A stretch of DNA of 63,167 nt, filler included, from Folioceros fuciformis (Eukaryota), in the NCBI GenBank assembly GCA_049999805.1. It is 5 parts of 4 records of this genome, joined end to end, with 100 filler letters (N's around TTAATTAATTAA, not from the genome) between each part and the next. Parts side by side here need not be neighbours in the genome. Positions count along the whole stretch, not along the records: positions 55,635 to 60,862 come from JBNGIO010005885.1; 4 more parts are not named here. One strand, 5' to 3'. Below are positions 1 to 63,167 of this stretch, one piece after another. The position numbers were made by a program, and so were the translations under genes. Below the pieces are notes generated by a model that saw only the letters and a list, made by a program, of their open reading frames with translations, was not told where the DNA came from and searched no databases. The stretch's first letter is position 1. The number at the start of each line of letters is the position of its first letter.

Positions 1-2116
1 GTCCCAAAAGCTTGTATAAGGAGTCAAGTGTCCAGGGGTATTTTCAAAGTGGAGCGCAACCACAGCTGAAGCAACGTCGGGGAACGAACTCGGCAGACAA
101 GGAGTGGATGTACAGGCAAAGTGCAGCGAACAAAGAGGGAGTGCGGACGTAGCGATTCCCTAACAGGCTCGAGGAAGTGCAAGCCTGTGAGATGCATGAA
201 CTAGTAGCATTAGATGGAACACTATGTAGGTCCTCTCAAGTTTCAAGGTTCTGGAAGAGCATGCATGGGAACCCACCCTTAGCATTTTTTTTAGTCTTAG
301 GGAGTCTTCTTCTCTATGAGCTTTAAGTTCTAGCCATTAGGTACTCCTTCACTTGCTCAAAGAGTCTCATATACTATTCCACATTTTTCCACAACCTTTT
401 TGGAATGAGCACAAGGATATTCCTTGTCACTCGCAATATGCTTGAATATAACTTGTTATTATATCTATGTCTTTGTTGAACAAGCTAGTAACTTTTGAAG
501 CTTTCACTCCATCCTTTGTAGAGATAATTTGTCCTCGTTAGATGAGGTCATCTAGCAAAGGAATCGTAATTGTAAACCGATTACTAGGAAGCAAGGATAT
601 GTCACACAAGATAAGCACTTGAGAAATTCTTTAACAAATAAGGTAAAAAATATTATTCTTACATATAGGTGCAACGAATATAAGGAGATAGATTAGTAGC
701 TCTTAAGTTAATTCAAAGCAAAAGCATACTCACGCCACACGACAACATTGATCTACTACATAATGTTTTTACCAGAATTATCACTAATAATGTTTAATTA
801 TAATTAATCAAAACTTAGCTAACCTAAAATATAAGGATCAATTATTATAAAATAATTATTCAAAGATAACTAATTTTTATCTATTTTAAGGCTTAGATTA
901 GTGTCATACCACATGACATATGTTATCAGCTCTAGGGAGATATTCTTTCACTTCTTTCTTCAATAGCCTGGTCACCTTTGGTGATTTTTTCTATGTATGG
1001 TGTCTTCAACTTTTTGTTTGTAATAAATAAGATTGTATAATGCTGAAATAGGTAGTTTTTGAGAATGATATTCCAAGGGGCTAATACTTTTTGGCTTTTG
1101 GTCTTTGTGCAGTTTTCCTCCAATCTTTCCAATAGATGGGACTTTTCATAATATTTTTTAATAATAAAAAAATACATTAAAAACTGCTTAGGTTAATAAC
1201 ACCCTGTTAGGGACACGAGAGGTTTTAATGGAGAAGAAAAAAATGATATTAGTTTCTCATACATTATATCATGCTTGTGGGCCTCGACCGATCGTCAAGC
1301 CGTAGACAGGACGTGCTTGGTTCAACCCTGTTTCATGCAGTTTCTCACACACGACATCATCTATGGCCCACTACGACTATTTGCTCGATCGGTAACGGTG
1401 CCAGTAAATGGGTCCATAAGTTTGGTATGAAACCCGGTTACCATAAAAGCAATCCTTTGTGCCGGAGGACAAGCTCGTGTATGCACCTCTTCTGCCTAGC
1501 ATCCAGCTCTGGTTGTCTCATGAAGTTCTCAATTTGTCAAAGGAAAGTGATCCTCTCTAGCCTTTCTTCCAGTAGCATGTGGATCTAGCACTTAGAAGCT
1601 GAAATCATTCCAATCATATTGTGATGCCGATTCTGAGATCGTGTCGAACATATTTTGGAGATGTGCGATGGTAAGGCTACTCCCTTTGTGTCCTCTTAAA
1701 ATTCTTATCTTCACTACAGGCACGTGGGATTTCTCCGATCTTCATTCTACGGTTAGGTCTCCAGTTCCACCAGCTATCAGCACCAATCCCTTTCACTTTC
1801 TCAGTAGTGAACAGACCATGTGTATGTATGTATCCCATAGCCTGGAGCCTTGACATGGTTCCATCGGGTGGCCCCAGCTTATCTTGCAGGTTCCTGTATG
1901 CTTGAAGCTGGTAAAGAAGTGCAGTGGCAGTACAGACGAACCTGCAAGAACGCCAGTGGTTGCTCAAGCCGAGGTGGAAGTTCATACGTTTGGCTTCCCG
2001 TCTGTGCACTGGAGATTACACAGTTGCATGTCCTGGAACGCGTATGCCTGAAGACTTTTGGGTCTTCTAGTGAAGCCTGTAGCCAGGGCTGAACGGGAGT
2101 GGAACTGTTGGTCGTC

Positions 2117-5100
2117 ATGGCGAAGGTGTGGCTTGAAGTGGGGAGTGATGGCGTCGGGGTTATCACTTTTGAAAACCCACCTGTGAATGCACTAACTGTA
2201 GCTGGTCAGTGGATTCAGCTCAACTCCTGCAAATAAAGTGTGACCTGGTGTTGTGTCGCCGGGTCGGTTCACGAAACATTCTCTTTTTCAGACGTGTTTG
2301 TGAACTTGTGCAGTCTGGAATGGGTTGTACTTGCGCTACAAAGAGGCCTACGAGAGTGAGGATGTCAAAGCCATCGTTCTCACTGGTCAGATTCCTAGCA
2401 GATGTACAAGACACATGGTTTTCCTAATTTTACAATTTTTTTGCGGTCACTTGCTGCTGGAATACACTCTCTTGTTGAACACGATGTGGATTTGAAGGTG
2501 GGGGCGGCAAGTTTTGTGGCGGAGCCGACGTTTCTGATTTCAAGAGTGTTTTTGAGCCAAGTAAGGAGACCGAGCTTCGACTGCATAGCCCAATTCTCTG
2601 CCAACTAGCATTTGTGTTCCTTCCAACATGTGGTTGAAATCTTTTGCAGGGCGGGATAATTTGGTTCCTATGGTCAGGCGTGACTTGACGGATAAGTTCC
2701 TGGAAGGTTGGTCGTGGCTGCCATCTCCATTTCCCTGTGCAGTGTCTGTGCTATTTTCCTTCCCTGTAGGCCTGATTTTTCTAGTGTTTGAGCAGACGGG
2801 CCTAAGCCTAGTGTTGCTGCCATCGAGACCTTTGCGTTGGGTGGAGGCTTGGAGGTTGCCATGGTACTTCTGTGTAACTGAGTTCCTGCTCACAAGGCGA
2901 TTTGTCTACTGTTTCTGATTATCGGCACCGTGCATCAGAGGCAGACATCCTGACCTGATACTGGTGTAACAGATTTGCCATGCAAGAATAGCTGTTCCAA
3001 AAGCAACCTTGAGCCTGCCAGAGCTACAACTGGGAATCATCCCAGGACTTGGTGGTAATGTCACACTTGAATTTAAAGTGGAAGGAGTAGAACTTGAGGT
3101 TCCAGAAAATTGATGTCCAAATCTGTTGCAAAGGTTCTGAGGCTGTAGGTTCCTTTGGTGAAGGTACTCAGCGACTGCCACGGTTAGTAGGAGTGAGGAA
3201 AGCTTTGGAGATGATGCTGGTATATTAGCTTATTTCTCCACACCTAACATTTTCTACCAGTATTTCTGGAATTCGCCGACATGTGGGCAGTGGCTTGTGA
3301 TTAAGATTGACAAAGCATGGAACATGTAGGCATCAAAGCCAGTCTCGTCAGAGGAGGCAAAGGAGTTAGGACTTGTGGACGAAATTGCACCGTCTGAAGA
3401 GCTACTCAAGGTTGCTCGCAACTGGGCTCTGGACATAGCCCAACGAAAGCGAATCTGGCAGGTATCTCTGTTGAAGGTGGATCGGATAGGGCCCATTGAA
3501 GAGGCTTTGCACGCAGTTCGGGAGGCTAGATCTAAAGCTCAGAAGACACTGCGAAATGTGGTCCACCCTTTCAAGTGTTTAGATGCGATTGAGGAAGGAT
3601 TGCGCAGAGGTGGTTCAGCAGGAACTGCTATGGTCAGTAGGCCAGTGTTTGAAAGTATCATGAGATCAATACCATGCCTTGAGCTAAGGTTTGAATTGTC
3701 TATGGCAGGAAGCAACGTTAGCCAAAGAGTTGATGCAGACTTTGCAATCCAAAGCCCTTGTTCATGTCTTCTTTGCACAACGTGCATCTAGTAAGGTGAA
3801 CGGTCAAGCTTTCAAATGGTTCCCACGATGGTTTTGACTCTTTACTAAACTTTTTCCCGATTTAGATTCCTGGCATCTCAGATCAGCAACTGAAGCCCCG
3901 GCTCATCAGAACGGTTGCTGTAGTGGGCGGTGGCTTGATGGGTTCAGGAATTGCAACTTCTCTGATACTGAGTGGAATCTCAGTTTATCTGAAAGAAGTC
4001 AACAGCACATGCCTACAGGCTGGCACTGATCGCATTGCAGGTATGCATGTAGCATGTCGTCATAATGGAGTGATGGAATTGATATTTTGTGAGCGTTTTG
4101 CATGTCCTGTGCAGAAAATCTAAGAAGACGTTTGTCGAGAAGTCATACACGACAGGAGTTGTTGGAAGTAAAGTTACAGGAGACCCTCAATCTTGTGAAA
4201 GGCACTCTCGACTACAACGACTTCCGAACTGTTGATCTTGTGATAGAAGTACGTGGACTCAAGGTTGTTAATGACTTGCGTTATCAGTTAGCATTGGTGA
4301 CTAATTCTGTTTTCTAGCACAAAAGGCTGTGGTAGAAAACGTTCGTCTCAAGCAAGAAATATTCTATAATCTGGAGAAGTATTGCAGCCCTCAGTGCATA
4401 CTCGCATCAAATACTTCAACAGTTGACCTACGTGTTGTTGGAGCAAGGACTAATGCCCAGCATCGTATTGTTGGGCTACACTACTTCAGGTATGACTGGA
4501 CAATGGATGTAAAAGTTTTTCCAGTTTATTTCTGGGACTGGACTTAAATTTAGTTTGTGGGATACTTACATCTTTGTGCTCATGTGGTGCAGTCCAGCCC
4601 ATGTGATGCCCCTGTTGGAAATAGTCCGCACCGAACATACATCGGCTCAAGTTCTCGTTGACTTATTAACGCTAGCAAAAATTACCAACAAAGTTTCTGT
4701 CGTTGTAAAAAGCTCAGTAGGCTTTGCAGTGAACAGAGTATTCTTCCCTTATAAAATGGCGGCCGTCTTCCTAGCAGTTGCAGGAGTGGATCCGAGTGGA
4801 TTGGACAGGGTTATGGAAGACTTTGGCATGCCCATGGGTCCTTTCAGGTCGTTGCCTGCACTTTCAGTTTCTTTGAATTGACCTTTGTTGTCTGGAGTTG
4901 GTCGTGAGGAGATTCCACACAGTAACCAGATCACATTTGAGAGTTTGCAGACTATCGGACCTTACGGGAATAGAAGTGACTGCCGCAGTTACCCAAGTAT
5001 GGTGTCAAGCGTTTCCAGATCGAACATATAGAACAAGCTTTTGGGATTCTCTCGTCAAGGCTAAACGATTGGGTGAGTGCACAGTTCAAGAACGGCATTC

Positions 5101-5881
5101 TAGCTATCTTCGCACAAGTTGAGGTCTATCGACATCTGCTCTCACGTATACTTTCAAAAGCAGGGGAAAAAGTTGGTAGAGGAACGTATGACTATAAGCC
5201 AGGAAGCAGAGTACCTTCACCAAGTATTGAGACGGAGAACATCCTCCAACAGTTGAGGCGATCTTCATGTGTCAAGCAGGTATGTCAATGTTCCGGTTGC
5301 CAGCCAGCGGCTGCTGCCAGTGTCTAGTAGCAGAAGGGTGCAAAAAAGCTGACTGCATTCCTGTGGCTGGTTGCAACAGGGGACAAGTTGGACAGCTGAA
5401 GAGATGGTGGAAATGATCTTGTTTCCTGTTGTCAATGAAGCATGTCGAATCCTTGAGGAAGGGGTGGTGATAAGTGCATCAGATTTGGATCTTGCATCGG
5501 TCCTGGGAATGGGCTTCCCGAAGTACAGGTAGACAAGTTTGTCGTTGGGCCTGAGAGCTGTGTCGTTAGGCGCCCTCTGCTTCTGAACGCTTCTATGTCA
5601 TGCAGAGGTGGCGTCGTCTTCTGGGCTGACGTTGTTGGTCCGGGGTACATCTGTTCACGGTTGGCACACTGGTCGAGTTTGTATGGAGAGTTTTTTAAGC
5701 CCTCGTCTGCTTTAGAAAGGGTGGCGGCGCAGAAGCGTCAAGTCGTAAGTGGAAAAACCCAAGACCATTTGTTCTTAAGAGCTGGCTGAACATGTTTCGA
5801 CGGGAGTCCAATTCAAACCATACTAAAGATGGATGCTGTGGGCAGGCTGACATCCCAACTATACTGGCGGCTAGGTTATGA
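2117..5881 (+). CDS. Peroxisomal fatty-acid beta-oxidation multifunctional protein (AIM1/MFP2 family), multi-exon
   Basis: Starts [26 protein letters not shown] (hydratase N-terminus). Exon peptides include [15 protein letters not shown] (NAD-binding), [36 protein letters not shown] and FGMPMGPF. The last exon (5846-5881) ends ...ILAARL*, a PTS1 tripeptide. Many short GT-AG introns. Confidence 0.93.
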
Positions 5882-8800
5882 GGGTTCAATTCCCGAGACC
5901 AATCCCCTCATGGCCCAAGAAAGTTGTACCTGGCAGAGCAGGAGGATGGACGTTTTGAAACTGTAGGGAGCCCGCAGCGAAAGTCAAAGATGGGGAGTTC
6001 ACCGAGGAGCGTGAAGGACTATCTTTGCAAAGTGATAGGAACCACTCTGTGGATGTTTTGTACCCGACCATTGTGAACTAGCACTTACATATAGCACAGA
6101 TTCACGTCACAAATTGAGTACAGAAACGCTGAACACAAATAGTGCAACCAATACTAATTAACCCAACACCATCAAAGTTTGATATGTCTCCTGGAAAAGT
6201 AGGCCCGCAATCTTCATTGCATTGAGAAAATCTCCTACTGGCATCTTCTTCGAGAAAAGAAGATGGAATTATAGCAGGGAAGGCCCCTCTTTTATCTCCT
6301 GGGAAGTAAGACTGTTAACTACAGTCTTGCTCATGGAACTTGACAACTGACAATGTAAGACATCACCCTCATCCCTCTCGCTCTTGCTTTCCGTGTTGTT
6401 TTCCTCATCTGCTCCAAGTTCTTGTGATAGCTTGAATCCTTCATCCGCGTAAATACAGTTCTCGCATATCTCACCAAATTTGACAAATGCCAAACCCGGT
6501 TCATGTGGTCTCTCCTTTCGGAACCGGGGACTGTATCCTTCGAAGCATTCAGGCATCACGTCCTGAGAGACAGCCAGAGCAGAGGATTTGGTGTTACTGG
6601 CACAGTCAGGACTGAAAGACTTGCTTCCTGCATCAGACCATGACACGTATGTACGTATGAACTGTCAAGGTTACGATCATTGCCTCCGTCTCCTTCGATG
6701 CAGCCCTCGTGTCAGAAATCCGCTGAAGGGTATGTGTCTCACGATAGAAGTCCAGGTGCGCACAACCACCCTTGGCAACCTTATTGCGTGCTTGCACTTG
6801 CCATAGCATTTGTGTAGTAAAATGGCGAGCAGGAGGGTGATGAGCATCACCTGCAGCAAGCCACCAAAAATTTTGTTAAGCATCTTCTCGACAGCATCTA
6901 GGTTGTTGAAATTCTTGAGATTAACGGTGCACAAAACACAAAAGGTACTGCTTTGCGAGCAGGGTTGGGCCAGGTTCACCCAGCAAGCTCTAGGCAGCCT
7001 AACTGGTTTCGAGAGGCTTGGTGATGCAATCCGATGCCTCACCCCACACCCCAATTTTGCCCTCTGCCAGATTTGGTGATTTGCTGTTCAATGATACACT
7101 TTCCGAAACATGACGTACTCTGTCCATCTAAACCTTGCCTGTCAGCTGTCTGCACTGACCTTGATTGGAGACGCAAGACGAATCTCACGCACTGCGGCAT
7201 GGCCGTGGTGGTATATATCCCTGTACGTCCCAACGACCATGGAACTCACCCAGTTACCATGAATCTTGCACCACCACATTATGGAGCTCGGCGGTGGGTG
7301 GGCGAAAAACCATGGATTTAAGTAGCTGTTTACTAGGAGATCACGCCTATCTTCTCTTCAGATCATAAAGCAAATTGGGGCAACCAGGTGCCTCGTAGGC
7401 GAGGGAGCTTTGCTAACTCGTGGCTTGGCTGTTTCTACGGGTTACATCGCTGGACTTGAAGACGGGTCATACCTGTACCTTGACCAAGCATGTGCAGCCG
7501 CCTGGAGGTTGGGTGGGAAATTCCTGTTGTAGGTGATGAGTTGAGCGATTACAGTACCTGCATATACTGGCCCCATGGTCCGCTGAAAATGTTGAAGGGA
7601 TTGACGATGTGCACCGCCCAGGGATGGGCTCGAGTGAAGCGCTTCAGCCCGGTAGTGACGTGGTGGACATATGCATGGCACCAGCCTGTTTTCCTTTTGA
7701 AAAAAGACATATTCCAACGCTGTAGACGGCAGCGCTCAAAGTTCTGCTCCTCGAAAGGATGTGGAGCCTTCGGGTGACAGCTGCTGGTGCTGGCTCATCT
7801 TCCGGGTTAAACACAAAACCATACTTTCTGTTGCATGTCTGAAGCCATCTGCTGTAATGGTCAGACGTCGACGGGAGGATGGAATATATTGGAAGTCTTC
7901 GACCAAACAATCTTGCGCCTCTCGATGGATCTTCTCTACGCCATCAACTTCGTAACGCGGCTACATCCAGCGAACCACAGAACAGGCGCGAAGACGCAGA
8001 TGGCGAGCGAGAGATACAAAGGAAGCGTGGTGTGCCTGGAGGCGCGAGAGATAGCGAACGGCGGTTAGTGTCCGGTACCCCAGCGGACACCTTCGGTGTC
8101 CGTGTCCTGGGAAGGAGATCCCCTCGGCAGCGCGGTGAAGTCTTTTCCTCCTAAAAAAAAAATACTATCTTTTACCCTGTGTAATTTCCGTGAACCGCTA
8201 CATTGTGTCTCTCCAAACCACCTACCCTGCGTACCGCAGTGGAAGAGTCCGGGCCTAGGATCTCCTTCTCCAGACTTCGGGGAGCCCTAGACCTTCGGCC
8301 TTCCAACGGCTTCTATGGAAGCCGTTAGTCTCGGACCTTGACAGCGTGCTTGTCCGTGCTGAAGCCCCTAGGGTCATCCCACAGCTTTTTCTACTTCCCC
8401 GACATAAACAGGAATCTGGAACGGAAAAGGCTTTGCAAGGGTGGCTGCGTGATACCGGAGCTCTAGATGCATATCTCACATTGCAGGTTGTCTTCGAGAT
8501 GGCAAAGCTCCGAAACCGCTACGTGAGCCTGCTACTTCATTCACCTGAAGGCACACGAGCCCTTTTACTTCTTCACTGTCAGCGGACCCAGCCCTCTCCC
8601 TCCCTCAACTTCACCAGACCGAGCCCTCTCTTTTCTTCACCTTCATCTGACGGAGCCCTTTCCCTTCTTCACCTTCATCTGACCAAGGAGATCTCTCCCT
8701 TTTAAGTTTCCTTACCCAAGTGAGCCCTCTCCTTGCCATGACAATTGGTCGTGAGGATAGTACCTACTCTTATAAGCATCTGACCGAAGTTCACTCCTTG

Positions 8801-9082
8801 GCCTGTGACAAGCTACTGTTCAACCGCACGGAGTTTGAACATTCACGGTTTCTTGTTGCCTGCTTCCCTGTCCGCGCGAGCTTCCAACATGATCGTCTCC
8901 AAGGTACATAACTTGATGGACTCCTGATTCTTCCCTTCACAAGAGAATTCGACGGGACGGGTTTCTTTCTGCTACAGAGGAAGCAGCAGCAGGAGGAACG
9001 CAAACCAGAAATCGCGATGAAACCACCGGATCGTATCTGAATGTGCCACCTGATTTTCACAAGGCGGCAGGAAGCCTGCGTG

Positions 9083-10240
9083 CTACACCTGAGAAGCCAG
9101 CCGTGGTTCAAAAGGCAAGAGCATTCTCCTGCGCGGATCCGCAATACCGAAATCCCAAGCACACCAAGTCTGCCGCCTCGTGTCGTAAGTAAGCGTGTGC
9201 TGCGACATGGCTGAATTATTGATCCTTTCAATGCAGAGGCAGATGAAGCCACCAAGACCTGCTACCTTTGTGAGAACCGGTAGCTTGCAGCAACCTTTGA
9301 GTTTCGTGTAGTGCTTGGAGGGGCAGGCGGAGACATGCTCCCAAGCAGATTTTTCCTCATCTAGCCTCCAGATGGAGATTCCTGAAAAAAGTTCCAGGAA
9401 AGAGACGAGGTACAGAGACCCATCCTGCTCCAAAAGCTTGCGGAATAGAGCAGTTGGTGGATTGGCAATGGCTACCTCCCGCTCCATCCTGATGGAAAAT
9501 GAGTCCAGAATCTTCTCCGAAGGTAAGAGCCTCAAAGCGTGAATCACTCCTCTGCACAACACGGGCTCACAATTCGTACATGCGCTAGCTGATCTCCATT
9601 CCAGCCTCTTCCACCTGCGCACTGTGGAGTGGTAGACGAACACGAAGCAACTCCCTGCCAGAGTCTTGGCTAGTAGGACAATCTCGTACTGGTGTGCGCT
9701 TGTATCCACTTGCAAGAAAGCACGGTACAAGACCTCGAACTGGTCGAACCTGAGCGGAGGCAAGTCCCTCCACGTCTTTGACAACGGGTTGCAGATCCCT
9801 AAGCATGCCTCACCATACGAATGCTTTCGCTTGCTGAAGCACAGCAGGCCCTTGTCTGCCGCCCACAGGTCCAGATTGTCAACTGGTAGGAAAGACGGAT
9901 CAAATCTGTGTGGCCTGAGACAGGACTGGGGCAACCGCAACACAGACTCTCCACCAGCCAGTCCAGACTCGAAGCCGAAGCCACAGAAGCAAGGAGGAGG
10001 ATAAATATCGGCAACACCGTTTTCAGACAGCAAACTCAGATCGGACAACAGACAACGCCACTTCTTGCACACTGCCATGAATCTCAGGTGGCTCATACAC
10101 GGCAATTTCATCAGCACAGCAATTAAAAGGTCTTCTGGCAACCTGCTCCATATTTCCCCTTCCATTCGCTCTCCTCCCGCTTGTGATGCACCTGCAAGCT
10201 GATCGTCCACGAAGAGATACAGTGATTCCTTCATCGCCAT
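9083..10240 (-). CDS. Intronless F-box protein with F-box-associated/kelch-like C-terminal region
   Basis: 385-aa ORF with F-box motif WSRLPEDLLIAVLMKLPCMSHLRFMAVCKKWRCLL, followed by ADKGLLCF...ICNPLSKTWRDLPP. The true start could be the later MEGEIW. Confidence 0.88.
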   Translation of the reverse strand: MAMKESLYLFVDDQLAGASQAGGERMEGEIWSRLPEDLLIAVLMKLPCMSHLRFMAVCKKWRCLLSDLSLLSENGVADIYPPPCFCGFGFESGLAGGESVLRLPQSCLRPHRFDPSFLPVDNLDLWAADKGLLCFSKRKHSYGEACLGICNPLSKTWRDLPPLRFDQFEVLYRAFLQVDTSAHQYEIVLLAKTLAGSCFVFVYHSTVRRWKRLEWRSASACTNCEPVLCRGVIHALRLLPSEKILDSFSIRMEREVAIANPPTALFRKLLEQDGSLYLVSFLELFSGISIWRLDEEKSAWEHVSACPSKHYTKLKGCCKLPVLTKVAGLGGFICLCIERINNSAMSQHTLTYDTRRQTWCAWDFGIADPRRRMLLPFEPRLASQV

Positions 10241-12046
10241 GCACGCTCCTGCAATCTCATGGGATTCGGAGAACTGAACAATAAAGGAGGCTGCAAGAGT
10301 TTTGGAGAGGGCACCTCATTAGCCCTAAATTCCCATCTTGAATGCCGAGATTTCAGAGACAGGTCCCTAATTTGTGGCTGTGCCTCCGCCTTTACTAATT
10401 TGAGAGGCGTGACAAGAGGGAGCTTGCATGGTACATACATACATTGTCAAAACGATTCCGTAATGCTTGGAATGATGTTCAATCGGCGTCATTGAGGCCT
10501 GACATGGGGCTTTCCACATGAGGAAAGTGTGTTCATGGAAGACAGCAAGTCTTCAAGCAGCTGTGCGACAAGACCATCGCAGCCCATGCCGAAGTGCAAC
10601 AAAACTGCAGTTTCAACAAGGTGAGGACCGTAAACGGCCCACAGTTTCGGGTTAGCTCACTGGTAGGTGAACTCTGGTGTCATGAAGAACAAGTTTTTGA
10701 AGCTCATACAGTACCAGGCGTCTTTAACTGTGTACTGGTTTAGTACCAAGTCTCATGACGGGAAAGCAGTCCTTAATGGACGCGAATAGAATTCTTCAAT
10801 CTTCGGATAGAAAGAGTTTTAGGAGAGCCCGAGTTTGTGGGCCTGTCGTAAAGTTCAAGCTGAAACTGGAACAAGCTCATGTATGGCATGGGTCCCCAAT
10901 CCCCGTGCCCTGTGTTGCACAAGAATGCTCGAGGACAAGTCCTCAAACTTGTAAGATCTGAGCTTCCAGAATAACAAGCTTTTGAAGGGCCACGCCAAAC
11001 AGGTGCCTTCCTCTTCTTCAAGAGTGCTACCTCATGGCAACGTAGTTCTGTCTCTTACGAATCAGACACACAAGCGCATGGCGGAGTTGCAGCAGTTTGA
11101 GCAAGTTCGTATAGAGGAGCTGGGCAAGATGGTTGCTCACGCATCTCATACAAAGAAGGACTCGAGACCTACACGGCACACTGGACATCCTGATATCGGC
11201 CAGCGATCGTAGGATGTATGCGAGCTACGATACAATCCAATAGACGTACCATTCTTCACGTACTCTCCAGAAGCCGCTGTGGTAGAGCACACCCTGGGGC
11301 ACCCTATTCCGGCTTACGATGCTCTCGTTAGGGCCAACAAGGATGAGGACAGTCTTGCACCTCCCTCACAGACACCTCCAGTCCCTGCTCCTCGGTTGCA
11401 CCCAAACACTTCAGCCTATGTACCTAGAGGCCCGCCATGACCACCTGTCAACTAGACTGACCAAATGATACTAGGAGGCGTGGGGAACAAGCCCTGTAGA
11501 TACCCTTTAGAATGGCAAACCCTAAGGATTACTGACGCGAACCCCTCTGTAACACTGTCAGGTTTTAGGCCGCGCCTTGAAGGCGCGGCCTAAAACCTTC
11601 CCTGAAAAAGGATGTCCAACCTCCTGTTGTTTTCATCTTCGTTTGAAGACGAGGCACTAAGCACAGCAAAGGGGCAGTGCAAGCTAGAGACTTCTCGTCC
11701 ACAACAATTCTGTCTTCTAGTTGGGTGCCGTAGCTGTTTTCCGCTGTGAAGGTGCTATACCATCGTCTGCTTGCAAATCACACTCCCAAGCACTGCTTTG
11801 AAGTATTCCTTTTGCTTGGAATGGTCACTTTGTGCTAGCTAGCATTTCGTGCTCTCTTTTGGAGATAGACTAGACTGGAGAGAACTCCCACCATATCCAG
11901 CAAGGCATTTGGGCCTCGGCACGTGGGGTGGTGGACGTGACTTGCGAAGCTGAAAAGTGGATGCAAGATACGTGCATTCCAGCTGGAGCTTCTTCCACCA
12001 TGTTGTCTAGGTCACTGTACACGATTTCAGCCCCAAATGGCGAGAG

Positions 12047-12542
12047 CTAGTAATATAAGTGGGGAGGCAAGCGGGGAGTAGCAACAGCCTGCAAAGCGAC
12101 GGTCTTGGGCATGGTCAATCCAAAAGTTTCCTTGATGTCCATGTGCTCAGGTGTTTCGCCCTGAGGCAGCTGCCAATCGAAGCTATGCAGTAGCTGGGCT
12201 ACAGCGTAATTCACATGGGTGAGGCCTAATTGGATGCCAGGACAACCTCTCCTGCCAGCTCCGAAAGGAATGAAGTCAAAATTCTGGCCAGATATGTCGA
12301 AATCCCTGCAGCACACCATCACACAAGTTCAGGACCACTCTTGTGAGACGACTCCTGCAGAGTATTGAGCAACTCGCTGGCAAAGGATTGGCTACATACC
12401 TTCCTACGAATCTCTCTGGATTGAATGCCGCAGGCCTCTCCCATACGGATTTGGCCTTTGCGATGCTCCAAACATTCACAAGCACCTGCATGCCAGCGGG
12501 GATGTCGTAGCCCGCAACTTGACAAGAATCGATGGCTGCATG
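12047..12542 (-). CDS. Cytochrome P450 (CYP71 clan), 3' part only; runs into an assembly gap
   Basis: AIDSCQVAGYDIPAGMQVLVNVWSI...AFNPERF, one intron, then heme motif [13 protein letters not shown] and a stop at 12047. Confidence 0.85.
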
Positions 12543-13322
12543 NNNNNNNNNNNNNNNNNNNNNNNNNNNNNNNNNNNNNNNNNNNNTTAATTAATTAANN
12601 NNNNNNNNNNNNNNNNNNNNNNNNNNNNNNNNNNNNNNNNNNTGTCTGTCGATCTGACTTCAGCCAAGAAACACATGACGTCCTGGAGCTAGCTCAAGAC
12701 GGAGTTGTGTGCTTTTTCTCTTGTCACCTCGACGCGAAGCATAGCTGCTGCTGTAATTATCCTGCACAATAGTAACGATGGTGCGCAAGCGAAACAGAGA
12801 TTTGAGCTGTCGAGGCCATCCACAAGAGGAGTCTTCACAGCAACGCAGTAATTCCTTTGTGCCTAGCGAAACACGAGCAGAGGAGGTGCCTGCAGATTGG
12901 CCAACAGAATCAGATAGGAACTTGGTGTGTTACCTCCTCCAAACAATGAAGAAATGTGAAGAGGCCGAGGAAGCGCTTAAGACTGCAAAGTTTCGAGTCA
13001 TGGATCTTCAGGACTGGATAGCCAAGTTTCCGCCAAGAGATCCAACGATGTTTCCATTGTTAGAGTCTGAGATAAAACACCTTCTGCAGGAACTGTCCAT
13101 GCTTGGATATGCTAGCAAAGTTGAAGGTGCCTCTGAAGCTGCCAACACGTAAGGTTTTCATCCTCTTAAGAAAAGTAAGTCTTTTGAGCCATTGTGATGA
13201 TACAGAGGGCAACTCAGGATTATATGTAAACAGGTTGCTTCATCCACTGAGTACCCTTGTTTGTGCTTTTGGTAGGATTCTTGGCTCAACGATCTGTCAC
13301 ATATGAGCCTTCCTACCAAGAC

Positions 13323-16300
13323 CTACTGTGAACAATTCTGAGTAGGCAAGACAAAAACTCTAAGACCCATAGAAGTGAGATGCTTATAATGCTTGATTTT
13401 AGCAAGCCCTTTTGTCAGCAAGTCTACAATATTGTCTCGTGTATTAGGTAATCCACTTTAGCAACTCCTCTATCAGCCACATTTCTTATATAGTGATGAT
13501 AAAGCTTGATATGCTTAGTTCGAGCATGAAACCTAGGGTTGGCAACTAGGGCAATAGCTGACATGTTATCACATAACCGAGGGGTCGCTGTCTGTTGGGT
13601 CATGAAGATAGATTCTAGGAACTGCCTTTCCCACTCAATCTCCTTACAAGCGTCTGTCAGAGCCTTATACTCAGCTTCAGTATATGAGAGAGCAAGGGAG
13701 GATTGCTTTTTACAGGACCAGTTGACGGCGCCAGAAGAGAAGAGGCAGACATGAGCAGAGAGACTTCTTCTGGAGTCAGAATCCAAGGCCCAATCTGCGT
13801 CTGCCAAAACTGTAAGTACACACTCCTTCTTACCACTAGCCGTGTAGTGTAAGCCAAGGTTGATGGTGCCTTTACGATAACGGTAGATCCATTTTACTAC
13901 AGACCAGTGAGCCCTACCAGGAGCCTTCAAGAACTGGGCAACTACACTGACAGAATAGCTGATGTCAGGTCTTGTCCAGTTTGCCAAAAAGATCAGGCAC
14001 CCCACTGCCTCTGCATAGGGGACAGAAGCCATGTCCTTTTCCTCCTCTGCAGACTGTAGGGACTGATCAGCAGTGAGTTTTTCTCCAACGACGAAAGGGG
14101 CAGAGATTGGCCGAGCTTCATCAAGGTAAAAACATTTTAAAATTTCTTTAAGGTGCTTAGTCTGGTGGAGCACTATTGTACCCCTCTCTCTGTTTCTGAG
14201 GATCTGGATGCCCAGACAGAATTGAAGAGGGCCTTGATCCGTCATCTCACATTCACTGCGCAGAAGATCCTTACAGTATTGATGTGGGACACACTGTTAC
14301 TGAGGAGAATGACATCATCGATGTACAAAGCCAGAATCACAAACGAGCCTGAACCAGCTAAGTAAAAAACATTTGTATCTGCTGAGGATTGTAAGAAGCA
14401 AGACTGAAGCAGAAACTTTGTGATACGTTTGTACCATGCTCTCGGACTCTGTTTAAGGCCATATATTGTCTTCAATAGTTTGCAAACTTTATGAGGCCAC
14501 TTCTTACTAACAAACCCTTCTGATTGAACCATGTATAGGGCCTCCTCAAGCTCTCCATGAAGAAATGCCGTACACACGTCCATTTGATGAAGCTCAAGAT
14601 CAAATTCAGCAGCCAGGGCAAGCAAGATTCGAACAGATGGTGGTTTGACTATTGGTGAGAATGTATCTCCAAAATCAACACCTGGAATATGTGAGAATCC
14701 TCTCGCAACAAGTCTGCTCTTATATCTAGATATAGTCTCGTCAGCTTTAAGTTTGGTTTTAAAAACCCATTTGCAACTAATTGGCTTGCGTCCAAGGGGA
14801 AGATCAGATAGTTCCCATGTGCCATTCTTCATCAACGAGTTGTATTCGTCATCAATAGAGACTCTCCAGTGTGTAGCATCAGGTCTTGATAAAGCCTCTG
14901 AATAACTTTGTGGGTCTGGTCTGACATCAGGTACATGAAGATCTGTTACATGTGCTCCATGTCTACGAAAGTCATGAGCCTGATATGGAGGTTCAAGCCA
15001 ATTGTCTCGAGTCCTGCGCTCTCGCATAGGATAGCAAGAGGTTTCACGTTCAAGATTGTCTACAGGTGCTTCTTCATGAGGCTCAGGTATGTGTTCCTCA
15101 CTCACAATTTCCTATGGAGCCTCCTTTGCTGGCAAATCATCTGAACGAACTGATTCTTCAGACTAGACTGACCTAACGTCATCTTGGTTGGCAGGATCTT
15201 AGACTGTCTGAGCATCCTGTGTAAACAAGCCATCAACATCACATGGTGCAACTGCAAGGTCTCCATCAAAGTCTGGATAAGAGGTTTGATCCTGATCGAC
15301 ATCTGGATTAGCAGACAAGTCTTGCATTGTGGAGAGTGATGCTGACTTATACAGCCGAGTTACTGCTATGTCAGAACGAGGAGAAGTAAGCTCAGAAAAG
15401 GTGGCACTGCGTGACAAGGTAATTCTCGAATTTGATGGGTCAAAAAGTTTGTAGGCTTTGGACTCTTCTGAATATCCAAGGAATATAAGGGGCTGAGCTC
15501 GATCGTCCAACTTCTTCCTTTTTGCTTCAGGAATATAGGCAAAAGCTGGAGAGCCAAAAACCTTCAAGTGCAACAAACTGGGTTTCTAGTCCCAAAAGGC
15601 CTCATATGGAGTTCGACCAGGCAATGCAGAGGTTACAACTCTGTTAAGAATGTAAGTTGCACAAACAATAGCTTTTGCCCAATATTTGTTTGGAAGAGCA
15701 GCCCACGAGAACATACTTTGAACCATGCCCATAAGAGTTTGATTTTTCCTCTCTGCAACTCCGTTCTGTTGTTGTGCGTAGGGAACAGAGAGTTGCCTTG
15801 TAATACCATATTCCTCAAAGAGGTCATCAAACTGACGACCTGTAAACTCTCCACCATTATCTGTTCTGAAACATTTTACTAATTTACTTGTCTGCCTTTG
15901 AACCATCTTGATCCAGGTAGAGATGGTTCCAAATACATCACTCTTAACTCTGAGAGGAAAAGTCCAAGTGTATCGCAAGAAGTCATCCGTCAAGGTCAAG
16001 TAATACTCAGCTCCTCCAAGAGATTTGACAGGTAACTTTCCAACAATGTCTACATGCACTAGTTCCAATACTTGCTTTGCTCTTGTAGCAAGTTTATTTT
16101 TAAAGGGTAGTTCTTTCTGCTTGGACAGGATGCAAGAACTACAAGGTGCAAGTTGTTTAAAGCATAGTGGCAGACTCTCACGATAACAAGACGACTTGGA
16201 CATCAAATCCAATTTAGACCTATTCACATGACCTAGTCTAGCATGCCACACTTGGGCTTGGACATCCAAAGCAGGAAGGTATGCCTTGTTCTTGGACTTT

Positions 16301-17683
16301 TGAATAGGTACTAATTGATAAAGATCATTGACGAGAATAGCTTTACCAACATAACGTCCTGGATCTAACAAAGAGTGGATGTAGCAAGTTTGTTTTTCAA
16401 ACCTAAAGCCATACTTATGGCTTTCTGTAATGGCTCTAATGGACAGCAAATTCTTACCCATTTCAGGAACATAAAGAACATCCTGAAGATGCAATGTGGA
16501 GCCATCAAGCAAAGGGATGTCTGCTTCTCCAATTCCTTTTACCTCTATACCATGAGAATCACCTACGAAAACTGACAATGATGTTTTCTGTTCAGTAAAG
16601 GTGGAGAACATATGCTGATTATTGCAAACATGTGCAATAGCCCCTGAGTCAATATACTAACTCCGAGTATTCTCAATGGTAGACGTCATGCAAACTGTAA
16701 GAACTGTACTGCTTCTTCGAGCAGATTGTTGTCGACTAGGTAACATTCGTTGTTCCTTAGTAGAAACATGAGCCTCGGCTCTTGCATCCTTCTTTTTCCT
16801 ACAGTCTTGTTCCCAGTGCCTAGGAATTTGGCACCAATTGCAACTACCTGTCGCTTAGTGGTTGGGGAAGAGGAAGAAGAAGGAGCAACATGAGCAGATA
16901 AGTTTTGTCCCTTTTTGTTCTTATTATCCTTCCCTTTCCAAAGCCCTTTTCCCTTTACAGCAAATAGGACTTTCTCACCGCGAAGTCTTGAACCTGGATG
17001 AGCTCGCTGACGACTCTGCTCCTCTTGCAGGAGGGCCCCAATGATTTCATTCAGGTTTAGTGTTGAAGGCTGATCACTCGCTGCAGCCTTATATGCATCG
17101 CGCAGAGTGGCATTTTGACTTGAGATAAATGTTTGGAAGGAAGAAGGAAGATTGGATAGTAGTTGAGCAGTCATCTCCACGTCCGTTATCTTGGTTCCCA
17201 GCGCAGCAAGTTGTGCTCGCAGGTGCCTCAACTTAATGATATGTGCTCCAACTGGTTCTCCCTCCTTCAACCTGAGACTGTGAAAGTCATTCCTTACATT
17301 AATCAAGGTACAGATATTCTGAACCTGGTAAGTCTCAGTAAGTTGATTCCAAATTGCTTCAGCTGAGTCAAGGAAGTCAACTTTAGTAACAGTCGTTTCA
17401 TCCAAGCCAGATAGCAGAATGGCACAGGCGATTTTATTGCCCTTCTTCCATTTTGCTTTTTCATCTGCTGACGGTTGCACTGTTGCTATGGCAGGGACCA
17501 AGAACAGATTGGGAATTGAGCCATCCACATTTCCCAAACGTCTCTAGCGTCCAAGTTTGTCTTCATTCGAGCTTTTCAACTCTCACAGCGAAGTGGCTTT
17601 CCATCAAATCGATCCTTTTCCTTGAATTCTCCAGAGTAGAGTGATCCTAAAGATGTAGATTGTGAGACCACTCCTGTAAACAT
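13323..17683 (-). pseudogene. Copia element 1 gag-pol, frameshifted and stop-interrupted
   Basis: ORF pieces 16686-17537, 15586-16611, 15199-15576, 14242-15105 and 13424-14245. The RNase H tail DLLTKGLAK... ends near 13323. Confidence 0.88.
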
Positions 17684-18054
17684 AGTAATAGTACTGTGTG
17701 TCGTTATTTGTACAGGAAGCGATGGAGAAGAGTAAAGCCACAAGAAAGGGGAGCTCTCTGAGTCACTATCTAGATCAAACCAAGACATACCCAAAAGAGT
17801 TCACCAAGAAAAAACGAAACGACACTAAACCAGACACGAATGGGTAAGTGTTGTTTTAAATAAATGCTAAGAAAAATATCGTGAACCTGAGGCAAGAAAA
17901 CCCTAACTGAAAACTGACACCGGTTCATATCCATGTCCCAGGATGCCAAGTCTACACAGTTGGAAAGGTTTAGGTTCCTGAGGATGGAACCGACACACTG
18001 GAGAAGATCAACAATGCGCCCTGTGTCCAAACGCAGGTATACCTAAAAGCTCCC

Positions 18055-18657
18055 TCACACCCTTTCAAATCTGAAAACAGTTGGAGTGTGATTCCATTGT
18101 GCTATCACCTTCTCGCACAGGCACAGGGATTCAAGATACAAAGCAACAACTGGTCGAGATGTAGAAATCGAGGCAGATGGTTGAAGAGGCTTGCGCTGAG
18201 CAACTTGGTTCACCAACGAGGTAACTTCAGTTTGTAATATCTGAACAGCAGCGAAAATTTGGCCTAGTCTTGATTGAAACTGTGAAAACAGCTGAATCAC
18301 CAAGGTCTAAAGGCTATTAAATCGTTGAGAAACATTGGCGAAAGAGAAGCATCCATATAAGTCAGAATTCTCAAATCTCTCGTTTCCTTCACGCTCATTT
18401 GCCCACTGATTTCGTTTTCTCCTTGGTTGCAGAGAAAAACGAGTATGCCAATTATTCAACTCCAGGCGCCGTGCTGCAACGCGATTGGAAAAGGAATGTG
18501 GCGAGGCTGCAGTCTTTCTCCTGCTTCTATCATGGCTTGAGCGTCCTTGATGCCACAGTTCAGAATCAAAGGGGTCACTCAACCCAAAAGTTCCCCTGCC
18601 ACTTCTTGGAGAGAAAAGAGCAGTCATGGAACTGCATCTGTTTCCTCTCCGAGACAT
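18055..18657 (-). pseudogene. Extra ORF upstream of gag in Copia element 1, interrupted by one in-frame TAG
   Basis: ORFs 18307-18657 and 18055-18303 share a frame and are separated by TAG at 18307-18309. The peptide aligns without gaps to the 59745-60452 ORF. Confidence 0.6.
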
Positions 18658-18896
18658 CTTTAGTGCAGGGCCTATCTTATATAGTATCTATCAAACATAT
18701 ATAAATTAGTTAGATAGATCAAATAGGCTATACTAACGTATTGTATGCAGGTTGGTGGCAGAGAGATATCAGCAAATCTCAGCCTTCCCATTTTCCCATT
18801 TCAGAAGGTTGAGGTTCGCTGACACCTCTAAATCACTAACTAGACATCACACTTATTGACTAGATTATGTGTAGTGGAAGTCTCAGAGGTTCGATT

Positions 18897-18908
18897 GCTC
18901 TGATACCA
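18897..18908 (-). promoter_or_regulatory. Primer-binding site (tRNA-iMet) of Copia element 1
   Basis: Minus strand reads ...CA|TGGTATCAGAGC, the canonical plant PBS directly after the LTR end. Confidence 0.9.
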
Positions 18909-19092
18909 TGATGCTTTCTATATATGTGATTCCATACATAAGACAAATATATTCTAGAAAATGCAAGCAAGCATATATAGAATGATAATGAATAGTTGTA
19001 TACTGTTGTTTTTATAGTTTGAGTTTTATTAACCCTTGTCGGTTTAAGAACCGAGTTAGGTTAACCATAGGTTACTTATGTAACCTCTAACA
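18909..19092 (-). repeat. Putative 5' LTR (~184 bp) of Copia element 1
   Basis: Minus strand starts TGTTAG and ends CA adjacent to the PBS; AT-rich. The partner LTR is not visible, so the outer boundary is unconfirmed. Confidence 0.6.
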
Positions 19093-21749
19093 TCTTGCCC
19101 ATAGAAAAAATGATCCCTATTAATATAGAGTTGGGATCTCAACCCGAAATTTGACGTAAATCTCTTTTTAGTAGAATTCGCACGTCAGGCACAAGTTGTG
19201 TTTGGTGATCAATTGGTATATTACAAACTTGCAGTACACCAATTGATCACCAAGTGCAGAAGTAGTGTTCTCAAATGCAGATGTTACCAGCTCTGGGCAT
19301 AGTGCTCTAGCAACCCAAGCATATTCACCATCCTTGCCCAGTATGAGACACCGCTTGAGACGTGCTTTAAATGGGTCATGACAAACCTTGTCAACCTTAG
19401 CTAACTCCAAACAAGATTTTGTTGCTAGTAGGTCCTCCTTCTGAAGAGCTTGCCAATCTTCAAACCGAAAACGATGAAGTTGAGAGGCCACCTCTCTATG
19501 ACCTGAAAGACCACCCTAGAGCGCCAAAGACACCATCTGGGAGGAAAAGGAACAAAATCCAAGCATCCTTATCCCTCAGGTCCTGGGTAAGGTGATCCAA
19601 GGGAAGACGATAAGCAAGGCAAATATCATTACATAGGTGCCTTAGAGAACGTCAGAAGAGATGAGGACACGGAAAATTAGCATGGAAAAGTGCTAACAAG
19701 CGATCAAATTGCCCTCGAAGCTACAACCAAGCCTTTAGGGGCGGCTGTAAGTATAAAACCAGTGGACGGGCCATAGGGCAGCAGATGGAGACGGAGACAA
19801 AACAAAATAAGACGTTGAGTTGCATGGCGTGGTTCAGTGTAGGTCCGATGGAATTCCAAAGGAAGGGAGGTTGGAGTTAGAGCAGGGGGAGAGGGGTGGG
19901 GAGGGAGATATGGATCCGGACACGAGGATGCCGCTTCACGGGGTCCGGGATGAAGAGGCAAAGTTGGTGACGGGCGGAAGAGAGGGAGGAAGGAAGAGGT
20001 GCACTATTGTAAACGAAAAAATATTTAGGAATTCCTTGCCAAGGTGTATGACTAAGTGGTTTTTTGTTTTTTTGTTAAGTCTGTGTGAAATCAGATTAGG
20101 TTAGGAGTAGGCCAGGGTATTTATGCTCAAGAGTTCCTTGGCCCATGAAGTTTAAGTTTTGGGTTGACCAATAATTGGTCCGTGGACCATCTTAGGGGGG
20201 TGTTGTTTATTCCTTGGCCTTCGGCCTTTGAACAAGTTCTAAAAGCCTCTAAAAGCCTATACAAGGAGGACCCCTAATATCTATATAGTTAGTTGTGATT
20301 AGCTCGAGGGAGGGTCTGTGGACTTAGATTGAGAAGAAGGTAGCTGTGGAGCGATTCTTGCAACCAAGAACCACTAAAAGGGCCACATTAATCCCTATTG
20401 TCGTTGCAGTCCTAAGATTCGCTTCCAAGGGAGTGAACTAGTATCAAGGCAGTCTACTACCCTTCTCTAATGCACTAACTTAATACTATCCATCTGCACT
20501 GACCTAACCCTGAAAGAGCTACATCGGTTAGGTCAGGCCCCATAGCTCTATTCCTAACACCAACCACCTCTACAGCTGAAAGCAAACTCTAGCATCAGCT
20601 CCGGCCTCCACGCTCAGCTCCAAGTACCAACCATCTCGGTAGCCAAAAGGAGATTCCGGCTCAGGCCCGGCCTCCAACCCTCAGCTCCATGTCCCAACCA
20701 TCTCAGTAGTTGAAAGGAGGCCTCAGCACCCACTTTAACCTCCACTCTCAACTCCAAGCACCTGCCACCTCTGCAGCTGAAAGGAGACTCCAACACCCAC
20801 CCAGGCTCCAACTCTCAGCTCCAAGTCCCAATCACCTCAACTGTTGAACAAGAACTTGAACTTCAGCTCTAGCTTCTCATATAACTTCCACTCCTCAGCT
20901 CTAGCACTCCAGCACCTCACTTTAATTCAACTCCCCAAACCTGCAGCTCAACCCTTCACTCTTAGAATTAAGAACACAACAACCTCACCCCTTGCAGCCT
21001 TGAGGTAGAGGTGTGAGGACTAGGGCTGGATAGCTGCCTTGGCTTACAGGTGAGGACTAGGGTTGGATAGCTGCCTTGGCCTACAGCCCTACAACCTCAC
21101 CTCAACCCGCATGCAAAAGGGTTAGCCACTGCAGATCCGGCCACACGGATTTCGATAGTCTAGGGATCCACCATGTCCCCCTAGTGGCAAGGGGTATAAG
21201 CCCTTGGTTCAATCTCACACCGGGTTCGCACTCTAACCCGGCCAGTGCTAACCCGGCAACCTGAAAAGGGGAATCACACCATAAGATTACCCCCTCCTCA
21301 ATGAGAGGCTTGGCTTCTTATACTACCTTAGCCTAGGACCCCATCTCTAACTAATAGGTAGGGTTAGCCTCAGTCAACGCTCGCAATCTATTTCTAACCT
21401 AAACCTAAACCTAACCCTAATTTTGACCTAAGCCACTCCTAACTTTGACCTAACTCAGACTTAAAAAGGGATTGCCCCCACCCTTGGACACAACCCCTAC
21501 CCNNNNNNNNNNNNNNNNNNNNNNNNNNNNNNNNNNNNNNNNNNNNNNNNNNNNNNNNNNNNNNNNNNNNNNNNNNNNNNNNNNNNNNNNNNNNNNNNNN
21601 NNCCCTTGGACATTATTGGTTGCCCCTACAAAAAATCACTAGCCTCTCAAAACTACCAAAAATCATCAATGCCTCTCAAAATTACAAAAAATTATCAGTG
21701 CCTTTCAAGAGTCTCTCCTCTCTCATATCATCCCTTTCCCTCATATCAT

Positions 21750-21872
21750 CTTGCAATCCTTCAGAACCTCCACCTCCCTCTTGCAATCCTTCAGAACCTC
21801 CACCTCCCTCTTGCAATCCTTCAGAACCTCCACCTCCCTCATATCATCCTGCAACCCTTCAGAACCTCCACC
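21750..21872. repeat. 30-bp tandem repeat, about 4 copies
   Basis: Unit ttgcaatccttcagaacctccacctccctc; related degenerate units continue to ~22020. Confidence 0.9.
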
Positions 21873-22194
21873 TTCTTCCGATCCTTCCCATCATGTTGGC
21901 CAATCAAATACTCCCCATCCTGTTGCCCAATCAGAACCTCCTCCTTCTTCCAATCCTCTACTTCCCATCCTGTTGGCCAAAAATCTCCACCTTCTTCCAA
22001 TCCTCTACTCCCCATCCTATTGGCCAAGGAAGCCCCATGGTGCAGCCCACCCTTGAAGGGGTTGCCCTTGTAACCATGGCACCTGTCAAGCCCTTGTAAC
22101 CATGGCACCTGAAAGTGACATCCCGACATCTCTTCCAACATAAGCTTCCTTCGATCTCTTGCCAACATAATTATCACTAGGCTTCCCGCGGATG

Positions 22195-22312
22195 GCTTCG
22201 CGCGGGAAGCGCGTGTGGCTTCGCGCGGGAAGCGCGTGTGGCTTCGCGNNNNNNNNNNGCGGGAAGCGCGTGTGGCTTCGCGCGGGAAGCGCGTGTGGCT
22301 TCGCGGGGGAAG
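22195..22312. repeat. 23-bp CpG-rich tandem repeat spanning a small gap
   Basis: Unit gcttcgcgcgggaagcgcgtgtg. Confidence 0.9.
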
Positions 22313-22444
22313 CCCGTCTGGCTTCCACGGGCTGCTCGTGGATGGAAAGCCAACTGCTAATAGCCAACTGGTAATTATGTCTCCGGCTGGCCTCATGAGA
22401 GGTACCTTGCTCCTGGCTCCAATCCAGTGGCAGGGGTTTCGCTG

Positions 22445-22548
22445 CAGGGCTCACGAGTGCCCGCTGTAGGGCTCACGAGTGCCTTGGGACTCACGAGTGC
22501 CCGCTGCAGGGCTCACGAGTGCCTTGGGACTCACGAGTGCCTTGGGAG
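22445..22548. repeat. 18-22-bp tandem repeat, about 5 copies
   Basis: Core gg(g/a)ctcacgagtgcc recurs five times. Confidence 0.85.
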
Positions 22549-23349
22549 CTGCCAAGGTTGACTGTTCCAAGCCCCACAGAAACATTGTTCCTTCGCATGA
22601 ATCTTCTACCAATTGCCCAATTCATCATGTCCCCTTTCGACCCCAGCAGGTTCTGGAACTCGGCCCCCAGCAACTTCTCCTACACAAATGCCTTCAGCGA
22701 CCAAACCTGGAACACCAGCCCCCGAGTCGCACTTGTCGATTTGCCCCCAATTTGACACCTCCCTAAAGCGGTATCGTCAACAGAGGCCTTCGCCATCACC
22801 TGGTTTCGGATCTAGTCGTCTGCCAAACACCTGTGCTTGCCCCGTAGCTGCCATTGCCAGCCAGCCTGCCGCCCTGGCCTGCCTACCATCTGCCGATTTG
22901 GCCGGCCAACCAACCAGCAAACTTGGCTCCCGATGTCAGCCCGCCTGCCTACCCTTAGCAATCAGGCCATTGTTGGCTCGGCCATCTGCCAAGCCGCCTA
23001 CAAGCCGGCCGGCCTGCCTGCTAGCAGCCGGGCCGGGCGGGTTGCCTTCAGCCCGTACTGTGGGCCCGTCCTTCCTCTCCGGCCAGGCTTCCCCCGGCCG
23101 GCCGCTGCCTTGCTCCGCGCTGGCCTCCCTTTGCCAGACAGCACAACCCGGATCAGCCCGAGGCTCGTCTGTCCTGGATCCGCCCGGAAGACCGCCTCCA
23201 GCCGGCCTGCCATTCCCCTGCCAGCCCCTGCCTCGCCAGCCACTGCCGGCTGCCTGCCTGCGCCGGGCTGGACCAGTCATAGCCAGCCTACAAGCCCCCA
23301 CAACTCTGCTCTTGGCGCCCTCCCGCCTAGATGTCGAATCGCCAGCCGC

Positions 23350-23622
23350 CCGACTGCCTGGCTCCAGGATCGGCCAGCCACAGCCAGCCCAGCTACCCGA
23401 CCAGCCGGGCCGCCTGCCTGGCTCCAGGATCGGCCAACCATAGCCAGCCCGGCTACCCGACCAGCCGGGCCACCTGGCTAGCTCCAAGATCGGCCAACCA
23501 CGGCCAGCCCGGCTACCCGACCAGCCGGGCCACCTGCTTGGCTCCAGGATTGGCTAGCCACAGCCAGCCCGGCTACCCGACCAGCCGGGCCACCTGCCTG
23601 GCACCAGGATCGGCCAGCCAGC
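23350..23622. repeat. 60-bp GC-rich minisatellite, about 4.5 copies
   Basis: Successive 60-nt lines begin ccagccgggc and end ctacccga. Confidence 0.92.
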
Positions 23623-24894
23623 CCGCCCCACTGCCGCTACCAGGCTGCCTGGATCCTCTGTCCCCAGAGGCCGCAAACCGGCCTCCTACACGACACTGCC
23701 GCCTGTCCTCCCGGACTGCCTACATACCGTATCCGGCTGGCCGCCAGCCTACTTGGGATCCTGCAGCCAGGCCCCTGCCTGGCTTCCGGATCCGGCCCCG
23801 ACCGTCTGGGGCCCCTAGCCAGCCGTCCTGATGGACGCGATTCAGGCCAGTCGGCCATGGCTGCCTGACCCCTACGTCGCCCGGCTGCTGCTACCAGGCT
23901 GCTCGCCTGCTGCCGGCCGGGCCAGGCTGCTTGCTGGGCTGTCTGCCCTGCTGGCCCGCCTGTCTGTTCCTCAGCAGTCGGGCAACTACTGGCCCAGCCG
24001 ACCAACTAGGCCGCCTATCCAGCCAGGCCGACTGGAGCCGGCTAGCCAGCCGGCCTGGATCCACCGCCTGGATCCGGCCCTACCAGCCAGCCGCGACCAA
24101 CGGCCTGCCATTGCCCCCCGGCCAGGTCTCTCCCCAGCCTCCTGCTTCGCTCAGGACCGACTGGCCTGCCAGCCGCTTGGGATCCTGCAGCCAGGCCTCT
24201 GCCTGGCTTCCGGATCCGGCCCTGGCCGTCCGGATCTGGCACCGCTGACAGGCCTGGATCCGGCGCCTCCGCTGGCTGTTGTGGCTTTGCCTCCGACTGC
24301 CTCAGACATGCCCCTGCTCTCCTTGCTGCCGGGTCGCCTACCGGCTTGGTCCACCTGCCCAGAGGTCGCAAACCGGCCTTCCACCCTACGGATCCGGCAG
24401 CTGCTGAGCTGCCTGCCGGCCTCCCGGTCCGGCCCCGGATGCAGGCTTGCCCCCGGTCCGGGCTGGGCTGCTACACTTGCTGCACACACTTCTCACCGCT
24501 CCACATCACTCCACCACACACCTCTCTTTGCTCCACATCACTCCACCACACTGCTCCATGGCCTTTGCTTCGAGAAAGACATTTGAATTACCATTGAAAG
24601 ACATTTTGTTGACATCACCTAATTCATGTGACACACTATTTCATATATAGTTTTATTATATATATTATATAAATAAGATTAAAATTTTGATAAATAATTC
24701 TCTCGACTTGGAGTACATCAATATTTCACTCTCTTCCTTTCGCTAGAATGAATATCCACAGTAATGATGTATTAGTTATAAATTGCATGGAGAACATAGA
24801 CTGTATAGATCCATGCACTTCCAACGCGACGCTTTCTTTACCCTACATACAGTAGTTGGACCATATTTAGCACCCAGCTTCGCCTGGACCTAAA

Positions 24895-25037
24895 CCCCGT
24901 GGTCAGAGATGTCATCAGTTCCAGCGGAAACCCCATGGTTAGAGATGTCATCAGTTCCAGCGGAAGCCCCGTGGTTAGAGATGTCATGAGTTCCAGCGGA
25001 AGCCCCGTGGTTGGAGATGTCATGAGTTCCAGCGGAA
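24895..25037. repeat. 36-bp tandem repeat, 4 copies
   Basis: Unit ccccgtggttagagatgtcatcagttccagcggaag. Confidence 0.92.
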
Positions 25038-25055
25038 GAAGCATACCATCAGGAT

Positions 25056-25757
25056 GTGGGTGTGGATGCGCAGGAGGCCGTTGTGGAGTGGAACGATGGC
25101 AAACTATCTGATGACATTGTGGCCAAGATCCTGGTAAAGCTGCCGCTGGTGAGCCTATTTCGGTCAGCTGCTGTGTGCAAAGCTTGGAAGGAGACTTGCA
25201 AGGAGGTGGTGGCGTCGACCTTAGCGGGAGCGGCTGGCGCCTCGAGGAGGTGTGCTGGACTCATGGATGCTGTTCACGACAGGCTACGGTGATTCCGGCG
25301 TCACCTCCTGCGCCTAAGACCCTGCCTCGAATAGATGGTACCGACCACCGGTCCCGGTATGGGTACGATCCTTTCGGAGCCGGCCTCTGGAGGTGACCTC
25401 GATGTCTGCAGGCAGTGGTGTGCTCCTGACCGCCAGGTACAGAGCGCTCCAGGTGGACCTTTGGTATTGCCCCACATTGGCAGCCCCCTGACCAGCTCCT
25501 GCGCCTGGCTACCGGAGCTCCCGGATTCGCTGGAGCTGAGGGATGTGCGAGGCATCTTCGTGGACGCCACAACACGCTGCTTCAAGCTGGTGGCGGTGCG
25601 CGACGGCTGGGTTTCTCCTTGGGATACGGACGATTGTACGGTGCCCACATGTGTCTTCGATTCCAGCGCTGGGGAGCTGGAATGTGACGAGCTGCGTTGC
25701 CCGCGTCTGGAATGGTCAACCCTCACCCATCCGTGTATTTCATGCCATGCCCGGTAA
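25056..25757 (+). pseudogene. F-box pseudogene
   Basis: F-box WNDGKLSDDIVAKILVKLPLVSLFRSAAVCKAWK, then in-frame stops, then SPLTSSCAWLPELP...FKLVAV...CVFDSSAG in the same frame. Confidence 0.7.
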
Positions 25758-26414
25758 CATGTGTTTGAAATTCATAGAATTTGTACAACAGATCTACAGC
25801 AGAACTTATTAAATATGCCTTAAACTATTTAGGGTTAGCAATTATTGAAGGGGCGTAGTCTACCCTATTGTGGCAATGAGAACGGCACTTAGGATTTTTG
25901 CCAGTGCCCCCGTTTAGGGTTTGCTTGGTGTGCGGTGTGCGTCCGCCAACCTGTGGTAGACCAAGTGTGGTCTGTTGAATGTGAGCCATTTGGGGATTAT
26001 GATACACCTGTTGGAAAACTTCATGGGAGCATTTGTTCGTTCTCAGTTATGGTCGGAATTCTCAGAGCACATCCGGGTCGCGGGGGGGCTGGACGAAGTG
26101 TAGATCATGCACGACAACCTGAACAGGATCGGGGGCCTCGATTTCAGACAAACGCCTGTGGCTTGGAGGTGGTTTCCCTCATGTCCCTACAAGGGGTTTC
26201 GGGCAGACAGCGTTCACTGCGTGGATCTCTGGCTGGAATTCCCGAGCTGGAACAAAGACTAGAAAATATCTGTGCTGTTTGTTACTGCGCGCGCGCGGTA
26301 AGCTTGTCTACTTTATCGTATCCCGCAATCTTGTTTGCTTGTGCACACCAATTTTTGTCTAGAATTCGTGAAGAAAGAAATGTATGTGAGCGCTAAAGCT
26401 ATCGAGAACCTGAT

Positions 26415-26487
26415 TCTCTCACCACTCTTCCCAACTTGCCCACCACCTGGTCTACCTCTTGCCCAGATCTCTTCATGATGTATAGAC
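26415..26487 (-). pseudogene. Isolated cytochrome P450 J-helix fragment
   Basis: Translates IMKRSGQEVDQVVGKLGRVVRES, matching the IMKKAQEEVDxVVGxxRxVxESD pattern of CYP71-clan enzymes. Confidence 0.6.
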
Positions 26488-26735
26488 GCTTGTCCTGCTT
26501 ACATCGGTGACCATTGTTTTATTACTTCATCGCTGGTTGAGATCCGATGACGATAACAACAGTTCTTACGAGGTAGTGCATGCGCCGCGGAGTTGTCTTA
26601 GTGTACTTGTGCTCGTACGCATTTACGTCCGACGGTAGCGGCTTGCATTCTCTAAATTATCCTGAATCCTAGACAGCTGACTGGGACTCGACTTTTCAAC
26701 AAAAGAACCTCAAGATAATCAGGGTCATCGGACAG

Positions 26736-27256
26736 GTGAGCCAGCGTGTACATCCTCCAGTTGCACATCTCATTCCACATGCAGCCATCGATTCTTGTCA
26801 AGTTGCGGGCTACGACATCCCCGCGGGGATGCAGGTGCTTGTGAATATTTGGAGCATCGCACAGGCCAAATCCGTATGGGAGAGGCCTGCGGAGATTCAT
26901 GGGAAGGTATGTAGCCAAGCCTTTACCAGCGAGTTGCTCAACCCTCTGCAGGAGTGGTCTCACAAGAATGCTCCTGAACTTGTGTGATGGTGTGCTGCAG
27001 GGATTTTGACATATCTGGCCAGAATTTTGACTTCATTCCTTTCGGAGCTGGCAGGAGGTTGTCCTGGCATCCAATTGGGCCTCACCCATGTGAATTATGC
27101 CGTAGCTCAGCTACTGCATAGCTTCGATTGGCAGCTGCCTCAGGGCCAACACCTGAGCACATGGACATGAAGGAAACTTTTGGATTGACCATGCCCAAGA
27201 CCGTCCCGTTGCAGGCTGTTGCTACTCCCCGCTTGCCTCCCCAGTTGTATTACTAG
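26736..27256 (+). pseudogene. Inverted, disabled copy of the P450 3' half
   Basis: Near-identical reverse complement of 12047-12542, with a deletion in the PERF region and a 2-bp deletion in the heme motif (ggcaggag--gttgt). Confidence 0.88.
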
Positions 27257-28493
27257 CTCTCGCCGTTTGGGGCGGAAATCGTGTACAGCTAGTTACCTGG
27301 ACACCACGGTCGAAGGTAGTCCAGATGGAATGCACAATGCATGCATCCGGTTTTCCGCTTCGCAAGTCACGTCCACCATCCCACGTGCCGAGGGCCCAAA
27401 TTCCTGGCTGGAAATGGTGGGAGGTCTCTCTAGGCTAGTCTATCTCCAAAAGAGAGCACGGTATGCTAGCTAGCGCAAAGTTACCATTCCACGCACAAGG
27501 AATACTTCAAGCCAGTGCTTGGAAGTCGTCTTTGCAAGCAGACGACGGGTTATCACTTTCACAGCAGAAAAACAGCTATGGCACCCGACTAACAGACAGA
27601 ATTGCTCTTGTGCTATGCTTAATTCCAATTTTCTTTGCTTAGTGCCTCGTCTTCAAACGAAAGGTGAAAGTAACAGGAGGTCGGACGTCCTCTTCCAGTG
27701 AAGGTTTTAAGCCTCTATCAAAATACCAAACAGGATAAGCTCCACACGGATGGTGAAGAGTGCAATCATCCAGTGTTAACGAGTAAGCACAGAAGCGTGA
27801 AACTTCAGCAAATGTAAGATGGCCGCCCTGAGCACCGGTTGCACACAGATAACATTCCTCAACCAGCGTATACTCTGGAAGTTCAGGGATAATGAGATGC
27901 CTTCTGTAGATCTCTTGCAGCCTCCTTTGTTGTTCAGTTCTTGGAAACCCATTAGATCGAAGGATCATACATGGCGAGCAAGAAATCAGTGAAGCGTGAA
28001 ACTTAAGAGAATTTAAGATGGCCGCCCTGGGCACCGGCTGCACACGGATAACATTCCTTTACCAGCGTATGTCCTGGCTGGTGCTGGTAACCCGAAATTG
28101 TAAGCTGTTTACGGTCCTCACTTCCTGAAACTGCACTTTTGTCGCACTTCGGCATTGGCTGCGATGGTCCTTGTCGCACAGCTGCTTGAAGACTTGCTGT
28201 CTTCCTTGAACACACTTGCCTCATCTAGAAAGCCCCGTGTCAAGTCTCAACGACGCCGATTTAACATCATTCTACAGAGTTTTGGAGATGGTTTTGACAA
28301 CGTACCATGCATGCCACCCCTTGTCCCGTCTCTCAAATTAGTAAATTCAGGGCAGCCACAAATCAGGGACCTGTCTCTGAAATCTCGGTATTCGAGATGG
28401 AAGCTCAGGGATACTGAGATGTCACTCTCTAAATCTCTTGCAGCCTCCTTTGTTGTTCAGTCCTTGGAAACCGATTAGATCGAAGGATCCAGC

Positions 28494-28650
28494 GTGGCGA
28501 TCAAGAAATCACTGTATCTCTACGTGGACGATCATCTAGCAGGTGCTTTACAAGCGCGAGGAGAGCGAATAGTGCGAAGGGGAAATATGGAGCAGGTTGC
28601 CAGAAGGCCTTTTAATTGCTGTGCCAATGAAATTGCCGTGTATGGGCCAC
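28494..28650 (+). pseudogene. Truncated, frameshifted copy of the F-box gene 5' end
   Basis: (V)AIKKSLYLYVDDHLAGALQARGER versus MAMKESLYLFVDDQLAGASQAGGER; homology stops inside the F-box. Confidence 0.85.
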
Positions 28651-28720
28651 CGACGCCTAGAACGGTTGCGTCGGTCATCGAATTTCTTTTCAAACATAGA
28701 GGGAAGTGGGAGCCTCTCTG

Positions 28721-29045
28721 CTGATGGTCTGTTGTGCTACAGTGTTCAGCTCCTTTGGCTGCAATGTTTGTAAAGTGGATGCAGAGGTGCCTCTCCTGAT
28801 GGTCCGTGTATGCTGCACCGTTCGGCTCATTTTGCTCTGTGTTTTTAAACGGGATGACGAGCCCCCCCCCCGCTGATGGTTTGTGTGTGCTGTAGCGTTC
28901 AACTGATTTTGATCCAGTGTTTGTGAACTGGACGAAGAGGCTCCTGTCCGCTGATGATCTGTGTGTGATGCAGCGTTAGCCAATTTTGTTGCAGTGTTTA
29001 TACACGCAATAAAGAGGCCCCTCCGCTGATGGTCTGTGTGTCCTA
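28721..29045. repeat. Degenerate 75-78-bp tandem array, about 4.3 units
   Basis: Motif ctgatg(g/a)t(c/t).. begins at 28721, 28796, 28873, 28951 and 29026. Confidence 0.75.
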
Positions 29046-29369
29046 TAATTCCAAGCTTGGAAAGCTTCATTGCGTTGAGCCTATGGATGAACGGAAACAC
29101 GAGATCAGCGACGTACACAACATTGACATCCAATATTACAACTCCACAATATTAGAACACGACAGTTAAGCCAAGTGCCATGAAGACCGATCAGGAATGG
29201 GGTTCTATCCTTGCAGTATTTGTAAATCGTCTTCACCCTGCCGGCGTCTGGGGTGGCAAGCTAATTACTCCCCAGTGTGAGGTCTCTGCGTGTGCACCAA
29301 CTATGTATATCGTAGCTATCAAGACCAGGTGAGGACAGACATGTATGCAGTGGAATCTGCCAGATTCCA

Positions 29370-30578
29370 CTGCATGGTCACTGCAGAGGTGTTCACTCCC
29401 GCACCGATCAAATCCTGCAACACACAAACAACATGGTAGGATCCCGAATTCCTGCTTCGAACCAGAGGAACATGCTTAAAGTGTTGGGGTGTCATGCAGG
29501 TGTGGTGCAGCAACTAACCTGTATTAGCCCTTTGATCGCGTTGTCGGTGTTGGGCATAGCTCCCTCCTCAGCCCGTTGAGAAAGTAGCACATCCATGAAG
29601 TCCTGCTCTGCCTCTGTCTGCTGCTGCACCGCATTCTGTTTTCTGTGCTCCTTCAGCTCATTGCTCAGGAACTTGTCCAGCTTTGCGTGTCAATTGGCAA
29701 TCTGCTTCTTGGGCCACCAGTCCAAAAATGCCAGGTACCGAGAACGATCTCCCACCATTGGAATTCCGTACAGGTGGAAGAGCTCGTCCAGCGTTTGCTT
29801 GAGTTCTGGACCGACAGATTCAGCCTACAAGGGCAGGAAACTTTCATCCAAGCTTGAGACAATCCAGAAATTACATCACTGTTCTCTGGCGTGGACATGC
29901 AAGCCAGGCCTACCTGGTGGGAGCTTCCTTGGTTGAAAACTCGTTTCCCACACGGCTGTCTCGTCATGAGATTCATGGTCCGAGCAGCAAGCTTCTAGTT
30001 CAAGTCGACTTCCACATCCCTGGCGATCTCGTCCAAAATGGAGAGCACCATGTCAGACATTTCTTGCTGCCTTGCAGCTGCATACTGACTCATCCGCTTC
30101 TGCGTGAGGAGCTCAACACCTTCCTGCAATGATTTCAGCCCGTGTAAGCGGGCATTCTGCATTGCTAACAACACCATTCTCGCGTAAGGAAAGCACCAAG
30201 GGACCTGAGGTATCTCGACTGTAGTCCGTAAGGGGTGGCGGCAGTGGAGCCTTCGATGCATGCCAATCTAGAAGCGAAATTCCGGTCCTGATTCTTGAGC
30301 ACTTCCCGGGCCATCTCCGGGAACGAGATGAGCACCAAACAACCCCCTGCCAGGCGAAGATGCAAAATGGGTCCATACTGCTCCGCCAATCTATCCACCT
30401 CATGGTGAGGATGAGGAGATCTCAGAAATAGGTGCAGGTGCCCGATCAGGGGCCAAGATGGGGGTTCCGGTTGCAGATTCAGTCTGGCCCCAGCCTTGCC
30501 CATTTGCATCCATCGATCGAGCACAAATGTGGCCGGAATGCCTGTAAAGAGCGGCAGAAGCAAGACACTCACATCCAT
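29370..30578 (-). pseudogene. Cytochrome P450 (CYP71 clan) 5' half, frameshifted
   Basis: Membrane anchor, PEPPSWPLIGHLHL, YGPILHLRL, MAREVLKNQDRNFASR, ELLTQKRM...RQQEM, DFMDVLL and I-helix DLIGAGVNTSAVTMQW. Contains frameshifts and in-frame stops. Confidence 0.85.
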
Positions 30579-32734
30579 TTTCCGCTTCACTCTAACTAGA
30601 GCCACAGCGTGCCTTCCTTTGCAGCTCCTTGGAAGTTGGGATCCTTTCCCGGCTTGGGAGGGTCTACGGACGGATAATGATAAAGCAAAAACTCGGCTTA
30701 GGACAGGCCTTCTTCTGCTTTTCTGTTTCCCCTAGGAAAGGGAAGGGGAAACATCACTACAATCGGTAGCTGCGGCGCTCCTTATGAGGCGATCTCCCAC
30801 CTCCTGCCACGAGGGTCCCGACTCCCGGACCACGTTCTCCTAGTTTCCGGTTCCTGCTTGGGATTGATGGGGTGTTTTGAGAAGATTGTGAAGAAACGAC
30901 AACCCTTGGGAAGGCGCCATATTATGGGATTCGCCCCCTAGCAGAATATAATGCAAAATCTGTATTCCTTGTTGGTCACGTTCCGAGCCACCATTGCATT
31001 GCCAAAGATGAGTACTCATCTCACCTACTAGTGCAATACTTAAAAACAGATAGTACAAAATTCATCCCATCCTAGGATGTCATAGAGAAGATCCTAGGAT
31101 GTCATAGAGAAGCGTGTGAACTTTCTAAATAGCCATCTTTCACAAGGTGCTGCGCGCCTTGAATTTGGTTCCAGCAAAATTTCACCCGTACAGAAGTAGC
31201 CAAAACTTAACTTTTGAGGAAAGTAGCAAACTTTAATGTAGTTAAGTATCATATTATGTAAACAATATATATTTCTGGTCACATGATATATGATTGATTT
31301 ACGTTAAGGCATAATTGGAGAGTCATGAATATTAGGGAGCCCTTTGTATAAGGTGAAGTGGTTTCTAGGGCTCAATTATTTGTTAAGCCAGAACACCTTA
31401 TAGTTGCTCACCACAACAACTTGATACTGCCTAACATTAACGCATGATTGTCAAAAGTAGTTATTTCCTATTATCAAAAAAGAATAAAAAATCTCATTTA
31501 CTTCTAAGGTAAGGGAACAAAAAGAGTGCGGCCAAAGTCTTAAAAAAGTACTAGCCCCTCTAAACATCATTCAAAAAAACTACTTATGTCTTGACAAAAT
31601 ATGCAAGAATAGTGAGACCAAGCAATTCACAAGACCCCAAGACTATTATACACTTCATATTTTTTAATGAGAATAGTCAAACAAACAAATAAAGTTTCAT
31701 TTTTATTTTTGAATATTATGAAAGACCATAGCTACACAATAATAGTCTACATCATATAAAAGTAAATTTATTTATCACAATACTTTTATTTTAAGATCTA
31801 TTGTGAATACCTTTATATTTGATTATAAACTTGTTGAGTCAAGACATAGCTGTGGATTAATTCGTAATCAATGCAGTCCATGATATCCTTAATTCATAAC
31901 CAATGCAGTCCATGATATCCTGTAAGAGATATGCTTAATCTCTTGCCCAGAAAGAAAAGACTATACAGGACGTATCTGGAAGTCCATGCACGTATACTTC
32001 AATCCATTAAACCAACATTAATTGTGTCTTCAATCCATATAACCGACANNNNNNNNNNNNNNNNNNNNNNNNNNNNNNNNNNNNNNNNNNNNTTAATTAA
32101 TTAANNNNNNNNNNNNNNNNNNNNNNNNNNNNNNNNNNNNNNNNNNNNCTCTCGCGCCTCGCCCTCCTGCCTTGCTGCAACAACAGCAGCAGCTGTGGAG
32201 TCCTGCCGCGGCTGTGCGCTGCCGTGCCCTGCTCTGCCACTGCTGTCCGCGCGCCTGCTCCTGCTCCTCCGCCTGCGCCTCTCTGGCCCGCCTGCTGGAC
32301 CTCTACTTCTGCCCGCCTTGCCTCGCCTCGCCTCACCTCGCCTCGCCACGCATTGCACCCCCTTGTCAACAACATTGTTCGTTTGCTGTGCTGCTTGTTG
32401 TGGATGTGCGATTCTTGTTCCACTGCCGGGGCTGTCGTCATGCATCTGTGCTGTTGGAGGACGGGGTGCCGGTGGGAATCGCGACTTGGACTGAGATCGC
32501 TCTGAATTTGGCCACCTCACGTCCTCCTCCACCTCCCCCTCAGGGGCCTTCCCAGTAGGGATTTCAGCGTGTCTCTCCCCCGGACATCTCTGCAAACAAT
32601 TCTTCTTCCTCAGCTTGTCTTCACAGCACAATCAAGATTCCACGTAACATCTCTCACAACGGGCGTGTCAGAGGTTGAGGTCGACAGGGCCGGCATGCTG
32701 GCGTGAAAACGTCTTCGTAGACACCTTCCGGAAC

Positions 32735-32816
32735 CTTCCCTTCCCTTGCCTTTCCCTTCCCTTCCCTTCCCGTCCCGTCCCGTCCCGTCCCGTCCCTTCC
32801 CTTCCCTTCCCTTCCC
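32735..32816. repeat. Pentanucleotide microsatellite (cttcc)n/(cgtcc)n upstream of the bHLH gene
   Basis: Directly visible compound repeat. Confidence 0.85.
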
Positions 32817-33500
32817 TGCTGCAACCAGCCGGAGCAAGATTGTCACCTCGCGTTCCAACCTGGCCGACCGTTCTTTCCATCCTCGCCACCAGCTCCTGCG
32901 GCTGCTGCCTTCGACCATAGCTCCCAAGGAGGCGGCGCTAGGCTAGCTTCATTCGGGCGTTTGTTTCCCAATTTCCCTCTGCTCACCTTCATCTGAATGC
33001 GCGTGCGCATGGAGAGACGAGGCGGGATCTTGCTCACTCCACCGACCTTCTTCCGATGTTTCTTTGCAGATACTTGATTCAACACAGCATGCTCAGGTAC
33101 AGTCACCATGACTTCATGCCACGCCCCCCGGAAACCTTCTTTTTTGCATTCCACAGTACCCGCGCTAGCTAGAGCCTGCCTGGGGACGGACTGCACATGG
33201 CTTTTGCTCAATGACATGAATATAAGTGCTGCAGACTGGTCTGCTTCTTGTTCTAACAGGGCTGGGCTTCAATTGTCTAGCATCGATGTTGCGTCCAAAA
33301 ACAAAACTGTTTCAATGCAAATCAACTGTCTCTGCTACTGCTGCACAACCTTTGTTCTGACGATGTCTGTATAGATGGCATTAACGTTTCAACGGGTTGG
33401 AACAGGTTTCATCCAACGACACCTAGGTGCCTTCAACTTCAACAAACTTCTTTCTTCCTGACCAACAGTACTGCGTGTTTGCTGACAGGCTGTTTCCGGA

Positions 33501-35562
33501 ATGCAGCTCGCAGCAATGGACTACCAACTAGCAGAGTTGCAACTGACGCGACCTCCTTCTGACCATTTCTCTCGAGTAACGGAGAGCCAGCAGCTGGAGT
33601 GCGAAATCGAGCCTTCGCTCATGGGGACCATGCTCTTTGACATGTTCAGCTCGCAGCTAGGAACCTTTCCCAGCTCAATCAATTGCACCAGTGCACCGAC
33701 TTTCACCTCACTACCGGCGCTTCATGACCGCTTCAGTGTGTCGGATATGCTGCGCCTGCAGGACTGCCAACCTACCAACGTTTCTCCACTTGCTCTGCCT
33801 GTCGCAAGAAGTTTTACGTACGGTGATATGCTCGAAGACACTATTATTCCTGCAACTGTTTCAGCTGGACAACATCCCCGCTCCATGCTGTCTGGAGCTT
33901 TCGCTACGCCGGATGCCTTTCAGTTATCAAAATTTCCAGGTGGGACAATGGATCGACTTCCCAATGCAGGTGGATACGGAGCTGTTCAGCGTTCCACACA
34001 GGCGGATTTTTTCCCCACAAGCTTGCCTGCTCCCATCAAGTACTGTGAAGGCCTAGGCTCAGCTACTCCCCCGACTTGTGTGCAATCGCCATCTTCTTTC
34101 TGTCTTGATGTAGCAGCCGCAGCCAATGACAACAGCACTCCGGTACCTACTTGTGTTATTCCCCAAGAACAACAACCGGGCCCTTATCGAGCTACTTTGG
34201 AGCGGTCTAATTCCTCGTCAACCCCCTGTCATCAGCTGCCTTCCATGGTCACTGGCCCCAACACTGCAACGGGGATCCCACCATCCTCACTTCAGGAGGA
34301 TACCGAGTATCTGGAAGTATGTCACGATGACTTGTCGGGAGGTGAGAACAGTGGTGAGCCTGCTCGCAACAACAGCCAACCTGTTACTACTGCGCGACCA
34401 GAGCTTTCCAACCAATCTCCTTCAACAGACACGGAAGCTCCGTCAGATAAGGGCGACGATGGCTTGAGCCCTTCCGTCTCTGCTCCGGCCTCTGGTGGTG
34501 CTTCGCAATCCAATTCCGCAGCGGATCAGACGCCTGCAGGTAGCAACACAACTGCGGGAGCTGAAGGAGGATCGACCAGACCAAAACGGAAACGGACCAA
34601 GTCCAACAAGAATATCGAGGACGTCGAAAGCCAGCGTATGACACATATTGCAGTGGAGCGAAACCGACGGAAACAGATGAATGAACACCTGAGCGTGCTG
34701 CGGTCCCTTATGCCCGGTTCTTATGTCCACAAGGTAGGTACTTCAGTGATCTCAGAAACTCGATGCTCCTTCCTGTACTTCATTGCATGCGGAAGTGTGA
34801 CCACGTTCCAGCCTTGCTGCGTGGATTTGTGTAAAGCTGAAGGCGCGTAATAAGAACTCAGACTGACACTTATGATTTTATCTAACGATAATGTCGCTCA
34901 TGTTCTGGATATGTGAAGGGCGACCAAGCATCCATCATTGGTGGCGCCATTGAGTTTGTTAAAGAGTTGGAGCATCTTCTGCAGTGCCTTCAGGCTCAGA
35001 AGCGCAGGAAGTTCTATGCAGACACTTTGAGTCCAAAACCGATTCCGCGGCCAGTTGAGCCTGCACCGTCCCTTCTTCAGCCGGCCCCTTTCTCTGGCTA
35101 TCCAAGAGGTCAAGGAGACTTGAAATTCCCGAGCGAGAACTTCACGGAGCCGCTGAGAGAAACTTTGGCTGAATCTAAATCAGCGGTGGCAGATGTGGAA
35201 GTCAAAATGGTGGGATCGGAGGCTCTGGTAAAGATTATGTCCCAACGAAGACCTGGGCAGCTCATCAAGGCTATTGCTGCATTGGAGAGCCTTCATTTAG
35301 CTATCACGCACACAAACATCACCACAATTGAACACACAGTTCTGTATTCTTTCAACGTAAAGGTTAGTCTTCCTCTGACTTTGGCTTCCTTTTACCTTGC
35401 CTTCTGACATGATGCTTGTGTCCAAATACTTGTTGCAAAGAACCTTGAGTCGAGTTGGTGGTTTCCGGGCTGCAGATTGCTGTCGAGTGCAAGTTGACTG
35501 TGCAAGAGCTGGCAGCAGCAGTCCAGCAGACGTTTGCTGCCATACACAACATGGAAATGTGA
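33501..35562 (+). CDS. bHLH subgroup Ia transcription factor (SPCH/MUTE/FAMA-like, SMF)
   Basis: [48 protein letters not shown] plus C-terminal ACT-like region ADVEVK...[11 protein letters not shown]...[10 protein letters not shown]. Exons approximately 33501-34733, 34919-35361 and 35476-35562. An upstream exon is possible. Confidence 0.92.
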
Positions 35563-36353
35563 AAAGAATCCTGTATTTTATTAAAGATTATACCAACTGA
35601 TTTCAGAGTTTGTCGTAGGAACTATGTATCATCACATCTAGCGGATTCCATCCTTAAGAAACATACGAGTTCTGAGATCGTTGCATCAGTCGGAAACAAT
35701 GTGACAGCATGTATGTCAGATGTCTTACTGCCATGGGTATCTGTTGCTAAGTCTTTTGGAGCTCACCGCGTGGTCTTGCACGCGAAAAGCGCCCCTAGTA
35801 TTCCCTGTCAGAAAGCAGGCTGCGACGTTACAGCATTGGGATTACATAGTCTTAGTATGTAGGTGTGTGTACGGGATAACTGTTTGAAAAGACACTACCT
35901 CACCGGATTGTCAACCTCATGGAATCCGGGCACTGAAATCACAAACTCGTGTAATTTAGCCATGCCAAAGGGGAGAAAAGACTGCAGGGGACCTGCTCAA
36001 GAAATGCGATGTAAAAGTTCAAGAGAGAAAGCAGGTATATATATATGGCTTCGAGCCAAGCCTCCTCAAAAAATAGAGATTTGCCCCTCGCTTTTAAAAT
36101 TGCAAAATTATACCCGAACTCAAGAGCGCCTCCAAACACGGCATAATTTCCAACGCACCAGGTTACAGGAAAATTCCTTGTTGGCCTTGAGTGAGTAATC
36201 TAAGGGCCATGCCCTTACAAGAAGCTGGGTGATAATCTGCAAATCAAGCCATAAAAGGCGATCGCTTCCACAAGACTAAAATGTTTGGTCTGCTTCTGAG
36301 ACCTGTGGAGTTGAAGATAAAGAATGTTTATTACTTCCCTGTCATTCAGTCAG

Positions 36354-37585
36354 TCACTCTGATTTGCTTTCCTGAGCTCCATGCTCTTGTAAGAAATGTT
36401 CTGCTTCCAAAGCCGCCATGCAACCTGTAACCAAGATCACCCCACAGACATGCTGTTGATGGCACGCAGATCTTGCTCCGATGACTTAAACAGTGCAGAC
36501 CTAAACAGGCACGAAAGACTGATGCAGTGAAGGCACAACGACAGGGCAGACAAACACATACCTGTGCCTGCTGCTGTGATGGCTTGCCTCCACTTCTTGT
36601 CTTGCACATCTCCGGCAGCAAATACCCCGGGGATGCTTGTCTGTGTGGTTCCAGGCTTGGTGATTACATAGCCTTCAGCATCAACCGCTAGCTGCCCTTG
36701 CAAAAACTTGGTTGCTGGCTCATGTCCAATAGCGAAAAACAACCCTGAAACCTTTAGATCAGTGATCTCTTTAGTCTTCACATTCTGGACCTTCAATCCG
36801 CCAAGGCTGCCTCTCTCGTTTGGGGTCGCCTCCACGACCTCACTGTCCCAAATGACCGATATTTTAGGGTTTTCGAAAGCCCGTTTCTGCATGATCTTAC
36901 TTGCCCTGAACTCGTCGCGCCTGTGAATTATGAAGACATGAGACCCATATTTGGTCAAGAACGTGGCCTCTTCCATGGCAGAATCGCCTCCACCAATCAC
37001 AGCCAAATCCTTGTTCCTGAAGATAGGAGCTGCACCATCGCAGACTGCACAAGCAGATATACCCTTGTTCCAATAACCGTTCACCTCACCCGACCCTTTG
37101 AAGTCGAGTCTTCTCGCCACCGCCCCTGTTGCAATGATCACAGTCTCCGCCTCCACTTCCTTCTCATCAGTGTAGAGAAGAAACGGGCGCTTTGCCAGGT
37201 CCAACCTCTCCACAGTTTCAGAAAATATGCGCGTCCCAAAACGTAAGCTCTGTGCTCGAAACTTATCAGTCAAGTCCCCACCTATGATCCCTTCAGGAAA
37301 TCCTGGGAAGTTCTCTACATCCGTAGTTGTCGTGAGCTGGCCCCCTGCGGCAATTCCATTAGCCAAAAAACCTTCAAACAGAATAGGCTGCAACTCTGCC
37401 CGAGAAGCGTATATGGCTGCAGTGTGTGCTGCCGGGCCTGAACCCACGATGCACACTTTTGTCTTGAGCTTCTCGGCCATCTTGCCTGCTGAGAACTTTC
37501 TGGGAAAGAAAGCAGAAGAAGCAGTTGGTAATCGTCCTAACAGCCTCCCCACAGCAAATGCGCCGAAAACGTGCCTTGAAATCAT
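36354..37585 (-). CDS. NTR: NADPH-dependent thioredoxin reductase (NTRA/NTRB type)
   Basis: [14 protein letters not shown], redox motif [24 protein letters not shown]. One intron (~36425-36560) precedes the last exon [12 protein letters not shown]...SE*. Confidence 0.95.
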
Positions 37586-38371
37586 GCAAGAAATAGACGT
37601 TAGATCCTGAAGCAAGTGTATGGACACAGAGAACGCAAATGGTCTGAAGGTGTCGGAACAGAACCTACTGTATTCAATAGAAAACGTGGCTACCTTGACT
37701 CCCCGCGCCGCGCGAACACAATAAAATTAATATCAAAGCTTGAAAATACATATCTAAGTTTTTTGGGGACATTGGCCCCATCGCAGAATTGGACGGGCAA
37801 GCCGTCCAGTTCTGCGTCCGGTTATCACCCATCCCTTTCTACGAAGCCGTGCAGGAAACTGTCGCCAAAAACTGAATAACACCATCCCAACAGTCTGAGG
37901 TATCGCACCAGGATCATGACCTCAACTTTCAACTCCTTCTCCTCTGGGTTTGAGGATTGTACATCATCCATTTCCAAATGCTGGTTATCCCAACAATTGT
38001 TCTCCACAACCCCTGGTATGTCCCTTTGAAACGACGCGTCTCTCTTAAAAGTTACCACCCAATCCTCCTTTCCTGTCTAAAATGCAGGCTTTCAACCGCG
38101 AAACTGGAGGGAGGAACTTCGCTCAAGGACTGACATTACAGCGAAACAGTTCAATATATTAATAGCTTGGGTGTTCCGAGCGCACACTGTGTACAGTGGA
38201 GAACTACATAATGTACTCCTCCCCAGAAACTGAGCGTTTCATAAGAGGGACCTGAAAGTTATTCGGCCTCACAAGGCTACATATTGTACTACGTAGTTTC
38301 AGATCAAAACTAGTTGTACACTGCTCAGGACCCCACGCTACGCTGACAACAGGCAGTACCTTGCTACGACC

Positions 38372-39589
38372 TTACGAGTACACGCTAGTAGTATGACCAT
38401 GGCGACCTTCGGTACTCTCAACGTCTGCCTGTGTTTTCCCCTTAGCTCCCAAGAAGGGTTCCCGATGTCTCCGCTCCTGTTCAAGTTGCTCCTGAGCACC
38501 ACCCCTCAACTTCTCCAGATGACCACCTTGACGATCAACTTGCTGGAGCAGGAAAATCCTGACACAGTTCAGAACTGCTGCCAGGAGAATTAAACTTGTC
38601 GCAGTTATCGCAAGCCAGATCGCTGTTGCCTGCCAAGATGGAAACACCTCATGTCAAATTGCAAATACTTGTCAACGCACCTCGTTTACATGAACTTACG
38701 GAGCACTCTATTGGATAGATAGGAGTAGTCATTAACAAACATTCGCTCTGGACAGGAGACCAAAACACGAGGACCAGTTGCCAACATCAGTGAAGACGGG
38801 GTGAAATACCGTAATTTTCTTCACTGCAGTTCTGGGCCAATACAGCAAGTTCAAGATCCCGCTGACGAGCAGCAGAGTGCTGGCGATCACAAAGGGGATG
38901 CTGACAGCTTTCTGCCATGCCTGCACCTGTGTATTGGTCCTTTCGTACACCTGAAATGCATTGTGGATGGAACCAAGCAGCCATAACGCCGGGCCAACAA
39001 CCAGGAGTCGATAGGCATGCTCTTCCACTTGCTTCCGAGTCTCGTATGCGTATGCTCCTTGAGCAGACTGTTGCCATCACCATACATTTTGCATCAAGGG
39101 GTTAGCACAACTGGACAGCAGGTCTCTTCGAAAAACGTACCATCCGAATGGAGGGATAAGAGAAACCGTGCACCAAATACACGAAAACGACGACTTCCAG
39201 AGAATATTGCTTCCGAGAGCTCGCGATCGTACCCTGAGCAACAGAAAGGCGCCGATGAAGAAAACTATACCACCGATTGCCTGCACCAGCGGCGCAGCCA
39301 CCTCAATAAGCGCCAGCTGCGGGTCCAGCGTCACCAGAGGTAGACGGAAGTCGAAACCTGCCAGCTGGGCATACAAGTCGTGCAGATTCACGAGAACGAT
39401 GATGACCAGAGAGATGAGAATGAGCCAGAGGCCGACATTGTGGTTGCGACCGGGCAGTAGCAGCACAGTGCCTGCCAGCAACAAAACCGCTGCCACTAGA
39501 TACAAAAACGCGTTCACATCCTCCGCGATGTTCCGCATGCTGGGAGGGCCATACAGCCGACTCTCCCTCACAGACGCAAGCTTCACCAT
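38372..39589 (-). CDS. Conserved plant multi-pass membrane protein of unknown function, about 4 exons
   Basis: MVKLASVRESRLYGP...VNAFLY, VNLHDLYAQLAGFDFRL and GPALWLLGSIHNAFQVYER, with several hydrophobic helices and GT-AG introns. Confidence 0.75.
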
Positions 39590-41084
39590 GGTGTCCGGCC
39601 GGCCGCTCACAAACAATGGAACGAAGTTGACTATAACAAACGTGCGGAGGAGAAGCCTCTCCGGGAATTCGATGCGGAGCACTTCGTCACGAAACCACGC
39701 TCCTGCTGCTGCGCATTGCTAGCGTTCGCACTTCAGGATCCGGTGAACTATAACGCAGCAAAGCTCGGAAATGAGACAGCGATGCTCATCCTCTCCGACG
39801 AGTTCGGGCTTTCATCTTCGCAAGCAGATGCCAAGTGGCCTGCTGCATGCGCCGGCGCCACCTCAGGGTTGCCTGCTGACGACACCTTTACTTCACGTTA
39901 AACTTTCCGCAACAAAAGGAAAGAGATGAGCGTGCTGGCAGTTCTCAGCTTCACAGAAAAGCTGATGTTACCGTTTATGCCCCTGAGAAAACACCTAGCA
40001 CCCCCCCTGCTCTTGCAGCTGTCCGCGGCTGTAGTGTCTCCCTGGCACATGTAATTGCCAGATGGTGAGCTTTGAATGAGAGGGAGGTTTGGAGGCGCAT
40101 GACTTTCATTTTCAAGATGACGAGTCATGAAGTACTGAGCAGGAACGCTGCCTTCCCTGGCCATAAAACTTCCTCACGAGTGTTTGTCTTTACACTTGCC
40201 AGGCAGGGATTCTCGCACAGATTGCACAGTTCTGGACTGCAAAGAATCATAACTAGTCTGAGAGCTGCAACTTTACGCCTTGCCTTCTTCGTAAGCTAGT
40301 AGACATGACATATTTCAGGCTTTGATGACCGAATCAAGTCTCTCATCTGGAGTAGGCCGTTGTACTGTGAGCTTCCATTGCAAGTATTGAGTTTCACATG
40401 TTCCAGAGGCTCAGGACTGAGCTCGGACTCCTGTCCTGCGCATATTTACTGTTTTGTTTCCTGTAACGACACGATGCACGCGTGCATACTATCAGCCTAA
40501 GCGCCGATCCTTGGCCACATACTCTCGTCCTAAGCGTCCATGGCCAGAGACCGGAGAAGGCATGCGCATGAAATAACTGCGGTAGATGTCACACTGCAGG
40601 TGGTCCTTCTGGAATCGCATAAGTATGGAGATACCCAAGAGGGTACCCTAGGCCTGTCCTGTGACACTCATAGGCTTGCGAGCCGAGGTTCTGGTTCCAA
40701 GGGTACCAAGTCCTACGCTGCCGAGGCAACCTCCAGAGTGAGTGCTCGACCTTCACCAGAAAGAACTTCGATTGCGCATGGATGGGATGCTGACCAATAC
40801 AATGGTCGTCTCCTGCATGCTAGCCAACCACAGAGTTAGCCGCTCGTGATCCCTCGTCACGAATCCGCGGAAAATGGGTAAAATTAGTTCAAATCCAAGT
40901 GTACTAAAGTTAAGTTGTAATTGTATTAACAGTAAGAGCATGGGAAGCTTAGTTCTATTAATTACAAAATATATATGAGTTGTGTAGCATCAAATGAGTA
41001 TGAAGTACATAAGAGCATGGAATGAAGTAAACTATAACATGGCAATGAATTGAAATAATTAGATTTTTTTATTTTAATAAAACT

Positions 41085-41213
41085 ATAAAATATATAAGGT
41101 AATGATCAATATAAAAATTTTAACGTAAAATATACAAGGTAATGATCAATATGAAAATATTAACGTAAAATATACAAGGTAATGATCAATATGAAAATAT
41201 TAACGTAAAATAT
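41085..41213. repeat. 40-bp AT-rich tandem repeat, about 3 copies
   Basis: Unit aacgtaaaatatacaaggtaatgatcaatatgaaaatatt. Confidence 0.9.
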
Positions 41214-41689
41214 AACAAGATAGATTATCAAAACAAGCCTCCTATGAAAATAGCCTCACATGAAGTATTGCATGGATACAAGCTAGACTCTTTGTTTATT
41301 ATTTTTATGAATATTTTAGTGTAAAATTACAAGGCAATGCATTGAAGTAAACCAAACTTACTTTTTTTAATGAAAATATCAACTTAAAATATAAGATTGC
41401 AAAAGATCGGAGTAAGCAAGACTCTTCTTCGCTAGATGCAAACACCATGTAGTATATATGTGGGGTGAATGGGCCATATGTTCCATCTTTCAGTCTTGTA
41501 CTTTTGATTATTTTGCTTGTGTCTGCTTTGTCTAGTATATTATGTTCCGCCCACGTTTGTTTCTTGCTTTCTTGCCTTCGAGTTAGCTTATAGTTTGAAT
41601 TGTAGAGTTTGTGAATGATCCCATATTGTGAGTGATTTTGTCTTTTCTATTGTTGACCCTTGGACATTGTGGTAGAATAGTGAGTCCAA

Positions 41690-42578
41690 ATGCAACCATG
41701 GGGAGGGTCAGAGATTGATTTGCAGCTTGTTGTCCTACCCGATTGGACACCATTTCTGTGTGATGGATACAGTAATCCATGCTATGGGAGCAAGAAGTAC
41801 ATTGGTGATGATCCTTTCACGAAGACCTTGGAAGATGTACTTCTTTCTCAAGCTCATTCTTTCTTTGGTTACGAAGACTTCTTGACATTGCCACTATCAG
41901 AAGTGATGCAAAGCTACATTCTTTTCGAAGGCCTTGAGGTACGCTAGTACGAAACCCACGTTTTGCATATTAATGTTTGATTCATCATTGTTACAAATTA
42001 GATCTAGAATACTACTGAGCTAGATGTCTTTGGAGCTTGTCCAGGAATTCAAAACATTGCAGGTATCAATACCTATCTTGGAGGAGGAGACAGAGCAAGA
42101 TGGCATAGTTGTTAAACTTGAGGCTCTTATGCAATGTGATTTCCTCGTAGTTGGAAAGGAGTCTGGGAAGCGCAGAAGTAGAGAGCACTACTATCATGTG
42201 ACGACGCATGCTACAAGGGGGAATAAAGAGGCTCAAATATGGGAGCCTTTTGCCTATGACAAGAGATCAAATGGCCGTTCTGGATGCCACCATTATCTTG
42301 GAAGCTATACTACAGATTTGAAGGCTGCGCAAGCTGCAGACAAGATGTGTATCAAGATGTATTTGGAAGGGTACACACCTTTGGTTCACCCCAGGACTAG
42401 GAGGAGCTCCAAGATTAAGCTCAACTTTTCTCCTTGGGATTATCTGGAATACATGAAAAGTCCAGATGTGATCGCAATCACGGATTTTCAAGAGTTTGCC
42501 AAGTATTTGAGAACACATGAATCTGATTATGTCAGTGTTTCTAGGACTCAGTTGAAGAGGAAGAGGCATCACCGATGA
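41690..42578 (+). CDS. Divergent single AP2-domain protein
   Basis: Frame-consistent model: exons 41690-41938, 42008-42062 and 42151-42578. Domain HYYHVTTH..GNKEAQIWE...YLGSY...AAQAAD...KLNFS..DY...EFAKYLR. Confidence 0.65.
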
Positions 42579-44176
42579 TCATCACGTAAGCTTTGTTTGT
42601 GCTGCAAGCATTTGGATTAGCTTGAAGTATTATGTATGTAGGGGTTGTTCATCAATCAATACTCAACCTGATCTTGCAGCGTATCCCAGGAGAAGAGCAA
42701 CCAGAACGAGAAGGGGAAGGAGAGCGAGGAGCGTGAATTGAGATAGGACGTACATGATATCAGTAAATTACTCGAAACAGACTTTTTTATTAACTGGATA
42801 GAGGATTTTTATGTAGTATGGGTAATTGTTTATAATGCTTACCCATTGACGCTCTGTATGGGTAGCATTTTTTAAAGTAGTTGAGCAGTTCTTCCATTCC
42901 CATCTCTATCGAAGAAGAGCTTACTAAGATGTCTCCTCTCGACAATAGTGGCCGGGGAAGGATGTATCTCCCTCTGTCTTGCAAATGAAAGGTGGTCGAC
43001 CACACAACGATGAACGTCAGCTAACCAGTTTGGCCACCGTACGAGGCTCTTGGGGCTCGGCGGGGTGTGCGGCGACGGACAAAGGAACCACCCGCTTGTG
43101 GCAAATGGCCCTCGGCTTACCACCACCTTGCACACTTTTGGTCAATGAAACACAAGGAGGATGGACAAATCAGATCATATCCTCCGCATTGTCTTGCTGA
43201 AGAGTCACGCCCGGCCATTCGCTCACAATTTTGCCCCTCCTGCCGTCGACCACATGAGGACTCAGAAATAGTTGTAAATTCCAGACTGAGTGAAGGTGAC
43301 CTTGTACGAGTCACGGCCAGGTGAATGTAATCGCTTAACACTTCACCAGGATCATGTCCCTCTTTTGGACATCCATCTGCATCGAAGAATACGCTCCGGA
43401 GGAAGCCCCATTGACTGACGACACACGCTCACCACCAGAAACCTGCGCCAGATCAGGCACAGACTTGAGCTTGCCATTGTCAGCTCCCATCTCCACGATG
43501 GTGGAGGCACTCCTTGTTCCAGCCAGCACCACCGTGGAGGCAAAGAAGCCATAGCCACGTTGCCCACTGAGGATAACAAAGCGCTCTTTCACTGAACCGA
43601 GCACGGGGAAGTTGATGCTTCACGGGAGCAAAAGTCGGGCCGGCGGGAGAAGATTTCCTCCGCCACGTATGTTTCAAGGGAGCCCACACTTCCGTCGGAG
43701 CCGAGTCGGAAGTCATGGTAGGAGATGAGAGGAGAACGGAATCTGTACCCGCAACACAGACCAAACGAAGTGGGAGAAGAGCCATAGCACTTTCACAATC
43801 TTAGGGTTACTGACCAGCAAATACCCGCACCAACACCGAATTAGAAGGAGTGCAACGGAGTTTTCACAATTTTCCCTACCTCACTTTTGAACCATTCAAA
43901 CTCCGAAAGGCAGGCAAGAAGGATTACAAACTCCACAGTTCAGGCAAACGGAGGCTCAAGCGCATTCACGAAAGCTTTGAATGGTACGATTACAGACAGA
44001 AGTCAGCATCGAACTCCAGAAGCACTCACTCAGGAGGAGGGGAGGAAGAGAGCAAAATGAATCAGAAAGGGAAGCAACATCGTATTGCATCCGCCATCCT
44101 TAGATGTGAGGAAAATAATTTACAGATACAAGATGCGCATCCTGATTGCTACAAAACACTAGAAGAATGAGCAGAT

Positions 44177-44689
44177 CTAACTGACGATGACCTTCCCAAC
44201 CATGCCGGCTCCTTGGTGTGGTTCGCAGTAAAAGTTGTACTCTCCGGGTTGAGAGAAACTGACGCTGTGTTTCTCACCAGGTCCATTGAGGTAGTCAGGG
44301 GTGGAAATGGCGTCAACGTCAGTGCCTGGGGGGCACTCATCCTCATCAAAGACAACATTGTGAGGGAAGGCCTTGTTGTTGACGAACTCGACAACTTCGC
44401 CGACAGTAACATTGACGGTGCTTGGGATGAAGGCCAGGGCGCCACTGTCGGATCCCATCTTCACAGTGACGGCTTCGGCAGAGCCGGTGAGGAGCAGGGT
44501 AGCGGCCACTCCGGCCAAGGCAACGTTGCGGACCTTGGAGACGACAGACTCCAAGGAGGCGCGCACTGCCACTGGCCTGGCTGACACCGGAGCCATCGCT
44601 ACGCGGGAGCAGGAGCTCACGACGGCTTGCTCGGCCCTGAGGCCGCAGAAGGACGGCACGGCCACGGAGGTAGCGGTCATGGACGCCAT
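44177..44689 (-). CDS. PETE: Plastocyanin precursor, intronless
   Basis: Bipartite transit peptide ending AEA; mature protein starts VTVKMGSDSGAL. Copper ligands in PHNVVF and YCEPHQGAGM. Confidence 0.97.
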   Translation of the reverse strand: MASMTATSVAVPSFCGLRAEQAVVSSCSRVAMAPVSARPVAVRASLESVVSKVRNVALAGVAATLLLTGSAEAVTVKMGSDSGALAFIPSTVNVTVGEVVEFVNNKAFPHNVVFDEDECPPGTDVDAISTPDYLNGPGEKHSVSFSQPGEYNFYCEPHQGAGMVGKVIVS

Positions 44690-44799
44690 CGCTCGGCACT
44701 CTCGCTTGCTAGAGCGTGAAGGGGCTCGAGGTGTGTGATGCTTTAGCTCAGCTGCTTCGCCTGTACATGTAAATAAAGAGCGGGGGTGGCGAAGATTAC

Positions 44800-44888
44800 A
44801 CCCATTATCCATCCTCAGGCGGAACAGCCTCACCGTCGACTCCCTCGACTACCTCATTGGCCGACGCCAGATGCTCACGTGACGTGGC
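44800..44888 (-). promoter_or_regulatory. Candidate light-responsive elements upstream of PETE
   Basis: Overlapping ACGT/G-box cores (minus strand GCCACGTCACGTGAG, ~44874-44888), a CCAAT box and a GGATAA motif, 110-200 bp upstream of the ATG. Confidence 0.5.
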
Positions 44889-45029
44889 GGACTGCGAGCC
44901 TGTAGTCAAGGATTGCCCGCTCTAGTGGCTACCGTGCTAATAAGGAAGCAACCAGTCTCAGAGGGGAAAAGAATTTCTGCCAGATGTTGATTTATGGACT
45001 CCGACAGACACGCCCGGATCGCCCGGTCA

Positions 45030-47073
45030 CTATTTCCTGCTGGAAGCCTTCCGACTTTTGGCCTGTTTCGGCGGCTGACTGAAGGTCACAACAGGGCCAG
45101 CAACTTTGGATGGGTCTAGGTGACTCGTGTCAGGTATGTCCAACGCCTTCTTCAACTGAGGGTTCCTCAGTACTGAAAACAAAAAGAAATGAGGTGAGGA
45201 AGGGGAGTGTTATCAGGTATTGCAAATGTGCACGACGAGTGGGCTCCAGACTTACACGTGGTTTGAGCCATAGAGAAGACGTTCGCAGTGAGCCAGTAGA
45301 AGAAGAGTGCCTGCAGTATTGTGGATGAGGACAGGTTCATTTGTTTGGTCAAAGTGTGACGAAGGTGAGGATGTTACCTTCGGAAACGATGCTGTCAGCG
45401 GGATCATGGCAACAGCTAGGCCTCGCAGGAACATTTTCATCTTTTTCATGATTGGCTGACCTTCCATTCCTTCCGCTGCTCCGATCTGGAGACAGGAAAA
45501 TAGAAGTTAATGTTAGAATGGACTTTTGGATCTTTGGTCTGTGAACTTTTGGTACATATCAGAGGCTGATCCAGACCTCCACGGCTATGAAGAAGAGCGC
45601 GCCGGAGAGCATAGGCAGAACGTAGTAGGGATCGGGCGTTGAGAGGTCGGTGAACCAAAGAGCACCCCCTTCTTTGAAAGACTCAACCTTTTCTGCCATG
45701 TTCCTGATCTGCAAAATGGTGGCCGTTAGTTGACATGCTATATTGGGAACAACCAATCATAGGGAGATGGAAATACGTACAGCAAAGAAGAAGCACATAA
45801 AAATTGGGGCTTGAACCAAAGCCCCAAGAACAGGGGTAAATGGGCTGGTTTTGTGCCTGCCAAGATGCATAGCCGATGTGGGTCAAAAAGATAAGCCCAA
45901 AGCACCACCAAAAGCAGAAAACAAACCGGCGCATGGGTAGGAGCTCAGCTACAGTTACTTTTTGAGAAGGGCATTCATGTGTACTTTGTTCTCAGCAACA
46001 ACCTGGGGATCATAGTTCTGAGCGCCGAGACAACAGTAAGGAAGTCAGTGGCATGAGCAAGAAAGGTGCCCGCCTTTGAGAAAAGAGCTAGCTGAAGCAG
46101 AATGCACTTACAGAAGCTTTGATGAGATTGGAAAGTCGCTCCAAGTCTGGCCTCAGCATCTGCAAAGAGGTGCGAGGGGCCATGAAAATCGATGCAATAC
46201 TACTGCGACCCAAAGGTCCTGAAACACCTGGATGAAGGGAAGGCAATATTTCTTGGTCAACTCACTGACCGTCAATCTTGCCGTAGCCTTTATCTGATAG
46301 ACCATGATTGGGAACACCAACGTCCGAATTACGACAGTGACAGCAGCTATCGAAGCCCACCTGACAAGCAACAGTCCAAGAACCTGTCGATCCCCCCATC
46401 CATCCCCAAGAAGGAAAAAAAAACATTAACAGCAAGAGCTCCCAGCCACCTACGGCGCTTACCAAGGAAGACCCGACTGTAAATGCACGGACTCGATCAA
46501 ATACTGCAACGCCGCCGTGGGAAGCGAACAATCCGCGGCCGCTGCTGCCACCTCTCCAACAACGGAGGACGTAGCAACATCGGAATTGACCGCCAAATCC
46601 CTAGCAGCATCAGAAATGGCAGCCACATCTGTCGCACTTTCCTCCTCCCTGAATACTAACCCATCCCCACTCACGCTCCCAGAGCTCGCAAACCTCACAG
46701 TCCACGCACTACACCCGTATCCTGTCCCCAAACCCAACCCCTGCAAAGCGACCGCAGATCCCCATCCACCAGACCCTCTCAGTCTGCCACCAGCAGCCTT
46801 CAGGCTGGTCCCAGAGCACGCCCTAGAATCATTATCCCATGCAAAACTCGAGCCGTTGGGCATGCAATTCACAGGCCCATGTCCGGCGGAAGTGGACTCT
46901 CTGCTTTCATCGTTACTGCATCCCCCGGTCCATGTCCTCAACCCTGCACCTGCAATAGCAAAATTCTCTCTTTCTCTGCCGGGCCCCACGTCAGGGGCAC
47001 GCCGGACCGGAGCTCCATCCAGATACGATTTCAGAAGGCGAAAGACATTGCTGCTGCCGGATCGCCTCCACAT
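45030..47073 (-). CDS. OXA1: Mitochondrial inner-membrane insertase OXA1 (YidC/Oxa1/Alb3 family), multi-exon
   Basis: Arg/Ser-rich presequence, then ALQYLIESVHLQSGLPW/WASIAAVTVVIRTLVFP, IRNMAEKVESFKEGGALWFTDLSTPDPYYVLP and FYWLTANVFS. Confidence 0.9.
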
Positions 47074-47408
47074 CGCTCGCCCACTTGATTCCAAAGCTCA
47101 GATTTGGATGCAGACGGTGAAGCTCGCATCAGTTTACCCTTGCCATCAAACATCAAACAAGGCCTGTGATGCTTGTTTTCCCAAAACCTAAACTCGTGAT
47201 TGCTAGGGCTGCTAGTCTACTTGTACGTAGCCTACTGTAGGCCAGGCTTGAGCTCCGTGATTCCATTTCAACCCAGCCCGTGATTCGGAGAGACGAACTC
47301 TGACCTGACTGAAAGGCAACTGGGGAAGGATAGTCGTCTTGCGTGCTCGAAGCTCGCCTGAAGAGATGTGATCACAGCTACAGCAGGATCGCCCAGAACC
47401 AGGACATT

Positions 47409-49143
47409 ATGGCAATGGCTGTGGCCGGGTTGGGGGCAACGCCTCTTGTGACCGAGGCTTCGCCCGGTTCGAGTTGTCAGAGCAAGGTTCCCTTGCTGCT
47501 CCGAGTGGCCAGGGGAGAAGGTGAGGGGTGTGGGTGAGATTCAGAAATGTCGGGAGTGAGGGGCTCGGGCTGGATGGATAACGAACAGCGAAGTGTGCAT
47601 TCGATTTTGCAGATGCGGAGAGGACACCCGTGTGGCTTATGCGGCAAGCTGGGCGATACATGGCAGATTTCCGCAAGTAGGAGAGCGTTTTTCAGTCGGT
47701 GCTGGGTGCAGTGTTGTGTTGGGCTTGTACAAGCGGAGGGCCTGAGGTTGGCCTTTTTGCTTGTTCAGGTTCAGTGACAAGTATCCCTTTCGGCAGAGAT
47801 CGGAGACGGCAGACATTGCAATTGAGCTCTCTCTGCAGCCGTGGCGGTCCTTCCAGCCTGATGGAGTCATCTTGTTCTCTGATATTCTCACGCCTTTGCC
47901 GGCCCTGGGCATTGAGTTTGACATGGTGAAAGGGAAAGGACCTGTCATTGCGTCTCCCGTGCGCACAATGGAAGATGTGGCGTCTCTGAGGTAGCTCTTT
48001 CGGATTCGGAGACGCGGAATTGTGGAACAGAAGCGCCTGAGTGTTGGGAAAGTGAAGGCTTTGGTGTGTTTGGCAGGTCGTTGGATGATCCAGACAACGC
48101 GTTGCCGTTTATCAGGGAGATCCTGTCTTCGCTGAGGAGGGAAGTGAATGGTGAGGCGGCAGTTCTTGGGTTTGTCGGAACTCCGTGGACTCTGGCAGCC
48201 TATGCTATGGAAGGCTCTGCAGACAAGAGTTTGGTGAAGACCAAGGGAATCATGCAGCATCGTAGATTCTCTTACTCTCTGAGATCAGTGCTTTGCCAAG
48301 TGATTGTGGAGTATATCCCATCATTCTGCTGTGATGATGTCCCTTGTGCTTTTCTACTAATATGCGTCGGCGTGTGTTTCAGAACCAGAGATTTTGCACA
48401 AGTTCTTGCGACATCTCACAGATGCTTTGTTCACGTATGTTTGCTATCAGATTGATTCCGGCGCTCAGGTATCTCTCTGGAAACGATGTTCCTTTCTCCA
48501 TCACTAGCTCGATCTTCGCGCTCCTTGCTTTCGTCCTATGACTTTTGCACCTACCGGCAGATTATCCAACTGTTCGATTCCTGGGCACATCATCTGTCGC
48601 CCAGACAATTTGCTGAGTTCAGTCTACCGTATGCCGAGGAGCTTATGACCAGGGTGAAGCTGGCTTACCCAAACACGCCGCTCATCTTCCATGCCAACGG
48701 TGGAACTGGGAAGTTGCACTTGCTTGCGGACGGTACGAGGGCGGATGTGGTGGGCTTGGACTGGGGCACCGACATGCAACGGGCTCGAGCATGCTTGGGA
48801 GACGAGACTGTCTTGCAGGTCTGTATCCGATTCCCTTCGCTTAGCCGTCTCCCAAGTTCCCTTCGAGAATTAAGGTCGTCCCATGTAATCCGTCCAGGGA
48901 AATGTAGATCCCATGGTCCTTTTTGGGCCGGAGCAAGCAATCTCGGAAGCGGTGACCCAGTGCATCGCTGACGCTGGCGGGAGACGACACATACTCAACG
49001 TTGGCCATGGAGTGATTCAAGGTACACCAGAGTCAGCCGTTGCTCTGTTCTGTCACTTGGCTAGGAAAAGCACGGGCAGCAAAAGAGAAGTTTCTCCTCT
49101 CACAGCTCATTCAAGACCTGAGGAAGAGCGGGTACCTGCATAA
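47409..49143 (+). CDS. HEME: Uroporphyrinogen decarboxylase, multi-exon
   Basis: [65 protein letters not shown] and HILNVGHG. Confidence 0.95.
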
Positions 49144-49235
49144 CATAACAGACTTTCTTTCCACAACCCATCTTTACCATCGTCCCAGTTGAAGCAACAG
49201 TGGAATTCCAAACATCAGTTCTGATTCGAGTTCTC

Positions 49236-51395
49236 TCAGAACTCTGCCAAGCTGAGGACCTTGTAAGTGACCCCGCTGTCTAAGACCTGCACTCCCTCGG
49301 CGTACTGAATGCACCTGGGAGTCTTGTACTGCTGGGGAGCAGCACCTCGGCTCATTGCCAGGTACATGAGGCGCTCAAAGGTGCCTTGTTTCACGACCCT
49401 AAGCTCCAATGGGCCTATAATACCCAATCTCCTGTTGTCCATGTAAATCTCGTTGGGCAGGGACTTGTCTAGCAAGGAAGCGCATTCCTGAAGGAGGGAA
49501 GGATCCAGAGGTTCATCGCTGTCAGTGAGCTCCAAGAAGAGGACGTAGTGACCTGGATGAGACGCGACGTCCGCCAAGCTACTGAAATCCACGATGTCCA
49601 CCTTGTGAGCCAGAAAGAGCCCTGCCGCCTTGCTCACAGCTGCCTGGAGATCCGACTCGTCCGTCTTGTCATTGTGGATGCTCAGCAAGACGTTCTTCCT
49701 GCGCACGAACTGCACTTCAGGAGTAGCATTGTAGAAGCCTGCTACCTTCACCACGTCTCCCAGCCTGTAGCGGTACAGTCCTGCGGATAGACGCAAGAAC
49801 AGAAAAAGCTCATGCTTTAATCCTTCATCCAAACACTAGATGGGCGAGGGGGCCAACAGTCCGATGAGAGAGCTTGCCATGATTGGTAGTCACGACCGGC
49901 TCGTACTCCTCGCCCACAACTGCATCTGCTAATTCCACGGTTTCTGCATCGGGCTTGGTGGAATCTCCATTCTTCAGAGGTAGGAGTTCGAAATACTGAC
50001 GATCTGGCCACAACACGTAGCGCGTCTCTCGCGCCGGACAAAGTGGTGAGAGATTCAACCCAAGAACCATGCTCTCAGCGGACGCGTACCCTGGAGATGC
50101 GCAGGGCACGTTGCCTCCGAAGAATTGCAAGGCCGGCACATACTGCAGCATAGAGCCGGTGGGAACCGCGCTGATGAGCACTACGTTTGGCCAAAGCCGG
50201 GGCACAATGCCCGCCCATGATCCCTTGCCGCACTCCTTCTCCACTGCCAGGGCCAGGTCAGGCCTAGGCTGGTGGAGGAGCTCGGATACAGCTTGACGGA
50301 GCTCCGGGTCTGTGATCCTGGAACTCACCGTGCTGGTGCGGATGTCCTCACAGATCTCCTTCCAACAACTCTGAAGAATGCGCACCGCGGCTACGATGGT
50401 TGAAGCGAAGATAGCGGTTAGCCTGGTGATTTCTCCAGCCTGGTACAGTCCGCACAGGAGATGGGAGTACATGGCCTGAAGGAAGCCCTTGTCAGCAACT
50501 GGAACTGGTGCCATACGCATGCCACCCAGCATGCGTTTCATCAGCAACAGCACGTATGACCAAACCTGATGGTAGTCTTCACACAGAATGGCTGCATCTG
50601 GGCTGGCCAACACGTTGCTGGGATCAAAAGGCCGCTTGCGGAAAGCATCACTCTTGAAGAAGTTGGTGGATCCATGGCCGGCGATCAAGCCACTGGGAGT
50701 CCGGATCTGCTGCCCGACAAAGGCGAAAGTAAGGTTCTTTCCTTTCTCGATGCCTGGGAAGTTCCTGCAGAGGTCATCAGCCACATAAGGTTCATGAACA
50801 TCCATCAGACTCAGAATCCCGAACGACCTTGCAACAGCACAACATGGTTACTCACTTCTGCAAAGTGGATGCCGCAAGCTGAGTGAGGAAGGGGTAGTTG
50901 TCAGCTCTCCTAGCAGTGATGGGCAGTAGCTTAGGTTTCCCTCCAGAAGTACCTGAGCTGCAACACACGATCAAGGACCATCCTTCCTATGAGAGGCTGT
51001 GCAATCCTAATGCAACCTGCTGAACGTGTACAACCCTTGAAACTGGACCACCTCTGAATGAAGGCAGTAACAGGATCAACAGAGTAGAAGTTTGTTATCT
51101 CGCCATTGGCCATGCGGTTGATGTTTTCTTGCATGTCCTCGTAGCAAGATATGGGCACCTTCCTCTTGAAGCTCTCCAAGTCTGTGTCTCCATCCACACC
51201 CAGGCTGGACAGGTACTGGCAAGAGGCATTGTGCCTTAAAATTTCTTTCAACTTCTCCATCTGAACGTTCTGGACATCTGTGGTAACCTTTCTGGCGTAC
51301 GCGGCATACTTGTCTTCCTCCAACTGCTCTGCGACAACCAGCTCAGCTTCCAAGCGCTGTGCCAGGCCATTCACCTCTGTCGAGACGGTCACCAT
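49236..51395 (-). CDS. GH3: GH3-family acyl acid-amido synthetase, multi-exon
   Basis: LKEILRHNASCQYL, FKRKVPISCYED, SSGTSGGKPKLLP, YASAE, GLYRYRLGDVVKV, PGHYVLFLEL, IGPLELRVVKQGTF and QYKTPRC. Confidence 0.94.
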
Positions 51396-54249
51396 CTCCC
51401 GCACCCTTCGCTCTTGCTTTGGGTTGCTGACAGCACTGGACGGAGGAGCCGAATGAAATTTCATATGTTCCCGGACGATGTGTCTCTGAGGTGTCCAATT
51501 TGTCTTCTCCTCGCATTGGCTGCCCAATGCTACAGTAGTTGGATACGAGATACAGGCTTTGAGCCGTTGTGATACAGCTTAGTCACACTTTCTGGCTACT
51601 AACTTTTTCTGACAATGAAGCTTGTCCTCCTATAGGAAGGAGACGACATTCTCGGGATACTTTGAAGGTGGTCAGTCCCGAGATTTACGTCATTGAAGTC
51701 CATGGCTGACACTTTTTTCCATACGGCTCGCAGAGCCGTGTAGGCATGGTGGACAATTGGAGGGGATGGATGAGGGACAAGTTCACATGACTGGGCTGTA
51801 TGCAAAACAAAACTGGCTGGACAATGGAAATGGGTCCCTAAGAAGGTTAAGGCAGCTGGCGCACTGGGGCTGGGTTTGGGGGTTCACCATTGGCTCTCGA
51901 TTTGGTTCAGTAGCTTTCCCTGAGTAAGGGATTCCTGGCACATCGCACTCCATTCACACCAAGACAGCTGCACCTGGCTTTCTGGCCCCGACAGACCAGA
52001 ATGGGTGGGATAGAAGATGGACAACCTAGCTGGACTTAGTGGTGAACGAACGACCAATGTTATGACCTGGGCGGCTTCCCCTGCAGGTAATGAAGCAGGA
52101 CGCCCTTGATCTCTACCCAGCTATGCAGGAGACGAAGGCCTGGCTGCACAGGATTCTCTGCCGTTCGTCTGCCTCCTACATGCATGTGCAAGTGCGGGCA
52201 CCTACTTTTTGGGGAAGGGGAAAGAGAGTCATGCACAAATCAGAGAACGAGGGCCCCAAGCTGATGTATTTGCAGCCAGCAGTTTGTTGAACATTCACGC
52301 AAAGTAAGGCAGGCCAGAGGACGCTGGGGTCTGATAGACAGGCTTGATCAGAAGACTGTGGAAACGTCGTATGCCATGGTGGCAGGATACCCTCATCAGC
52401 AGGGCACGGAGTAGGAAGCCTGCGTCTTTTGAGGTCTAAGCAAGATGAAGCCACCCAATCCCAATTAACGTTTCTATTCATCCTGCACCCATGTGCAACT
52501 GTGGCAACTTTGTAGCCAAGAAGCCAGTTTCATGAACGAATGAACGAACAGCGGTTTGCGCTTGTAGCCCGCAGCTTGCTAGCCATGCACGGGAAATCGT
52601 GAAGCACGGCATGTGTTTGAATACACGTAGCCGCATGGAGACCACCGACTGCAGGCCACATCCATCCAGGTGGCAGCGAGGAGGTGTTTAAAATATTGCA
52701 TTAAAAAAACCGGTGGCAGCCAGGCCAGAGGTAGAGGACAGACATGGACGGTGTGGTGCGTACGTTGTTGGCCGCAGATCTCAGAAGCATTCCAAGAACG
52801 CCGTCGCTTGAACAATAACGGATGTGCCACATCAACGCCAAAGCACGACCCTAGGGTGGACAACCACGTAGNNNNNNNNNNNNNNNNNNNNNNNNNNNNN
52901 NNNNNNNNNNNNNNNNNNNNNNNNNNNNNNNNNNNNNNNNNNNNNNNNNNNNNNNNNNNNNNNNNNNNNNNACTCGCGTGCCGCGGTGTCGGCCATCCCG
53001 TCCTGGAGGTCCTCCAAGGTGCTCCTCCAAAGATCTCTCCCGCAGCGGGTGGAACTTGCACAGAATTTCCCTTGCTCACGCTATGGCTTACCACATGCGA
53101 TCCTCCAGTCGCAGTCCAGGTCCCCAAGGATTTGTTCCCGGGCAGGAGTGGCAGGCTAGCGCAGCTCAGTCGTGATTTCTCTGTCGACATGGATCTTGTA
53201 GTACAGTAGCTTCCACTACCATTTTATCAACGCCTTGCCAGCGATGCCGGATGGCCGTTTTGGAGACAGGCGAGGGCCTCGAATCCATGAACTTCCTTGT
53301 CGATCAATCCTGGTACGCCACGGATTGGGCCTGGGAGTGCANNNNNNNNNNNNNNNNNNNNNNNNNNNNNNNNNNNNNNNNNNNNNNNNNNNNNNNNNNN
53401 NNNNNNNNNNNNNNNNNNNNNNNNNNNNNNNNNNNNNNNNNCCACCTGGATGTCCATCTGTTATCAGTTAAGTTGTTTTTTTTCCAAACTTGGGCCAAAA
53501 TCTATCAATGACGACCAGGAGACACGGTGGTGTCCGCAGCACAAAGACTTTTTGCCTCAAAAGGGTAGCAACTATGGCATACCAAACTGGAGAGAGAGGG
53601 TTGTGTCTGTCCGGTTTATAGAATACGATACGTATGGAATATCCATGTGGATGGGGATTACAAATTCATGTTTTTTTAATATATATTTTATAAGCAAACA
53701 TTTTGTGGCATCTAAAGAATATTCCTCTATTCTATGCAACTATACGTATAGACCGTGTAGCAAATTTTTTTAAATATCTCTAACCTCTATGTGGACCGAA
53801 AGGGACATAGTCTTTAAAGAATGTATCGGGACGATTCTTTAAAGAGCAGCACAGCTCGCCTTAGGACCCAAGCTATGGAGCATATTCCGATGGTGGGTAT
53901 GCCTTCGTTACATGGATTGTGCTCTCCTCCCTTGCTTTTCTGCCCTGCCGCCTTCCAGAACCCGAAATGCAGCGCTGGGTTGCTTCTAGAACCTCAGTTT
54001 TGCTTTGGTATGCTTGGTTTGGCTGCAAGCAACCGTGGCGTTCAGAGGTTTCGGGTTGCCAATGTGCAGAATTTAATGTCCGAGTACTTGGAAACAGGCT
54101 GACATGGAAGCGTGGTTCTACAATCCCATGGGGAGCAAGGACCAGACCACCCGACATCAATTCCGTCCCAAACGGCCGGTTTCTCCCAAGCACTTGCAAG
54201 GTGATGATTTTCCCCCTCCCGGGCAGGCTTGGATCTCAGGGATGAGATT

Positions 54250-54660
54250 TGCAATAGGAATGCCAGGGATTATGCCCAAGCTTTCGTCCTTGACGCAGTT
54301 TCGTGGCACCCATGCGCTGGGAATTCTCATCTGGAAGCTGGACACAAACACTTATCTGGACAACCTGGTGCTAGAGAGGATAAAAAAGGAGCACGGGTAC
54401 AAGCACTGGGTACGTTGGAAGTGTCAGATTCGTGTTGTGCAGCATCGGAGCTTCTAGGATCTCCTTATCTGCTCTCGGCATCGGTTTGAAAAATCAAGGG
54501 GCAGGGTAGCCAGCTCAAAGACAACCTTACGTCGCTCATGTCAAGGATGACCGATGGCGTGCCATGCGCAACATCTTCATGCCTATGTTCCACAAATCAA
54601 GTATCGTGAACTACCTGCCAGTGATGACAGAGTGCGCCGACAAGCTGTGCACCATCATAG
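54250..54660 (+). pseudogene. Possible cytochrome P450 N-terminal fragment
   Basis: DRWRAMRNIFMPMFHKSSIVNYLPVMTECADKLC fits the C-helix WxxxR...PxF pattern; the similarity ends at the fold-back element. Confidence 0.45.
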
Positions 54661-54676
54661 TAGGTGTCAGAGAAAA

Positions 54677-54946
54677 CAAAGTAGGTGTCCCAATCGGGAC
54701 ACCTACTTTGTGCCCTATGACCGAAGGGGGCACAAATGTTATGTCCATTATGTTTCCACCGTATACCGCTGCCCTAAAATTTCTATGAAAGAACCCTTGT
54801 TTGTATCGGTATTCCATAGTCAAGGTACCTTTCACACAAACTTTAGGACAGTTATATACGGTTCAAACATTTTGGACATATTAGATGTGCCTGCTTCGGT
54901 CGGTGGGCACAAAGTAGTGTCGCGATCGCGACATCTACTTTGTGCC
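54677..54946. mobile_element. ~270-bp fold-back element (MITE-like or hairpin locus)
   Basis: The left half is an imperfect reverse complement of the right half over ~125 bp, and each end is itself a palindrome. Confidence 0.6.
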
Positions 54947-55159
54947 TTTATTTTATCCCTCACGTTCAGGTCCGTCTTTCTCCACTCACACTCATTCCCT
55001 TTTTTTTTTCAGTTAGGGTTAGGGCTTGTGGCTTCAGCATCCTTCCTTCGAACCTCAACGTTCACCGTGCTGTCCGCTGTGCACACATATGTCGCCTCCA
55101 TGCACACCCCTAACCGCCTGAGTTTTTGGCACTCCAATGCAGAACCTACCCAAACCGCG

Positions 55160-55285
55160 GTGTCGATATGGAGCCCTCATTCACAGCCATGTCAATCGAG
55201 AGCCCTCACTCATGGCTGTGTCAATCGGGAGCCCTCACTCACGGTCGTATCAATCGGGAGCCCTCACGGTGGTGTCAATCGGGAC
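55160..55285. repeat. ~25-29-bp degenerate tandem repeat
   Basis: Core tcaatcgggagccctcac recurs 4-5 times. Confidence 0.75.
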
Positions 55286-55633
55286 GAATCTTAAAACACT
55301 GTGTGTATGAACCGAAATAAAGAACAAAGGATGTGTCCCTTTCGATCCACATACTAGGTAGAGTGAGAGAAAAAAATCCCTAGGTTTGACGATGTGGCTA
55401 GGTTGAGTACAGGAATATTCCCAAGATGCCACCATATATTCCTATAGAAAATACGTATTCCAAAATAAAAAATAAAATGTGTGTAGCCCCTGTCCAAATC
55501 AGTATTCCATACCAGTTTGGGCTTGAGCACGAACNNNNNNNNNNNNNNNNNNNNNNNNNNNNNNNNNNNNNNNNNNNNTTAATTAATTAANNNNNNNNNN
55601 NNNNNNNNNNNNNNNNNNNNNNNNNNNNNNNNN

Positions 55634-58600
55634 NTCTGTGCTTGATAAAGCCACAGTGGGCTGTTTCTTACTAGACCAACAGATTGGTCCTCCAGCTAAC
55701 ATGACTACATAACCTGAGACTGACTTCCTTGTGTCTATGTCTCCGGCATAATCAGAATCTGTGAAGACATCAAGATGTAAGGGTACTCCAGGTATGTTTC
55801 TGTAATTTATACCAATACTGTGAGTTCCCTTTAAGTATCTGAAAACTCTTTTAACACCTGTCCAGTGTGTTTGTCCTGGGTTTTCCAGATACTGTGATAA
55901 GACACTAGTAGCATAGGCTACTTCCGGCCTAGTTGTGTTTGCTGCATATATGAGTTTCCCAACTGCTTGTCTGTAAGGGACTAAACTCATTTTGCCCTTT
56001 TCTAATTGTATATCAGGACACATGGACTTACTCATTTTCAGTCCACAAGGTAAAGGGGTTGCAGAAGGTTTAGCATCCTTCAATCCAAGTTGCTCAGCAC
56101 TATTGAGAAGGTAACGTGGCTGCGTAAGTGAGATTGTTCTCTTCTTTCTGTCACGTTGAATAAGAATACCAAGGCAGCTCTGTAAGGCTCCTAGATGTGT
56201 CATCTCAAACTTGGTTGACAACATTTTATTAATGTCTTTGATGAAGGTGGGACTGTTACAAGCCAATGTAAGGTCATCAACATATACTGCCAGGTAACAC
56301 ACTACTTCATTTGCCCTGTACACATATAAGCTTCCATCTGAAACACATCTAACAAAACTCAAAGCTCGCAGCTCTTCGTCCAGGACAGCATTCCATTCAA
56401 GAGCTGATTGTTTCAGTCCATACAGGGTTTTAATTAAGCGTAAGACATGGTCTTCTTTCCCTTTAACCTCGTATCCTAGTGGCTGTTGCATATAAATCTC
56501 AGTATCCAGCTTTCCATGTAAGAAAGCTGTCTTTACATCAAACATATCCAGCTCATAGTCATTGTGTGCTGCCAATGCACAGATGGTGCGAAAAGTGGCC
56601 AGCTTAACAACAGGAGCATATGTTTCAAGGTAATCGAGGCCTGGTACTTGAGAAAAGCCTCTGGCAACAAGCCTGGCTTTATAACGATCAAAGGTACCAT
56701 CAGCCTTAACCTTTAATTTGAACACCCATTTGCAAGATACTGGCTTGCGTCCAGGAGGTAGTCTTGCTAATTCCCATGTTCCATTTTTGATGAGGGAATC
56801 GTATTCAGATTGAATGGCCTTCTTCCATTCAGCAGCATCAGGACGTCTCAAAGCTTCTTCATAAGATTGAGGCTCCATAGGATCAAGGTCAACTGCATGT
56901 GCAGAAGGTTTCCTAAAGTCTTGTGATTCATAAAAGTCTGGTGCACGTCTGTCCCGTGTAGAATAACGGCGTACAGGGAGAGGAGGTGGCTCGTCAATAG
57001 GAGCGGGAACATCCTCAAGGTTACTATCAACAAGAACAGCAGGATCAGGATCAGCAACAACATGAGGAGGTTGGTCCTGAAGATCAGATTCAGCATCTGC
57101 AACTGGTTGCTGGTTGTCCTCATTATCACTTTGCTGGTGGTCTTCCCCCCCTGCAGGAGCAAACTCCTCATGAGGGTGATCAGGGAAAACCGTGATTTGA
57201 GGAAGAGCAGCTAGATCAAAATCGTCTGAAGAGGTGGGAGGAGCTCCCACCGGCTGCCAAACTTGTTGTTCATCAAAAGTAACACTGCGAGCATAAACTA
57301 CAGTGTTCTCAGGTACATCATATAACTTGTATGCTTTAATACCTTCAGTGTAGCCTATCATAAGGTATTTCTTGGCTTTAGCAGCTAACTTAGCACGTTT
57401 CTTCTTAGGTATGAAGGCATAAGCTATGCATCCAAAGGTTCTAAGGTGTAAGATAGCTGGTTTTCTACTGAAGAAGGCTTCATAGGGAGTTTGTCCAGCA
57501 AGTGCATTAGTGGGCAGCCTGTTATGCAGGTACACTGCTGTCATAAGGGCTTCAGCCCAATAGGAAAGAGGCAGAGAAGCTTGATGAAGCATAGAAGAAG
57601 TCATTTCCTGCAAAACAACATTCAAATGTTCTGCCACACCATTTTGCTGTGGTGTATATACAACTGTAAGTTGCCTTCCTATTCCCTCGGCAGTACAAAA
57701 AGATTGAAATTCACCAGAAGTGAATTCACCTCCATTGTCTGATCTGAGGGTTTTTAACTGCTTGCCAGTCCAGCGCTCTGTGTACTTCATGTAATCTTTG
57801 AATAGAGAAAAGCATTCACTTTTAGCTTTGAGAATATAAGCCATGACAAACCTTGTCTTGTCATCTGTGAATGTCAGGAAGTACTTGCCGCCACCAATTG
57901 AAGGCTGTGAGAGAGGTCCACAGATATCTGTGTGAACCAGCTCAAGAACCTTTGAAGCCCTGTAGGGAGCCTTATTCTTGAAAACTACCTGGTGACGTTT
58001 GGATAAGACGCAGGCTTCACATAGAGGTAGGGTCGGCAGTGTGCCAATTTTGCCATCAGCATACAGGTCACTGGTTGCAAGTTTCTGTAACTTAGCACTA
58101 TGTGGGTGACCTAGGCGAGCATGCCACAGCTTAGCTTTATCTTCTGACTTACTAGAAGACTCTGTAGACTTAGCAGCTAAGTGTGTTTTTGCCGTATGGC
58201 TGTCTGTTTGCAGACGAAAGAGGTCATGTGAAGATGACCCATAAGCTAGGATCTTACGATGGTCAAAGGCATCAATGATCCTACACTCTGTAGGAGTAAA
58301 CAAGATGTGAGTATGATTATCCATGTTAAGTTTCCTAACAGAGATGAGATTCCTAGTCATTTCTGGAACATAGTACACATCTTTCAGTATGAGTGTTATT
58401 CCTGAAGGGACTGGAATCTCTACAGTGCCTCGTCCTGGAGACACAAGTGATTTGTCATCACCTAAGTAGACAAACTGATTGTCTACGAGCTTGTAAGTGA
58501 CAAAAGCATTTTTGTCAAAACATATGTGCGCTGTGGCACCTGTGTCAAGGTACCACTCACTTACTGGTTTACCTTGTGTGTTTGCAGATAAGCAGGTGGG

Positions 58601-59590
58601 GTTAACAAGAGGATATGCAAACTTCCTAATCCCTACTGTAAGGGCAGAAGTTGAGCCTTGCTTTTTCACCACTACGTTTGTCTCTGAAGTGGAGTTGCCC
58701 TCCTTGCGAGGTACTCCGGCCTGTTTCTTTCGACATTCGTTTTCCCAATGTCCTGGAATCTGGCACCAGTGGCATTTTCCAGATTTATTGGGTTTCTTCT
58801 GTGCTGTCCCTCGCCGTGAGGAACTAGCACCTTGAAAGGTATTTGGTTTACCTTTAAAGTTGGGTCTTGCACCCTTGTTTTTATTTGTGGTGTAAAGAGC
58901 CTGCTGCTTACCAGCACGCCTGTTCTGTCCTCTTGTAGCCTCTTCCTGGAGAAGAGCTCCCACTAACTCAGAAAATGTTGTGTGTGGTATTGTGACACCT
59001 GCAGCCTTAGCGATCTTTGAAGCCTGTAGCTGAGAAGCATTGTAAGATGTCACAAAGTGTGACCATGAGTCAGGCAGAGACATCATAAAATACAGGGTAA
59101 GGAGCTCATCAGTCAGAGCCTCCTGTGAAGCACTTTCCAGCTTAGAAATAAGGGATCTAAAGTGCCCAACATGTTTTTCAACTGTCTCTCCTTCTCTCAT
59201 TCTACAATTTTGTATGTTGCGAAGGGCTGTCATTTGACTTGTGGTATTGACGCCTGCGTACAGTTCGTGCAATCTGGTCCAAATCTCAAGAGATGTATTA
59301 CAGCCAGAAGTTTGTCGCAGCATATCAGAGGTTAGTCCACTCCTCAACAAGTGTTGTGCAGCTTCATCCTTCGCATACCAAGCTTCCTGTAATTTCTTTT
59401 CAGAAGCAGAGGGAGTGGCCTCATCAGAGGCATCAAGTACAGGACGTGTCTCGTCTCCTGTTACTATTCGCCACAACCTCTTGCTTTGTAAGGCTCCTTT
59501 CATACGCATGACCCAGATGTCATAATCAGTTCCCCCGAATCTATCTTTCTCAGTAAAAATAACACCACCAGCTCCAGTGGTGTCAGCCAT
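55634..59590 (-). CDS. Copia gag-pol polyprotein, 3' end truncated by gap
   Basis: More than 1300 codons without a stop. Zinc knuckle CHWCQIPGHWENEC, protease YLDTGAT, integrase WHARLGH/LRSDNGGEF, RT YKARLVARGF/YVDD, RNase H TDSDYAG. Confidence 0.96.
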
Positions 59591-59744
59591 TTGTTAGAAT
59601 GTGGTAATTCTATCCTGACTGTTAGGAAGAATGGCTATGTAAAGACTTGTAACCTATCCAGACAAGGTACAAATTGAAGAGAAAGACAAGGGAAGGGTAA
59701 GATGCTACTGTTGCATCTTAGATAGACTGCAAGAGCAGTCCTGT

Positions 59745-60452
59745 CTACAAAGGATGAGCAAACCTACCAACTTGAGGTAAATTGGCTTGTTGATTTGCTA
59801 ATCTATTTTCTATCCTTTGATGTCTAATCTCGAACCTGTTAAATGCATAAACAGAGCATGAAGGACAGGAATTTGGGGCATCAAAAGTATGTTGCTTATA
59901 TTTCTTGTCAGCACGTTTGCAGGCAACACCTCTGTGTGCTGGATTTGTTAGCAAAACGGGCTTGAGCAAGGTAAGCAACTTGAAGTCCAAATGTCCTATT
60001 CGTTCCTTCAATTCTTGCAAGTCAACACTGACTTCAGCTATCTTGTGACGAATGCTCTGGAAACGCTCATCAACATGCTTTTGATGTGTTTCTATTCTTG
60101 CATTTAATTGTGATACACTAACATGTTGTGATGTGTGTGTTGTCAGGAAACCCCTAGGGTTACCGTTTACAGCAAGTGGAAGATTGTCTTGGTTTCTGGG
60201 TGGTGGAGCAAGCAGCAGATGACGCTGATGTGGGAAGATTGCTTCAATCAGATTATTGAAGGAATCCCTCACAATCTGTGAGTGTTCAGGCTGGTCTTGT
60301 GTTTGAAGGATCCAATCCAGGGTTTGATGGTAAAGTGATTCTGCGAACATCAGCCTGCCCTCTTGGATTTGTTGTCCTCTGTGAGCATTCCTCTGTTGGA
60401 TGCGCTCAGCAGGGCGTTGTCGCCATCGCTGCCCGTCCACCAGGTTGGCCAT
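59745..60452 (-). CDS. Extra 235-aa ORF between PBS and gag of Copia element 2 (coiled-coil-like, CPSC motif)
   Basis: ATG-initiated open frame on the gag strand, ending 154 nt before the gag ATG. It has a heptad-like segment and similarity to the disrupted ORF at the same position in element 1. Confidence 0.7.
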   Translation of the reverse strand: MANLVDGQRWRQRPAERIQQRNAHRGQQIQEGRLMFAESLYHQTLDWILQTQDQPEHSQIVRDSFNNLIEAIFPHQRHLLLAPPPRNQDNLPLAVNGNPRGFLTTHTSQHVSVSQLNARIETHQKHVDERFQSIRHKIAEVSVDLQELKERIGHLDFKLLTLLKPVLLTNPAHRGVACKRADKKYKQHTFDAPNSCPSCSVYAFNRFEIRHQRIENRLANQQANLPQVGRFAHPL

Positions 60453-60803
60453 TCATGTGGCCAGCCTTTTTGTATTTTGTTATTTTTCAAGAAACATGTG
60501 TAGCTTTGTAAATAATTCTATAATAAAATATTTGCCAATTCTGGCAGTTGTTCTAGCGTGCCTAGTGCCAGATTGCAGAAGTGCAATCTGACAATGGATG
60601 CACTAGAACAGCCTCCTAGAAATGCAAATCTTTTGAAATATAAATCAAAAAAAGCTATAAACTCATTTCTTGAAATTTGTTTTAAAGGTTTCTTTACAAG
60701 AAAACAACAATCAAAACATATAAACAAAATACATTGTCCCGCACATCAGAATGTGCAGATTTTAATGTGCATTCTCACAAAATGCAATCTACACCTAAAC
60801 ATG

Positions 60804-60815
60804 GCTCTGATACCA
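60804..60815 (-). promoter_or_regulatory. Primer-binding site (tRNA-iMet) of Copia element 2
   Basis: Minus strand reads ...GTCA|TGGTATCAGAGC. Confidence 0.9.
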
Positions 60816-61384
60816 TGACAAATATTGGATTGGATTGGTGTAGACCAATTGCTATATTAAACNNNNNNNNNNNNNNNNNNNNNNNNNNNNNNNNNNNNNN
60901 NNNNNNTTAATTAATTAANNNNNNNNNNNNNNNNNNNNNNNNNNNNNNNNNNNNNNNNNNNNCCGAAGCCGCCCTGCAAGAATCGGAAACGAAGGATGTT
61001 CAGATCTACATACGCACAAACAATTCCATGTGATTGCAGTGTGCAGGCGAGCAGTACTTCGTCTTCGTATGCATTTGGTGATGTGGTCAGTTATGCCTTA
61101 AATCGCCATCTTGACAAGTGAGCAAAACGGTTTTCAAGAAGTATGTAATCAGCTGCGACTTTTGTGTTTGACTGCGTTTTTTGGCATAGTTTAAAATCCT
61201 AGCTTCCTTGTGTGTAAGAGTGCTATGGAGAGCCATACGGCCATGGAAAAGGCTTTTCAAGGTTCAGTGCAAAGGTCTATCGTGGACATGGAAAATGGGG
61301 TTCTTCCTCTTTTTTTTTGTGATGCCTTCTCTTGGTATTCATTGATTGCAGAGAGTATTTTCCAACACTTATTCATTGATTGCA

Positions 61385-61758
61385 ATCAGTATTAGCCAAT
61401 GCAATCATTGCAAAGTTGATTGCAAACAATATTAGCCAATGCAATCATTGCGAAGTTGATTGCAAACAATATTAGTCAATGCAATCATTGCTTGTGAAGA
61501 GTATTAACCAATGCAATCATGCAATGCTTTGCTGAGAGTATTAGCCAATGCAATCATTGCTTTGCTGAGAGTATTAGCCAATGCAATCATTGCTTTGCTG
61601 AGAGTATTAGCCAATGCAATCGTTGCTTTGCTGAGAGTATTGCCAATGCAATCATTGCTTCATAGAGAGTATTGGCCAATGCAATCATTGTTTTGCAGAG
61701 TGTTGGGCAATGCAATCATTGCTTCCCAAAGAGTATTGGCCAATGCAATCATTGCTTC
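61385..61758. repeat. ~33-40-bp tandem repeat, about 10 copies, running into a gap
   Basis: Core gagtattagccaatgcaatcattgctttgctga. Confidence 0.92.
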
Positions 61759-62949
61759 NNNNNNNNNNNNNNNNNNNNNNNNNNNNNNNNNNNNNNNNNN
61801 NNNNNNNNNNNNNNNNNNNNNNNNNNNNNNNNNNNNNNNNNNNNNNNNNNNNNNNNNNCTTGCAAGCTTGTAAACAACCATCGAGTATAGTTGATGTTTA
61901 AGTTTGCATCGTTTAAAAAAAATCATCACATGTCTTTGAAGAACTTCTACCCAAGGTGAAGACTTTATTGTATCATGTAACAGACACAAATGTCAATAAT
62001 GCAACTTCTTGGGCATCAATAGTAGGTAGACTTTTTGTTATTTTGGAATGATTCATGCAAGTCAATTGACTTCTTTGGCACCAATCCAACCTTGGCAAAT
62101 AATCTTTACTTGGGGATTTAAAAACAATTATTCCTCTAAACAATTTATACTTCAAAACCGTGTCAAATAGATCCTTATAGTCTAAACTTGGAGGCCTAAA
62201 GACATTTTTACTTAAAAAGAAGGAATTATTTTTTCTTCTTCAAAAAAACCAAAAAAATAAATTACTCCCAAAACATGCACGTGGAATATTTTAAAGTAAG
62301 AGGAACATGAAAATAGCTTGCAAGCTTGTAAACAACCATCGAGTATAGTTGATGTTTAAGTTTCCATCGTTTAAAAATGAAAATCATCACATGTCTTTGA
62401 AGAACTTCTACCAAAGGTGAAGACTTTATTGTATCATGTGACACACAGATAAAGTAATTCTTCACAACGTTTACATTTTCCACCCCTATATTGTGGTAGG
62501 GATGACATTGGTACTTCTTCTTCAACCTTGTTTGCAAGCTTTTCAACGTGAGGGAATAGTGAATACCACACTAACCCTTCAATAAGGACAAAACCCTAAA
62601 CCCTTGATATCTTCCTTTTTCATAGCACTTTCTACTTCTCCATGTCTACCAGAAAATTTGAAGCCATTTATTCCTCTTCTTCCATTTACCTACCCAACCA
62701 TAGCTGGCTAAATATCATACCAGGACTACCATCCAGTGGTAGTCCTTTGTGAAAGAAACGAGCTTTCTCACATGGCAATTTGTCACACTTCTCTCTTTTT
62801 TTCTTTAATCAGTGTATAGTGCATATGAGTATTGTAGCTATGTCAAAGCACCAAAGCTTCTTCTATGGGTAGAAAGCATGCACACCATTCATCTTAACAT
62901 AGGACCAAAGCACATGCTGAAAATGGGAAGCATGCAAACCGTTCATTCA

Positions 62950-63085
62950 AGGAGAGACTAGTGATTGCTACACCTTCAATTTCATAGAACACCACTTATT
63001 TGAGGAGATGCTAGTGATTGCTACAACTTCAATTTCATAGAACGCCAGTCATTCGAGGAGATACTACTAATTGCTATAACTTCAA
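62950..63085. repeat. ~53-bp tandem repeat, about 2.5 copies
   Basis: Unit ctagtgattgctaca(c/a)cttcaatttcatagaac...gaggagat. Confidence 0.75.
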
Positions 63086-63167
63086 TGCAATGGAACATGG
63101 AGACACCAACTTGTTCCCTTTGTTAGGATTTTGGTAAAGCGGAGCTTAGAAAATCACATGATTAGCA

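What the first reader, a model, noticed from the sequence alone, without database searches (positions are those of the whole stretch)
59745..60452. Copia lineage with a conserved extra gene between PBS and gag
Seen: LTR end, PBS (60804-60815), ~350-nt leader, an intact 235-aa sense ORF, a 154-nt spacer, then gag-pol. The protein has a Gln/Arg-rich N-terminus, a heptad segment (LNARIETHQKHVDERFQSIRHKIAEVSVDLQELKERIGHL) and a Cys/His cluster (H..VAC...HT...CPSC). Element 1 has a similar ~1.2-kb leader holding an alignable, stop-interrupted ORF. Known: canonical Copia elements have only gag-pol; extra 5' ORFs are described for Ogre/Tat Gypsy elements, and Sirevirus env-like ORFs lie 3' of pol. 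Inference: an accessory protein (oligomerising, possibly metal-binding; e.g. anti-silencing, targeting or particle function). A cctaacag acceptor-like site ~30 nt before the gag ATG hints that splicing could bypass the ORF. I cannot confirm novelty without a database search.
Basis: partly seen in the sequence, partly recalled or inferred. Interest (0 to 1): 0.82.

Follow-up and report, generated by a model that had tools for sequence, protein, structure and literature searches.

The report
Extra coiled-coil gene in Copia retrotransposon
A plant Copia-type jumping gene carries an intact extra 235-codon gene in front of gag that looks like real coding sequence for a helical coiled-coil protein with no known relatives, but such extra genes are already known as a class and its conservation could not be shown here.

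Summary
The anatomy is as described: PBS, 351-nt leader, intact 235-codon sense ORF (60452-59745, minus strand), 154-nt spacer, then Copia gag-pol. The window is five scaffolds joined by linkers. This element sits alone on a 5.2-kb scaffold with only 47 nt of LTR.

Three intrinsic tests say the ORF is real coding sequence:
- Length: 1 of 20,000 leader shuffles reaches 235 codons.
- Codon use like gag-pol, in this frame only (0-9 of 3,000 stop-free random ORFs reach it).
- An eight-heptad hydrophobic repeat (0 of 3,000 shuffles reach it).

It has no Pfam family, and no true homologue among 1.84 billion representative proteins or in PDB. "Conserved" is not shown. Genome contigs cover the ORF several-fold, but only 5 variants were visible (3 synonymous).

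Element 1 has a decayed 305-codon frame in the same position. It is not alignable to this ORF (best E 1.1).

The leader folds into one long hairpin (z -5.4) with a short uORF ending at its base. That matches the pararetrovirus ribosome-shunt layout.

The zinc-binding idea gained no support, and no donor-like site was found for an ORF-bypassing splice.

Extra ORFs in 582 Copia elements are already catalogued (Neumann 2019). Verdict: probably genuine, family-specific 5' accessory gene; new member of a known kind; moderate interest.

The parts
60816..60862 (-). Last 47 nt of the presumed 5' LTR, ending ...TTTGTCA; cut off by the scaffold end/linker
   Evidence: No second copy in the window, so LTR status is inferred from position next to the PBS.
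60804..60815 (-). Primer binding site TGGTATCAGAGC (tRNA-Met type; the assignment is recalled)
   Evidence: exact match. The only other exact match in the window is Element 1's PBS.
60453..60803 (-). Structured 5' leader with 8 upstream ATGs (uORFs of 2-18 codons). One long hairpin pairs 60733 with 60471 (MFE base 60746 with 60455). uORF1 (ATG 60802) stops at 60748-60746, at the base of the stem.
   Evidence: MFE -106.3 kcal/mol, z -5.43, 0 of 100 shuffles fold as well.
59745..60452 (-). Extra sense ORF, 235 codons plus TAG. Basic Gln/Arg-rich N-terminus, eight-heptad helix (about residues 111-166), basic cluster KRADKKYK (179-186), C178/C196/C199.
59591..59744 (-). 154-nt pyrimidine-rich spacer between the ORF stop and the gag ATG. 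Donor-like TG|GTAGGT at 59767 (inside the ORF end) and acceptor-like TTCTTCCTAACAG| at 59619.
   Evidence: (z -2.57).
55635..59590 (-). Copia gag-pol, open for 1,318 codons to the scaffold end (gag, protease barrel, integrase, RT; C-terminal end missing)
18897..18908 (-). Element 1 (other scaffold): PBS TGGTATCAGAGC
17773..18687 (-). Element 1: 305-codon sense frame with 3 stops in the leader, a decayed ORF in the same position. No detectable similarity to the 235-aa ORF.
13424..17543 (-). Element 1: degraded Copia gag-pol in several frames, 38% identical to the finding's gag-pol

Best explanation
The ORF is a genuine protein-coding accessory gene of one Ty1/copia family of a land plant. It is a 5' sense extra ORF, the 'eORF-5'F'/'5'aORF' class.

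Shown:
- It is intact, far longer than chance allows, and uses codons like the element's own gag-pol.
- It encodes a mostly helical protein with a basic Gln/Arg-rich N-terminus, an uninterrupted stretch of about eight heptads, and a short basic cluster.

Inferred:
- The protein self-associates through the coiled coil. It acts on the element's own RNA or particle, for example as an RNA-binding, RNP or transport factor, rather than as an enzyme.
- It is translated from the full-length element RNA. Eight upstream AUGs precede it and the leader is one long hairpin. The most likely route is therefore a short-uORF-dependent bypass of the hairpin (ribosome shunt) or reinitiation.
- gag-pol, which lies behind 12 further AUGs, would need a processed or second RNA, or reinitiation.

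The gene evolves fast and is family-specific. A second, distantly related Copia in the same genome holds a decayed, unalignable ORF in the same place.
For: - Length: 1 of 20,000 shuffles reaches 235 codons.
- Codon use with a gag-pol-trained model: +0.13 bits/codon in frame 1, against -0.39 and -0.37 in frames 2 and 3 and -0.10 to -0.35 antisense. gag-pol cross-validation gives +0.16 to +0.21.
- Against stop-free random ORFs from three Markov nulls, z is 2.75 to 3.4, and 9, 3 and 0 of 3,000 reach the observed value.
- The ORF ranks 7th of 118 stop-to-stop frames of at least 100 codons in the window. Five of the top nine are Element 1 gag-pol pieces. The window's five Pfam-identified host gene frames (GH3, plastocyanin, pyridine-nucleotide oxidoreductase, F-box, bHLH) score -0.06 to -0.25.
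- Heptads: 14 of 16 a/d positions are L/I/V/M/F in residues 111-166. 0 of 3,000 shuffles of the protein reach 14 (maximum 13). gag-pol's own best is 11.
- AlphaFold2 predicts helix 113-169, with pLDDT 75-87 for residues 110-140.
- No tandem repeats. No similarity to gag-pol.
- Genome contigs of two runs cover the ORF region with several distinct contigs, up to 10 at position 60080. Of the 5 variants shown there, 3 are synonymous third-position changes. None of the 12 indels shown lies in the ORF, while 5 lie in the leader and 2 in the spacer.
- Leader hairpin: z -5.43. uORF1's stop abuts the base of the stem and the ORF AUG lies 3 nt after the last MFE pair. This matches the 'shunt configuration' described in PMC5902531 (passages).
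- Element 1 has a decayed frame in the same position. It is sister to this element in a 38-row RT tree, SH-aLRT 89, below the tool's 95% mark for firm support.
Against: - No homologue anywhere. Pfam best E is 0.023, below all cut-offs. There were 0 hits among near-length proteins. Only 2 spurious tandem-repeat hits came from 1.84 billion representatives. Nothing came from the Atlas, PDB or metagenome and viral contigs.
- Conservation among copies is not shown. The variant sample is tiny: 3 of 5 synonymous, against 22-35% expected, and 4 of 10 in gag-pol. In addition, 1,718 differences and 24 indels were not displayed.
- Eight uAUGs, one overlapping out-of-frame AUG 4 nt upstream, and a T at -3 make the start weak.
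- The overall AlphaFold2 model is poor: mean pLDDT 58.5, pTM 0.27.
- No RNA or protein evidence.
- Translating this ORF would hinder gag-pol translation from the same RNA.
- The E1/E2 ORFs share no detectable similarity, so common descent of the two ORFs is only a possibility.
Confidence: 0.6

Rival explanations
1. Non-functional open frame. The long leader is selected as RNA (PBS, packaging or dimerisation hairpins), and a 235-codon frame is open in it by accident or as a dying relic. No protein is made.
For: - No homologue in any search.
- Eight uAUGs and a weak start context.
- The leader is clearly structured RNA.
- The ORF is below the 250-codon threshold used in the published catalogue.
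- The scan looks at very many windows, so a 5e-5 event can turn up.
- No expression evidence.
Against: Three independent signals go beyond openness:
- Length.
- Frame-specific, gag-pol-like codon use, even against stop-free nulls.
- An eight-heptad hydrophobic periodicity that no shuffle reaches.

The structured part of the leader ends before the ORF.
Confidence: 0.15
2. Transduced passenger. The ORF is a fragment or whole copy of a host (or other mobile-element) coiled-coil gene picked up by this subfamily. It is carried along and not needed by the element.
For: - Gene transduction by plant LTR retrotransposons is documented (review PMC7264820, part 1 read).
- Coiled-coil segments diverge fast.
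- The host lineage seems poorly represented in the protein database. The best gag-pol hits are only 35% identical over the full length, so a lineage-specific donor could be missed.
Against: - No homologue among 1.84 billion representatives.
- Its codon use matches gag-pol, not the window's Pfam-identified host genes, which all score below zero.
- It is a complete ATG-to-stop frame, bounded by a stop directly before the ATG.
- A second Copia holds an ORF remnant in the same position.
- Several distinct genome contigs cover it.
Confidence: 0.15
3. Upstream exon. The ORF is joined to gag by splicing and forms an N-terminal extension of Gag rather than a separate protein.
For: A donor-like TG|GTAGGT lies 8 codons before the ORF stop (59767). 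An acceptor-like pyrimidine tract plus AG lies at 59619, 28 nt before the gag ATG. The interval between them is about 150 nt and T-rich.
Against: - Reading the sequence, that junction continues the ORF in the +1 frame relative to gag and stops after about 40 codons. No ORF-Gag fusion results.
- The ORF and gag are in different frames (862 nt between the two ATGs).
- The site scores rest on a recalled consensus.
- No RNA data.
Confidence: 0.05

Closest known systems
Extra ORFs of plant LTR retrotransposons, category eORF-5'F (Neumann et al. 2019, Mob DNA 10:1, PMC6317226; passages seen)
   Same: A sense ORF between the 5' LTR/PBS and the polyprotein. It is an orphan protein without conserved domains. 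The catalogue reports heterogeneous, apparently fast-evolving or independently acquired sequences: 582 Ty1/copia elements with extra ORFs, in 45 similarity groups.
   Different: This ORF has 235 codons, below the catalogue's 250-codon cut-off. The main text singles out only SIRE's 3' ORF for Copia. How many Copia elements and lineages carry a 5' sense ORF is given only in supplements, which I could not open.
5'aORFs of Tekay chromoviruses (Ty3/gypsy), e.g. sunflower Tekay 13-2, rice RIRE3/Retrosat-2 (PMC11728184; passages seen)
   Same: Position upstream of gag, in sense. A few well-predicted helices plus disordered regions, a basic NLS-like motif, no sequence similarity between species, and unknown function.
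   Different: They belong to another superfamily (Gypsy). They are about 400 aa and proline-rich. Conservation is demonstrated there (500 of 523 copies), which I could not do here.
SIRE (Sirevirus) env-like eORF-3'F, the one accessory ORF typical of a Copia lineage (PMC6317226 passages; PMC7264820 part 1)
   Same: Same superfamily. It is an accessory ORF of unknown function with very divergent sequences (19 groups within SIRE).
   Different: It lies 3' of pol, not 5' of gag. Its env-like features (transmembrane segments) are not seen here.
Ogre ORF1 (Tat clade, Ty3/gypsy)
   Same: A long sense ORF upstream of gag in a plant LTR retrotransposon.
   Different: It is a Gypsy element. 57% of Ogre eORFs carry the plant mobile domain, whereas this ORF has no Pfam match.
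Ribosome-shunt leader of plant pararetroviruses (CaMV, RTBV) and prototype foamy virus (PMC5902531 passages; PMC2761275 abstract in listing)
   Same: A short 5' uORF ends in front of the base of one large stem-loop that encloses further uORFs. An A/U-rich unpaired stretch and the first long ORF's AUG follow just behind the stem.
   Different: This resemblance is in silico only. The 5' part of the transcript (R-U5) is missing from the scaffold, so it is unknown whether uORF1 is 5'-proximal. The element is a Copia retrotransposon, not a pararetrovirus. No covariation or reporter data exist.
LINE-1 ORF1p (recalled, not tested here)
   Same: An upstream ORF on a bicistronic retroelement RNA that encodes a coiled-coil, basic, nucleic-acid-binding protein. 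This is the working analogy for function.
   Different: There is no sequence or fold match, and no RRM or CTD is detectable. Here a separate gag already exists.

Membership tests
Ty1/copia LTR retrotransposon | gag plus pol with integrase upstream of reverse transcriptase (RVT_2 type) | tested here: met
   Retrotran_gag_2 30-220, Pol_BBD 346-422, gag_pre-integrs 457-531, rve 547-647, RVT_2 936-1180.
Ty1/copia LTR retrotransposon | PBS complementary to the 3' end of tRNA-Met, next to the LTR end | tested here: met
   TGGTATCAGAGC directly after ...CA. The tRNA assignment is recalled. PMC6317226 passages say most Copia groups use this PBS type.
Ty1/copia LTR retrotransposon | Two LTRs, PPT and target-site duplication | not testable with these tools
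   The scaffold ends 47 nt into the 5' LTR and inside pol.
eORF-5'F (extra ORF as defined by Neumann et al. 2019) | Upstream of the polyprotein, forward orientation | tested here: met
eORF-5'F (extra ORF as defined by Neumann et al. 2019) | At least 250 codons | tested here: not met
   235 codons, with a stop directly before the ATG. This is a threshold of that survey, not a biological criterion.
eORF-5'F (extra ORF as defined by Neumann et al. 2019) | Not lying in tandem repeats | tested here: met
   no array inside 59745-60452.
Conserved aORF (as opposed to a transduced passenger; criterion in PMC7264820) | Present in all or most copies of the family | tested here: inconclusive
   the ORF region is covered by several genome contigs, up to 10 at one site, with summed depth like that of the neighbouring gag. 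Copies could not be read individually.
Conserved aORF (as opposed to a transduced passenger; criterion in PMC7264820) | Purifying selection, with sequence conservation like gag-pol | tested here: inconclusive
   3 of 5 visible variants are synonymous, against 4 of 10 in gag-pol and 22-35% expected. The sample has no statistical power.
Conserved aORF (as opposed to a transduced passenger; criterion in PMC7264820) | No similar cellular gene outside transposable elements | tested here: met
   with the caveat that the host lineage is poorly represented.
Coiled-coil protein | Continuous heptad repeat with hydrophobic a/d positions in a predicted helix | tested here: met
   14 of 16 positions, and 0 of 3,000 shuffles reach it; helix 113-169.
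Coiled-coil protein | Self-association | not testable with these tools
   Needs biophysics. See Tried and rejected for the one in-silico attempt.
Zinc-finger / metal-binding domain | A recognised Cys/His ligand pattern or family match | tested here: not met
   There are only C178, C196 and C199 plus scattered His. No Pfam zinc-finger hit even at E<=1. pLDDT is below 50 for 177-208.
SIRE env-like ORF | Located between pol and the 3' LTR | tested here: not met
   The ORF lies 5' of gag.
Pararetrovirus-type shunt configuration | [quoted passage not shown] | tested here: inconclusive
   The geometry is met in the predicted fold. The 5'-proximal status of the uORF and its function are untested.

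The most novel reading that the evidence does not exclude
The two Copia elements in this window represent a deep, poorly sampled Copia lineage of a non-model land plant that is ancestrally bicistronic. It carries a fast-evolving 5' gene for a basic coiled-coil protein. That gene is translated by pararetrovirus-like ribosome shunting over a hairpin leader. The protein serves the element's RNA, in export, packaging or protection from silencing. This would be the first Copia lineage with a defining 5' accessory gene and the first LTR retrotransposon using a CaMV-type shunt.
Probability: 0.12. Interest if true: 0.7.

Novelty: new member of a known kind. Interest (0 to 1): 0.4.

Why it matters
Accessory genes of plant LTR retrotransposons are numerous, but almost none has a known function. 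In Copia elements only the 3' env-like ORF of SIRE is regularly discussed.

A clean, intact 5' ORF with a strong coiled-coil signature and a shunt-like leader is a tractable case. It bears on two open questions: what such proteins do, and how a retrotransposon RNA with a long uORF-laden leader is translated.

If the ORF proves conserved across a Copia lineage, it would add a structural hallmark for classifying that lineage. If it does not, it is one more orphan ORF of the kind already catalogued.

Tried and rejected
- Whole-genome search: no genome is held for this window.
- Earlier findings of the scan: nothing relevant.
- Metagenome and viral contig scans with the ORF: 100 and 3 pattern matches, none confirmed.
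- Metagenome scan with gag: 3 loci, only 22-25% identical, with about 130 nt upstream. They are useless for the leader.
- Sequencing runs: no RNA holder listed. The guessed-RNA run X4 gave 6 short pieces, all under 90% alike, so nothing can be said about expression.
- Homodimer prediction of residues 100-180: no verdict.
- Foldseek of the low-confidence model: no match with E<=0.001 against PDB (2 matches at E<=10) or viral structures (238 at E<=10). phmmer against PDB gave 0 hits at E<=1.
- Atlas: best cosine 0.77, below any useful level.
- The two HMMER hits (P0001, P0002) were rejected. A match of about 24 residues is multiplied by tandem repeats in the target.
- ORF against gag-pol: best E 2.2.
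- Element 1 frame read with X at its three stops (P0047): no Pfam match, no homologues.
- Splice bypass of the ORF: no donor-like site in the 5' leader by a crude consensus count.
- dN/dS: not computable from the 5 visible variants.
- Literature searches for a described 5' sense ORF in a Copia element found only the bulk catalogue and Gypsy examples. Supplements that may list Copia eORF-5'F cases were closed.
- REXdb lineage assignment was not possible with the tools at hand.
Full report
WHAT THE WINDOW IS

The 63,167-nt window is not one stretch of chromosome. Four N44-TTAATTAATTAA-N44 linkers split it into five scaffolds: 1-12542, 12643-32048, 32149-55534, 55635-60862 and 60963-63167. Pfam hits on other scaffolds point to a land plant: F-box/KIB1-4 propeller, bHLH, GH3 and plastocyanin. 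No whole genome is held.

The finding's element occupies the whole 5,228-nt fourth scaffold, on the minus strand.

ANATOMY (OBSERVATION CHECK)

Reading the minus strand, the parts are:
- 47 nt ending ...TTTGTCA (60862-60816).
- The PBS TGGTATCAGAGC (60815-60804).
- A 351-nt leader.
- An ATG...TAG ORF of 235 codons (60452-59745).
- A 154-nt spacer.
- gag-pol from ATG 59590, open for 1,318 codons until the scaffold ends.

gag-pol carries the Copia domain series, with integrase before RVT_2. The LTR cannot be verified, because no second copy of its 47 nt exists in the window. The quoted heptad segment, the Cys/His cluster and cctaacag 28 nt before the gag ATG are all present. A TGA stands directly before the ORF's ATG, so no longer form of the frame exists.

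IS THE ORF MORE THAN CHANCE?

Three largely independent tests say yes.

1. Length. Only 1 of 20,000 dinucleotide-preserving shuffles of the 1,213-nt PBS-to-gag interval yields a sense ATG-ORF of at least 235 codons. The shuffle mean is 63.

2. Codon use.
   - A codon model trained on the element's gag-pol gives +0.13 bits per codon in the ORF's frame. The other two sense frames give -0.39 and -0.37, and the antisense frames -0.10 to -0.35.
   - gag-pol halves cross-validate at +0.16 to +0.21. The flanking leader and spacer are negative in all frames.
   - An open frame scores better than a random one merely by lacking stops. I therefore compared it with stop-free random ORFs from three Markov models. 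That gave z 2.75, 2.95 and 3.4, and 9, 3 and 0 of 3,000 reached the observed value.
   - Among all 118 stop-to-stop frames of at least 100 codons without N in the window, the ORF ranks 7th. Five of the top nine are Element 1 gag-pol pieces. The window's five Pfam-identified host gene frames score between -0.06 and -0.25.

3. Protein-level periodicity.
   - In residues 111-166, 14 of the 16 a/d heptad positions are L/I/V/M/F in one unbroken register.
   - 0 of 3,000 shuffles of the protein reach 14 (maximum 13).
   - gag-pol's own best window has 11, and the ORF's other two frames have 9 and 7.

No tandem repeat underlies the frame. Taken together, I consider it likely that this is, or very recently was, a translated gene.

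WHAT THE PROTEIN LOOKS LIKE

The protein has 235 aa and is rich in L, Q, R, H and N.
- The N-terminal 35 residues hold 7 K/R against 3 D/E.
- A basic cluster KRADKKYK (179-186) contains a K-K-x-K motif. That the motif is NLS-like is recalled, not tested.
- A single-sequence AlphaFold2 model is weak overall (mean pLDDT 58.5, pTM 0.27). It predicts helices at 6-51, 55-72, 113-169, 171-180 and 198-223. The best confidence (75-87) falls exactly on the heptad segment. Confidence is below 50 over 77-108 and over the Cys/His region 177-208.
- There are only three cysteines (178, 196, 199), and no zinc-finger family matches even at E<=1. The metal-binding idea therefore has no support.

RELATIVES

None were found.
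- Pfam: the best E is 0.023, far below the gathering scores.
- Word-indexed search of 5.8 billion clusters: 0 hits.
- HMMER against 1.84 billion representatives: 2 hits at E<=0.001. Both are tandem-repeat proteins in which one 18-24-residue chance match is multiplied five-fold.
- ESM Atlas: top score 0.77.
- PDB sequences: 0 hits.
- Foldseek: nothing at E<=0.001.
- Metagenome and viral contigs: nothing.

This silence has limited weight. The element's own gag-pol finds nothing closer than 35% identity over its full length. In the RT part, identity is 48-50% over about 210 residues. The Copia lineage itself is therefore poorly represented in the databases.

IS IT CONSERVED?

This is the weak point of the finding.

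The only access to other copies was one lay of Logan contigs from four coded runs.
- The family is repeated. In X1, 592 pieces were laid: 60 at 99% identity or more, 58 at 95-99%, 116 at 90-95% and 358 under 90%. X2 is similar.
- The ORF region is covered throughout, by up to 10 distinct contigs at position 60080.
- Summed depth there is 89-234 in X1. Exact-match contigs have about 37-39. The tool warns that this is no copy number.

Only the best-supported differences are printed: 40 of 1,758.
- Five of them lie in the ORF and are seen in the two ordinary DNA runs. Three are synonymous third-position changes and two are replacements, K125Q and D89N.
- The expected synonymous share is 22% for all changes and 35% for transitions. 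In gag-pol, the same table gives 4 synonymous of 10.
- Of the 12 indels printed (24 more were not shown), none lies in the ORF. Five lie in the 5' leader and two in the spacer. The five in pol are frame-preserving in sum: +11 with +1, and +1 with -1.

All this points the right way, but it is far too little to claim purifying selection.

ELEMENT 1

It has the same PBS (18908-18897), a degraded gag-pol (38% identical) and a leader of about 1.3 kb.
- One sense frame of that leader has only 3 stops in 305 codons (18687-17773). Of 5,000 shuffles, 2 reach this with 3 stops allowed, 23 with one stop, 80 with two and 234 with none. The choice of 3 stops was post hoc. A decayed ORF in the same position is plausible.
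- It is not alignable to the 235-aa protein. tblastn found nothing. Smith-Waterman z was 1.37, 0.12 and 0.0 for the three frames. The best BLASTP E was 1.1, and a colinear alignment of 81 columns at 21% identity had E 5.9.
- Read with X at the stops, it has no Pfam match and no homologues.
- In a quick maximum-likelihood tree of the RT part, Elements 1 and 2 are sisters with SH-aLRT 89, below the tool's 95% mark for firm support. The tree has 38 rows and 211 columns. It uses 36 of the 44 database hits; 7 were left out for under 200 aligned residues and 1 for having no HSP.

A shared, fast-diverging 5' gene in a common lineage is thus possible. It is not shown.

HOW MIGHT IT BE EXPRESSED?

Eight ATGs precede the ORF, giving uORFs of 2-18 codons. 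The last lies 4 nt upstream, is out of frame and overlaps the start. The ORF's own context has T at -3 and G at +4. Twelve further ATGs lie between the ORF's start and the gag ATG, so leaky scanning to gag is excluded.

The 363 nt from the PBS to the ORF fold far better than shuffles: -106.3 against -77.8 +/- 5.3 kcal/mol, z -5.43, with 0 of 100 shuffles as good.
- Both the MFE and the centroid contain one elongated hairpin pairing 60733 with 60471. In the MFE it extends to 60746 with 60455.
- uORF1 is the first ATG after the PBS (60802, 18 codons). It ends at 60748-60746, exactly at the base of that structure.
- The ORF's AUG follows 3 nt after the last MFE pair. The stretch before it is A/U-rich and is unpaired in the centroid.

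This is the layout that Pooggin and Ryabova describe as the 'shunt configuration' of plant pararetrovirus leaders (PMC5902531, passages). I offer shunting as the most economical way for ribosomes to reach this AUG, at roughly 30% probability. Such structure could equally serve packaging or dimerisation. The transcript's true 5' end (R-U5) is also missing.

Element 1's leader is structured too (z -3.73).

It found one donor-like site 8 codons before the ORF's stop (59767), and the acceptor-like site he noticed (59619). Reading the sequence, that junction would remove the spacer and continue the ORF in the +1 frame over gag's start for about 40 codons. It would not fuse the ORF to gag. How gag-pol is translated remains open.

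COMPARISON WITH WHAT IS KNOWN

Extra ORFs in plant LTR retrotransposons are a recognised, heterogeneous class. They occur upstream or downstream of gag-pol, in sense or antisense (PMC7264820: abstract and part 1 of 3 read).

Neumann et al. 2019 counted ORFs of at least 250 codons in 582 Ty1/copia and 3,372 Ty3/gypsy elements. They divided the Copia ones into 45 mutually dissimilar groups, defined the category eORF-5'F, and found CDD domains in only 21.4%. For Copia, their main text highlights only SIRE's 3' ORF (PMC6317226, passages only). The per-lineage tables are in supplements that were closed.

Conserved 5' sense ORFs are documented for Tekay chromoviruses: 500 of 523 sunflower copies, with helices, disorder and an NLS, and no similarity between species (PMC11728184, passages). 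They are also documented for Ogre.

My four searches found no paper that describes or characterises a 5' sense ORF of a Copia element. Steinbauerova et al. 2011 was seen only as a citation.

The present ORF is therefore a new, orphan member of a known class, in the less-documented Copia/5' corner of it. It is not a new kind of thing.

VERDICT

The 'conserved' and 'alignable' parts are not established.
- Best reading: a genuine, family-specific 5' accessory gene for a basic coiled-coil protein (confidence 0.6).
- Rivals: an accidental or relic open frame (0.15), a transduced passenger (0.15), and an upstream exon of gag (0.05).
- Novelty: new member of a known kind. Interest: 0.4.

Noticed in passing
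window 12543-12642, 32049-32148, 55535-55634, 60863-60962: The window is a concatenation of five scaffolds joined by N44-TTAATTAATTAA-N44 linkers (six-frame stop spacers). Features on either side of a linker are not neighbours in the genome.
   Followed up: yes
window 55635-60862 (run X3): Differences in run X3 are almost all C>T (390 places) and G>A (364). This is the signature of bisulfite-treated DNA. Its apparent stop at ORF codon 27 (60374) is therefore a conversion artefact, not a broken copy.
   Followed up: partly
window 59619-59767, minus strand: A donor-like TG|GTAGGT lies 8 codons before the ORF stop, and an acceptor-like TTCTTCCTAACAG lies 28 nt before the gag ATG. They bracket a T-rich interval of about 150 nt that looks intron-like. 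Splicing would extend the ORF in the +1 frame over gag's start.
   Followed up: partly
window 18658-18908, minus strand: Element 1's leader between the PBS and the first Met of its decayed frame is also strongly structured as RNA (z -3.73, 0 of 200 shuffles).
   Followed up: partly
window 19171-19515 (-), 42024-42575 (+), 2909-3229 (-): Three further open frames of 107-184 codons have Copia-gag-pol-like codon use, as high as or higher than the finding's ORF. They may be other transposon fragments. The first lies upstream of Element 1's PBS, in its presumed LTR.
   Followed up: no
window 21643-25771: A block with many long overlapping open frames on both strands and in several frames (up to 280 codons). 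It has the most un-Copia-like codon scores in the window (-0.5 to -1.1). It is stop-poor sequence of unknown nature, and the ORFs tested had no Pfam hit.
   Followed up: no
window 61376-61767, 62938-63096, 20546-20838: Tandem arrays are present: units of about 33-40 nt (10 copies) and 53 nt (3 copies) on the last scaffold, and 67-nt units (4 copies) upstream of Element 1.
   Followed up: no
window 57087-57088 and 58028-58034: The indels printed for pol in other genomic copies are frame-preserving in sum: +11 with +1, and +1 with -1 within 7 nt. This fits related copies with an intact pol.
   Followed up: no
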